From: a virus
Taxonomy: Duplodnaviria; Caudoviricetes
Virus record (IMG/VR): IMGVR_UViG_3300018475_000120
Coordinates: 1-64,000 of that record
Strand: one strand, 5' to 3'
Length of the DNA stretch: 64,000 bases
Under the pieces are notes generated by a model. It searched no databases and had not been told where the DNA came from. It saw only the letters and a list, made by a program, of their open reading frames with translations. Position numbers and translations under genes: made by a program. Positions 1 to 64,000 of the stretch are shown one piece after another (the first letter of the stretch is position 1; each line of letters starts with the position of its first letter).

Positions 1-17
1 AATGTGGAGCGCCCACG

Positions 18-590
18 CTTTAGCGTATTAAAGTGCTAAAGTTAGCCTGAAACCTGGCCCCGGATACCTGGAAAGCTAGTTAGTTATGACTAACTAACTA
101 TCAAAGCTCCATATTGTTATATTTTTAACAATATCAAAGCTCCATCTTGTTATTTTTTTAACAAGCCGCGGCTGGCCCTATTTCCTTTTTCAGGGCTCCA
201 TAGCGTGGGCCGCGCTTCACTGCGCTAAAGCGATACAGTGCTAAAGTCCCTCCACCGTGTCGCAATTGTTAAAACCTTCACAATCTTTCCTCCACCTAAC
301 GTTCCTCATTTGTTAAAACTTTAACAATCATCTAACTGCCAAAGGTGGCTCACTTGTTAAAACTTTAACAATCTTTAACAGTCCAGCACACTTTAACGCG
401 CTAAAGTGCTAACGCATTACTGTCCTAAGATTGTTGTTAAATTAACGACAATCTTCTCAAAGTGAGTTAGTGCTAACTAATCACTATATAGCATAACCAT
501 CTAAAGGTTATAAGGTTATAACCTTTATAAATAATCAAAGTAAATAATCAGACAGTTATTATTTATAAAGGTTATAACCTTATAAAGAAG
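18..590. repeat. Dense non-coding palindrome cluster (several motif families)
   Basis: AGTTAGTTATGACTAACT (~78), TTGTTAAAACTTTAACAA (~310, ~355), TTGTTGTTAAATTAACGACAA (~431), CTTTAGCG..TAAAG, and a long inverted repeat TTATAAGGTTATAACCTTTATAAATAA...TTATTTATAAAGGTTATAACCTTATAA (~508-585); no ORF. Confidence 0.8.
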
Positions 591-616
591 GAAGGAAGGC
601 TTTCGCCTTCCTTCCT
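587..616 (-). terminator. Intrinsic terminator hairpin
   Basis: GAAGGAAGGC-TTTC-GCCTTCCTTC just past the stop of the minus-strand gene ending at 624. Confidence 0.65.
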
Positions 617-623
617 TTATCAC

Positions 624-1337
624 TCACTCAAAACTTGCGGTTTGCACGATAGTTTCCCAATCGTAAGAGTCAAAGGCAATCTTCGCTAAGTAGTCCATCT
701 TCTTCTTGCTACTGTAGTTCTGAAAGCGGATTGCGTGTTGTCCGTCTTTGCGCTTTGCTCCATCGTCGAAATTGAGCCAAGTATCAATACCGCCGTTGTA
801 GCCTTCAAGCGCTTCGAGCAAGTCCCGAATACGCATTACAAGCGGTTCGCCTTCAGCATCCCATTTCCAAACAAAGAGCGGATTACGCTTCACAAGGTCG
901 TTCAGGTTGGCGATGCACTCAGCGAAGTCAGAGCCATAAGCCAAAGAACCAGTTCCCACTTTGCACTCAATGGAAACGTTAGCGCCGTCAATCTTGACCT
1001 TCATATCATCCAGTCCGGAAGGACGAGCCTTGACATCGTTGATGGGGTAGCGAGTGCCATGTGCGATAGACCAACCTAAGCGAGTGCAGACTTCAAAGAG
1101 TTTTCCCCAAGCACCAGTAGAACCCTTTTCGGCTTCCTTGAGCATCTGCTCTTCATACCAGCGGCTTGCTTCTCGCTTCGCTTCTACAGTGTAAAGGTAA
1201 GTCTGATCGATGGAGGAAATCAAGCCTTTGGTATAAAGGCGCTCACGCAACTCATACATATGGTCGGTAGTGGCTTCGGTAAAGGACATGGTCAGCAGGT
1301 CGTTCAGGGTCATCTTATTGGTGGCGGTCTTCTTCAT
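624..1337 (-). CDS. Putative PD-(D/E)XK nuclease-fold protein, paralogue of 6467-7132
   Basis: GKLFEV...GLDDM...IECKVG motif; start moved to MKKTATN after the RBS; own promoter ~1390-1420. Confidence 0.65.
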   Translation of the reverse strand: MKKTATNKMTLNDLLTMSFTEATTDHMYELRERLYTKGLISSIDQTYLYTVEAKREASRWYEEQMLKEAEKGSTGAWGKLFEVCTRLGWSIAHGTRYPINDVKARPSGLDDMKVKIDGANVSIECKVGTGSLAYGSDFAECIANLNDLVKRNPLFVWKWDAEGEPLVMRIRDLLEALEGYNGGIDTWLNFDDGAKRKDGQHAIRFQNYSSKKKMDYLAKIAFDSYDWETIVQTASFE

Positions 1338-1858
1338 CGTGGGCATCTCCTTTAGTGTGTTGGGTGCGGTTTCCCTCACCTCTTGAGAAGATTATACCAT
1401 AGATACTGATAAAATGCAAGAAAAAGTGTTGTGCGTTTAGCACAAGAAAACAAGCAAAAACGCAAATTCTTTTGTGCTTTTAGACATTGCTTTTTCTTGA
1501 CTTTGGGCTTATAATAATGTTAGTATGGGAGAGCATTTATATATAAACTGCGGACCGCAGACCGCAGACTGGTTCTTGCAAACAGGTATCTACAGAACAA
1601 AAAACGAATTAGTTATACCTAACCTTTAGTTAGTCATAACTAACCACAAGTCCAAAGATTGTTGTTAAATTAACGACAAAGTTTGCGCGAAAATAGTTAT
1701 ACTATATAACTATCAGTTAGTTATAACTAACCTTATATTGAGTTAGTGCTAACTAATCACGATTAGTTATAACTAACCCAGCGCAATGGCCTTGTTGTTA
1801 AATTAACGACAAACTCCTCCACCGAAAAAAAGGAGCGCTTGCGCGCTCCGTGTAATTG

Positions 1859-2014
1859 TCAGGCAAGTGCATCCATCAAAGCGCCAATGCTTGATACACC
1901 AAGACCAACGAAGGAGTAAAGCCAAGAGGAACAGAGCAGAGCACAAGCAACGAACGAGATAAGAACCAAAGACCAACCAAAGCAAATGAGGAACGAAGAC
2001 AACTTCTTATACAT
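1859..2014 (-). CDS. Small hydrophobic membrane peptide
   Basis: MYKKLSSFLICFGWSLVLISFVACALL...; RBS and TTGACA/TATAAT promoter upstream; missing from ORF track. Confidence 0.55.
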   Translation of the reverse strand: MYKKLSSFLICFGWSLVLISFVACALLCSSWLYSFVGLGVSSIGALMDALA

Positions 2015-2297
2015 AAGAGCACAACCTTTCTTTATTGAGGAACTATATACATTATAGACGATAAAGACTTATTTGTCAATACTTTTGTAATATTTATTTG
2101 ATATCAAATAAGGAACTATGCAAACGGAATTAGTTTGTTAATTAACAAACAAAGTGCGGCCCAGGGCCAAGGAATAGTTAGTTAGTTATAACTAACCCCA
2201 TTATTAAGTTAGTTATGACTAACTGTTAATTAGTTATAACTAACCTCCACCGCCGTACTTTAGCGCACTAAAGCGGCCGCCGCAAAAGAATTGGCTC

Positions 2298-2453
2298 TCA
2301 CCAGAGAGCCAACCCCATTTCCGCCATCCGTTCATATTCGAACTGTTGTGCCATCTCGTCGAGTGCGTCATCATCGAGAAAATAGTCATCGTTCGCCACT
2401 TCGTCCATCAGTTCTTCCCAGTCCTGAGCCATCTTTTCCAGTTCGTTCATCAT
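2298..2453 (-). CDS. Small acidic hypothetical protein
   Basis: MMNELEKMAQDWEELMDEVANDDYF...; GAGGAGGA RBS; promoter ~2498-2527. Confidence 0.65.
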   Translation of the reverse strand: MMNELEKMAQDWEELMDEVANDDYFLDDDALDEMAQQFEYERMAEMGLALW

Positions 2454-2575
2454 CGTTTCTTCCTCCTCTTATTTGGTGTTCTCTTAAGAACTGTCTTAAT
2501 TATACACGAAGGAAGCGCACTTGTCAATAGTAAAATGCGCTTTTTCAAAAATTTTTTTAAAATCCTAAGGGTGGC

Positions 2576-2791
2576 TTATGCCACCCTTTCAATTTTGAGG
2601 GAATACACTTGGCAAGTGGAACAGGTTTCAAGGAGGATCCTTTCACCCACATTTAACAGCATCAATTCTGTTTCAGTCGTGAATAATTCCTTAGATGCTT
2701 CCAGGGCATAAAGTTTGCCAGCAATGAAACCAGACACCAGTGCGGTTTCCATCACAGAAGAGCCGATACAGTAAGATACTAAAAACTTCAT
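2576..2791 (-). CDS. Hypothetical protein, paralogue of the adjacent gene
   Basis: MKFLV start shared with 2837-3043; GAAAGGAAG RBS. Confidence 0.65.
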   Translation of the reverse strand: MKFLVSYCIGSSVMETALVSGFIAGKLYALEASKELFTTETELMLLNVGERILLETCSTCQVYSLKIERVA

Positions 2792-2836
2792 AACTAAACT
2801 TCCTTTCTGTTTATAGGGTGGGTTGCGGTGGAGGGT

Positions 2837-3043
2837 TCAACCCTCCACCTTTTCCAAAGTCAGCACGTAGCCGTCCTTGGTATCCATCGCCAGAGGACGA
2901 CCTTTCACGGAGCGGCACAGGTAAAGGGCGGCGGCGCTTTCTTCGATACCTTCACCCTTCAGCAGGCGCACAGCGTGGAAATAATTCACCAAGCAAGAGT
3001 CAACCACGATATCCATATCAACCCACTTTACGAGAAACTTCAT
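2837..3043 (-). CDS. Hypothetical protein
   Basis: MKFLVKWVD...; GGAGG RBS; own promoter ~3093-3120. Confidence 0.7.
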   Translation of the reverse strand: MKFLVKWVDMDIVVDSCLVNYFHAVRLLKGEGIEESAAALYLCRSVKGRPLAMDTKDGYVLTLEKVEG

Positions 3044-3149
3044 AACCAAATCCTCCTTTTCGTGTGAGGTCTTTTCCTAACCTCTAAGAAGATTATACAC
3101 TAAAAAAGGTCATTTGTCAACACTTTTCTTAAAATAAAAAATGGGCTTT

Positions 3150-3464
3150 TTAAAAGCCCATTTTCTGTAATAATCCACTATTTAACCGAATTGCTTCAAA
3201 CAGTTGCGGAGGAATATAGGTGCGGCCGCTCATCATCATAACTTCCACCAGTTTGGTCTTAGTGGGAACATATACTGTGATTAAAACGCCGTTTGCTTTG
3301 TTGCGGACAAACATTAGACCAGTAGTAGTGAAGATAAGCGTATGCCCTTGATTATCATCAACTTCCAGTAATGCATCACCAAATCCGATATACATCTCAA
3401 TGGCCTCTAAACGTGCTTTCCGTTCCACGGCCAGGTGATAGGACAAGATACCAAACTTCGTCAT
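3150..3464 (-). CDS. Hypothetical protein
   Basis: ORF with RBS and own sigma-A-type promoter. Confidence 0.7.
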   Translation of the reverse strand: MTKFGILSYHLAVERKARLEAIEMYIGFGDALLEVDDNQGHTLIFTTTGLMFVRNKANGVLITVYVPTKTKLVEVMMMSGRTYIPPQLFEAIRLNSGLLQKMGF

Positions 3465-3688
3465 TGTAAGAACCTCTTTTCGTTTTATATTGGCTTATCG
3501 CCTATATACATAATACACTATATGAGGCGATTTGTCAAGGGGGGGGTTTAGGAAAATTTTTTGTGTATCGGTTCTACAGATAAACAAACGCGGCCACCCT
3601 TTTTTATAAAACCGCCTCCTCCACCGTCCTTATTATAGCATACCTTTGTCAAGTTGTCAATACCTTTTTTAAAAAAAATTTAAGTCCC

Positions 3689-3997
3689 TTAGCAATATGC
3701 CAGGGACTTATTACGCCAACCGAAAACAGAAATCTGATTGTATTGGCGGCCAATGGAAAGGGCTTCCCGCTTAGTATTCACTCTGAAACTGTGGTCAATG
3801 TAGTAAATACCATTTTCAAACCACACGCCACAGTTGCCGCCCAGCCGCCGCACTTCGTTGATTGCTTCCTGTGCGCTTGCCGTTTCGATGCCGTGGTCGG
3901 CCACTTGCCAACCGCTTTTATAGTTGATAATCTTGCCATACTTCAAAGTCAGTCCATCACCGTTGGTAAGTTTGCGGATTGTGCGAATATTAATCAT
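3689..3997 (-). CDS. Hypothetical protein
   Basis: ORF with GAAAGGA RBS and promoter ~4037-4066. Confidence 0.7.
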   Translation of the reverse strand: MINIRTIRKLTNGDGLTLKYGKIINYKSGWQVADHGIETASAQEAINEVRRLGGNCGVWFENGIYYIDHSFRVNTKREALSIGRQYNQISVFGWRNKSLAYC

Positions 3998-4055
3998 ATT
4001 TCAACCGTCCTTTCGTTTGTCCCTTTTGACGTTATCATTATAGCACGAGTTGGGG

Positions 4056-4406
4056 TTATCTGTCAACCCCAAACTCGTAATTTTCTTCGATTGTGCCATA
4101 AATATTTTCCCGCACCTCCACCTCCACCCGAATGAGGTCGCCAACACTGTGCCGTGCGTAGTCAGCAGAAGTGACCCATACTTCGCCCGCTTCGCTACCA
4201 TCAACGAAGAACAGCATATAGCAACGAGATTGATGCCCTTCATCTACAACCGCTTTATCCGTTACGGTTGCGTCAAAAGCATAAGTTTCTACGGTTTGGT
4301 AGGTAGTCAGTCCCAACACAGAAACGCACAGGAGGAACAGAAGGCCAAAGAGGACAACAGCACAGAGCAGTTTGGTGAGGCAGACAAGCGCATTAGACTT
4401 CTTCAT
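4056..4406 (-). CDS. Membrane-anchored hypothetical protein
   Basis: N-terminal hydrophobic helix; RBS and promoter upstream. Confidence 0.7.
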   Translation of the reverse strand: MKKSNALVCLTKLLCAVVLFGLLFLLCVSVLGLTTYQTVETYAFDATVTDKAVVDEGHQSRCYMLFFVDGSEAGEVWVTSADYARHSVGDLIRVEVEVRENIYGTIEENYEFGVDR

Positions 4407-4500
4407 TGTGTTTTACCTTCTTTCTTTATTTGTCTTTCGACACTATGAGTATAACACATGTTATGACTTTTGTCAACACCTTTTGAAAAATAAAATTCGC

Positions 4501-4713
4501 TCACTTGCGTGGGCGAAATACAAAAGACAAAATCCAGTTAGCACCGTGGCAGATACAGAGCACTTCCCAGTAGGCGAACAGCGGGGCGTTGAGATGAGGG
4601 GCAAGGGCTTCCCATCCCCACATCACCAGTGCAGGGTTCAAAAAGAACTTAAGACCCCAAGCCAAGATAGTGCCCAATTGTTCGGATACCGTCATTTCTG
4701 AAATATTCTTCAT
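4501..4713 (-). CDS. Small membrane protein
   Basis: MKNISEM start after GAAAGGAAG RBS; hydrophobic. Confidence 0.65.
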   Translation of the reverse strand: MKNISEMTVSEQLGTILAWGLKFFLNPALVMWGWEALAPHLNAPLFAYWEVLCICHGANWILSFVFRPRK

Positions 4714-4951
4714 AATACTACTTCCTTTCTTCTCTCTTGGAGTGTCTTTATTGTAGCACAGGACAAACAATTTGTCAACACCTTTTTTAAAATATTTTTC
4801 TCCACAGATAGTAAGTTAGTCATAACTAACCGCGGCCCAGCCTTCCCCTGTCGTTCCATTCCGGGGCATCTTTAGTATAGCACAGGGCCGTGCTTTTGTC
4901 AATACTATTAAACAACTTTTTTAAAAAAATAAAAGGGCTTACGCCCTTTTA

Positions 4952-5155
4952 TCAACAAATCACCACGGCAGTGTGTCCGTCCTTCATATCCTTTTCCACC
5001 ACTTCAAACACAGGGCGGGCAAGTTTGCGGGGGTTTTCAGCGTTCGCACCGTAGCCTTGGTCTTCCCAGTAGGTATCACGGAAGCGAACTTCGGTGTCAA
5101 GGTCATACTGAGCCAAGGTGTTAATCAGTTCACGAACGGTCATAGTGTTCTTCAT
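4952..5155 (-). CDS. Hypothetical protein (MTVRELINTL-type phage family)
   Basis: GGAGG RBS; own promoter. Confidence 0.7.
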   Translation of the reverse strand: MKNTMTVRELINTLAQYDLDTEVRFRDTYWEDQGYGANAENPRKLARPVFEVVEKDMKDGHTAVVIC

Positions 5156-5189
5156 AGGTCGTTCCTCCTTTGCGTTTTAGGGCGCCCCC

Positions 5190-5375
5190 TTAATTGTCTT
5201 TATTATAGCACAAATCCGCGGCTTTGTCGAGAGGTTTTTGAGAAATTTTAAAAATTTCTTCTTCTCCATCATACCACACACGCTTGCAGAGTTTACCGTC
5301 CTCAGAGATAAAATCCTCGTAGCCAATCCAAGAACTTTCCGCTTGCTGTTCGTCAATCTTTGTCCAGTTCGTCAT
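5190..5375 (-). CDS. Hypothetical protein
   Basis: RBS and promoter upstream; 3' end overlaps the next promoter. Confidence 0.55.
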   Translation of the reverse strand: MTNWTKIDEQQAESSWIGYEDFISEDGKLCKRVWYDGEEEIFKISQKPLDKAADLCYNKDN

Positions 5376-5632
5376 AGTGTCAACCCCTTTCTTACAATAT
5401 CAGTATAACAGATATGCTTAATTTTGTCAACACCTTTTTTTCAAAAAACTTTTTTTATTTTTTTCTCAAAAACCCCTTGACAACGCGGCCCAGGTCTGCT
5501 ATAATTTAATTACAGTCGAGGACACCCCGGAGAGGGGAGAGAGGTTGGACAGGCTCACGAGGAGTCCAGCCCATAGTTAGTTATGACTAACTAAGTATTG
5601 TCTATTTCACAAATAATTTATAAAACCCGCGT

Positions 5633-5824
5633 TCACCAACGCGGGCGGAACCCATACAGGTCCTTGTAGACGTCCGACCACTCGGGCAGGTCGCGGTTGG
5701 CGGGATCCGCCAGCCACTCGCGGGCTTCCCGCTCGTAGCGAATTTCTTCGCATTCGCGCTCATACTGAGCGATGGTGCGGTCAGACAGGGTGCAGGAAAC
5801 GCCGTTGATGATGATGGTCTTCAT
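5633..5824 (-). CDS. Hypothetical protein
   Basis: ORF with RBS and promoter; ends SDVYKDLYGFRPRW. Confidence 0.7.
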   Translation of the reverse strand: MKTIIINGVSCTLSDRTIAQYERECEEIRYEREAREWLADPANRDLPEWSDVYKDLYGFRPRW

Positions 5825-5941
5825 AGTGGGATCCCCTTTCTTGCGGAGGGTCTTGCCCTCTCTTGATAGTCTTATTATACTACAGATCTATGGAAGTGTC
5901 AATAGGTTTTTGAAACTTTTTTCAAAAAAATTGGGATTGCC

Positions 5942-6199
5942 TTAGCAATCCCAAGTGTAGCACCCTTCGTAGGGGTCAAATCCCATATCATCATCGATAT
6001 CGGCGGGTTCATCATCGCCCTCCCGCCATTCATCCCAGTCCTCCGGCACATCCATATCGGTCATCTCGTAGTATTCGGCGAAGGTTGCGGCGTTGGTGTC
6101 ATCACCCAGGTCATACCATTCCGCGCCTTGGTTCCAAGCCTCTTCGTAGGTCAAGAGTTCGCCGGTTTCACGATTCATCCACAACTTGCTGTTCTTCAT
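5942..6199 (-). CDS. Very acidic hypothetical protein
   Basis: D/E-rich, ends GFDPYEGCYTWDC; GGAGG RBS; own promoter. Confidence 0.7.
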   Translation of the reverse strand: MKNSKLWMNRETGELLTYEEAWNQGAEWYDLGDDTNAATFAEYYEMTDMDVPEDWDEWREGDDEPADIDDDMGFDPYEGCYTWDC

Positions 6200-6466
6200 A
6201 GGTTCGTCCTCCTTTGGGGGTTTACCCCTTCTTTATGGTCTTATTATAGCACAGGTCGCCGCGTTTGTCAACACTTTTTTATTGTTAAGTTTTTAACTTT
6301 TTAAGGGGGGGCCCTCCCACGTTGGCGGTCCTATATAAAAAGGGCCCTCCTCCACCATCCACATTATAACATACAAAGTCAATACTTGTCAAGGGGTTTT
6401 TGAAAATAAATTTTTATACATTTTCCCGTATAAAAATAAGGGAGGGCTTGCGCCCTCCCTCCCAGT

Positions 6467-7132
6467 TTATTCCAATTCACCAGTCATCAAAACCGTTTCC
6501 CAATCGTAGCCATTACTGCTCATTTCATCGAGATATGCGGCCTTTTTCTTGCTGATGGGTTGTAATTTCACTCCCCACGTTCCATTGGTATCCCTATTGA
6601 GGGTGAACCACGTTTCAACGTTGCCATTGTAATCTTCCAACATTTGGAAAAAGCGGCGGGCTTCCATTGCGATAGGGCATCCATCTTTGCGATAATCCCA
6701 AACCATCAACTTATTGCTGTTTGCCAACTTTCCCAACCTGTGGAGCGCTTCAGCGGGGGTAGAACCTTGCGCAAGATTGCCAGTGCCCGTCTTTAATTCA
6801 ATCTCATAGCGCTTCCCATCAAGCACAATTCGCATATCCGCAACTCCGGCGGGGCGGGCTTTAAAATCAAGGATTGCCATTGCGGTATTGTGGTAGATGC
6901 TCCACAACGTGCGGGCGTTGACTTCAAAAACCTTTCCATAAAAGCCCTTGTCTGTTTCCTTAAGGCTTTTAACATACCAGTTGAGCGCGAAACGCTTTGC
7001 GGCTTCCGTGGTCAGGGTTTTTTGAGCCATACTTTTGATAAGTCCCGCCACCATCAATTCTTCCCGCAAGGCGTCAAGATGGTCAATCGTGGTTTCGGGC
7101 AGGGTCTGGGCGAGATATTCGGCGAACTTCAT
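6467..7132 (-). CDS. Putative PD-(D/E)XK nuclease-fold protein, paralogue of 624-1337
   Basis: GKVFEV...KARPAGVADM...IELKTG; aligns by eye with 624-1337 through to YDWETV. Confidence 0.65.
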   Translation of the reverse strand: MKFAEYLAQTLPETTIDHLDALREELMVAGLIKSMAQKTLTTEAAKRFALNWYVKSLKETDKGFYGKVFEVNARTLWSIYHNTAMAILDFKARPAGVADMRIVLDGKRYEIELKTGTGNLAQGSTPAEALHRLGKLANSNKLMVWDYRKDGCPIAMEARRFFQMLEDYNGNVETWFTLNRDTNGTWGVKLQPISKKKAAYLDEMSSNGYDWETVLMTGELE

Positions 7133-7551
7133 AGGGCATCCTCCTTCAAGTGGTGTTTATTGGGTATACCTTATATTAGCATATATGGCGGCGGTTGTCA
7201 ATAGGTTTTTAAAAAAAATTTCAGTAAAACTGATAAAAAAGTCTATCGGTTAAACAGATAGAAACGGATTTGCCCTATTTCTTCCTATATGGTATAATAA
7301 GTCATACCGATTAGGAAGGAAGGGATGGAAGATGCGGCAGTGCCAAAAATGGAACTTCGGGCAGGGCAGGGCGACCCGCAAACGGAACTTCCGCCCCTCC
7401 GCCCACGGGCAGGCAGGTATTGGCGCGGGCATAGGTATGCATATATGTGCCAGGCGCCAGGCGGCTGTGGAAGCTGAAAGCTGGCAGCTGGGTATTGACA
7501 AGCTACAAAAATTGTGGTATAATAAGGCATAAACAAAAAGGAGGAACCGCT

Positions 7552-7806
7552 ATGGCACGGATGAGCAAAGAATTGGCCGCCAATATGAACGAAGAACTGC
7601 GGGCCGACATCCTTCTGCGACTTGACCGCAAACTGCGCAATGAAATCCAGGACGAAGAAATCTTTGAGGAATGGCTCATTTACGGTGTTCCCGATGGAAC
7701 CGAAACCCTTCAGGATATGCTTGCCCTTGACCTTGATGCGGAAGATTTTGCAGAAATGTGGAATTTGGCAGAGGAACTTTTAAACCGAGATGCGGAGGAA
7801 GGTTAA
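7552..7806 (+). CDS. Acidic hypothetical protein
   Basis: TTGACA-17-TATAAT at 7495-7523; GGAGG RBS; start MARMSKE. Confidence 0.75.
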   Translation: MARMSKELAANMNEELRADILLRLDRKLRNEIQDEEIFEEWLIYGVPDGTETLQDMLALDLDAEDFAEMWNLAEELLNRDAEEG

Positions 7807-7857
7807 TACCTTCCTTCATAGGGTTATCTGTTTAACAGATAGGAATAAAAGGGCAGA

Positions 7858-8343
7858 TTATTTAATCTGCCCCTCTTTCAATATAAAATTAATTTCCGTC
7901 CAACCATCGGAACAACAACCAGTCTCTTTAGTAAAACCTTCCATCTCAAAATTGCTAATGAGATAGGTTCTAATTCTTCCACCCCAACCACCGCAAAACT
8001 TTTTCCACCAACGGCGGTCTTTCCTTTTCAAATACTTTCTGGCAGAATTGGAACCCCATCCCAAGCCATTATCAAAGAAGAAAAAAGTCTTTTCTTTATC
8101 ATCCCAATTTGCACGACGAGGGATATAATAAGACAAAATCTCGTTTGCCCGTTCCTCATTCCATACCTGTTTTGCATTCTGTGCGGCATACCATTTGTTA
8201 TAAAGCCGTTCCCACAACCGCAAAGGCCACCAAATAGGGAACAACACTACTCGACTAACTTTATAGCCATTATTCTTCCACCAATCACGAATAGGATGCT
8301 TCTTGTTCTTGCGGTTCATAGCCTTAATAATTTCAGGGTTCAT
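7858..8343 (-). CDS. Hypothetical Trp-rich protein, inverted relative to its neighbours
   Basis: 161-aa ORF with RBS and own promoter ~8380-8409. Confidence 0.75.
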   Translation of the reverse strand: MNPEIIKAMNRKNKKHPIRDWWKNNGYKVSRVVLFPIWWPLRLWERLYNKWYAAQNAKQVWNEERANEILSYYIPRRANWDDKEKTFFFFDNGLGWGSNSARKYLKRKDRRWWKKFCGGWGGRIRTYLISNFEMEGFTKETGCCSDGWTEINFILKEGQIK

Positions 8344-8517
8344 ACTTTTACCTTCCTTTCTTTTCCCTCTTAGTAATCATATTATATACCCTTTGCCGCA
8401 CCTTGTCAATAACAGATATTATCTGTTTAACAGATAAAAACCCCTTGACAAATACTTCCCTCTATGCTATTATATAAATGGTTCCTCCCCTAACAACAAT
8501 AGAAAGAAGGTAATCTA

Positions 8518-8976
8518 ATGTATTCTACTCTCCACAACTTCCTGATGGTTAACGGTGCTCCCTCTGACCTCGATTCCCTCACTTCTACCTGTTGCAACTG
8601 CGACAAGGTCATTACCGATACCGTTTATGCAGACCATATTGGCCGCATCTACTGCCCTGACTGCATAAAAGGTGAGCGCATCGCTTCTCTTTACGAGGTA
8701 GCAATTCACGAGTTAACTCGCTATCTCGATCGCCTTGATATCCCTTATGAAGAACCCGAAGAACTTCACGAAGGTTGCGTTGTGCGCTTCCCTTGGTGTA
8801 AGGGCGACGTGGCTTGCCATTCTTGTCTGCTTGGCGGCCGCTATGGTCGAATGGAAACCTATCGGTTCTCTATGGACAATGGAGACGTGACCGGTTATCT
8901 CCGTCCGCTTGAGGCATTGGAAATCGTGCTTCACGAATGGAACGAGCGCAACAAGAAAATGCGAGAAGGCGAGTAA
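8518..8976 (+). CDS. Hypothetical protein with CxxC zinc-binding motifs
   Basis: CCNC...CPDC; promoter and RBS. Confidence 0.75.
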   Translation: MYSTLHNFLMVNGAPSDLDSLTSTCCNCDKVITDTVYADHIGRIYCPDCIKGERIASLYEVAIHELTRYLDRLDIPYEEPEELHEGCVVRFPWCKGDVACHSCLLGGRYGRMETYRFSMDNGDVTGYLRPLEALEIVLHEWNERNKKMREGE

Positions 8977-9414
8977 TCGCCTTTTTTTTGTTTATCTGTT
9001 TAACAGATAATTTCAAATTTGACTTCTACCCTTCCCCAATGTATAATAGAACCATCCTAAGAGAAAGAAGGTCGCCCCATGGAAAAGATGTTTTACACCC
9101 ACGAGATGGAAGCCATCCTCACCGCCGCCGGATATAAGGTATACTTTTATAACGACCAGACCGAGTGCGACGTCTTTATGGGCGGCCACCTACTCCACAC
9201 CTTTGAGGGCCGCTACTCTCTGTATAATTGGATGTGTGATTGCGACCTATTATAAAATTTAAATCCACGAGCTGGGAGCTGGTAGGCTACAGGCTGGCAC
9301 TTTTGTGCTAACTGCACAAAAAATTTTAAAAAATTTTGTTCAAATGGCGAATTGATTTTTTTCTCATAATATGATATAATATATATAGAAAGAAATTGAG
9401 GAGGGAACATTCCT

Positions 9415-9615
9415 ATGACTACTAAGATTTTCTACCTACCCCGCAATTCTATGTCCCGTATTGCTATCAATGCCGTAGTAAATTATGTCCCTTGTTCCTT
9501 TCCCGAATATAAAGATATGGTAAGCGCAGATATCATCAAACTCCGCATTACTTGCCGCGCCTCTAATATGAAGATGGTAGAGCAGATTTTGCGACGGTAT
9601 GGATGTTTGGAATAA
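9415..9615 (+). CDS. Hypothetical protein
   Basis: GAGGAGG RBS. Confidence 0.6.
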   Translation: MTTKIFYLPRNSMSRIAINAVVNYVPCSFPEYKDMVSADIIKLRITCRASNMKMVEQILRRYGCLE

Positions 9616-9626
9616 AGGAGGCCGCT

Positions 9627-9785
9627 ATGGAACATAAGTATGTTATAATTAAGTTAGACAAATTTGACCGCTTTGTTGCGGCACAGTGCATTAAGGATAC
9701 CTATGCCGCCGCACAGGAACACATTTCACATATGCGACCCTCCACCCGATTTAAGTATGTTATTTGGTCAATCCCTTGTGATTGA
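9627..9785 (+). CDS. Hypothetical protein
   Basis: GGAGG RBS before MEHKY. Confidence 0.55.
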   Translation: MEHKYVIIKLDKFDRFVAAQCIKDTYAAAQEHISHMRPSTRFKYVIWSIPCD

Positions 9786-9923
9786 CCCCCTTTACTTATC
9801 TGTTTAACAGATAGAATAGTTCTCACATAGCCGCAAATTTTTTCTAAAAAACACTTGACAACTACCAACTAATTTGCTATACTGTATATGTCCTCAAAAG
9901 AGGACGGAAGGAGAAAGAAAGAT

Positions 9924-10328
9924 ATGAAGCAACTGACTAAAACCCAACTGGCGGCTTTGAAGCGTGAAGAAATCCTGAACCTGTTGATTGACTTCCTTAA
10001 TGGTCGTGGTGAAGATACTATGCGTGAGAGCGGCAATGCCATTGTGTTCCCTTCTCTTGATGCAGACGGAAATGAAGTTTTCGTGAAACTTGCTGTTTCC
10101 ATCCCTCGTGGCGACCGCTCAGGCGAAGCCTATGACGGCTACGCCGCCGCACAGGATTACAAGTTGAAGCAGGAAGCGATTGCCGCCAAGCGTGAACTTC
10201 AAGAGCGTGAGCGCTCCGAAGCGGCGAAGAAGCGCAAACAGCGCATCGAAAACGCCAAGAAGAAGAAGGAAGAACAGAACTTTGAGCGTGCGGAACTTAT
10301 CGCAATGGCAAAGGAAGGGCAGAAGTAA
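9924..10328 (+). CDS. Basic coiled-coil protein, distant member of the 10570/17959/20081 family
   Basis: Similar N-terminal VKLAVSI...YD segment; K/R-rich tail. Confidence 0.7.
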   Translation: MKQLTKTQLAALKREEILNLLIDFLNGRGEDTMRESGNAIVFPSLDADGNEVFVKLAVSIPRGDRSGEAYDGYAAAQDYKLKQEAIAAKRELQERERSEAAKKRKQRIENAKKKKEEQNFERAELIAMAKEGQK

Positions 10329-18975: not shown

Positions 18976-19158
18976 ATGCCTAAGTGCCCTCACTGTGGAA
19001 GCACCACAGTTGAAGAATACGAAACGGAATATTTTGAAGATTCTCCCGATGAAGTGCTTGTTGTCCGCCATTATTTTTGTGGTGGTGGTTGCGGCTTGTC
19101 CTATACTGGCACTACTGCCTATAAAAAAGACGGTGAAGAAGAAATTGAGGAGGGATAA
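18976..19158 (+). CDS. Small zinc-ribbon protein
   Basis: CPHCGS...CGGGCG. Confidence 0.65.
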   Translation: MPKCPHCGSTTVEEYETEYFEDSPDEVLVVRHYFCGGGCGLSYTGTTAYKKDGEEEIEEG

Positions 19159-19163
19159 CAAAA

Positions 19164-19361
19164 ATGGAAAAGTGGAATTTACTGAGGGTAATTGAAGTTT
19201 GTATTACTCAAAATTGGAGAGACCGAAATCAGAAAGACCTATATCCTTGCGAAGTGTTCCCAGAACTTGACTTTCCTCAGGGCAATTGCGAGGGCGATTG
19301 CGGGCGGTGTCTACTCAATGTGATTAATGAGGAGGAGGAGGAAGAGGATGAAAACATCTAA
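19164..19361 (+). CDS. Small Cys-rich acidic protein
   Basis: GAGGAGG RBS. Confidence 0.6.
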   Translation: MEKWNLLRVIEVCITQNWRDRNQKDLYPCEVFPELDFPQGNCEGDCGRCLLNVINEEEEEEDENI

Positions 19362-19510
19362 CTCCTTCTTATCTTTATCTGTTTAACAGATAAACTTCCA
19401 CTCTTCCCCGAGTTAGTTATGACTAATCATTATTTTTCATCTCCTTCTTCGCCTTCCCTCCACCCTTGCCCGCACCCTTCGCCGCGGCCCTATATAATAC
19501 CTACCCCTAC

Positions 19511-19790
19511 GAGCTGGAAGCTGGAAAGCTGCAACTTTCCCTGAAAGAGGCTGGGAAGCTGGGCCGCGTAAGACAGCTGGGATGAGCTGGAAAAAATTTC
19601 CATTTTATCTAATTTTTGGTAGAAGCTGGATAAAAAATAAAATAAAATTTAAAATAAATTAAATAAAATAAAAATAAAATTAAATAAAAAGAAATAAAAT
19701 AAAAATAAATAAAATAAAAAATAAATAAAAGTAAATAAAATAAAAATAAATTTCTTTTATTTTAATATAAAAATAATTATTACATTCTAT
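19511..19790. repeat. AGCTG(G) repeat cluster followed by a ~150-bp almost pure A/T tract
   Basis: GAGCTGGAAGCTGGAAAGCTG... at 19511-19630, then (AAAAT)n-like tract 19630-19780. Confidence 0.75.
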
Positions 19791-20080
19791 ATTTTTCCAC
19801 GCTATTTTCTTTTTATATACTCCTCTCCAGGCTGGGCCGCATCCTTCCTTTTCCCTAAAAGTTCCGTAGAAGCTGCAACTTAGGCCGCACCAAAAATTTC
19901 TATTTTTCCTAAAATTTTACTACAAATTTTTACAGTGAAAATTTGAAAAAAGTAAAAATCTATTTTATAATATATACATAAGGTTGAGAGAGAAATATAA
20001 ACTCTCCCTCGCCGCAATAATATGGGAAGGAAAACCCAACAAACCAACAGCACAAAGGATGCTGTAAGGAGATAATAACT

Positions 20081-20599
20081 ATGGCTTTTGAAACTCGCGA
20101 CGCTCTGCGCGCACAGGTAATCAACACTCTACTCAATACTTTCCCCGGTGCTCAGAAGGTTGTAGGCGGCGTGGCCTACCATTCTGATGTTGTTGATGAG
20201 GAAACTGGTCTGCTCTTCCCTGTTGAACTCAAGGTAACTGTAAAGAACACTAAGGACACCGCTCGTTCCAAGGCTTATGACCTGGATGCCGAAGTCGAAA
20301 AGGCTGCTAATCGTCCTGGCCGTCGTGTTGCCGACCCCGCTAAGAAGGCCGAACAGGAAGCCGCTAAGGCTGCCGCTGCTGAGCGCAAGGCCGCTAATAT
20401 GGCTATTCTTAAGAAGTGGGTTGAGGCTAATCTGCCCGCTGAAGGTATGATTCCCTCTAAGGTGCTTGAGGCTTGTGAGGAACTGTCTCATCTTAATAAC
20501 ATGCAGATGGGCACTCTGCTGACTGCTCTGGCTAATGAAGGCGTGCTGACTTACACCCTCGACGAAAAACGTAGAAAAGTTTATACGTTGGTTGGTTAA
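20081..20599 (+). CDS. Putative DNA-binding protein, paralogue family
   Basis: VTVKNTKDT..KAYDL; NMQMGTLLTAL...KRRKVY; strong codon bias. Confidence 0.7.
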   Translation: MAFETRDALRAQVINTLLNTFPGAQKVVGGVAYHSDVVDEETGLLFPVELKVTVKNTKDTARSKAYDLDAEVEKAANRPGRRVADPAKKAEQEAAKAAAAERKAANMAILKKWVEANLPAEGMIPSKVLEACEELSHLNNMQMGTLLTALANEGVLTYTLDEKRRKVYTLVG

Positions 20600-20719
20600 A
20601 AATCCAATGAGAAGGTTAAGAGATTAACCTTCTTTTTTTTGTTGAGCAGCACTTTAGTGGACTAAAGTAAAATGTATAAGAAAAAGATAAAATATAAAAT
20701 AAAAATTAGTATATCATTT

Positions 20720-20832
20720 TGTCTCAAATAGAGACATTTTGCCGCAAACCTTTCTGTCTCATTTTGAGAATACCATCGTCTCTTTTTGAGACAGGTCCGT
20801 CTCATTTTGAGAAAATTTGTCTCAATTTGAGT
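20720..20832. repeat. Iteron-like cluster 1: five GTCTCA-n3-TGAGA palindromes
   Basis: TGTCTCAAATAGAGACA, TGTCTCATTTTGAGA, GTCTCTTTTTGAGACA, GTCTCATTTTGAGA, TGTCTCAATTTGAG. Confidence 0.75.
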
Positions 20833-20922
20833 AGAGAAATATAACAATATAACATATATATAACATTTAAAATTACATTTACGAGCGCATTGCGCTCGTG
20901 AAAAGAAAAAAAGAAAGTGCCT

Positions 20923-21237
20923 TCATTGTGAAGGCACTTGATAAAATCGATACCCATTGCCACTCTCTGGCACAAGATATCCTTTTGTAATTAATTCTTC
21001 TATCCCACGATAATAACTATTCTTATCTATTCCACATTGTTTGCAGGCCACGCACGATAACTCAAAATTATGATATGCTTGATTTTTAGAGAAATATATC
21101 CACATCTTAAAACCGGCATAAGTTAAATTAGCCATAGCCGCAAAGATTGCTTCTTGATTAACCTTTATATAAATATTTTGAGTATCGCATGGCGCTAATA
21201 CGCTACCATAAATTTTTCTTTGATTCGCCACTGACAT
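20923..21237 (-). CDS. Winged-helix protein (Rep-like/HTH)
   Basis: KMWIYF...GIDKNSYYRGIEELITKGYLV; GGAGG RBS. Confidence 0.65.
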   Translation of the reverse strand: MSVANQRKIYGSVLAPCDTQNIYIKVNQEAIFAAMANLTYAGFKMWIYFSKNQAYHNFELSCVACKQCGIDKNSYYRGIEELITKGYLVPESGNGYRFYQVPSQ

Positions 21238-21260
21238 TTATGTATCCTCCTGCCATCATC

Positions 21261-21425
21261 TTATCTTTTATACTGATGAATGGCTTCGTGTAAAGCGGGA
21301 CTATCTTCAAAGACCCAAACGCAATATTTAGGGTTATCCTTGTTGCACTCTATTCTTTTATAGCGAAACCCTTTTTCGAGCAAAAAACGCATTAAATTAA
21401 GATTATAAATTCTCGACTCTTTCAT
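21261..21425 (-). CDS. Small hypothetical protein (DUF5659-like)
   Basis: MKESRIYNLNLMRFLLEKGF...NPKYCVWVFEDS; GGAGG RBS; missing from ORF track. Confidence 0.6.
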   Translation of the reverse strand: MKESRIYNLNLMRFLLEKGFRYKRIECNKDNPKYCVWVFEDSPALHEAIHQYKR

Positions 21426-21519
21426 AGCGCCCTCCTAATTCTTCTTATTATATTTTATCATAGAAATTAGAATAATACAAATTTTATTTTATTCGCGCAA
21501 TTTCATTTTGTTATCCTAT

Positions 21520-21735
21520 TTATTTTTTAGAGTGCAATTTCATTTCCCAAAGTTCATTACATAGCCCCACAAACTTTTCGTAATTTGAAAATGTAATATT
21601 CCCCGCACAACCGTGTAGAATATTATATAAGGTCCGTATGTTAAGCCCCCATTTGCGGCAAGCCGCGGCTTGGTTAAAAGAAATGGAATTGGCAAAAGCC
21701 ACAAGTTCTTCCAGAGTAGGATATTTATATTTCAT
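21520..21735 (-). CDS. Small HTH protein
   Basis: QAAACRKWGLNIRTLYNIL; GAGGTG RBS. Confidence 0.6.
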   Translation of the reverse strand: MKYKYPTLEELVAFANSISFNQAAACRKWGLNIRTLYNILHGCAGNITFSNYEKFVGLCNELWEMKLHSKK

Positions 21736-22205
21736 TTTTATCACCTCAACATAATAGTGCGAACCAGAAATATATTTCAAGATTTTGTTTTCCGCCCCCC
21801 CTTTATTTTTTTGCTATACAAATTTTTTAACATTAAACTTTAAAATTTGCCGCAACCCCTCTCTGGAAAATTTTGAAATAATAGTTTAAAATTACGAGGT
21901 AAAAAATAGCATTAAACATATAAATTTTTCGGGATAGCAATACTCATACGGAAAAGAATATAAATGTTATAAAAATCATAGCGGCAGTTTAACTACCAAA
22001 ATTTTCCATTTAGCACAATTTCTGGAAGTAAAATGAAATAAAAGAAATTGACAAAAATAAAATTTTATGTTATTATTAATTATAATAACAATTTAATTAA
22101 TTAGAAAAATTTTTAGAAAATAGAGGCCGCATTTACACCTATAGTATAGAAAGGCTTATTTTATTTTTGACCGCCATTTCTATTTTCTAAAATCTGGAGG
22201 CCGCA

Positions 22206-22397
22206 ATGACACAGCAAGAACTATTCAACAAATTAGAAAACTATCGCATTAATAACGACCAAGATGTCCCTACCTTTGTAAAGCAAATTGGTATCAGTCC
22301 CGCAACTTATTACAATTGGAAGAAAGGCGCCCCGCCTAAGGCGCTAGAAATCGCACTTAATATTTTAGAGATTTTTCCTAAACTGGAGGAGGAATAA
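22206..22397 (+). CDS. XRE-type HTH protein
   Basis: FVKQIGISPATYYNWKKG. Confidence 0.75.
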   Translation: MTQQELFNKLENYRINNDQDVPTFVKQIGISPATYYNWKKGAPPKALEIALNILEIFPKLEEE

Positions 22398-22398
22398 A

Positions 22399-22782
22399 AT
22401 GGATACGATTATTAAAGAAAGACGCTTAGATGAAATAGCCGCTCTATTGCGGCAAGGCCTATCACAACGTGAAGTCGCAGAACGATTAAATATTCCCAAA
22501 AGCACCCTAAATGACCGATATCAACTTATCAAGACTAAATTTCCTTATCTTTTAGAAGAGCCCTCTAATTCACACAATTTCATTTTCCATAAGTCCTTTT
22601 ATGATATATATCAAATTTTAAAAACAAAATCAAAAGATACCGCCCTACTTTATTTAGATTCTATTTTAGAATATGCTTTTAACAACACTACCCCCGATGA
22701 AAATACTCCAATTTTAGTTTACAAAAATTTCCTTAATGCACAATTTCAAATTGATTCCGATAATGGGAGGTCTACTCTATGA
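22399..22782 (+). CDS. HTH protein with DUF6291-like C-terminal region
   Basis: GLSQREVAERLNIPKSTL; FIFHKSFY...ILEYAF. Confidence 0.7.
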   Translation: MDTIIKERRLDEIAALLRQGLSQREVAERLNIPKSTLNDRYQLIKTKFPYLLEEPSNSHNFIFHKSFYDIYQILKTKSKDTALLYLDSILEYAFNNTTPDENTPILVYKNFLNAQFQIDSDNGRSTL

Positions 22783-23513
22783 CAGAACCAACAGGTTTAA
22801 TGTTCCCCCGCCAAGAAAATGATGATAAATATTATCGCAATATTTCTTTAGAGGATACTTTTATGAATTATAGTGTCGATGATTTATTATATGCTTTTAT
22901 GAATTATCACGCTACATATGACCCCAACACACAAGAATATTACTTAACAGAACGTAGTTGGACGCGATATAGACCGCTATTAAAGAGTATTATCAATACG
23001 CGCAACTGCCGCAATCATTTAAATTCCTTAATAGCAAAAGGAATTGTAATCCACGACACAGAACGAATGCGCTATATATTCCCCCATAATGGTTTTAAAA
23101 AATACCAGCAAGTAAATAATAGTATGTTATATTATTTAATTATTACTTCCAATATGAATGTAATAAAAATTTATATACATTTATTAAACAAATGGTTATG
23201 GAAAAACAAAACAAAAGAACCATATTATTTTACTTTAAAAGAATTGCGCGAAACCTTAGGGTATAGCGGTAGCGATAATGCCGGTGTAGATGACGCCCTC
23301 CATACTATTTTATTTTCAATTTCAAAACAAGGCATTATTGATGCTACTCCTACTTATCTAAGTATTAACCCCAATACCCCTCCCTCCCCGGTCTTTCAAC
23401 TCGACTTTGTCGCGCAAAATCCCAAGGAGTTTAAGAACATCCCTACTGAAAAAGCAATGCTATTGGCGGACAAACGTCATACTACTAAAAATATCACGAG
23501 TGGTAAAAAGTGA
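22779..23513 (+). CDS. Putative replication-initiator-like winged-helix protein
   Basis: IKIYIHLL...FTLKELRETLGYS; next to an iteron-like cluster. Confidence 0.55.
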   Translation: MTEPTGLMFPRQENDDKYYRNISLEDTFMNYSVDDLLYAFMNYHATYDPNTQEYYLTERSWTRYRPLLKSIINTRNCRNHLNSLIAKGIVIHDTERMRYIFPHNGFKKYQQVNNSMLYYLIITSNMNVIKIYIHLLNKWLWKNKTKEPYYFTLKELRETLGYSGSDNAGVDDALHTILFSISKQGIIDATPTYLSINPNTPPSPVFQLDFVAQNPKEFKNIPTEKAMLLADKRHTTKNITSGKK

Positions 23514-23781
23514 TACTATATTATTTTCGTCGATATCAAATATACAAAAGTGGTAAAAAACACACGAGCATCGTCAGGTCAGAACGACAAATTCATCAGG
23601 GAACGGTTGAACAAAAATATCAGGTTAGGAAGACAAAATCATCAGGGATATCCTAATAGTTAATAAAGAGTTATATCCTAATAGTTTATAAAAATTCTTT
23701 TACGCGGCTGAGGCCGCGAGAAAAGTGGGGAGTTTTGAAAGATATAATTAAATAAAATAATATAGGTTTATAAAGATTAGT

Positions 23782-23985
23782 CTGCCAATTTGGCAGCCTC
23801 GTCAAAAAAAATGAAGACAACAACGAAAATAGAAAACCACGAGTTTTCTGCCAATTTGGCAGCCGGGGCGGAACTTGTTAACATAAATGATAATAAAACT
23901 CACGGCAAAGACATTTTTTCATAGACTGCCAAAATGGCAGCGGGTCCCTGCCAAAATGGCAGTATTGACTGCCAAATTGGCAAGA
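23782..23985. repeat. Iteron-like cluster 2: five CTGCCAA-n-TTGGCAG-type palindromes
   Basis: Copies at ~23782, 23848, 23926, 23948, 23969. Confidence 0.75.
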
Positions 23986-24605
23986 GAAATACAACAGAAA
24001 CAACAGATAAAATAAAAGAAGAGAAAAAGCAAAGTAATGTTCCAATAAAACTTACGCGCGACGAAACGAATAAATTATTAGAGAATTTGCGGTTTGAAAA
24101 AGATTATAAAATACAAAACGGTATAATAACAATTTTTAAAACCAATCAAACATACCTGTTGCCGCAGATATAATAATAAAAAATGGTAAAAAAATCATAC
24201 AACTCATCGTGTCAGGTAAAATAAAATAGATATAGAAAACCAGAGAGGAAACTCTCTGGTTTTTCGTTTGGAATAAAATTTTAATATCTGGGAAATTTTT
24301 CTCCTTGAAATAGGTGTGATTTTTTACTTGTTTATGACGAAATAAATAATTATTTTGACAAGCGAAAAATTTGGATTTCTGGAAAATATGAGGCAGACAC
24401 TACCCTTCCTTCCTATTTTTCCTTTCTACCCACCCTCTCCCCTTTTATTTTGGCCCTCATCCTTAATAAAATCGGAACCCTCCCCTCACCTTTTGGTTTT
24501 TATTAATTATATTACCCTAAAATCAAATAGGAAGTCCTTCATATCAAATCTCCTTCTAAATTTTTTCCCCTGTCGAAAAATTATTTAAAAGCCATAATAA
24601 GGAGT

Positions 24606-24797
24606 GTGATTATTTTGGCTTATAGAATTATGTCCAACCCAACTGACATTACTCCCACCTTCGCCGTAGATAATGTAGCGGACCTTCAAGAAATCCTTAA
24701 AGACCGCCATTATAACGAGCAAGGCACGGCCGCCATTGTTATCTCCACTGGCGATGTTTATATGTTAGACAGTGATAGAAATTGGGTTAAACTATAA
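24606..24797 (+). CDS. Small hypothetical virion-associated protein
   Basis: GTAAIVISTGDVYMLDSDRNWVKL; first gene of the structural block. Confidence 0.65.
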   Translation: MIILAYRIMSNPTDITPTFAVDNVADLQEILKDRHYNEQGTAAIVISTGDVYMLDSDRNWVKL

Positions 24798-24814
24798 GGA
24801 GGGCATAACTAAAA

Positions 24815-25228
24815 ATGTTTGATGTTGTTACTTATGCCCTCGTAAAAAAACTTGTAGGCTAGGCCGCATCCGGCATAACAAACGTAGAATTTAAGGACGG
24901 CAAACTAATCTTTACCCTATCTGATGGTTCTACTATTGAAACTCCTCTCGACATCAGCAGTGGAGTGGCTGGCGCCAGCCTCAATGAAGAAGGAGCCCTC
25001 GTTATTGAATTCAGCGATGGAACCTCCTTAACCTATGCGGCCGCCCTAAAGGAAGATTTACAAAAAGTTGAAGAAAAAGTTAGCGACTTAGGAAAAAACC
25101 TTGAAAACCTAACTCAATCTCACAACACCCTAAGTGAGGGCCATACTGCCTTATCCCAATCCTTTGAAGACCTGGGGTTATCGGTAGTAGATGGCCAACT
25201 TAATATAACTTACGAAGAAGGAGAATGA
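24815..25228 (+). CDS. Structural protein (TAG=Gln at 24860)
   Basis: GGAGG RBS, MFDVVTYALVKKLVG*AASGIT..., in frame with ORF 24965. Confidence 0.75.
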
Positions 25229-25233
25229 ATAGC

Positions 25234-25773
25234 ATGAGTAAAATAACTTCTCCTATTCTCCTTGACAAAACAGGCCAAGACCTCAACGTAAGTTTATAGG
25301 AAATTCGTGACGTATTAGCGGGTTTGCGCAACAACTCCATTAACGACGATATTGTTTCTCCCCTCAGCACTTGGAGTAGCGAAAAAATTATCAAAACTTT
25401 CGCAACCGTAAAAACTCAAACCGGCACCTCCATTACTTTTGAACCAATAGAAACAACTACCATCATCGTAAAAAGCACTGTTGCGGCCCAGGGCACCATC
25501 ACTTTAACCCATAGCGACGAAACAGGCACTTCCGCATCCTATACGATTGCCCTACCCGCCGCAGGCACATATAATTGGAACACCGGTATTTTTACCGCTG
25601 CTTCCAATAACACCACTACTACCCTAAAACGCCACGACATTGTAGGTATGGAAGGCCGCAATACTTTAAGCATCAGTAGCGGCACCATAGAAATCACCTA
25701 TAAATCCCTATAGGCTCCTGAGGCCCCTACCTGGACTGTTATTAATGGCGGAAGTTCCGCCGAGGAGCAATGA
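25234..25773 (+). CDS. Structural protein (TAG=Gln at 25297 and 25711)
   Basis: MSKITSPILLDKTGQ...; readthrough ends WTVINGGSSAEEQ-TGA next to the following start. Confidence 0.75.
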
Positions 25774-25778
25774 TAAAG

Positions 25779-27437
25779 ATGGCTATTTTAAAGACTAAAA
25801 TTGTTCTTCGTAATGACCTCGCTGAAAAATGGCTTTTAAATAACCCTACCCTCCTTGCTGGTGAAGCCGGCTTTGAGACCGATACAGGCTTATTTAAAAT
25901 TGGTAATGGCACCTCCGATTGGAAGAGTCTTCCCTATGCCAATGAATTTCAAGCGACCAATGGTGACGAACAATCCATCCACCTTTCCGAAGATGGCATC
26001 CTTACCCTCGTAAATTGGGAGCAAAAATATTTTGCTTGGAATGCCGAAACCAAGTCTTATGAAGAAACCGCTGGTTGGAAAGTAGGCTTAGAGCCCAAAG
26101 TAGGCCCTGATGGCTTACTAAATTGGTATGAGCCCAATCCCTCCACCCTAGACGGTGTAGAATCTTCTATTGCTACTTTAACTACTACTACCGAAACCCA
26201 CACTAAAGAAATTGCGGCCCTACAAGAAGCAGCCGCCAACCATCTTAAACTAAGCGGCGGCGCTCTAACCGGCGACCTACTATTAGCCGATGGTTATAAG
26301 GCCGCTTCTGAACAAGTAGTAGATACCAAAATTGCTTCCGCAATTCAAAGCGCAGGCCACTTAAAACGCGAAATCGTAGAAGTTCTTCCTGCGGTGGCTG
26401 AAGCCGACTTAGATACAATCTATATGATTAAGAGCGGCACCACCACTTCTGGCGACCTTTATAGCGAATGGATGGTCATTAATGGTGTGTTCGAACAAAT
26501 TGGCGACACCAGTGTTGACCTAAGCGATTATCTACGCAAAGTAGAAGGTGCTGTTCACGGCAACGTTGCGGCCCTGGATGCTAATGGCGTTTTAATTGAT
26601 GGAGAAATCGCGGCCCAGGCCATTAAAGGGCATTTAGAAGACGAAGAAATTCATATTTCTAGTGAAGAGCGCACTCTCTGGAACGAAGCTTCTACTCTCG
26701 CTTCTGAAAATGCCAACTCTATTGCGGCACTAGCGGCCTCTGTAGAGACTCAGAAATACGTAATCTTCTCTAAGCCCGTCGGCACTTCTGTCCGCTATAG
26801 CGACGATGAAATCCGTGTAATGGTGCCTGCTGATTATGTTTGGGAAAAACAAAATGTAGGCGCTACTGGCAATGCCAATATGTATTATATGGGCTTCCGT
26901 GCTTATGCTCCTGCTAATGCCGCAACCTTTAAAGAAGGCGACCAAGGCGTTATTGTAGACGAGATCTTAGACTTTAGCGGCGATTTCGCTGGTATTGATG
27001 CCTATGGCCGCAAATACAGCACTGTATGGTTAGCTCTTGCTTCCTATAATGCGGAAACTGATACTTGGACTTACTTTGGCGCACAATCTTCTACTCAACG
27101 CTACATTGGTTGGACTTACGTTGTTGAGTGGTATGATGAGAATGGCGTTCTAATTTCTAGCGACAGCATCCGCATCAACCTAAGCAATGAATCTTGCCAT
27201 TTAGCGGTCAAACCCTATTATATGGGTAGTGTAGTTAATACCGTTAAGGTTAATGGCACTGCTCTTGAAACCATTAACAACACTGTTGAATTTGGTGTAG
27301 ACGATGTTGTTAAAGGCTCTGAAGAAGTTACTGTAAGCGAAGAAGGCACCTTAGGCTTAGGCCTTGTTCCTTTTAGCAAACTCTACGTTGACGATGAAGA
27401 CGAAGTCATCATCGGTGGCGGCGGCAGCGACTTTTAA
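25779..27437 (+). CDS. Tail fibre/virion protein with Mtd_N (hyaluronidase-type) N-terminal domain
   Basis: LRNDLAEKWLLNNPTLLAGEAGFETDT..FKIGNG. Confidence 0.8.
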   Translation: MAILKTKIVLRNDLAEKWLLNNPTLLAGEAGFETDTGLFKIGNGTSDWKSLPYANEFQATNGDEQSIHLSEDGILTLVNWEQKYFAWNAETKSYEETAGWKVGLEPKVGPDGLLNWYEPNPSTLDGVESSIATLTTTTETHTKEIAALQEAAANHLKLSGGALTGDLLLADGYKAASEQVVDTKIASAIQSAGHLKREIVEVLPAVAEADLDTIYMIKSGTTTSGDLYSEWMVINGVFEQIGDTSVDLSDYLRKVEGAVHGNVAALDANGVLIDGEIAAQAIKGHLEDEEIHISSEERTLWNEASTLASENANSIAALAASVETQKYVIFSKPVGTSVRYSDDEIRVMVPADYVWEKQNVGATGNANMYYMGFRAYAPANAATFKEGDQGVIVDEILDFSGDFAGIDAYGRKYSTVWLALASYNAETDTWTYFGAQSSTQRYIGWTYVVEWYDENGVLISSDSIRINLSNESCHLAVKPYYMGSVVNTVKVNGTALETINNTVEFGVDDVVKGSEEVTVSEEGTLGLGLVPFSKLYVDDEDEVIIGGGGSDF

Positions 27438-27532
27438 TTAGTATACAAAGATTTAAGGGAGCATTTTTAATGAGATAAAAATAGTATATATCTATTTTGC
27501 TTAAATCTTTTATATTTTATTTAAGGTGAAAT

Positions 27533-27907
27533 ATGATGAGTAAGCATAAACAATCTAAAGGTGAAGCAAACATAGAAACTATTTTAAAAGAAAATCATAT
27601 TCTCTATAAAAAAGAATATACTTTCCCAGATTTAGTTTCTCCTAAAAACAAACCTTTGCGGTATGATTTTGCTATTTTAAATCCAAATCATACCGTGCGG
27701 CGTCTCATCGAGTTCGATGGGCCGCAACATAACCAAGCCGTTTCTTATTTTGGTGGTATGCGGCAATATCTTAAAACATGCAACTACGATTATATGAAAG
27801 ATTGTTATGCTCGCTATCGTCATATTCCATTAATACGTATTCCTTACTCTGAACGCGATAACATTACATTAGAAATGTTATTAAGCGATAAATATCTAAT
27901 TAATTGA
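27533..27907 (+). CDS. Free-standing PD-(D/E)XK/Vsr-like endonuclease domain
   Basis: SKGE...LRYDFAI...LIEFDGPQH...LIRIPY; AT-rich insert between fibre genes. Confidence 0.75.
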   Translation: MMSKHKQSKGEANIETILKENHILYKKEYTFPDLVSPKNKPLRYDFAILNPNHTVRRLIEFDGPQHNQAVSYFGGMRQYLKTCNYDYMKDCYARYRHIPLIRIPYSERDNITLEMLLSDKYLIN

Positions 27908-27920
27908 GGTGTATTTTATT

Positions 27921-30017
27921 ATGGCTACTACAACCCTAAACACCCGTATTTTACTAAAATATGACTCTTATGAAAATTGGCTAACTAATAACCCCGTGTT
28001 AAAGAAGGGCGAATTAGCAATTGCTTATCTTGACCAGGAACACGCCACTGAGGCTACTAACTTTCAAAACATCCCCAACGTAGTCCTCAAAGTAGGCGAT
28101 GGCACCAACCACTACAAAGACCTAAAATTCGTTTCCGGTCTAGCCGCAGACGTATATAGTTGGGCTAAGGCTCCCACTCGTCCTGAATACGAAGCCAAGG
28201 ACATTAAGGGCCTATCTGATTACATTGCTGGCGAAATCGAAGATACCGATACTCAGTACACCATCGTTAAGGTAACTGACTATCAATACAAACTCCAGTC
28301 CAAGGCTAAGGGCGAAGCTTCCTTCTCCGATACTGGTGTTGTAATTGACCTACCCAATGATACCGCCGCTATCACTGCTCTACAGAACAAACTAGTTGGT
28401 ATCGACGATACTGTTACCGCTTATGTTGCGGCTCAGATTGCGGCCCTATCTATTGGCGACTACGCTAAGAAAACCGAGGTTCAGGCAGTTTCCACCGAAC
28501 TAACCAATTACAAGACCTCTAATGATGCTGCCCTACAGGCCGTAAGCAACGACTTAGCTGGCTACAAGACCACCAATGACGCCGCTGTCAAGGCTAATGC
28601 TGACGCTCTTACCGCTATTAAGGACCACGAATCCGTTGATAGCTTCGGCGATGTAATGACCGAAATGGCCAAGTATCAGCTTGCTGGCGACTATGCCACC
28701 AAGGCTGAGGCTCAGGGCTATGCTACTGAAGCCGCCAATGGTAAAGACGCTGCCATCAAGGCCGCAAAAGATGCTGCTGATGCTGCTCAGGGCGAAGTTG
28801 ACGCTGTTGAACTACGCGTAGACGCTCTAGAAACTCACAAGACTGACTACGAAGCCAAGGTAAATACCTTAATCGGCGACGACGCTAACAAGTCTGCTCG
28901 CGCTATCGCTACTGAAGAAGCCAATAAGAAAGACGCAGCTATCGCGGCCGCCCAGAGCGCTGCTGACGCTGCTCAGGCTGATGTAGATGCTGTTGAACTA
29001 GACCTAGGTAATGTTGATAGCCTATCTACCGAAAACAAGACCGTTGTCGGCGCTATCAATGAAGTCCTAGCTGCTGTTGGCACTGGCGGCACTGCTGCTG
29101 TTGTTACCATGACCTCCGATACCACTACTGCTGGTATGGCTAAGTCCTACACCATTAAGCAGGGCACTACCACTGTTGGCGTAATCGATATTCCTAAGGA
29201 TATGGTAGTTGAGTCTGGTTCCGTAGTTGTAAATCCCGAAAGCCAGGCTGAAGGCACCTACATCAAACTAGTTCTAGCCAATGCTACCAACGATGAACTC
29301 TATATCAACGTTGGCACTCTAGTTGATATCTACAAGGCTCAGGCTAGCGCCGCTCAGGTCCAGTTAGCTATTGATAGTTCTACTCGTGAAATCAGCGCTT
29401 CTATCGTTGCTGGTTCTATCACTTCTACTGAACTAGCCGCTAACTCCGTAATCACCGAAAAGATTGCTGATGGCAATGTAACCAAGGCCAAGCTATCCAG
29501 TGCCGTTCAGGCTTCTCTAGACAAGGCTGATGCCTCCGCTACTGCTGCTGATTTAGACGCCGCTGAACTACGCTTAGATGCTATTGAAGAGCAGTTAGGC
29601 GATGGTGGCTCTGTTGCCGATCAGATTGCTACCGCTAAGCAGGAAGCTATTGAAGCTGCCGCCGGCGATGCTACTACTAAGGCAAATGCGGCCCAGGCTG
29701 CTGCTGAAGCTACCGCTAAGGGTTATACCGATGGCGAGATTGCTAAACTAGGCGATATGGCTAAGGAATCTAAGGCTGACTATGTTGCCAAGTCTGAGGC
29801 TCCTGGTTATGACGATATCCTAACCCAGACCGCTGCCGCTGCTGCTTATGAGCCTATTGGTTCTCAGGGCAAGGCTGAAGCCGCTGCTAAGGCTTATACC
29901 GATCAGCAGATTAATGGCCTAGCCGCTGTTGCTAAGTCTGGTAATGTAAACGACCTAGTGCAAACCGAAGGCGATTACATTATCTTCGATTGCGGCACTT
30001 CTAACACTGTAATGTAA
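27921..30017 (+). CDS. Long Ala-rich coiled-coil fibre protein with Mtd_N domain
   Basis: NWLTNNPVLKKGE...LKVGDG; AKAYTD repeats; IDIPKD motif. Confidence 0.8.
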   Translation: MATTTLNTRILLKYDSYENWLTNNPVLKKGELAIAYLDQEHATEATNFQNIPNVVLKVGDGTNHYKDLKFVSGLAADVYSWAKAPTRPEYEAKDIKGLSDYIAGEIEDTDTQYTIVKVTDYQYKLQSKAKGEASFSDTGVVIDLPNDTAAITALQNKLVGIDDTVTAYVAAQIAALSIGDYAKKTEVQAVSTELTNYKTSNDAALQAVSNDLAGYKTTNDAAVKANADALTAIKDHESVDSFGDVMTEMAKYQLAGDYATKAEAQGYATEAANGKDAAIKAAKDAADAAQGEVDAVELRVDALETHKTDYEAKVNTLIGDDANKSARAIATEEANKKDAAIAAAQSAADAAQADVDAVELDLGNVDSLSTENKTVVGAINEVLAAVGTGGTAAVVTMTSDTTTAGMAKSYTIKQGTTTVGVIDIPKDMVVESGSVVVNPESQAEGTYIKLVLANATNDELYINVGTLVDIYKAQASAAQVQLAIDSSTREISASIVAGSITSTELAANSVITEKIADGNVTKAKLSSAVQASLDKADASATAADLDAAELRLDAIEEQLGDGGSVADQIATAKQEAIEAAAGDATTKANAAQAAAEATAKGYTDGEIAKLGDMAKESKADYVAKSEAPGYDDILTQTAAAAAYEPIGSQGKAEAAAKAYTDQQINGLAAVAKSGNVNDLVQTEGDYIIFDCGTSNTVM

Positions 30018-30294
30018 TAAAACTCAAGGGAGAGATTAATTTCTCTCCCTTTTCTTTTTTATCTATTGAGGAAAATTTTTTGTAAAAGCGCATCTAAAAA
30101 ATTACCTTAAAAATGATAAGAATAGCCGCAAATGAAATGACTTTGCCGCGTTCTCCTATATAATTTGAAAATGATAATTTGATGGAGAAACAGTATCGCA
30201 TATTTCTTCATCACTTTGAGGGCTTTCTTTAATAGGAAAGCCCTCTTTTTTGTTATACTTTTATCCTAAAATAAAAAGGGGGGGCGCGATTGTA

Positions 30295-31371
30295 ATGAAC
30301 ATTAACAGTCGCATTATAAACAAACACGACACCGAAGCGAATTGGCTTACTGCCGCGGATTTTGTTCCAAAAATCGGTGAAATAGTAATCTATGACGCCG
30401 ACACAACAACCCCATATGCGCGTTTAAAGATTGGTGATGGCACTACTCCAATTAATAACTTACCTTTTGCTGATATAAGAGATACTGCTTTATATAAAAC
30501 ACCACAGACTTTAACCGACGCAGAGGTTGAACAAGTTCGTATTAATCTTAAAGCAGCAGGTGAAAACGTAGCTGGTCAATCTTTTGATATCGATGGGACC
30601 GCAACTACCGCAGGCGAAAATGCCGAAATTTTTAATGACTATAAAAACAATATCGCTGCGGGCAAGTATTCCCACGCAGAAGGATACCAAACGACCGCAA
30701 AAAGTAGTTATTCCCATGCGGAAGGTTATGACACACTCGCTGCTGGCGCGGCCGCCCATGCAGAAGGCTATGATACCAAGGCAACTGCCCGCTATGCTCA
30801 CGCGGAAGGTGCCTCTACTACTGCATCCGGTAATAACTCTCACGCTGAAGGCAACAACACCACTTCTTCAGGTCATTATAGCCACGCGGAAGGTAATTTC
30901 ACAACCGCCGCGGGAGGATATTCTCACGCAGAAGGTAATTACGCCCAAACAGGAGAAGATGGCACTTATGCTCACGCAGAAGGTAGTAATACCAAAGCGC
31001 TTAAAACGGGTGCTCACGCGGAAGGTAATTATACTGAAGCAAATGCCGTTTTCGCTCATACCGAAGGTTATTATACCAAAGCGGGTTCTCCTTATCAACA
31101 TGTGAGAGGTAAATACAATATTGTTGATGAGAATAATACATATTCAACAATTATTGGTAATGGCGACGCCGATAGTCGTAAAAATATCCACACTTTGGAT
31201 TGGGATGGCAACGCTTGGTTCACTGGAGATATTTATGTTGGTTCCACTTCTGGTATTGATAAAGATGAAGGTAGTAAAAAGGTTGCTACAGAAGACTATG
31301 TTCTTACTAATTTTATCTCTGCTAATAATGAATTTTTTATTGATGGCGGCACAGCCGCGGATGTTATATAA
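30295..31371 (+). CDS. Fibre/adhesin with Mtd_N domain and YadA-head-like SHAEG repeats
   Basis: KHDTEANW..FVPKIGE; about 11 tandem ~14-aa HAEG repeats. Confidence 0.85.
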   Translation: MNINSRIINKHDTEANWLTAADFVPKIGEIVIYDADTTTPYARLKIGDGTTPINNLPFADIRDTALYKTPQTLTDAEVEQVRINLKAAGENVAGQSFDIDGTATTAGENAEIFNDYKNNIAAGKYSHAEGYQTTAKSSYSHAEGYDTLAAGAAAHAEGYDTKATARYAHAEGASTTASGNNSHAEGNNTTSSGHYSHAEGNFTTAAGGYSHAEGNYAQTGEDGTYAHAEGSNTKALKTGAHAEGNYTEANAVFAHTEGYYTKAGSPYQHVRGKYNIVDENNTYSTIIGNGDADSRKNIHTLDWDGNAWFTGDIYVGSTSGIDKDEGSKKVATEDYVLTNFISANNEFFIDGGTAADVI

Positions 31372-31425
31372 GGAAGGGAATAAATTCCCTTCCTTATTTT
31401 GAAAATCTTTGTGAGGTGAATAATT

Positions 31426-32100
31426 GTGGCAGAAAAAAATCTCATTGGTCGCATAATTCATAAACATGACGTTGAAGAAAATTGGTTGAAAGCAACTAAT
31501 TTTGTTCCCAGACAGGGCGAAATTATTGTTTATGATATTGATAGCACCTACAATTATGAACGTTTTAAAATTGGTGATGGCACTACAAACATTAATACTT
31601 TACCTTTTGCCATTGATATTGCGGGCGCAGCATTTGGCACTGTTAAAAGCGGCGGCGACGTAACGATTGCTAATGGTATTATTAGTATTAATGATGACTC
31701 CCATAATCACAGCGTTAGCACTATTAATGGTCTACAAGATACCTTAGATGAAAAGGTAGCGCGTGATGAACTGGACGAAGAATTCCTCGCGGCACGCGGC
31801 AACTGGGATATTAATGATGAGAACGATGCTTCTTATATCTTTAATAGAACTCACTATGTTAAAGATGATGGTAGCGTTCAAAAATTAGAGGAAATTTTCT
31901 TACCAGATACCGTTCTTAAAAAGGCTAATGTGGTAAATAATTTAACTTCTAACGCAACTGATGCCCCTTTAAGTGCGGCCTAGGGCGCTGCCTTGAATAT
32001 TTTAATTAACAATAAAACCAGCAATAACGCTATTCAAACTGCGGTAAGTAGCTTTATTTCTGCTATTTCTGTCGCCGATATTGAAGCGATTTGCGTCTAA
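31426..32100 (+). CDS. Mtd_N-domain fibre protein (TAG=Gln at 31981)
   Basis: KHDVEENWLKATNFVP; readthrough gives the common fibre motif APLSAA(Q)GAAL and ends IEAICV-TAA. Confidence 0.8.
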
Positions 32101-32114
32101 TTAGGAGGCCAATT

Positions 32115-32972
32115 ATGTTATTTGAATTTTTAGATAAAACCGGCCTTAGTCGTCTTTGGGAACTAATTGTCGCCAAGATAGAGGCTAAAACTTCCTCTAT
32201 TTCTGTTGATAACTTAACTGCGGGCGAGAATAATCCCACTATTCCTTCTGAACTTCTTCCTCCCGTAGAAGATGAAGTCCAAAGTTATGCAAATTTTGCG
32301 AGTTTCCCTGATACTGGTGAAACAGGCGCAATATACATTGACCGCTCTACAAACAAAACTTATATTTGGACTGGGTTAGAGTATGCGGCCTTAACAACCG
32401 ATATTGCCGCGGACACCGCCTTAAATTCTACAAGCATCAACCCAGTTCAAAATAGAGTAATTACTACCGCAATTGAGCCTATGTTGGTTGTAGATGCAAA
32501 CGATGCTACCCAAGGTGAGGCCGCGGATGTAAATGCGGACCTATTAGGCGGCTTGCCTGCTTCTTCTTACATTACTAAAGCAGAATCTACTTTAGCACAG
32601 AATGAAATTTATATTGGCCCTACGCAACCTACTGACGGCCAACTTCTTTGGATTGATACCTTAGCAGAAGATGTAATGGCTATTACAGTAGATAATGCCA
32701 CTAAGTTAAATGGCTTGCCCGCAAGTTCTTATGCATTAAAACGCGACCTTACCGCAAGTGGTTTAATTACTGATGAAACTCTTACTGTTTCAGGAGCTGC
32801 CGCGGATGCTTTAGTAGTGGGTAATAATTTAACTGAGATTAGGACTTTAATTACCAGTCTTCAAGAAGCGCTTGAGAACTGTGTGAAATACAATGATACT
32901 GATATGACTGAAGAGCAGAAGACTTCACTACGTGAAACCTTAAGTATGGTTTACTTAGATGAGGAAGTTTAA
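32115..32972 (+). CDS. Tail-fibre-associated protein, paralogue of 38251-39240
   Basis: LGGLPASSY repeats; C-terminus TEEQKTSLRETLSMVYLDEEV. Confidence 0.75.
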   Translation: MLFEFLDKTGLSRLWELIVAKIEAKTSSISVDNLTAGENNPTIPSELLPPVEDEVQSYANFASFPDTGETGAIYIDRSTNKTYIWTGLEYAALTTDIAADTALNSTSINPVQNRVITTAIEPMLVVDANDATQGEAADVNADLLGGLPASSYITKAESTLAQNEIYIGPTQPTDGQLLWIDTLAEDVMAITVDNATKLNGLPASSYALKRDLTASGLITDETLTVSGAAADALVVGNNLTEIRTLITSLQEALENCVKYNDTDMTEEQKTSLRETLSMVYLDEEV

Positions 32973-32983
32973 GGAGAATTACT

Positions 32984-33598
32984 ATGAGTGAAATTATGAA
33001 ACCTAACAGTCCTCTTAAATTAGGGGGGGGCGGGCTAAGCGTCTACCCGCTTACTTCTTCCGATCAAATTATTCTTCCTGATGGTTCTCGTTGGGATGCC
33101 GAAGCTCCAATTTCAATAGAAGGAGGCGGCACTGGAGCCGCAACTATTGAGGGAGCTAAATAGAATCTTGGACTTGCGACAGTCGCGACAAGCGGAAGCT
33201 ATAATGATTTAACTAATACACCCTCCATCTTTACCCCATTAGACGCCTATCCGGTGGGGGCGATTTACCAATCCTATGAGAGCACCAGTCCGGCCAGCCT
33301 GTTCGGCGGCACCTGGACGCAATTGACGGATCGGTTTCTGGTGGGTGCAGGCAGCAGCTATGCTGTGGGGGCTACGGGGGGCGAGAAAACGCACAAGCTG
33401 ACGGTTGAGGAGATGCCAAACCATGCTCACGGGATTAACACAGGTTGTGGCAGCGTTGTAGACGCTGGCGGTATCGTTCTCCGTGGTTGGTCGGGCGATT
33501 CATACAAAACGCTTACTTCTGGCAGCGTTGGTGGCTCTGTCGCACACAATAATATGCCCCCCTATCTGGCGGTGTATATGTGGCGAAGGACGGCATAA
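32984..33598 (+). CDS. Baseplate/tail-collar-like protein (TAG=Gln at 33161)
   Basis: MSEIMKPNSPL...YPLTSSDQIILPDGSRWD...AK*NLGL...AYPVGAIY...HNNMPPYLAVYMWRRTA. Confidence 0.8.
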
Positions 33599-33610
33599 GG
33601 AGGATACAAA

Positions 33611-33967
33611 ATGGAAATTTATGACAAGCAAGGAAACTTATTAACGGAATATGACCTTAACTTGGGCAGGCTTGAAAGCTCTACTCGCATTGTGCATCAC
33701 CCCGCTGTTGAAGGCACGGAGGAACAATGGCATTGGGAAGTTATTGCGGAATACCCTAATGGCGGTAAAGACATAGAAAAGGTAATTGATGTTCCTGGAG
33801 TAATGACGCAAGACGCGTGGGATGAAGAAATCCCAATTAATATTTTCGTGCCTTATACTGAGGAAGAGAAACAATTAATGGAAGAAGAAGCTAATAAGCC
33901 AACCGATGAAGAGCGTCTTGAAGCATTAGAAATGGCATTATTAGAACTAATTGGGGTGAGCTTGTAA
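33611..33967 (+). CDS. Tail-fibre-associated protein
   Basis: EYPNGGKD...PTDEERLEALEMALLEL, typical downstream of fibre genes. Confidence 0.7.
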   Translation: MEIYDKQGNLLTEYDLNLGRLESSTRIVHHPAVEGTEEQWHWEVIAEYPNGGKDIEKVIDVPGVMTQDAWDEEIPINIFVPYTEEEKQLMEEEANKPTDEERLEALEMALLELIGVSL

Positions 33968-34065
33968 TGATTAAATTTTTAGTAAATCAAATTCGTTTAA
34001 AGCGCATTACTTTAGAACAGGTTCCAGAAAAATATAGGGAACAAGTCGCGGCGCAACTACAATAA
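33967..34065 (+). CDS. CD1375/XkdX-like small protein
   Basis: MIKFLVNQIRLKRITLEQVPEKYREQV; overlapping TAATG junction. Confidence 0.65.
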   Translation: MIKFLVNQIRLKRITLEQVPEKYREQVAAQLQ

Positions 34066-34131
34066 ATTAATCAAAAGGGGCAGAGCGGTCCTCTGCCCCA
34101 TTCTTATTAACATTATAGGAGAGATTTAAAT

Positions 34132-35172
34132 ATGTCATATTTAAAACCATAGAGTCCTATAAAGAACTCGAACGACCATATTTATCCCCTTACCACATAT
34201 GACCAAATTATTATGCCAGATGGCAGTCGTTGGGATGGCGTGACTGCTCCCACTGATAGCTTTGTTCAAAAATCTGGCGATGAAATGATTGGCACACTTA
34301 CTACTCCGGGTTTAGTTCTTAAAGACGTAGGCGGCGGCAGCACTACTCTTGCTTTTAGCGATGGGACAGGCGAAGTTTTGAGTTATTTACAAAGCAATAC
34401 CGCCACAGGCGCGCTTACTTTTGGGCAACAAACCGCGGGTGCCAAGTATAAGGAATTATATAGATTCCCCACTGCTGATGAAACTTTAACCGAAGATACA
34501 GTTTATGAGCTATTAACTACAAAAAATAGCGTAAAGAGCGTTAATGGCGAAAATGGAGAAGTTACTATTACTCCTGAGAAAATTGGCGCAGTTAAGACTA
34601 CTGGCGATACTATGACAGGAGCACTTACTCTTCAAAATGCTGGTTTACGATTCCGAAATGAAAGTGGCTCCTTAATAGGAAGAATTACGATATCTGCTGA
34701 TTCAAAAAACTTTAGATTTTTACAAAATTATGCTGAAAATGAGCCTTATGAATACTATGCCCTTCCCCCAGCTTCTCAAGTTAGTGGTGATAGTAATGTA
34801 TTATATAGTATTCTAACTTCTAAGAACCCCGTCACTGTTGCTCAAGGTGGTACTGGTGCTACTGACGCGGCGACCGCTCGTACTAATTTAGGTATTACTC
34901 CCGGCAATATTGGCGCAGTAGTAATGCGGCTAGGCACAACAACTCTAACAGCAGGTCAAACCAGTTGGCAAGCAACCGTAACTGGGGCTTCTTATTCTCC
35001 CGATGACAATCTTATTATTATGCCAGCTCCTGAAAGCCATACTGCCTACCATAAAGCAGGCGTATATTGTACTGGTTTGGTGGAGGATTAGGTTCTTGCT
35101 TTTACTGCTTCTAAGGCTCCTGCCTCAGATTTAACAGTTTAGATTTTAATTTTAAGTAATAACGGAGGTTAA
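34132..35172 (+). CDS. Tail fibre protein (three TAG=Gln), paralogue of 39257-40531
   Basis: MSYLKP*SPI...YPLTTYDQIIMPDGSRWD; PVTVAQGGTGAT; TAG at 34150, 35089, ~35140. Confidence 0.8.
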
Positions 35173-35178
35173 TAATAT

Positions 35179-36306
35179 ATGGCAATTTTTAATATGGGCA
35201 GCATAGTTAATGAGCCTCCTGTATTGGATAGTAATTATCCGGCTGATGTTACAGTAAGAGAAAGTGCCACAGCAAGCGCAACTTTCAAAATTGTCATTGC
35301 TACTCATGGTACTCCTGATGAGTACACTTATTAGTGGTATGTTAATGGAACTGCGGTAAGCGGAGCTACAGGTGCTTCTTATACTAAGAGCGACTTAACA
35401 AGAGTAGATACAACTGATACTTTGAAAGTAAAAACTTTTAGTGTATATTGCGTAGTTACTAATGATGCCGGTAGCGTTGTAAGTAGAACAGCTACTTTAA
35501 CTTTAAAGAGTGCTTTACCTACCTTAGCTTCTGGTAGTGCCGCGATTACTCGTCGCAACAGTTACGATTGGGAGATGAAGGTGACTGGTACAACCACACT
35601 AAAATTCTCTGATTTAGGTAATTGTAATGGTACCGTTCAAGTATTCTGCGTCGGTGGCGGAGGCGGTGGTTCTCGCTTTACTGACAGCAACTATTATGGC
35701 GGCGGTGGTGGAGGTGGCGGTTATACCAAAACTGCTTCTACTTCTATTGCTGTTAATACTAACTATGTTATGACAATTGGTTCTGGTGGTGCTGGTGCTA
35801 CTTCTGGTATGCCTGGCAGCGCTGGTACCGCAACTTAGGCTTTTAATAGCGCTGTTGTCGCTAACGGTGGTTCTGGCGGCGGAAACTGGTGTGCAGGCGG
35901 CGCAGGAGGTTCCGGTGGAGGTGGCGGCGGCTATAGTTCTAGTTCCTCTAATAAAGGCGGCAATGGCGGCACAAATGGAGGAAATGGCGCAGCTGGAAAG
36001 GCAGATGCTTCAGACCGCAAAGGTGGTTCTGGTCAGGGTACTACTACCAAGGCTTTCGGACTTAGTTCAGAGATTGCCTATGCTGGTGGAGGCGGAGGCG
36101 GAGCTGGTATAAATAGTAGCGGTTCAACCTCTGGCGGCTATGGCGTTGGTGGCACATATGGCGGTGGAGACGGTGGAAGATATGGGCCTGTCACTAACGC
36201 TTTGAATGGCATTGCCAACTCTGGTGGTGGCGGTGGTGGAGCTAAAGCTCAGAAAGCTGCCGGCGCGCAAGGCGGCTCTGGTATTATAATAGTTCGTAAT
36301 AATTAA
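35179..36306 (+). CDS. Ig-like plus glycine-rich tail protein (two TAG=Gln)
   Basis: YTY*WY Ig motif; VGGGGGG...GGSGIIIVRN glycine-rich domain. Confidence 0.8.
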
Positions 36307-36317
36307 CGGAGGTCATT

Positions 36318-36572
36318 ATGGATTACGCTCAATTAGATGAAAATAATGTTGTAATCAACATCTTATATTTTGACCCTGCGTATGGTTGCTCTGAACAGTT
36401 AAAAACTGAATTAAATTTAGTATATGTCAATGGTTATCCAGTATATCATGGAGATACCTATAATTTTGAAGAGCAACGTTTTTATCGTAATGGCGAAATA
36501 GTTTTATCTTATCAAGAAGAGTTAGAAATGGCTCTACATATCATTTTAATGGGGGTGGATGTGAATGTATGA
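36318..36572 (+). CDS. Tail assembly/fibre-associated small protein
   Basis: YAQLDENNVVINI, typical after Gly-rich tail genes. Confidence 0.7.
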   Translation: MDYAQLDENNVVINILYFDPAYGCSEQLKTELNLVYVNGYPVYHGDTYNFEEQRFYRNGEIVLSYQEELEMALHIILMGVDVNV

Positions 36573-36999
36573 TTTAATTAAAGAAGCACGTCGTGTACGC
36601 CCTTATATTGTAAAGGCCGCGATTTCTTTAGATGATAAGGAAATTAGCGAAGTTCCTGAGCTTTGTGATACTATGAAATATAGCGGTTCGCTTATTCCTT
36701 ATCAAACTCGTATCAATTGGTATGGTAAAGTAAAGCGTGCTGTCGTTGATTTATGGGATACCGAAGAAAATAACCCCGATAATGCGCCTTCTTTATGGGA
36801 AGATATTGCTTATAAACAAGGCTATCGTTATATTCCCGAAACTATCACCGCGGCTTCTGCTTTTGTTAAAGATGAGCTTGGTTGGTGGAAGGAAACTTCA
36901 CTATATAAGTCCCTCATTGACGCTAATGTCTGGACTCCCGAAGCATATCCTGCTGGTTGGGAGTTAGTAAGAACTGAAGAATCTCCTATGATGGAATAA
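36565..36999 (+). CDS. Virion protein with carbohydrate-binding-like (CBM5/12-like) motifs
   Basis: NPDNAPSLWEDI...YKSLIDANVWTPEAYPAGWE. Confidence 0.65.
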   Translation: MYDLIKEARRVRPYIVKAAISLDDKEISEVPELCDTMKYSGSLIPYQTRINWYGKVKRAVVDLWDTEENNPDNAPSLWEDIAYKQGYRYIPETITAASAFVKDELGWWKETSLYKSLIDANVWTPEAYPAGWELVRTEESPMME

Positions 37000-37017
37000 T
37001 TTAAGGAGAGATAACAA

Positions 37018-38205
37018 ATGGCTGTTTTAAAATATAAAGACCAAACTGGTAAATTTATTTGTATTCCCGCCATTCAAGGTCCCGCGGGCGGTGTTGTAGA
37101 CGTCGCCCAGAGTGCCACACCCGGCTATTTAACCGTTACTAATAGTGATGGTACTACTGAAGAAATTTCCGTATGTTTAGGACACGGTGGCGGCGGAGAA
37201 GGCTCTGGAGTTTCTGAAATTATTGTAAATGTTTCTGAGCCTGCTTCTACTGATATAAAGTTATGGATTGACCCCGATACTGGCGCGGGCTTAATGAAGT
37301 ATCGCGGCACTGATAATACTTTCAGCGTAATGCCTGGTGTTTTTAGTGTAACTGAAAGCGCTACTAAGGGTTATATTACCGTAAAAAATAATGACGGAAA
37401 CGTTAGCGAAGTTCCTGTCGGCGATCCCAATGCTCTAATTAAAACTGGCGATACCATGACTGGTGCTTTGAATATGAATGGCGCAGTTATTACTTACAAG
37501 ACTGCTGAAAATGTTCCTATGGCACGTTTTGGTATTAGTGCTACAAATCAGCTAAGATTCTGGGAGTTCAATAGTGCTGGTACTAATTATGAATATTATA
37601 ATTTGCCTGCGCCTGATTTAAGTCGTACTTCTAATCAAGAGTATAAAATCCTAACCAATAAACAAGCAGTATCCGTAGCAGAGGGTGGCACGGGCGCTAC
37701 TACTGCCGCGCAGGCCGCCATTAATCTTAATGTGCTTCCGCTTACCGGTGGCACAATTACTGGCGACCTAAATGTTACCGGTAAAGTTACTGGCGCGGTC
37801 TGGAACGACTATGCTGAATATCGTAGCGCAGAGGTAATAGAGCCTGGCCGTGTAGTTGTAGAAGATAATGATGGCATTATGAAACTTGCGGCCCATCGCT
37901 TACAGCCTGGCGCAGAAATCATTTCTGATACTTTTGGCTTCTCTATTGGTGAGTCCAAAGACTGCCGCACTCCTATTGCTTGTAGTGGTCGTGTATTAGC
38001 TTATACCTACGAAGACCGTAATGAATTCCAACTTGGCGAAGCCGTATGTAGCGGCCCCAATGGTACTGTTAGTCGTATGACACGCGAAGAGATTCGTAAT
38101 TATCCTGAACGTATCATCGGTACAGTATCTGAAATTCCTTCTTATGAAACTTGGGGTGCTGGCGGCGTTAAAGTTGATGGCCGTATTTGGATTAGAATTA
38201 AATAA
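37018..38205 (+). CDS. Tail fibre with C-terminal intramolecular-chaperone (peptidase G2/IMC-like) domain
   Basis: VSVAEGGTGATT; GAVWNDYAEY...PIACSGRV. Confidence 0.75.
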   Translation: MAVLKYKDQTGKFICIPAIQGPAGGVVDVAQSATPGYLTVTNSDGTTEEISVCLGHGGGGEGSGVSEIIVNVSEPASTDIKLWIDPDTGAGLMKYRGTDNTFSVMPGVFSVTESATKGYITVKNNDGNVSEVPVGDPNALIKTGDTMTGALNMNGAVITYKTAENVPMARFGISATNQLRFWEFNSAGTNYEYYNLPAPDLSRTSNQEYKILTNKQAVSVAEGGTGATTAAQAAINLNVLPLTGGTITGDLNVTGKVTGAVWNDYAEYRSAEVIEPGRVVVEDNDGIMKLAAHRLQPGAEIISDTFGFSIGESKDCRTPIACSGRVLAYTYEDRNEFQLGEAVCSGPNGTVSRMTREEIRNYPERIIGTVSEIPSYETWGAGGVKVDGRIWIRIK

Positions 38206-38250
38206 TTTATATGGGAGGGCATATGCCCTCCCTTATTTTGGAGGTAATTT

Positions 38251-39240
38251 ATGTCAGATTACCAAGAATTAGCCAATAAAGTATATCCGCCTTCTAATTT
38301 TTAGGATGGTAATGTACTTTATGGAGCAGATTTAAACACAGTTGAGAATAATATCATAGAAATGGAAAAGCGTTTGCGGACCGAGCCTTTTAGTGTAGAA
38401 AGACTCAGCGGCGGCGTTAATAATGCAAGAATTTCTATTGATTTGCTTCCCACGTCCTTAGATGACATTATGGAATTTGAAACTTGGGAAGCTTTAAATG
38501 CTTTTACTGAAAAAGCAGAAGGCAAATTATATATTATAAAGAATACTAACGCTATTTATCGTTGGGATATTGCGACGGGTGTTTTTATTGAAATGTCCGC
38601 GGGAGACATTGTTCGTGGTGAACCCATTGAAGAAGAAGATTCTTATGGCTATAATAATGCCATTTCTAATAGTAGTGTTGTGAAATATTTTGCACGCACT
38701 AAAGATTTTGAAGAACAAGACCCCAATTGGACTGGTATCGACCCCAACACTCTATATTTATATAATTCTGATATGTTAGGTGGCCAGCCCGCAAGTGCTT
38801 ACGTGCTAAAGTCTGAATTAGGCGATGATGACGGTAGCGGACAAATAGAATATGTTGCTACGGATACTCAAAAACTGGGCGGCATTGTAGCAAGTGCTTA
38901 CGCTTTAAAAAATGATTTAGCTCCCTTGTCTAATAATATCAATACCCTTATAGAATAGCAAGTTACTCTTCAAACAAAAGTGAGCGAACACGATACAGAT
39001 ATTGCGACCCTACAAGATACTATCGCGGCCTTAGAAGCAGAAAATGAAGAATTTACTACACAAGTGGCGACTTTAACGAATGATAATACCGCATTAAAAT
39101 CTCGTTTAGCCGAGGTAGAAGAAAATATTACTTCTCTTGCCGCGATTGTAGCTAATTGCGTCCAATACAGTAATATGACTGAAGAACAAAAAACTTCTCT
39201 TCGTACTGAATTAGATTTAGTTTATTTAGAAGAAGTATAA
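38251..39240 (+). CDS. Tail-fibre-associated protein (TAG=Gln at 38302 and 38956)
   Basis: Joins ORFs 38362 and 38980 in frame; GGAGG RBS; C-terminus matches 32115-32972. Confidence 0.8.
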
Positions 39241-39256
39241 GTAAAGAGGTGAGAAT

Positions 39257-40531
39257 ATGGCTTTAACATTAGACCCAAGTAAAATCCTAAGACCTATTCA
39301 TCCTCTTTCTTAGGATGGATATCAATTTTTCCCATTAACACACTATAGCCAAATTATTATGGCTGACGGTAGCAGATGGAATGGTATCTCTGTTGATAAA
39401 GTAGTTGATGAAGAAGGCAATGAAATCTTTAAAATGCCGACCGACAAATCTTTATTAATCGATGGCGCGCCAGCAGATGCTAAAATCACTGGTCAAAGAA
39501 TTGATGCTTGTTTATTAAAATCAGGTGGCATTATGACCGGTACTTTGAGTATCGATAGAACCACTGGCGTTGCCGCGACTATTGATTTCATAAATAATAC
39601 TAAACCAATTGCTCGTCTTACTGCAAATACTAATGGCAATCGTTTTACTTTTTGGCAATTTAATGCCGCAGGAGCTTATGAATACTATCAATTACCAATA
39701 GTAAAGGTAGATGAGGCGATACCCGAAGATAATCAGCATTTAATTTTGACTTCCAAAATGCCCGTTACAATCGAATAGGGTGGCACAGGAGCAACTGATG
39801 CAACAACGGCTCTGGTTAATTTAGGTGCTTTACCTCTAGCTGGTGGTACAATTACTGGTCCATTGGTAACTGATGATATAGTAACTTTGAATAAACAAGT
39901 ATTTGCAAAAGGTATTTTTAATAGTCAAGGCACTTTCTATGCTGAGTCATTATTCCATATTCGCAATGGCAACTATAAGCCTACCTTGCATTTTAGTACA
40001 TATCAATTATAGAGAGGTCAAACTAGCGGTTCAATCGTATATGCGGCCCCAGATACTACAAATGGTTATACGGCCAGAAGTCGTTTCTAGTTTTAGCAAT
40101 TTAGTTATAATGGTAGTCTTGATGCAGTAACTACTGTATCAGAAACTTTCAATTTGCCTGATACAGCAGAAGGATTAGCGTCTTCAGAATCCTATAATAT
40201 CCTTACCACTAAATCTCCCGTGACTGTCGCCCAAGGTGGCACCGGTGCGACGACTGCGGCAGCGGCTCGTGCGGCACTGGGAGCGGTAAATAAATCAGAT
40301 ATCGAGATTGCTTTGCCTGTTTCTGGTTGGGATAGTAATGGTGTTTAGACAGTTAGCGTAGAACAAATTACTACCGAAAGTAGTGTATTGGTTGCGCCAA
40401 ATCCTAGTGTATATGCGAGCTATCATCAATATGGCGTTTATTGCTCTGATTAGGGTGATGGTACATTATCTTTTAAATACAGAATTAAACCTGAAATAGA
40501 TTTAGTCGTCAATACTGTTATCTTTAATTAA
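39257..40531 (+). CDS. Tail fibre protein (seven TAG=Gln)
   Basis: Joins ORFs 39359 and 40154; PVTIE*GGTGAT versus PVTVAQGGTGAT in the same protein. Confidence 0.8.
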
Positions 40532-40545
40532 GGAGGACATATAAT

Positions 40546-41646
40546 ATGGGTATTTATAATATAGGCGGCCCTTCTTATAGTCTTCCTATTTTAGATATAA
40601 GTTATCCGAAAGATATCACTATGCGAGAATAGGCTAATGGTTAGGCTACTTTTGAAGTTAAAATTACCAGAGACGGCTTTCCTAATGACTATAAGTATTA
40701 GTGGTATGTGAATAATACAATAGTAGATGGGGCAACTAATATTTCTTATACAATGACTGGCTTGACAGAAACCTCTAATTACACGTTATATTGTGTTGTT
40801 TCTAATGATGCCGGCAAAGTTATTAGCAAAACTGCCAATCTTACTGTAACTAGCGCCTTAGCTTCTTATACTTTAAATGGCACTTCATATACAGCTCTAA
40901 GAGATCCTTACAGTAATAGTGGATACGATTGGCTAATTACCTTGACGGGTTCCACAACTCTTAAATTCTCTGATTTGGGAAATTGTGATGGCACCATTGA
41001 TGTTTTCCTTGTAGGAGGTGGAGGAGGCGGAGGTAGCTTCGCAGGAACTAGTAATTACTATGGTGGTGGCGGAGCTGGAGGTGGATATACAAAGACTTTC
41101 ACGATGCCAGCTAGTATAAATACTAATTATATTGCTGAAATTGGTAGCGGTGGAGCTGGAGGTAGTAAAGCTAATGGTGATTCAGGAGGAATTACTAGTT
41201 TTAACGGAACTTCTATAAATGGTGGTTCTGGCGGTGGCACTTGGTGTACCGGTGGGAATGGTGGCTCTGGCGGCGGCGCAGGAGAAAAAGGTGATGATAA
41301 AGCCGGCAACGGAGGTAGTAACGGTGGCAATGGTGGTAGTACCTCAATTGATGGTAGCACCATGGCCGGAGGTACGGGACAAGGAGGCACCACTCGTGGT
41401 TTTGGTTCATCTTCATATGATTTATATGCCGGTGGCGGCGGTGGTGGACAAGGTATAACCAGTGGCTCTCCAGGCACAGCAGGTACACCAGGAAATCGTG
41501 GCGACGAGACCAGCGGCGGTTGGTATAATGGAAGTAAGGTAGCACCATTAGCCAATAGAGGCGGTGGTGGATGTGGCGGTGGCAATAACCATGGAACTGG
41601 ACAAACTGGCGGCTCTGGTGTTATCCTTATCCGCAATCATAGATAA
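40546..41646 (+). CDS. Ig-like plus glycine-rich tail protein (three TAG=Gln), paralogue of 35179-36306
   Basis: GGAGG RBS; YKY*WY; TTLKFSDLGNC shared with paralogue. Confidence 0.8.
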
Positions 41647-41693
41647 AAAATAAAGAGCAACCATAAGGTTGCTCTTTATTTTTTTATTCTTTT

Positions 41694-42128
41694 TTAAAAA
41701 TTCTCCTGTCGAATAGCAAGACGCTCTTCATACAAATAACATTCTTCTGCCTTGTCTGCTGCCAATTTATAAAGTTTATGAAAAAGGTCGCTTACCTCAT
41801 ACATACAGTATTCCATATCCTTATAATAACTCATAAGGGCCTTATTACGGGCGATTTCCTTCCCCTTTTCTACATCAAATTCATCATTAGGATGACAATG
41901 CGCGACACCATAATATTCTACACCAGCCATACGCTTCCTAAAAATAGGATTCACTAAGTTATCTAGGTCCCAATAACAGTCTCTATTAGAAGCGCCCTTG
42001 ACATAACGCCTTAGCTTCGCCATTGCCTGATTGCGGGCTTCTTCCCAAAGTTCATTAGGGTGACCATCTTCATGGGCAGGCATACGACAACATACAGCAC
42101 GCTTTTCAGGATTAATGTGATAAATCAT
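41694..42128 (-). CDS. Hypothetical phage protein
   Basis: GVAHCHPNDEFDVEKGKEIAR motif; own promoter. Confidence 0.75.
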   Translation of the reverse strand: MIYHINPEKRAVCCRMPAHEDGHPNELWEEARNQAMAKLRRYVKGASNRDCYWDLDNLVNPIFRKRMAGVEYYGVAHCHPNDEFDVEKGKEIARNKALMSYYKDMEYCMYEVSDLFHKLYKLAADKAEECYLYEERLAIRQENF

Positions 42129-42262
42129 ATTATTAATTACTCCTTTTCTTTTATATTTATATTATAGATTAATTTTTTATATTTGTCAAATTTATAAAAA
42201 TGAAATATAAAATTGACAATAATAAAAATTAAATATATAATAAAAGAAAAAAGGAGAATAAT

Positions 42263-42595
42263 ATGCGCACCAGACAAACGCTTGTAAATGGTTTTGAGGA
42301 TATAAAAACTTTATTTCAATATCTTTATATGGATGAGGAACATAGTATTACGGTTGATAATGGAATCACAAAACTTAATCTTAAATTAGCAGATAACTTA
42401 GAAACTTTACAGATGAATTTATCCTTTCCTCATTTAGGTTATACCCATCGTCCTATGCGTATTGAAGAATGGCTGGCTTGTGTAGAGCAACTTAAAGAGC
42501 AGCCTTCTGATTGCGGCTATGGGAGTTTTAAAAATAAATGGGAAGAAATTCAAACTATTACTATAATGCAAGTTGCTGTAAATAAAGATATATAA
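42263..42595 (+). CDS. Hypothetical protein
   Basis: Promoter and AGGAG RBS. Confidence 0.7.
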   Translation: MRTRQTLVNGFEDIKTLFQYLYMDEEHSITVDNGITKLNLKLADNLETLQMNLSFPHLGYTHRPMRIEEWLACVEQLKEQPSDCGYGSFKNKWEEIQTITIMQVAVNKDI

Positions 42596-42654
42596 TAATT
42601 TGACAATTATAAAATTTCAATATATAATACTTATAGAAAGTGAGGAGATGAATT

Positions 42655-42840
42655 ATGGTAGTTAAAACTTTTCACGATATCTATTATAGTGATTATTGTA
42701 CAGAACCCCTTAAAATGGCCTCTGTAGAACTCCAACGGTATCTGAATAGTAAAGCTATAATTAACCATCAAATTTTTTATAGCGTCGAGCGCGATAAGCG
42801 CGGTCGCCTTCATACCCACATTCTTCTTGTACATGATTAA
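42655..42840 (+). CDS. Hypothetical protein
   Basis: Promoter and RBS. Confidence 0.6.
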   Translation: MVVKTFHDIYYSDYCTEPLKMASVELQRYLNSKAIINHQIFYSVERDKRGRLHTHILLVHD

Positions 42841-42857
42841 AGAAAGGAATTAACTCT

Positions 42858-43496
42858 ATGCACTTCATTATGCCCCGTTTCTTTGTGAATTGCGAACGTT
42901 GGAAGTGGAATGATGACCTTCGTATCTATGTTTCTACTCACGGTCATTTTAAAGATGAACATAAGCGTAATAAGGCGTGTAAAGTAAAAGATAATTATTT
43001 CTGGATTAATATTGACGGTAAATGGCTTCCCGCACATAGAGTCGTTCTTCTTACTTGGCGGCCGCTTCCTAATGATGGTGAGCCTATGACGGTAGATCAT
43101 TTAAACTCTATTACTCGCGATAATCGTCTTTGTAATCTTGAATGGGTCACGAGAGAAGAAAACTTGCGGCGAGCCAATAACAATGTTCTTAATGTCTCGA
43201 AGAAAGTTACCCCTCGCAATTCCATCCAAGAACTTCCTTTTGGTGTGCCTCTTCTTTCTAAAAATCTTGGTTTTGACAACCATGATTGCGTTCCCTATAC
43301 CGATTTAAGGAAAAAGATTAATAATAATGAGGTTGTCTTTAAAGTAGCGGATGCTCTTTATACCGCAAATGAACTCTATGAAAAGTTTAATGCATGTGCG
43401 GCTCAGCGAGACAATTTTATTAAAAGGGCGTGTAGCCGTGCTTTTGAGGGAAAAGCATACGATGGTGTTTATATTGAACTCATTCGGGTGAAGTAA
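42858..43496 (+). CDS. HNH endonuclease
   Basis: AHRVV...TVDHLNSITRDNRLCNLEWVTREEN. Confidence 0.85.
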   Translation: MHFIMPRFFVNCERWKWNDDLRIYVSTHGHFKDEHKRNKACKVKDNYFWINIDGKWLPAHRVVLLTWRPLPNDGEPMTVDHLNSITRDNRLCNLEWVTREENLRRANNNVLNVSKKVTPRNSIQELPFGVPLLSKNLGFDNHDCVPYTDLRKKINNNEVVFKVADALYTANELYEKFNACAAQRDNFIKRACSRAFEGKAYDGVYIELIRVK

Positions 43497-43729
43497 ATGA
43501 ATATGAAATATTATACAGATTGTATAAACAATAGTAAAAAATGGCGTTTAGACCAATTAGAAGATCTAAATAATCCGTGGGATACGGTCGAACCTTGGGC
43601 CCAATCATTTATACGCTATGGTTATGACCCACGCTGCTTAATAAAAATTTTGACCTCTTAAAACTTTACAAAGATGAAAAAATGATGTATAATAATAACG
43701 AAGAAAAAGAAAAGGAGAAAGAAACTAAT

Positions 43730-44326
43730 ATGTTTGATGCTTCTAATATGATGAATAAGTATTTTGGTAAGGTCGCTAATGGTATGGTTCGTCTGTCTAT
43801 GAATGGTGATATGGCTATTAAGACCTCTAATGGCTATAAGACCTATGATGTTAAGACCGGTGCCCTAGTAAATTGTAGCGACTTTGTTTTCGCTGATGGT
43901 TCGGATTTCTTCTTCATCATCCCCACTAATAAGGTTGAAACTGGCGATGTTATCCTGGCCGCGGGCAAGCCGCATTGCGTGATTAAGGCGGAAGCCAATC
44001 GTATTGAGGCTCTGCGTTATGAGGACGGTAATATTGTAAATATTGTTCCTGAACGGAATGTTATATTTGGCCGCACTTATTTCTATGGCAAGATTGTATC
44101 TATGTTCGGTAAGATTACTGGTGATAATAGCGACAAGGGCGTGAAAAATATGATGAAGTATTTTATTATGTCCGAGATGATGGGTAAGAATAATAATAGT
44201 AATGGCAATATGAATTTTATGTTGCCTATGATGATGCTCATGGGTAATAACAATATGGAAGATATGTTTGAAGGTATGTTTGACTTCAGCATAGATTCTT
44301 CTAAAGAAAATAAAGAAGAAAATTAA
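43730..44326 (+). CDS. Conserved phage hypothetical protein with Met/Asn-rich C-terminus
   Basis: RLSMNG.AIKTSNGYKTY; FYGKIVSMFG; AGGAG RBS. Confidence 0.75.
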   Translation: MFDASNMMNKYFGKVANGMVRLSMNGDMAIKTSNGYKTYDVKTGALVNCSDFVFADGSDFFFIIPTNKVETGDVILAAGKPHCVIKAEANRIEALRYEDGNIVNIVPERNVIFGRTYFYGKIVSMFGKITGDNSDKGVKNMMKYFIMSEMMGKNNNSNGNMNFMLPMMMLMGNNNMEDMFEGMFDFSIDSSKENKEEN

Positions 44327-44388
44327 TTTATCAGAAAAAATTGTCCTAAAAAGATGACAAGATAATCACTTATATTTTGGAGGCGGCT

Positions 44389-44583
44389 ATGCTTAAAGAA
44401 AAGGTAGAAAAATTTTTAGATGTTGGCGTTTCTTTAAAAGGCATAGCCGCGTTTTCTAATATTCATTATTCAACTTTATCTAAGTGGATTAATGGAACTA
44501 GAGAATTAACAGAACAAAATAAAGAAAAAGTGAGTATTGCTTTACAAAGTATTGTAAGAGTACTTACAGATATCGTGGAGTGA
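44389..44583 (+). CDS. XRE-type HTH protein
   Basis: IHYSTLSKWINGTR; GGAGG RBS. Confidence 0.7.
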   Translation: MLKEKVEKFLDVGVSLKGIAAFSNIHYSTLSKWINGTRELTEQNKEKVSIALQSIVRVLTDIVE

Positions 44584-44587
44584 TTAT

Positions 44588-45355
44588 ATGGGTAATTTTA
44601 TAGATTTGACTGGGCAAAAATTTTCACGGCTTACTGTAGTTGAACGCGATTATAATTCAAAAATGGCTTAGAAATATAAAGTAGCATATTGGCTATGTAA
44701 ATGTGATTGCGGTAATCCTAATTTAGTAAGTGTATCTTCTTCAAATTTACGGCGTAATCAGGTTAAATCTTGCGGCTGTTTAAATCATGAAAAACGAGGA
44801 CCGCGAGTTGTGCCTGATATGACTGGGCAAGTTTTTGGAGAATTAACTGTTTTAAGTCGTAACTTAGATTATTATGAATTAAAATAGAACGGAAGAAGTT
44901 ATTGGAATTGTTTATGCTCTTGTGGTAATATTTGTGTTTATAGTAATAATGCCTTAAAAACCGGACGTGCTATTTCTTGTGGTTGCTAGAAATCAAAAGG
45001 TGAGGCTTATATTAAAAGACTTTTATAGAAGGCTAATGTTGAATTCCAATATTAGAGTAATCCATATAATTGGAAATTATCTTCTGGTTGGCAACCGCAT
45101 TTTGATTTTTTCATTCATCATCCTATTACAAACAAGTGGTTCTTTTTAGAATATGATGGACGGTAGCATTATGAAGCTGATAAAAATGGATGGAATACAA
45201 ATGAAAAATTAATTATTACTTAGCAACATGATTTAGAAAAGAATAAACTTTGTTTTAAAAATCATATTCCTTTAAAACGTATCCCCTATTGGAAATTAGA
45301 AAATATAACAATTGAAAATATCTTAGATGATACATTTTTAATAAAGGAGAAGTAA
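44588..45355 (+). CDS. Homing-endonuclease-like protein, CDCG repeats plus PD-(D/E)XK domain (seven TAG=Gln)
   Basis: IDLTGQKFSRLTV...WLCKCDCG...SCGC*KSKGE...FDF...LEYDGR*HY...LKRIPYW; absent from the ORF track. Confidence 0.85.
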
Positions 45356-45500
45356 TTTATAGGCGGTATGTAAATTATATAAATCTAAATTATATGAATG
45401 ATTATTGGGGCGAACCTTTTTAAGTGGCATTTGCCACTTTTATTTTTTGACTTTTTTTAAATTTTAGTATATAATATTCATATAAGGAGGAGAATATATA

Positions 45501-45698
45501 ATGAAAATCCCAACTCCTAACTTAATTGAATTATTGCGGCGACCCATTCCTCGAAATCGATGGGCGGGTGTTCCGTTATATGAGGATTTGACTAAAATCG
45601 AAAATATTATGAAAGAAGCCGCGGCTCAATTAGAGTGGTTTCTAAATTATGTAGAGAAAGGAAAGAAAACTAATGAGAAAAAAGATAATGCCATATGA
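45501..45698 (+). CDS. Hypothetical protein
   Basis: Promoter and GGAGG RBS. Confidence 0.6.
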   Translation: MKIPTPNLIELLRRPIPRNRWAGVPLYEDLTKIENIMKEAAAQLEWFLNYVEKGKKTNEKKDNAI

Positions 45699-45915
45699 TT
45701 GGCGTAAAAAGCACCCTCGATGTTGGTTTTGTAAATATTATAAACTTGCTATTCCCGCTGGAGCGCATGGTATGGGTTTGCCAGACTTTTTTAAGTGTTT
45801 GGTAAAAGAAAAAACAATTAATTGCCCTAAAATGCCGCGACCTTGGTGTAAATGTTATACTGTAGAACAAATTAAAATATTCGAAGAGGAGTTAGTTTCT
45901 AATGCGAAAAGTTGA
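45673..45915 (+). CDS. Small Cys-containing protein
   Basis: CWFCKYY...C...C. Confidence 0.6.
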   Translation: MRKKIMPYDWRKKHPRCWFCKYYKLAIPAGAHGMGLPDFFKCLVKEKTINCPKMPRPWCKCYTVEQIKIFEEELVSNAKS

Positions 45916-46333
45916 ATATTGGGAAGCCTTTGACGGTAAGAGATTTGAAGAAGAAAGTGCATGTGATGCTTATGAAAAAGCGCATCCTTTCTTTGACAAC
46001 AAACGTATTCAGTTCTATTCTAATAATGGGCATTTAATTAGTAAACCTTGTGAAAATGTTTTCTTAGATAGTAATAGATTTGAAGTCTTTGATAAAGAGG
46101 CTTTAGAGGCTTATGCTGATTATTGTAATTTTTTACACATCAAAGCACCGATGCGGCCCACTTTAGTGGCAGGCTTTCCGCTACACTATCTGTTTCTAAA
46201 TGGAACATGGAAGTGTATTGAAGAAGAAATTTTTCGATTGCACGATTCTTTACTTAATGATTTTAATAGCAATGTCATTGAGGATATTGATGAGCATCAC
46301 GATTTAATGGAGTTTAATAATGAAGAAGCATAA
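45902..46333 (+). CDS. Hypothetical protein
   Basis: AFDGKRFEEESACDAYE, same N-terminal pattern as 16272. Confidence 0.7.
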   Translation: MRKVEYWEAFDGKRFEEESACDAYEKAHPFFDNKRIQFYSNNGHLISKPCENVFLDSNRFEVFDKEALEAYADYCNFLHIKAPMRPTLVAGFPLHYLFLNGTWKCIEEEIFRLHDSLLNDFNSNVIEDIDEHHDLMEFNNEEA

Positions 46334-46523
46334 AATTAATTGGAAACGCCTATGGTGGGCTATTAAAGAAGAACTTGGCATTTTATTGTTTGTTGCCATT
46401 ATGCTCATTTTTATCGCCATCCCTTGGGCTCTTATATTTTTCACTGGTTCTTATTGGTGGATTTTACTATATCCCGCGGCTTTCTTTATTGGTGGCGTAT
46501 ATGAAAAATATAATGGGAGATAA
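46320..46523 (+). CDS. Small membrane protein
   Basis: Two hydrophobic segments. Confidence 0.65.
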   Translation: MKKHKINWKRLWWAIKEELGILLFVAIMLIFIAIPWALIFFTGSYWWILLYPAAFFIGGVYEKYNGR

Positions 46524-46525
46524 AT

Positions 46526-47113
46526 ATGAATATTAAGAATGTTTGGCTTCATCTTCGTAAAATCCAAATCCATCGTAAGTGGGTGAGACATTATTGCTTT
46601 GCTATTGGTCTTTATAAGCAAGGTTTGCTTCATGACCTTTCTAAATATTCTCCTACGGAGTTTTGGGAGAGTGTAAAATACTATCAGGGCGCCAGTTCTC
46701 CCATTGATGCCTCTAAAGCAGAAAATGGCTATTCTATGGCATGGTTTCATCACCGCGGCCGCAACTATCATCACTATGAAATGTGGCAGGATGACTTTGA
46801 CCACGGCGGCAAGTCGCTTTTAATGCCTTATGAGTATTTCGCAGAAATGATTTGTGATTATTTGGCGGCCGGTCGTGCTTATATGGGTGATAGGTTTTCT
46901 TTTGTAGCAGAAAACGAATGGTGGAAAAAGAAGAAAGCCAAGGGTTTGGCTATGCCAGCAAATCAGATAAAGATGATTGATTTTATTTTTAATCTGCTCG
47001 CTGAGCGTGAAGAACGAGACGGTATGACTTGGACAGAAAAATGGTTTACCGAATCAATCAGCGGACAGACGTTAATTCTAATGACTTATAATTATTATAA
47101 GGAGCATAATTAA
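46526..47113 (+). CDS. DUF5662-like HD-type protein
   Basis: GLLHDLSKYSPTEF...AWFHHRGRNYHHYE...EMICDY. Confidence 0.8.
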   Translation: MNIKNVWLHLRKIQIHRKWVRHYCFAIGLYKQGLLHDLSKYSPTEFWESVKYYQGASSPIDASKAENGYSMAWFHHRGRNYHHYEMWQDDFDHGGKSLLMPYEYFAEMICDYLAAGRAYMGDRFSFVAENEWWKKKKAKGLAMPANQIKMIDFIFNLLAEREERDGMTWTEKWFTESISGQTLILMTYNYYKEHN

Positions 47114-47313
47114 TGGGTTTACAAATTTTTGTATTAGGTATTATATTTACCCTACTTGGTTTCGCTATTAGTTGGATACTTGAAATGTGTCGCATTACTA
47201 TCTATTGGAATTTTTGGGTGGCGTTTTTATTTATAACCTTAAGCACGGCGTTTATTGGCGGATGTATTTGGATTGTTGAGTGTTTTGTGATGTTTATTAA
47301 TCTATTTATTTAA
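47113..47313 (+). CDS. Small membrane protein
   Basis: Highly hydrophobic 66 aa. Confidence 0.6.
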   Translation: MGLQIFVLGIIFTLLGFAISWILEMCRITIYWNFWVAFLFITLSTAFIGGCIWIVECFVMFINLFI

Positions 47314-47326
47314 AGAAGGAAGAAAA

Positions 47327-48076
47327 ATGAAATATTATTGTTTCAGTGATATTCACGGCCATAAAGCCCTATTCAAAAAAATCTTAAAATTCCTCCAAAA
47401 ACAGTCCGAACCTTGGAAATGTGTCTTTTTAGGTGATGCCGCGGACAGAAAAGAAGATGGTTATGAGATTATTAAGTATCTTTTAAATGATAAAGAACAT
47501 TTTATTTACCTTAAAGGCAATCACGAAGATATGTTGGTATTGGCGGCCAAAGCATTCTACAAGCACTTCGCCGAGGATAGATATACCCTAAAAGCACATT
47601 ATGGCGAAAGTGAAGCCGAAGAACTGGCACTTTTATATTCTTACGATTGGGATATTAGTCTTTATCTCCAAAATGGCGGTCTTAGCACCTTTAAGGATTG
47701 GATTAGAGATGGCGCACCTATGCGCGTAATTAATGCTCTCGATAAGTTGCCCACCAGTTATGAATATATAAACAAAAGTGGCAAGAGTATCTATTGCTGT
47801 CACGCAGGCCATCTTCTTAACAAAAGTGATAGCCCTATTTGGAGCCGTGAGCATTTCCAAGAGGCTTGGCCGCGTGGTTTGATGATACATGGCCATACGC
47901 CAGTAAGAAGCCTAATGAAGTTAGGTATATCTATTAATCCTGCCGCAACTAATCATCCAGCTTTTTATCAGGAAAATACCAAAGTAGATATTGATACTGG
48001 TTGCTTTTGTAGCGATACAATTAATCTAATGGACTTAGATACTTTGGAAAGTAAAGTTTTTACTACTCTAATTTGA
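47327..48076 (+). CDS. Metallophosphoesterase (Ser/Thr phosphatase-like)
   Basis: SDIHG, LGDAADR, KGNHE, HAG, HGHTP, IDTG. Confidence 0.9.
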   Translation: MKYYCFSDIHGHKALFKKILKFLQKQSEPWKCVFLGDAADRKEDGYEIIKYLLNDKEHFIYLKGNHEDMLVLAAKAFYKHFAEDRYTLKAHYGESEAEELALLYSYDWDISLYLQNGGLSTFKDWIRDGAPMRVINALDKLPTSYEYINKSGKSIYCCHAGHLLNKSDSPIWSREHFQEAWPRGLMIHGHTPVRSLMKLGISINPAATNHPAFYQENTKVDIDTGCFCSDTINLMDLDTLESKVFTTLI

Positions 48077-48129
48077 CAAAAGTAAAATTTTAATATATAA
48101 TATATTTGTAAATGAGAAAGGAAAGGACA

Positions 48130-48612
48130 ATGTATATGAAGAAAATCTATCTTGCTGGTTCTTGTGCTAAAGAAGAGCGTAGTCGTATGGAAGAAATTGC
48201 TGCGGCTTTGCGAGAAAAAGGATATAAAGTATATTGTCCTTTTGAACTGAAAATTCCTAATGCTTGGGATTATTCTCAGGAAACTTGGGCGCGAAAGGTT
48301 TTTGATGCCGATGTGGCCGCTATTGATGACTGCGATATTATGATAATGGTCTCTAAGGGCCGTATGTCGTCTGCCGGTACTAATTGGGAGCAAGGATATG
48401 CTTATGCTAAGAATAAACCTATCTTTGTATTTCAATATACGAATGATACCACTAGTCTTATGACCTATAGTGGTTGTACAAGATTTATTAATCTTCCTGC
48501 GGAGGTTGATGAAAAATTAAATATGCCCGCTTGTATCGCAGAATATCCTTATGAAATGTGGATTCGCACCCGAAATCGCGGTCTTAATCCTTGTTGTACT
48601 ATTCTAACTTAA
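48130..48612 (+). CDS. Nucleoside 2-deoxyribosyltransferase family protein
   Basis: KIYLAG...DVAAIDDCD...SAGTNWEQGYAYA. Confidence 0.85.
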   Translation: MYMKKIYLAGSCAKEERSRMEEIAAALREKGYKVYCPFELKIPNAWDYSQETWARKVFDADVAAIDDCDIMIMVSKGRMSSAGTNWEQGYAYAKNKPIFVFQYTNDTTSLMTYSGCTRFINLPAEVDEKLNMPACIAEYPYEMWIRTRNRGLNPCCTILT

Positions 48613-48662
48613 CGGTTCTTGCCTTAGAACCTTACAAATAATGAAAAGGAGAAGAATAATAT

Positions 48663-51262
48663 ATGAATACTTTTATGAATGGTCTAAAAAATACTACTAA
48701 TTATGGTTATACCGAAAATGGAGCAATCAAGCATAATACTACTAAGTCCGCTCTATTGGATATGTTTGCTATGGGCGCTTCTATGCGTAATCGCAGTGAT
48801 AATGATGTTATTCTGATGTTTAAGAATGCCTATGAGGAAAATCCCGAATATGCTCTGAAGTGCCTATTCTATATCCGTGACATTCGCGGTGGTAAGCTCT
48901 TTGCCTGAGCCACCCTAAGCAGTAATGTTTAGTAAAAACTCTTTGAACCCATGCTAAAGGGGTGTCGGTTTATCCGGCTAACGGTCCAGAAGTAAGTAAT
49001 TACATTATGGGTAAGGGAACCTAAGTCCTAATAGGATACGGCAATACCGTGCTAAGCAACATTTTATCCAACAGAAAAATTTTCTATCTAAATAATCCCA
49101 TTCTTTCACCTTTAAGGTGAAGGGGGTGAATTCTAAAATGGGATTCATTTATAAGATTGAAAATTCAATTAATAATAAAATCTATATTGGTTTAACTAAA
49201 AAGGCTCGCCCGAGTGATAGATTTAGCCAGCACAGGTATTTAGCTCGTCACTTAAAAGAAAATGATAAATCTTTGCTACATAAGGCTATGGCAAAGTATG
49301 GAGTGGATAATTTCACTTTTACTGTCATTGAAGAAGTAGAAAATGAGTTAATGCCTATACGCGAATAGTATTGGATACAAGAATATAATTCGCAGCAACC
49401 TAATGGCTATAATATTACTGAAGGCGGCGAAGGAACGCCAGGTTTTTCTCGTCCTCAAGCTTAGGAAGAGCGTAAAAAACGCAGTATTAGTAATAAACAA
49501 TTCTTCCAAGAACATCCCGAGGTTAGAGAAGTAGTTCGTGAAAGAACTAAACAATTATGGCAAAATGATGAATATAGATAGAAAGTAACTGAAAGCAATA
49601 AACGTTTTTATGCAGAACATCCAGATATGTTTCGTGGCGAAAATAATCCCTTTTATGGGAAGCATCACACAGAAGAAACTATTTAGAAAATTCGTTCTAA
49701 ATCAAAATGCCAAGCTATAGCTCAGTTAAACAAAGATACCTATGAAGTAATTCAAGTATTTGACGGAGTAAAAGCAGCAGAAAAAGCATTAAGCGTTTCT
49801 CATGGCTGGCTTAGCAAAGCCGCACGAGCCGATAAAATTGCTTACGGTTTCCGTTGGAAATTTATTGAAAGTGTAACGACTAATTGTAATTCGGAGATTA
49901 GCACCGAATGAAGTGGAGAGCCCCTATATAGAATAGGGTGAAGAGATAGTCTGCGGAGCTATGAAAATAGCTTTTCAAGTGCAAGGAGAAAGACGCTTCT
50001 TCCGCGTTTGTATGAATTGGCTTGCAAAGAATGATGCTGCCGCCGCAGAGCGTAATATGAAATATATTGCAGAATTTGGTCGTTGGGATGACCTTTATAC
50101 CTTTATTGATACCCCTCTGTCTGCTGAAGCTCTGGAAATTATTAAAAAGCAATTCATTCTTGACCTGTCTTGCGAGACTCCTTCTCTGCTTGCAAAGTGG
50201 ATGAAGAGCGAAAATGCCTCTTCAAAGGAAACCAAGCGTCTTGCGGAAATTACTCGTAAGTATATTGGTCTGTCTCATAAGGAATACCGTAAGGCCCTGT
50301 CTGTTCTACGTAAGCGCATCAATGTTCTTGAGCGTCTGATGTCTGCCGGTAAGTGGGACGAGATTGAGTTCGACAAGATTCCTTCTAAGGCAGGTCTAAT
50401 TTACAAGAATGCCTTTGCTCGTCACGATATTATCAAGGAAAAGTATAAGGCTTTTGCGCAGGATAAGACTACTAAGGTAAATGCGGGCGCTCTGTATCCT
50501 TATGAAGTTGTAGAAAAGGCCCTTCGGTGCCGCTATAGTTTGATGGATAATACTGACCGTCTGATGGTTAATAAGTATTGGGAAAATCTGCCTAATTGGG
50601 TAAAGGATGCGAATTTTAACGGTATTTGTGTTTGCGACACCAGCGGCAGTATGTCAGGAACTCCCATTAACGTGGCAATTTCTCTGTCTCTTTACTGCGC
50701 GGAACGTGCGGGTGGTCCTTTTGCGAACCATTATATCTCTTTTGCATCTCGTCCTCAGTTGATTGAAACTAAGGGTGTGGATTTTGTTGACAAGGTTCGT
50801 CGCATTTATGATACTAATCTTGTTGATAATACCAACATCGAGGCTGTATTTGACTTATTGCTGGATACTGCCATTCAGAATAATTGTTCTCAGGAAGAAA
50901 TTCCTCAGAACGTTGTGATTATTTCTGATATGGAATTTGATGCGGCCGCACATTCTTCCGATATCTATAGTTGGTATCGTAATGCCGCGCCTGCTCCTTC
51001 CTATAATCTTAATCGTAATAATGTTGAAACCGTAATGGAAGGCGTTGCTCATAAGTGGGCACAGCACGGTTATAAGATGCCTCATATTGTATATTGGAAT
51101 TGTGATGCTCGTAATGATAATATTCCTATGATTGGTGAGGGCTTGATTTCTTATGTAAGTGGCTTTAGTCCCTCTATTTTCCAGACTATTCTTACTGGTA
51201 AAACTGGCTATGATTTGATGTTCGAAGCTTTGAATAATGAGCGTTATGCCGTAATTCACTAA
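48663..51262 (+). CDS. DUF2828 (TROVE-like plus vWA) protein, spliced; exons 48663-48893 and 49982-51262
   Basis: Spliced junction RDIRGG|QGERRFF in frame; TENGA, FGRWDDL, CDTSGSM MIDAS, ISDMEFD. Confidence 0.85.
48894..49981 (+). mobile_element. Group I intron
   Basis: 5' exon ends in U with P1 pairing (GGTGGT.. / ..GCCACC); AAGAGATAGTC with ACGACT as P7 partner; terminal G at 49981; removal restores the frame. Confidence 0.85.
49138..49911 (+). CDS. Intron-encoded GIY-YIG homing endonuclease with NUMOD3 motif (four TAG=Gln)
   Basis: GFIYKIEN..NKIYIG; RE*YWI...NGYN..EGG; GENNPFYGKHHTEETI*KI; TAG at 49366, 49462, 49579, 49684. Confidence 0.85.
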
Positions 51263-51360
51263 TATATAACCCGATAGGTTTCCTATCGGGTTTAAAATTG
51301 ACATTTTGAAAATTATAGTATATAATATTTATAGTAAATGAGAAAGGAAGTAGCCTAACG

Positions 51361-51585
51361 ATGAAAGGTTCATTTAACTCAGATATGACTCAATATTACA
51401 TCAAAGGCACGACCTTTGAAGAATTGGACTTTGTTGAAAATGTTTTAGATGATGAACTATTTAAAATGGGATATAGATTTTCACAGTATAGAGCTATTCC
51501 TGTAAAACTGCCGCATATTGAATTCTGTGTTGTTTATGATGTTCCTTTTATTTATTGGTTTTCTTCTAAAAGTTTGACAATTTAA
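51361..51585 (+). CDS. Hypothetical protein
   Basis: Own promoter and RBS. Confidence 0.55.
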   Translation: MKGSFNSDMTQYYIKGTTFEELDFVENVLDDELFKMGYRFSQYRAIPVKLPHIEFCVVYDVPFIYWFSSKSLTI

Positions 51586-51667
51586 AAAATCTAATGTATA
51601 ATATATACATAAGATACGGGAAGCCAACCCATAAAATGCGGCCGACCCGGGCAACGTTCCCGGACAA

Positions 51668-51747
51668 GGGAAGATGGCGAAAATGGTATACGCGCCGCAA
51701 AGTCGGAGTAAGCGGTTTTATAGGTTCGAATCCTATTCTTCTCACCA
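51668..51747 (+). tRNA. Atypical tRNA-like RNA with 13-nt anticodon loop
   Basis: GGGAAGA/TCTTCTC acceptor, GCG/CGC D stem, CCGC-AAAGTCGGAGTAA-GCGG, ATAGG-TTCGAAT-CCTAT, ACCA. Confidence 0.7.
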
Positions 51748-51769
51748 TATTGTAATAAGGAGTAAAAAA

Positions 51770-51940
51770 ATGAGTAAATATATTATTGGTATTTTAATGG
51801 GGATTCTCTTGACTTTAATAGTTGTTTCTACTATTTATCCCAGTATTTATACAGATATGCAAACTGGTAATTTTTGGCAAGATGTTGCTAATGTAATTAA
51901 TAATTGGATTACTACTATAAGAGAGGCGGGTGCGCAGTAA
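51770..51940 (+). CDS. Small membrane protein
   Basis: AGGAG RBS; N-terminal TM helix. Confidence 0.6.
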   Translation: MSKYIIGILMGILLTLIVVSTIYPSIYTDMQTGNFWQDVANVINNWITTIREAGAQ

Positions 51941-52092
51941 TGGCTAATAAAAAGCCCAAAACTAATATTGAAATTATTCAATCTATGCGTAATGATTGGG
52001 GCGACATAAAGCCTTATACTCGTATCCACGAAAGTAAGAAATATAAGCGGCCTAAGCATAAGAAACGAGAGGAAGAACGAGATTATGAGTAA
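51940..52092 (+). CDS. Small basic protein
   Basis: RNDWGDIKPYTRIHESKKYKRPKHK. Confidence 0.6.
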   Translation: MANKKPKTNIEIIQSMRNDWGDIKPYTRIHESKKYKRPKHKKREEERDYE

Positions 52093-52485
52093 GTTTGATA
52101 AAATTTGTGACCGAATCCAAAAGACGGCTTCATTGTGTTATCTGTTTTTCATGGCTACTTATAGTTTTAGTATTTTCTCTCAAAACCCCGATAACTGGTT
52201 CCCATTTATTATTGGTAGTGTGCACGCTTTAGCTTTGTCTTTCATTATGGTAATAAAGTGGGAGAAATAAAGTGAAAGAATATATCATTGTAGGCAATAC
52301 TACACAATATCAAAATTGTCTTATTGCCGTTTGTGGCGTAAGTAAAGCATACGCAAATGATTGTCTAAAACAATATCAAATTAATCCTGAGTATAAAGAT
52401 TATACTAATATTCATATCGAAGAAACCGACATTAATGATTCGTGGTGGAAATATGAATACGACTAAAGAAAGGAAGTAAAATAAA

Positions 52486-52932
52486 ATGACTATTGAAACT
52501 CTCCAGTCCGAAATGATTACCGCAATGAAGAGCGGCAATAAAAACCGTAAGACCGCAATTTCTGGCTATATCGCTGCCATTAAAAAGGCGGCAATTGATA
52601 AGGGTTGTCGCGACAATATTGATGAAAAGTTTGTAAATACCGAACTTATTAAGATTCAGAAGTCTGTAAAGGAACAGGTAGATACTTGCCCCGCTTCTCG
52701 TGCTGACCTACTGGAAAAGTATAAAGCCGAACTTGAAATTATTAATGAGTTTGCTCCTGCACTTATTAGTAATCCTAATCGTATTGCGGAAATTCTACGA
52801 GATGAGTATGAAGGCCCTGTTGATAAGAAAAATCTTATGAAGTTCCTTAATACGAATTTCCGCGGCCACATGGATATGAGTGTTGCCGCGAAAGTTGTGG
52901 ATGTTTATATTAGTGAGGTTAAGGAAGTATGA
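52486..52932 (+). CDS. GatB/YqeY domain protein
   Basis: LQSEMITAMKSG...AAIKKAAID...ELEIINEFAP...DMSVAAKVV. Confidence 0.8.
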   Translation: MTIETLQSEMITAMKSGNKNRKTAISGYIAAIKKAAIDKGCRDNIDEKFVNTELIKIQKSVKEQVDTCPASRADLLEKYKAELEIINEFAPALISNPNRIAEILRDEYEGPVDKKNLMKFLNTNFRGHMDMSVAAKVVDVYISEVKEV

Positions 52933-53276
52933 TGGAAGGTATTGAGATTCTTTCTATTGGAGAAATTGGCGTTAATCCAGTATTTAATTGGACCGCCGCG
53001 ATCATTGGTGGAGTATTAATTGGGTTAATTGCGGCGTTCTTTATTGGTTTGAGTGAAGACAGTCTAGATCTTTTTATTATAATGTTTATCCTTTGTACGC
53101 CCCTTTTTTTAGCTATATGCGGCTTTAGTATTGAGAAATATGCCGATACAGCTCCAACTTATAAGGTTGTTATTGGCGATACAGTTAGCCTTAATGAGTT
53201 TTATGATAGATATGAAGTTTTGGAACAAGATGGTAAGATTTTTACAATAATGGAGAGGATGCCAGATGCAGATTAA
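52929..53276 (+). CDS. Membrane protein
   Basis: Two TM segments; YKVVI..VSLNEFYDRYEVLEQDGKIF. Confidence 0.65.
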   Translation: MMEGIEILSIGEIGVNPVFNWTAAIIGGVLIGLIAAFFIGLSEDSLDLFIIMFILCTPLFLAICGFSIEKYADTAPTYKVVIGDTVSLNEFYDRYEVLEQDGKIFTIMERMPDAD

Positions 53277-53535
53277 AACTTTTACTAAAGATACTGCATC
53301 CTTAGAAGAAATTGAACTTTTAAATAAAGTCATTGCTTATTCTATCGCAAATGGCGGCGATAGTGGTGGCCCGTATTTTAGTTGTGAGAATGATTTATAT
53401 CAAATATTAAATGATTATCTTTGGTATCGTAATTGGCAAGATGGCTTTATTATAAGACCTCAAGATGTGACTCTCACGCATAATAACTATAAAGTTATTT
53501 ATTTTAATGTTCCTCAAATTGTAGGAATTGAATAA
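53266..53535 (+). CDS. Hypothetical protein
   Basis: GGDSGGPY motif; operon context. Confidence 0.6.
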   Translation: MQIKTFTKDTASLEEIELLNKVIAYSIANGGDSGGPYFSCENDLYQILNDYLWYRNWQDGFIIRPQDVTLTHNNYKVIYFNVPQIVGIE

Positions 53536-53553
53536 AAGAAAGGAATAAGAATT

Positions 53554-55029
53554 ATGGCATATTGTGGTTATATTACTCGTCTAAAGAATGTGCGTAAGCA
53601 TTCTAATGCTGACCGTCTGCTTCTTGCGGATTGTTTTGGTAATACTGTAATTGTATCTTTAGATTATGTTGAAAATCAGTTGGGTGTCTACTTTCCTTGT
53701 GATTTGCAGCTATCCGAAGAGTTCTGCGCCGCCAACGACCTTGTTCGTCGTAAGGACGAAAATGGTAATCCCGCTGGTGGTTATCTTGACCCTGATAAGC
53801 GAAACATCAAGGCTATGAAGCTTCGCGGCGAAAAGTCTGATGGTCTGTTCTTGCCGCTTACTTCTCTGGCGAACTTTACTACTATTTCTGACCTAAAGGA
53901 AGGCGACACCATTACTATTTTGAATGGTGTAGAGATTTGTAAGAAGTATATTCCTAAGGTTAAGAATCGCGGAGAATGGCATGGTGGCTCCAGGGGCCGC
54001 AAGACCAAGGTAAATTTTGCCCCTACCTTCGCACAGCACGTAGATACCGAGCAGTTGGCTTATCATTTAAATGATTTCCGTGCGGGTGATGTAGTTGAAC
54101 TTACTTTGAAGATGCATGGCACCTCTGGCCGCACTGGCTACTTGCCGCTTATTAAAGGCTATGCTGACTCTTTTGGTTGCACCGCAGGCAACATTATTCG
54201 TAAGATTTCTGCTCGTCTATTGAAGCGGCCCATTCCTGAACTTCATCACGATGGTAAGCCTATTTATGAATATGGCTATGTGACTGGCACTCGTCGTGTT
54301 GTGCTTGATGAAAAGCACGATGGTGGTTTCTATGATGATAATCAGTTCCGCCTTGAAATGGCTAAGAAGTTTGAAGGTAAGCTTCATAAGGGCGAGACTG
54401 TTTATTACGAGATTGTTGGTTTCGTAAATGAAAATACTCCTATTATGGCATCTGTGAAGAACTCTAAGATTAAGGATAAAGAGTTCTCTAAGATGTATGG
54501 TGAAGAAACTGTATTCTCTTATGGTTGCGACCCTCAGGGTCGTTGGGAAGAGGTGCGTTATACTGTTCCGGCCGATGAACCTGGCGATGATGGTATTCTT
54601 CCTCCCAAGTGCGAAGTTTATATTTATCGTATGACTATGTCTAATGACGAAGGCGATGTTGTTGAAATGTCTCCCGAACAGATGCGTCTGCGTTGCGACC
54701 AGATGGGCGTAAAGTATGTGCCGGTATTTGAGAAGTTTATGATTCCGGACATGGGTGTAGATGTTGATAAGGATGGTATCGCGGACGCTCATGTTATCTC
54801 TCCTGGCGAATATGTTCTGCGTAAGGTGGAGCAGTATTTTGATGGTCCCGATCCTATTGGTAAGACTCATATCCGCGAAGGCGTTGTAGCGAGAATTGTA
54901 AATCGTCCTACCATTGCGGTATACAAACACAAGAACTTTAACTTCAAAATTCTCGAAGGAATTATTAAAGATGAAGCTTCCGCTCCTGATATGGAAGAAG
55001 CTCAGGATGTTATTAACGAAGGAGTATAA
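53554..55029 (+). CDS. ATP-dependent RNA ligase (DRB0094/Rnl2-like family)
   Basis: N-terminal HSNADRL...KLRGEKSDGL OB module; motif I TLKMHGTS; YEIVG; REGVV; KHKN. Confidence 0.85.
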   Translation: MAYCGYITRLKNVRKHSNADRLLLADCFGNTVIVSLDYVENQLGVYFPCDLQLSEEFCAANDLVRRKDENGNPAGGYLDPDKRNIKAMKLRGEKSDGLFLPLTSLANFTTISDLKEGDTITILNGVEICKKYIPKVKNRGEWHGGSRGRKTKVNFAPTFAQHVDTEQLAYHLNDFRAGDVVELTLKMHGTSGRTGYLPLIKGYADSFGCTAGNIIRKISARLLKRPIPELHHDGKPIYEYGYVTGTRRVVLDEKHDGGFYDDNQFRLEMAKKFEGKLHKGETVYYEIVGFVNENTPIMASVKNSKIKDKEFSKMYGEETVFSYGCDPQGRWEEVRYTVPADEPGDDGILPPKCEVYIYRMTMSNDEGDVVEMSPEQMRLRCDQMGVKYVPVFEKFMIPDMGVDVDKDGIADAHVISPGEYVLRKVEQYFDGPDPIGKTHIREGVVARIVNRPTIAVYKHKNFNFKILEGIIKDEASAPDMEEAQDVINEGV

Positions 55030-55034
55030 AAATA

Positions 55035-55547
55035 ATGAAGAAAGTGATTAAAATTGCTATTATTGCAATTGTTGCTGTTATACTTTTTGCCGGTATCCCG
55101 ACTTTTATTTTCACCGGCATGGTTCTTGACAATCTTAGCACTGAACTTAATGCCACTCCCGCGCCGGTAATGGCACATTCTTTAAATGAAATGGTTACTT
55201 TACCTAACCATAAAGTCTCTATCAGTAATCCTGCGGCCGCCGCGATTAATGAATATATGCATGTCCCCGAGGGCATTGAAGTTATTGAAATTCCTTTAAC
55301 CATTTATAATACTGATACTAATGAAATGTATGTAGCCGCATCTTCCTTTAAACTTTATAAAAATAATATGCTATGCGAAGATTATATTTACGGTGAAAAA
55401 TGGTTTATGGGTGAGACTGTAGGCGGTGGCCGCGCTTTTCAGGGATACTTATACTATCAGGTTCCTGTGAGCACTGGTGATAGTGTGCTTGAACTGGAAT
55501 ATATTTATGATTATCACGGTTCAAAGGTAATTTTTAAGATTAACTAA
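55035..55547 (+). CDS. DUF4352-like membrane-anchored protein
   Basis: N-terminal TM; LTIYN...FKLY...GYLYYQVP. Confidence 0.65.
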   Translation: MKKVIKIAIIAIVAVILFAGIPTFIFTGMVLDNLSTELNATPAPVMAHSLNEMVTLPNHKVSISNPAAAAINEYMHVPEGIEVIEIPLTIYNTDTNEMYVAASSFKLYKNNMLCEDYIYGEKWFMGETVGGGRAFQGYLYYQVPVSTGDSVLELEYIYDYHGSKVIFKIN

Positions 55548-55588
55548 TTCTATTGGAGGCGGAGTAGTCCGCCTCCTAAGGAGATTTT

Positions 55589-55915
55589 ATGGAGCCATTA
55601 TATAAATTTCTAAAGTTATTAGATGACCATATTGGCAATTGGATTGCTGATGATGATGAAATGGATAACGCTTTACTTCATCACCACGACCATGTTTGTT
55701 GGCTAAATCCTACTGAGACTCTTCACTCTCGCCACACTCGTAGAATGTGTAAGAAATTTTGTAAAAGAAACAATGTGCCCAAAAATCCGGATTATCCTAA
55801 AGAATACGATTGCGATAATTGTTCTAACTTAATTATTCGTTATAAGTATAAAAATGATTTTATCGCTGCCTTTGGTAATTCTTATTTATATAAAAAGGAA
55901 GGTAAAATGGAATGA
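55589..55915 (+). CDS. Hypothetical protein
   Basis: GGAG RBS. Confidence 0.6.
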   Translation: MEPLYKFLKLLDDHIGNWIADDDEMDNALLHHHDHVCWLNPTETLHSRHTRRMCKKFCKRNNVPKNPDYPKEYDCDNCSNLIIRYKYKNDFIAAFGNSYLYKKEGKME

Positions 55916-56322
55916 AAAACTACCTCAATGTAAGCCATTTTCATGCTTCCGGCAAGGACGCCAAACGCCGCAAAAAGAAGTGGAAACGTCAACGTATTAG
56001 TCGCGGCTTTTCTGATTGGGATTGTTGGGATTTGGATTATTTTTTGTGTAATTTGTTGGCAACGTCTTTGAGGCACTATGCTATGCATACGATTGGTTAT
56101 AGTTCAGCAGTTGCTTCCACTTTTGAGGAGTATCAAGAACGCATTCTTCGTCTTGCCGATATGTTTGAAGAGATGGCTAATTGGGAAGAAACTCATAATC
56201 CTACCGAGGAAGATATTGAAAATGGGTTTAATTGGTATAAAGAAAATAGTGAGCAATTGGACGCTCTTACTAAAAAGGCTTTTGCGGAAATGGCAGAAGT
56301 ATTTTGGAGCCTATGGGATTAA
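55912..56322 (+). CDS. Conserved phage hypothetical protein
   Basis: RGFSDWDCWDLD...FWSLWD. Confidence 0.75.
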   Translation: MKNYLNVSHFHASGKDAKRRKKKWKRQRISRGFSDWDCWDLDYFLCNLLATSLRHYAMHTIGYSSAVASTFEEYQERILRLADMFEEMANWEETHNPTEEDIENGFNWYKENSEQLDALTKKAFAEMAEVFWSLWD

Positions 56323-56395
56323 ATCGCATAGGCTTTTTAATTTGACAAAAATAAAATTTTATTATATAATGTATATAGAAAGTGAGGCAATAACT

Positions 56396-57139
56396 ATGAC
56401 TAATGAAGAACTTACTAAAACCGTAGAACAGCATACTCTATTTGCCGCAGAACAGTCTGACCGTGTTCCGTTATTTGGCGCGCTTTATGGTTCCCAGAAT
56501 TATGGCCTCGCTACTCCGGAATCTGACGTAGATACTAAGGTTTGGTTAATGCCGTCTTTTCACGATCTTTATACCGCGGCCAAGCCTTATTCTAAAGAGC
56601 TTCATCTTGGTGATGCCCACGTAGAAGGTAAAAACTATCGCCTAATGGTGGGAGAACTCAAAAAGCAAAATATGAATTTCCTTGAAACTATCTTTACTCC
56701 CTACTATTGGTGCGGCGATACCTATAAGGCCGAATTTGACTATCTTCGTAATAATAGAGAATTAGTGGCTCGTTATGACGTAAATCGCGGAGCACACGCT
56801 TTTATGGGGCATATGTATAATATGTATAATCGTTTTAAGCGTGATGAAAAACCCAAGCAAGTTGCGCATCTGATGCGGCTTTATGATTGCTTACAGCGTT
56901 ATGCTTTGACTGACGAACCATATGAAGATTTACTGTTTCATCCTAATTCTCTTGAATACCTAATGGCGGTCCGCCGCGGTGAAGTGCCTGTAGAAGAATT
57001 GCGGGATATGGCAGAAACCTATATGGGACTTGCTGATAATCTTATCAAAGAAATGCCGCAGTATGAAGTTAATAAGGACGCGGAAAATGTATTTGATATT
57101 TTTGGTAAAGCAATGCTGATGAAAAAGTTTGGAGTTTAA
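56396..57139 (+). CDS. Pol-beta-type nucleotidyltransferase
   Basis: YGSQNYGLATPESDVD motif; start MTNEEL after own promoter. Confidence 0.85.
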   Translation: MTNEELTKTVEQHTLFAAEQSDRVPLFGALYGSQNYGLATPESDVDTKVWLMPSFHDLYTAAKPYSKELHLGDAHVEGKNYRLMVGELKKQNMNFLETIFTPYYWCGDTYKAEFDYLRNNRELVARYDVNRGAHAFMGHMYNMYNRFKRDEKPKQVAHLMRLYDCLQRYALTDEPYEDLLFHPNSLEYLMAVRRGEVPVEELRDMAETYMGLADNLIKEMPQYEVNKDAENVFDIFGKAMLMKKFGV

Positions 57140-57140
57140 T

Positions 57141-57464
57141 ATGTATTGGTTTAAAGAGCGTTCTTATAAAACACTAGAGAGTGCTATCGCTGCTTATGAA
57201 GAATACAAAAAGAACGAACAAATTTTGAATGGTGAAGGATTGACGCCTTTTCCCAGAAATCTAAATTTTCATAATCACTATAAGGAAGTAGTTCCAGGCG
57301 TTATTGAAGAAGTATCAGCCTATGATACTTTGGGTAATAAAATTGCCACCTGGACCGCCTATAAATCAACCGCGGCAAAAGATAATAAAAATATAACCAA
57401 TTGCCGCAATTGCGGTGCGCCAGTATATGGATACCGGTGCGAGTATTGTGATACTCATTATTAA
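57141..57464 (+). CDS. Hypothetical protein with C-terminal zinc finger
   Basis: NCRNCGAP....CEYCDT. Confidence 0.65.
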   Translation: MYWFKERSYKTLESAIAAYEEYKKNEQILNGEGLTPFPRNLNFHNHYKEVVPGVIEEVSAYDTLGNKIATWTAYKSTAAKDNKNITNCRNCGAPVYGYRCEYCDTHY

Positions 57465-57742
57465 GATTTGACATTTATAAAATTTTAGTATATAATATAT
57501 ACATAAGATAAAGAAAGGAAGTAATCTACTATGAGCAAGCCCGCCAACGAGTATCAATTTTTCTTTCCTCTCAAAAAGCGGTGCTTTTTGCTTAGAATTT
57601 GGGACTGGATTGAAGAAAAGGCGTTTTATCCTTGTCTTTTCACGGGAGCCTTCCTGTTTGGTTCTTTAATTATGTTTTTAACTTGTAAATTTTTCTAAAG
57701 AAAGGAAGTAATTTACTACGCGACGAAAGGGGATTGAGATTA

Positions 57743-57952
57743 GTGAAAACTAAAATTGTAATTGAATTAGATAATTGTCTCAGATGCCCTTATTGTAAAT
57801 ATCGTAATATTAATACAGAAGTGGCTTATGATTATGTTTGTCTTAAAGCCAAAAAAGAAATTGCTTCTTATGTAGAGGATAGAAACGAATTTCCTGAAGA
57901 AGTTCCTGTATGATGTCCATGTAGATTGGAGAAATGGATGGAAGGAGATTAA
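57743..57952 (+). pseudogene. Small Cys-rich gene with in-frame TGA
   Basis: VKTKIVIELDNCLRCPYC...EVPV*CPCRL; TGA at 57911. Confidence 0.45.
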
Positions 57953-58107
57953 ATAAATGAAAGTCAAAGTTGAATTTGAATGTGAAATCTTCCCCGACGG
58001 CACTACGCCTTGGTTTTTTATCTATGATGCTCTTAAACACTGCGGTGTAGAGTATGCAGAAACTCTTAAAGTATATGACGCAGAAACAGGAAAGGAACTC
58101 TAATGAT

Positions 58108-58395
58108 ATGAAAAAGAAAATTGCTTTGATTTTGGTTCTTTGCACTATGGCTCTTATGTTGTGTAGTTGTTCTTCTTCTTATGAGGAAGCAAATACTAAT
58201 CCCGATAATCATTTTAGTAAAGGTTATTTTACCGTTATTAAATCTTGGGATGGCGGCGTTGATTATCCCACTGAACGTATTGTTTATGCCAATGACACTA
58301 AAGTAATGTATTACGTTTTTCGTAGTAATTATACCGGCGGTATGACCCCTCTCTATAACGCCGATGGCACTTTACAGATTTATGAAGGAGACTAA
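58108..58395 (+). CDS. Lipoprotein (DUF6440-like)
   Basis: MKKKIALIL...LCSC lipobox; DTKVMYY...GGMTPLYNADG. Confidence 0.75.
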   Translation: MKKKIALILVLCTMALMLCSCSSSYEEANTNPDNHFSKGYFTVIKSWDGGVDYPTERIVYANDTKVMYYVFRSNYTGGMTPLYNADGTLQIYEGD

Positions 58396-58601
58396 CTATG
58401 CGGTGGAATACTGTTGAAAAGCCTAAGCCTAAAGAACCTTATATTATTGAAAAATTTGCTCTTTTTCCGATTTGTATTAATAATGAATGCCGTTGGCTTG
58501 AACGAGTAAAAATTCAAGCGCACTACTGGATTGGTGGATTTAGCGGGACTAAATATGTAGAATACGATAAGTTTATTGATGATTAAAAAGGATGGTATAA
58601 A

Positions 58602-58874
58602 ATGAAGGCTATCTATCAATGTGATTGGTGCGGCAAACGTGATACAGAAGAAGAAATTCGTTGCCATGAACCGCTTTGCACTTACAACAAGGAATTACGT
58701 TCATGCTATACTTGTAAGAATCAAAAAGGATTTACAAAGTTAGAATGCTCCATCAAGGAAATTCCTGAAGGAAAATATATTTCTTTTTGCCCTCTGTGGG
58801 AGGATAATGGTAAAGACATGACTAAACCCGGCGGTTTTGAGGATATTTTTAATGGATTGTTTGGAGGTAAATAA
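58602..58874 (+). CDS. Cys-rich zinc-binding protein
   Basis: YQCDWCGK...HE..C...SCYTC. Confidence 0.65.
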   Translation: MKAIYQCDWCGKRDTEEEIRCHEPLCTYNKELRSCYTCKNQKGFTKLECSIKEIPEGKYISFCPLWEDNGKDMTKPGGFEDIFNGLFGGK

Positions 58875-58876
58875 TT

Positions 58877-64000: not shown

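Follow-up and report, generated by a model that had tools for sequence, protein, structure and literature searches.

A gut phage that very probably translates UAG as glutamine, with a suppressor tRNA whose extra arm may display the original sense anticodon

Phages in which TAG is recoded to Gln (table 15) were reportedly described by Ivanova et al. in 2014. TAG-to-Gln recoding is found in gut phages of crAss-like, Lak and Firmicutes-infecting clades, according to the parts of 10.1101/2021.08.26.457843 and PMC9523058 considered here. The Discussion of the former presents the acceptance of a stop-reading anticodon by host synthetases as an open question of the recoding literature. The phage analysed here shares with the code-15 gut phages the placement of TAG at Gln positions, a recoding skewed towards genes for structure, lysis and intron endonucleases, early genes that the standard code can read, a low G+C content (39%), a phage tRNA(CUA) and a dependence on host synthetases. 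It differs from them in its size of approximately 166 kb, in an RNA ligase whose closest counterparts are those of large Bacillus phages (43-45% identity), in the position of the suppressor, downstream of the lysis amidase instead of within an upstream 'code change module', and in lacking a release factor of its own, although its relative G009 encodes one. From the part of PMC10607447 covered here, phAss-1 and the proposed Phassvirus group are similar in being gut phages with genomes above 100 kb, tens of ORFs that contain TAG, Gln-type tRNA-SUP-CTA genes, no synthetase of their own and a suspected Clostridia-type host; suppressor tRNA structure is not discussed in that part. Unlike that group, the 16.8-kb region studied here gave no nucleotide match in a megablast search of 50,697 GenBank phage records.

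The window, a stretch of 64,000 nucleotides, is part of a 76,964-bp contig, and the phage originates from gut or faecal metagenomes of animals. From our analyses, we conclude that this phage of virulent type very likely reads UAG as glutamine (NCBI table 15). All tests run agree with the preliminary description, which had assigned TAG to Gln in region 24815-41646 and had noted that such recoding is already known in some gut phages. The recoding adds one more well-documented example to the known code-15 late-gene pattern, which the part of Borges et al. (10.1101/2021.08.26.457843) considered here describes in other phages, recoded intron endonucleases included; the suppressor tRNA matters more than the recoding itself. 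The genes of the region under code 15, followed by features elsewhere in the window, are given below; G007 is a syntenic 174-kb relative with 65 gene pairs, and q denotes an in-frame TAG.

24815..25228, + strand: 137-aa tail-fibre module gene; TAG at 24860; 64% identical to a G007 gene, which has Q opposite the TAG
25225..25773, + strand: 182-aa gene; TAG at 25297 and 25711, which align to R and I in the G007 homologue
25770..27437, + strand: 555-aa tail-fibre-like gene (Mtd_N); no TAG
27533..27907, + strand: 124-aa HNH-family homing endonuclease; no TAG; IEFDGPQH; phrog_559, 3.7e-25
27909..30017, + strand: 702-aa tail protein; no TAG; 29 CAA/CAG
30250..31371, + strand: 373-aa gene; no TAG
31426..32100, + strand: 224-aa fibre-repeat gene; TAG at 31981 (APLSAAqGAAL)
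32091..32972, + strand: 293-aa gene; no TAG
32984..33598, + strand: 204-aa Gp10_C baseplate or fibre gene; TAG at 33161; PF21939, 74 bits
33611..33967, + strand: 118-aa gene; no TAG; without family match
34132..35172, + strand: 346-aa fibre gene; TAG at 34150, 35089 and 35140; paralogue of 39257-40531
35179..36306, + strand: 375-aa Ig-like and glycine-rich gene; TAG at 35332 (YTYqW) and 35836
36318-36572, 36565-36999 and 37018-38205, + strand: three genes without TAG
38251..39240, + strand: 329-aa coiled-coil fibre gene; TAG at 38302 and 38956
39257..40531, + strand: 424-aa fibre gene; seven TAG, at 39311, 39776, 40010, 40088, 40094, 40346 and 40451
40546..41646, + strand: 366-aa Ig-like and glycine-rich gene; TAG at 40630, 40642 and 40699 (YKYqW)
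44588..45355, + strand: 255-aa HNH-family homing endonuclease; seven TAG
49117..49911, + strand: GIY-YIG homing endonuclease; four TAG
14918..15649, + strand: tRNA cluster of Leu(UAA), Lys(UUU) and a UAU tRNA; none reads TAG
52486..52932, + strand: YqeY-domain protein (GatB-tail-like); no TAG; PF09424, 51 bits

When TAG is read as Q, 18 plus-strand ORFs tile 24815-41646, ending in TAA (14) or TGA (4), and nine of them contain a total of 22 in-frame TAG codons and no in-frame TAA or TGA. The preliminary description had counted at least ten structural genes with TAG; the gene model gives nine, and a count of eleven requires the addition of 23790-24173 (one TAG), for which a homologue was not found, and of the non-structural HNH gene 44588-45355. 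Its claim of readthrough from a good ribosome-binding site to TAA or TGA was borne out, as most ORFs have a GGAGG-like site upstream and all end in TAA or TGA. In the nine genes with TAG, the off-frame density of TAA and TGA is 0.068 per codon, and downstream of the first TAG there is none in frame over 2175 codons (log10 P ~ -67). These open stretches exceed chance; the absence of internal TAA and TGA is partly a matter of construction, the length of the stretches is not. ORF cover of the plus strand rises from 0.82 (21 ORFs) under code 11 to 0.96 (18 ORFs) with TAG=Q, the comparison of coding density that had been suggested as a check, and a cruder stop-to-stop cover comparison carries no signal at 39% G+C. 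A code with TGA=W was rejected, with a cover of 0.81 (20 ORFs) and no gain over code 11. The supplied ORF track had been called wrong, and code-11 gene calls do fail in about half of the late genes of this phage.

Every motif quoted in the preliminary description was found at an in-frame TAG: YTYqWY at 35332, YKYqWY at 40699, APLSAAqGAAL at 31981, PVTIEqGGTGAT at 39776, alongside PVTVAQGGTGAT in that gene as well as in 34132-35172, and, at 45164, LEYDGRqHY versus IEFDGPQH in 27533-27907. When contigs of four sequencing runs were aligned to the region, none of the 40 differences listed, of 730, fell at a TAG position, and contig pieces of X2, possibly the source (eight among those listed), matched it with 0 differences. 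The readthrough product of 39257-40531 is identical to a 424-aa fibre protein already in the protein database (P0121).

Homology continues past the TAG codons, with E-values to 1e-160. Alignment of TAG columns with homologues, another of the suggested checks, showed Gln as the majority residue in 6/6 conserved columns, with the proviso that the close database homologues P0001 and P0122 may be TAG=Q translations, so that their Q residues cannot count as independent. In the HNH gene 44588-45355, Q is present at aa 156 in 77, at aa 193 in 113 and at aa 212 in 88 of 120 homologues; in the fibre gene 39257-40531 it is found at aa 174 in 60/86, and in the Ig-motif column (aa 52) in 128/146 homologues of 40546-41646 and 130/147 of 35179-36306. 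No Gln majority is seen at variable TAG columns: at HNH aa 134, 109/120 homologues carry M, I, L or V and two carry Q, Q is absent among the eight commonest of the 71 residues aligned to fibre aa 280, G and S predominate among the homologues at aa 29 and aa 33 of 40546-41646, and there is no Q majority at aa 220 of 35179-36306. Compared with G007, 9/26 TAG codons align to Q and 2/26 to TAG, and the 11/26 that align to either may be set against a baseline of 86/255 for CAA/CAG; the TAG codons of G007 itself lie opposite Q of this phage in 4/10 cases. In this comparison, TAG acts as an ordinary Gln codon would.

Translation of TAG as another residue, with Ser as one candidate and Lys or Glu as others, is very unlikely. 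In favour of Lys, K ranks second among the residues at the variable TAG columns, but K and E are likewise the residues that usually take the place of Gln encoded by CAA/CAG (30/255 and 23/255 columns versus G007). Ser is absent from HNH aa 193, where the 120 homologues have Q (113), L (3), R (2) and H (2), and does not rank among the top six residues in the Ig-motif column with Q in 128/146. The case for Ser comes from the suppressor tRNA, which has a long extra arm and G73, both features that SerRS recognises according to the relevant part of PMC7609411. Its acceptor stem, however, carries the full Gln identity set and not G1-C72, and phage tRNA(CUA) genes have been reported, in the part of PMC12636597 concerned, as GlnRS substrates in E. 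coli extract.

A tRNA with a CUA anticodon had been named as a further check. None was found on the 76,964-bp contig using ARAGORN with and without introns and Rfam, and the window is likewise without one. Positions 1-5286 of the overlapping contig L065 are identical (100%) to positions 71679-76964, and a tRNA(CUA) lies at L065:5527-5617, 241 nt past the contig end, and also at G008:238-328, in the rest of the genome. In the direction of the suppressor, an amidase gene is followed by tRNA-Ser(CGA) and tRNA-Leu(CAA) and then by tRNA(CUA), and relatives have a tRNA(CUA) at the same place. Two candidates within the window were rejected. A 'tRNA-Pro(cgg)' at 51668-51747 is doubtful, with a mismatched anticodon stem and a score below the Rfam gathering score, and the intron-bearing tRNA at 15270-15426 cannot yield CUA and is tRNA-Lys(UUU) by comparison with G007; this tRNA has an insert of ~83 nt in the anticodon loop, and the UAU tRNA of the same cluster a variable region of 16 nt.

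The suppressor carries U1-A72, G2-C71, G3-C70, G10 and G73, which Table 1 of PMC9976931 gives as Gln identity elements together with U34, U35, G36, A37 and U38 of the anticodon loop. The tRNA-Gln(UUG) of G007 has exactly the same 5' acceptor strand, and judged from the sequence the acceptor stem of the suppressor is of the bacterial Gln type. The anticodon loop, CU-CUA-AA, retains U35 and A37 but has A at 36 and 38 and therefore departs from the full Gln set. The same acceptor elements with G10, the retained U35 and the change of G36 to A are found in supE-type tRNA-Gln(CUA) of E. coli (PMC9976931, in the part concerned). An acceptor-anchored pattern matched at least 237 loci in the genome and metagenome contigs, including four tRNAs, one of them with CUA and identical to L096; among the matches listed there was no host and no new variant. 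A blastn search of the suppressor against GenBank phages gave partial matches in six records, the best being a tRNA-Ser(CGA).

A release factor or GlnRS had also been suggested as something to look for, and neither an RF-1 nor a tRNA-synt_1c domain was found in G000, G006 or G008. Since the phage is without GlnRS, GluRS and release factor, we infer that host enzymes charge the suppressor and that it competes with host RF1. That the host itself performs the readthrough, through a suppressor of its own or because it too uses TAG=Gln, is highly improbable. The contig itself lacks a CUA tRNA, and approximately 60% of the recoded phages in the survey of Borges et al. (10.1101/2021.08.26.457843, in the part considered) had no detected CUA tRNA; against this, the phage and its relatives do carry the gene, in the same place, and early genes avoid TAG, fitting a host that reads TAG as stop.

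The preliminary description placed the recoding in structural genes. These are recoded, but so is the lysis-side cluster, and the effect is strongest in homing endonucleases. The share of TAG in CAA+CAG+TAG is 14% (22/157) in the tail-fibre module, 16% (12/73) in the lysis-side cluster, 40% (21/52) in homing endonucleases and 0.5% (1/184) in 40 other (early/middle) genes. In the rest of the genome (G008), ORFs of 3974 aa and 2100 aa contain 81 and 32 TAG codons and the portal gene four, and the topoisomerase, helicase, primase, RecJ and NrdD genes contain none. The early-type dCMP deaminase gene 68302-68721 has TAG at codon 3. Terminators in 71 genes are TAA (55) and TGA (16), and three near-terminal TAG codons, 3 to 9 codons ahead of TAA or TGA (in 72223-72621 and two extension genes), could serve as terminators. 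Genes that serve replication, nucleotide metabolism and RNA repair avoid TAG altogether, both within the reading frame and as terminator, and can therefore be read by an unmodified standard-code host, and tail-fibre, other virion, lysis-side and homing-endonuclease genes would be expressed at full length only after the phage amber suppressor is present. By this reasoning, the recoding would time late-gene expression. That TAG is an ordinary stop, and the fragments decayed or separate small genes, has a negligible probability: most fragments do have code-11 ORFs and three TAG codons are close to real terminators, but homology crosses TAG, the long stretches beyond it are free of TAA and TGA, TAG terminates 0/71 genes and a tRNA(CUA) gene exists.

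The variable region of the suppressor is 21 nt long with a 3-bp hairpin, unlike the 4-5 nt loop of class I architecture. The tRNA resembles those of class II (Ser, Leu, Tyr and Sec; PMC7609411, in the part concerned) in having a base-paired extra arm that separates the anticodon and T arms. The hairpin has a 7-nt loop, CC-CUG-AA, with U35-like and G36-like bases, and this loop, unexpectedly, resembles a normal Gln anticodon (CUG). The supE tRNA is an ordinary class I tRNA, whereas the arm of the phage tRNA still shows, in a Gln-like loop, the G36 that the anticodon has lost. When viral contigs were scanned by pattern, YUGA was present in 21/23 long-armed amber suppressors and a Trp-like UCCA in 17/19 long-armed opal suppressors; UCCA is present in no member of the amber set and YUGA in no member of the opal set. 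The motif tracks the amino acid, YUGA with CUA and UCCA with UCA suppressors, unlike in the class II sense tRNAs of these phages, where both are rare (YUGA in 5 and UCCA in 1 of 39). A description of such an arm was not found in the literature searched.

We tentatively propose that phage stop-codon suppressors may keep their amino-acid identity through a second, anticodon-like arm that shows the original sense anticodon, the suppressor of this phage being one example. The arm, probably a duplication of the anticodon arm, would occupy the position of the class II variable arm and present YUG (Gln) beside CUA or CCA (Trp) beside UCA. The anticodon-reading enzymes of the host, GlnRS (or GluRS with GatCAB) and TrpRS, could then continue to use the tRNA as a substrate, with the arm acting either as a decoy or in a switch between two folds. 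An arm with the lost sense anticodon, found separately in Gln/amber and Trp/opal suppressors, offers a concrete and testable mechanism for synthetase acceptance and, if true, a design principle for engineered suppressor tRNAs.

Two further features of the window deserve mention. The GIY-YIG endonuclease 49117-49911 probably sits within a group I intron (about 48909-49975) that divides a DUF2828/TROVE-like gene (48663-48908 and about 49982-51262), the G007 orthologue of which has no interruption; the RF00028 match at 49833-49973 is weak (28.3 bits versus a gathering score of 50), and the TAG at 49934, which falls inside the intron, was dropped as a coding codon. A link of the YqeY protein (52486-52932) with charging of the suppressor tRNA is pure speculation. 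G000, G007 and G001 carry the gene, the complete G002 does not, and a tblastn search recovered it in just 3 of 50,697 GenBank phage records.

Under the standard bacterial code (table 11), the region 24815–41646 was broken into many short plus-strand ORFs. Once TAG was read through, 18 ORFs tiled the region almost without gaps, most of them preceded by a GGAGG-like site and all ending in TAA (14) or TGA (4), just as the preliminary description had held when it proposed that readthrough joins ORF fragments. The plus-strand ORF cover rose from 0.82 under code 11 to 0.96 with TAG read as glutamine (code 15), and was 0.81 with TGA read as tryptophan. The same description had counted at least ten structural genes with TAG; recoded genes do exist, but this number was slightly high, as the 22 in-frame TAG codons were spread over nine of the 18 ORFs. 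Every motif quoted in it was present, at TAG codons. No TAA or TGA occurred among the 2175 codons 3′ of the first TAG in these nine genes (log10 P about −67, estimated with an off-frame TAA/TGA density of 0.068 per codon). PHROGs and Pfam matches identified the region as a tail-fibre and baseplate module with Mtd_N, phage fibre repeats, Gp10_C, and Ig-like and glycine-rich domains. Two paralogous cassettes, in each of which a fibre gene precedes an Ig/glycine-rich gene, lie at 34132–36306 and 39257–41646, and the following gene was also assigned from PHROGs/Pfam:

27533–27907, plus strand, HNH-family homing endonuclease

Judging from the aligned homologues, the proposed reading of TAG as glutamine is right: at the conserved TAG columns tested, the majority carried Q. 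In the HNH gene 44588–45355, which contains seven TAG codons, Q occupied three conserved TAG columns in 77/120, 113/120 and 88/120 of the best database homologues, and the remaining four TAG codons fell in variable or gapped columns. One of these four, a hydrophobic column, had M, I, L or V in 109/120 and Q in 2/120. In the fibre gene 39257–40531, the conserved GGTGAT-motif column carried Q in 60 of 86 homologues, and six further TAG columns were variable or poorly covered. For the Ig motif YxYqW, where q marks the TAG residue, Q was found in 128/146 and 130/147 representative proteins (best HSP per protein). Across 65 gene pairs shared with the syntenic relative G007, 26 phage TAG codons aligned with Q nine times and with TAG twice; since the CAA/CAG codons of the phage met Q in G007 in a comparable 86 of 255 columns, TAG behaves as a glutamine codon. 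TAG also stands in frame in relatives, where it made up 25 of the 27 stops inside the alignments of a first tblastn search. The database protein identical to the fibre gene product (P0121) was already read through TAG, so close homologues may likewise be translations with TAG as Q, and the case for glutamine rests on the distant ones.

The contig (76,964 bp, with the window as its bases 1–64000) was estimated by CheckV to be 44% complete, and could be extended with two others. Positions 71679–76964 of the contig recur without any difference in contig L065 (record G006), an overlap of 5286 nt, and G008 (88,844 bp, 54% complete) begins 3 nt past the contig end and differs from G006 by one mismatch in 22,815 nt. 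Together they span about 165.8 kb and are collinear with the complete 174,462-bp genome of G007. TAG was not used as a terminator in any of 71 genes, and its share of glutamine codons varied by gene class.

Share of TAG among CAA+CAG+TAG codons by gene class, for the contig and its extension
Tail-fibre module: 18 genes, 9 with TAG; TAG 22/157
Lysis-side cluster, 70.1–75.8 kb: 8 genes, 4 with TAG; TAG 12/73
Homing endonucleases: 5 genes, 3 with TAG; TAG 21/52
Other genes with a family match or G007 homologue: 40 genes, 1 with TAG; TAG 1/184

On G008, two ORFs of 3974 aa and 2100 aa contained 81 and 32 TAG codons, and the portal, terminase pieces, several virion proteins and a sigma-factor-like gene contained 1–11. 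None were found in the topoisomerase II, helicase, primase, RecJ and NrdD genes, in the genes that probably encode the major capsid and tube proteins, or in a 1323-aa ORF that is possibly the polymerase. Speaking against a clean early/late split are a dCMP deaminase with TAG at codon 3, a resolvase-like gene with 10 TAG codons and three TAG codons located 3–9 codons ahead of the terminator. The overall distribution is the pattern described for recoded gut phages in the Borges et al. preprint, including a recoded intron endonuclease within an early gene. Its counterpart here is a GIY-YIG endonuclease gene (49117–49911) with four TAG codons, which lies inside a probable group I intron (about 1.07 kb) splitting a DUF2828/TROVE-like (Ro-type RNA-binding) gene (48663–51262). 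The G007 orthologue of the latter gene is intact. In G008, a GIY-YIG gene similarly separates two pieces of the NrdD gene, and terminase-like and HNH genes adjoin each other on the same contig.

The preliminary description had suggested looking elsewhere in the genome for a CUA-anticodon tRNA, a release factor or GlnRS, of which only the tRNA was recovered. No CUA tRNA was present on the contig, but a 91-nt tRNA(CUA) is located 241 nt past its end (L065:5527–5617), where the gene order is amidase (contig 74316–75773, outside the window, 7 TAG), tRNA-Ser(CGA) (contig 76510–76604), tRNA-Leu(CAA) and tRNA(CUA). In G007 the order is amidase, tRNA-Ser(CGA), tRNA(CUA). The Ser(CGA), Leu(CAA) and Sup(CUA) genes of the phage (contig 76510–76604, then L065:5299–5617) form a trio in which the first two anticodons differ from CUA by a single base, and these anticodons match the classic origins of amber suppressors. 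The 5′ acceptor strand of the suppressor equals that of the G007 tRNA-Gln(UUG). Its bases U1-A72, G2-C71, G3-C70, G10 and G73 constitute the bacterial glutamine identity set as given in PMC9976931. Neither an RF-1 domain nor a GlnRS/GluRS catalytic domain was found in the contig, G006 or G008, so that host enzymes would have to charge the tRNA, which would in turn have to compete with host RF1. The more distant relative G009, which carries the same suppressor type, encodes an RF-1-domain protein (118575–118901; 379-aa open frame) that is absent from this phage and G007.

Unlike a class I tRNA, the suppressor has 21 nt between its anticodon arm and T arm, which fold as a hairpin, GCC/CCCUGAA/GGC. 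The loop of this extra arm is of the same type as the suppressor's own anticodon loop, with G at the place matching position 36, and thus reads as the glutamine anticodon CUG. The corresponding loops are CUUUGAA in G009 and CUCUGAC in G007, on different stems; the suppressors of two other relatives (L031 and L032) are ordinary class I tRNAs. A scan of the viral-contig collection anchored on the acceptor sequence UGGGG, with class I lengths permitted, returned at least 11 distinct CUA tRNAs. Among the matches listed, 10 were long-armed, and each of them had YU(C/U)UGA at the aligned position. When hairpins with a 7-nt loop (3–5 bp) were compared, the best one placed CUG or UUG where the anticodon would be for five of these tRNAs; for the other five another register was equal or better. 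A second amber scan, constrained solely at the CUCUAAA loop and at the T loop, gave at least 17 distinct CUA tRNAs with highly varied acceptor stems, and YUGA in 13 of the 15 resolved long-armed tRNAs among the matches listed. An opal scan of the same design (loop CUUCAAA) detected long-armed UCA tRNAs, mostly with the tryptophan identity set (A1-U72, G2-C71 and so on, G73), whose extra-arm loops resemble the Trp anticodon loop, e.g. CUCCAAA.

Motifs in the extra arms of distinct long-armed tRNAs, pooled over the matches listed (sequences are related, so counts are not independent events, and two of the scans select long arms)
Amber (CUA): 23 tRNAs; YUGA 21, UCCA 0
Opal (UCA): 19 tRNAs; YUGA 0, UCCA 17
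Control, class II sense tRNAs from these phages: 39 long-armed; YUGA 5, UCCA 1

In an alignment of 28 distinct sequences, which was fitted to the model and leans towards it, the two base pairs that close the extra-arm loop were intact in 23/24 and 24/25 sequences and had changed on both sides in 11 and 4.

The anticodon is a major determinant for both GlnRS and TrpRS. Loss of glutamine determinants can lower activity as much as 10^5-fold, according to PMC9976931. From these sequence comparisons, we suggest that an arm displaying the sense anticodon could restore recognition by the synthetase, either by acting as a decoy or because the tRNA could refold so that the extra arm takes the place of the decoding arm. 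Such an arm would most likely have originated when the anticodon arm was duplicated in tandem and one base then changed. Alternatively, the arm may be a relic or have another function. Searches of the openly accessible literature turned up no account of an arm of this kind. The recoding first proposed for this phage is right and the phenomenon is already known; what the present analysis adds is a view of the whole genome, the placement of the suppressor gene just beyond the contig, and a suppressor architecture, apparently undescribed, that this phage exemplifies.

In the tRNA-Lys(UUU) of the phage (15270–15426), the anticodon loop is interrupted at the wobble position by an insert of roughly 83 nt; the G007 orthologue is uninterrupted. 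When folded separately, the inserted sequence forms a nested cloverleaf that has a terminal stem of 7 bp and a hairpin resembling a T arm, GGCCG/UUCAAUU/CGGCC (z −1.67). Its length falls short of a group I intron. A TAG-free cluster of RNA-repair and tRNA-related genes (52486–63216) encodes a YqeY domain, found in only 3 of 50,697 GenBank phage records by tblastn, together with an RNA ligase, an RlaP-like nucleotidyltransferase, a Thg1-like guanylyltransferase and phosphoesterases. Given the ligase, the Thg1-like enzyme and the RlaP-like nucleotidyltransferase, it is conceivable that tRNA-processing enzymes excise the insert and that the ends are then ligated. In G007, intron-bearing tRNA-Tyr and tRNA-Asn were likewise called by ARAGORN. 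A tRNA with anticodon UAU, reading AUA (15563–15649), carries a variable region of 16 nt in which no clear helix is seen, an unusual feature for tRNA-Ile. The spacers between the tRNAs of this cluster (15006–15269 and 15427–15562) are by eye G+C-rich relative to the 39% of the genome, and matched no Rfam family at E up to 1; they may be a structured RNA of a new kind or a processing signal. G007 has a similarly G+C-rich spacer separating its two corresponding tRNAs.

The first 11 kb of the window (1–11000) contain few convincing ORFs under any code, and their long ORF-like stretches translate into low-complexity sequence, including proline runs. Two paralogous minus-strand genes (624–1337 and 6467–7132) are about 26% identical to one G007 gene. 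Just ahead of this region in circular order, G008 ends in a purine-rich run.
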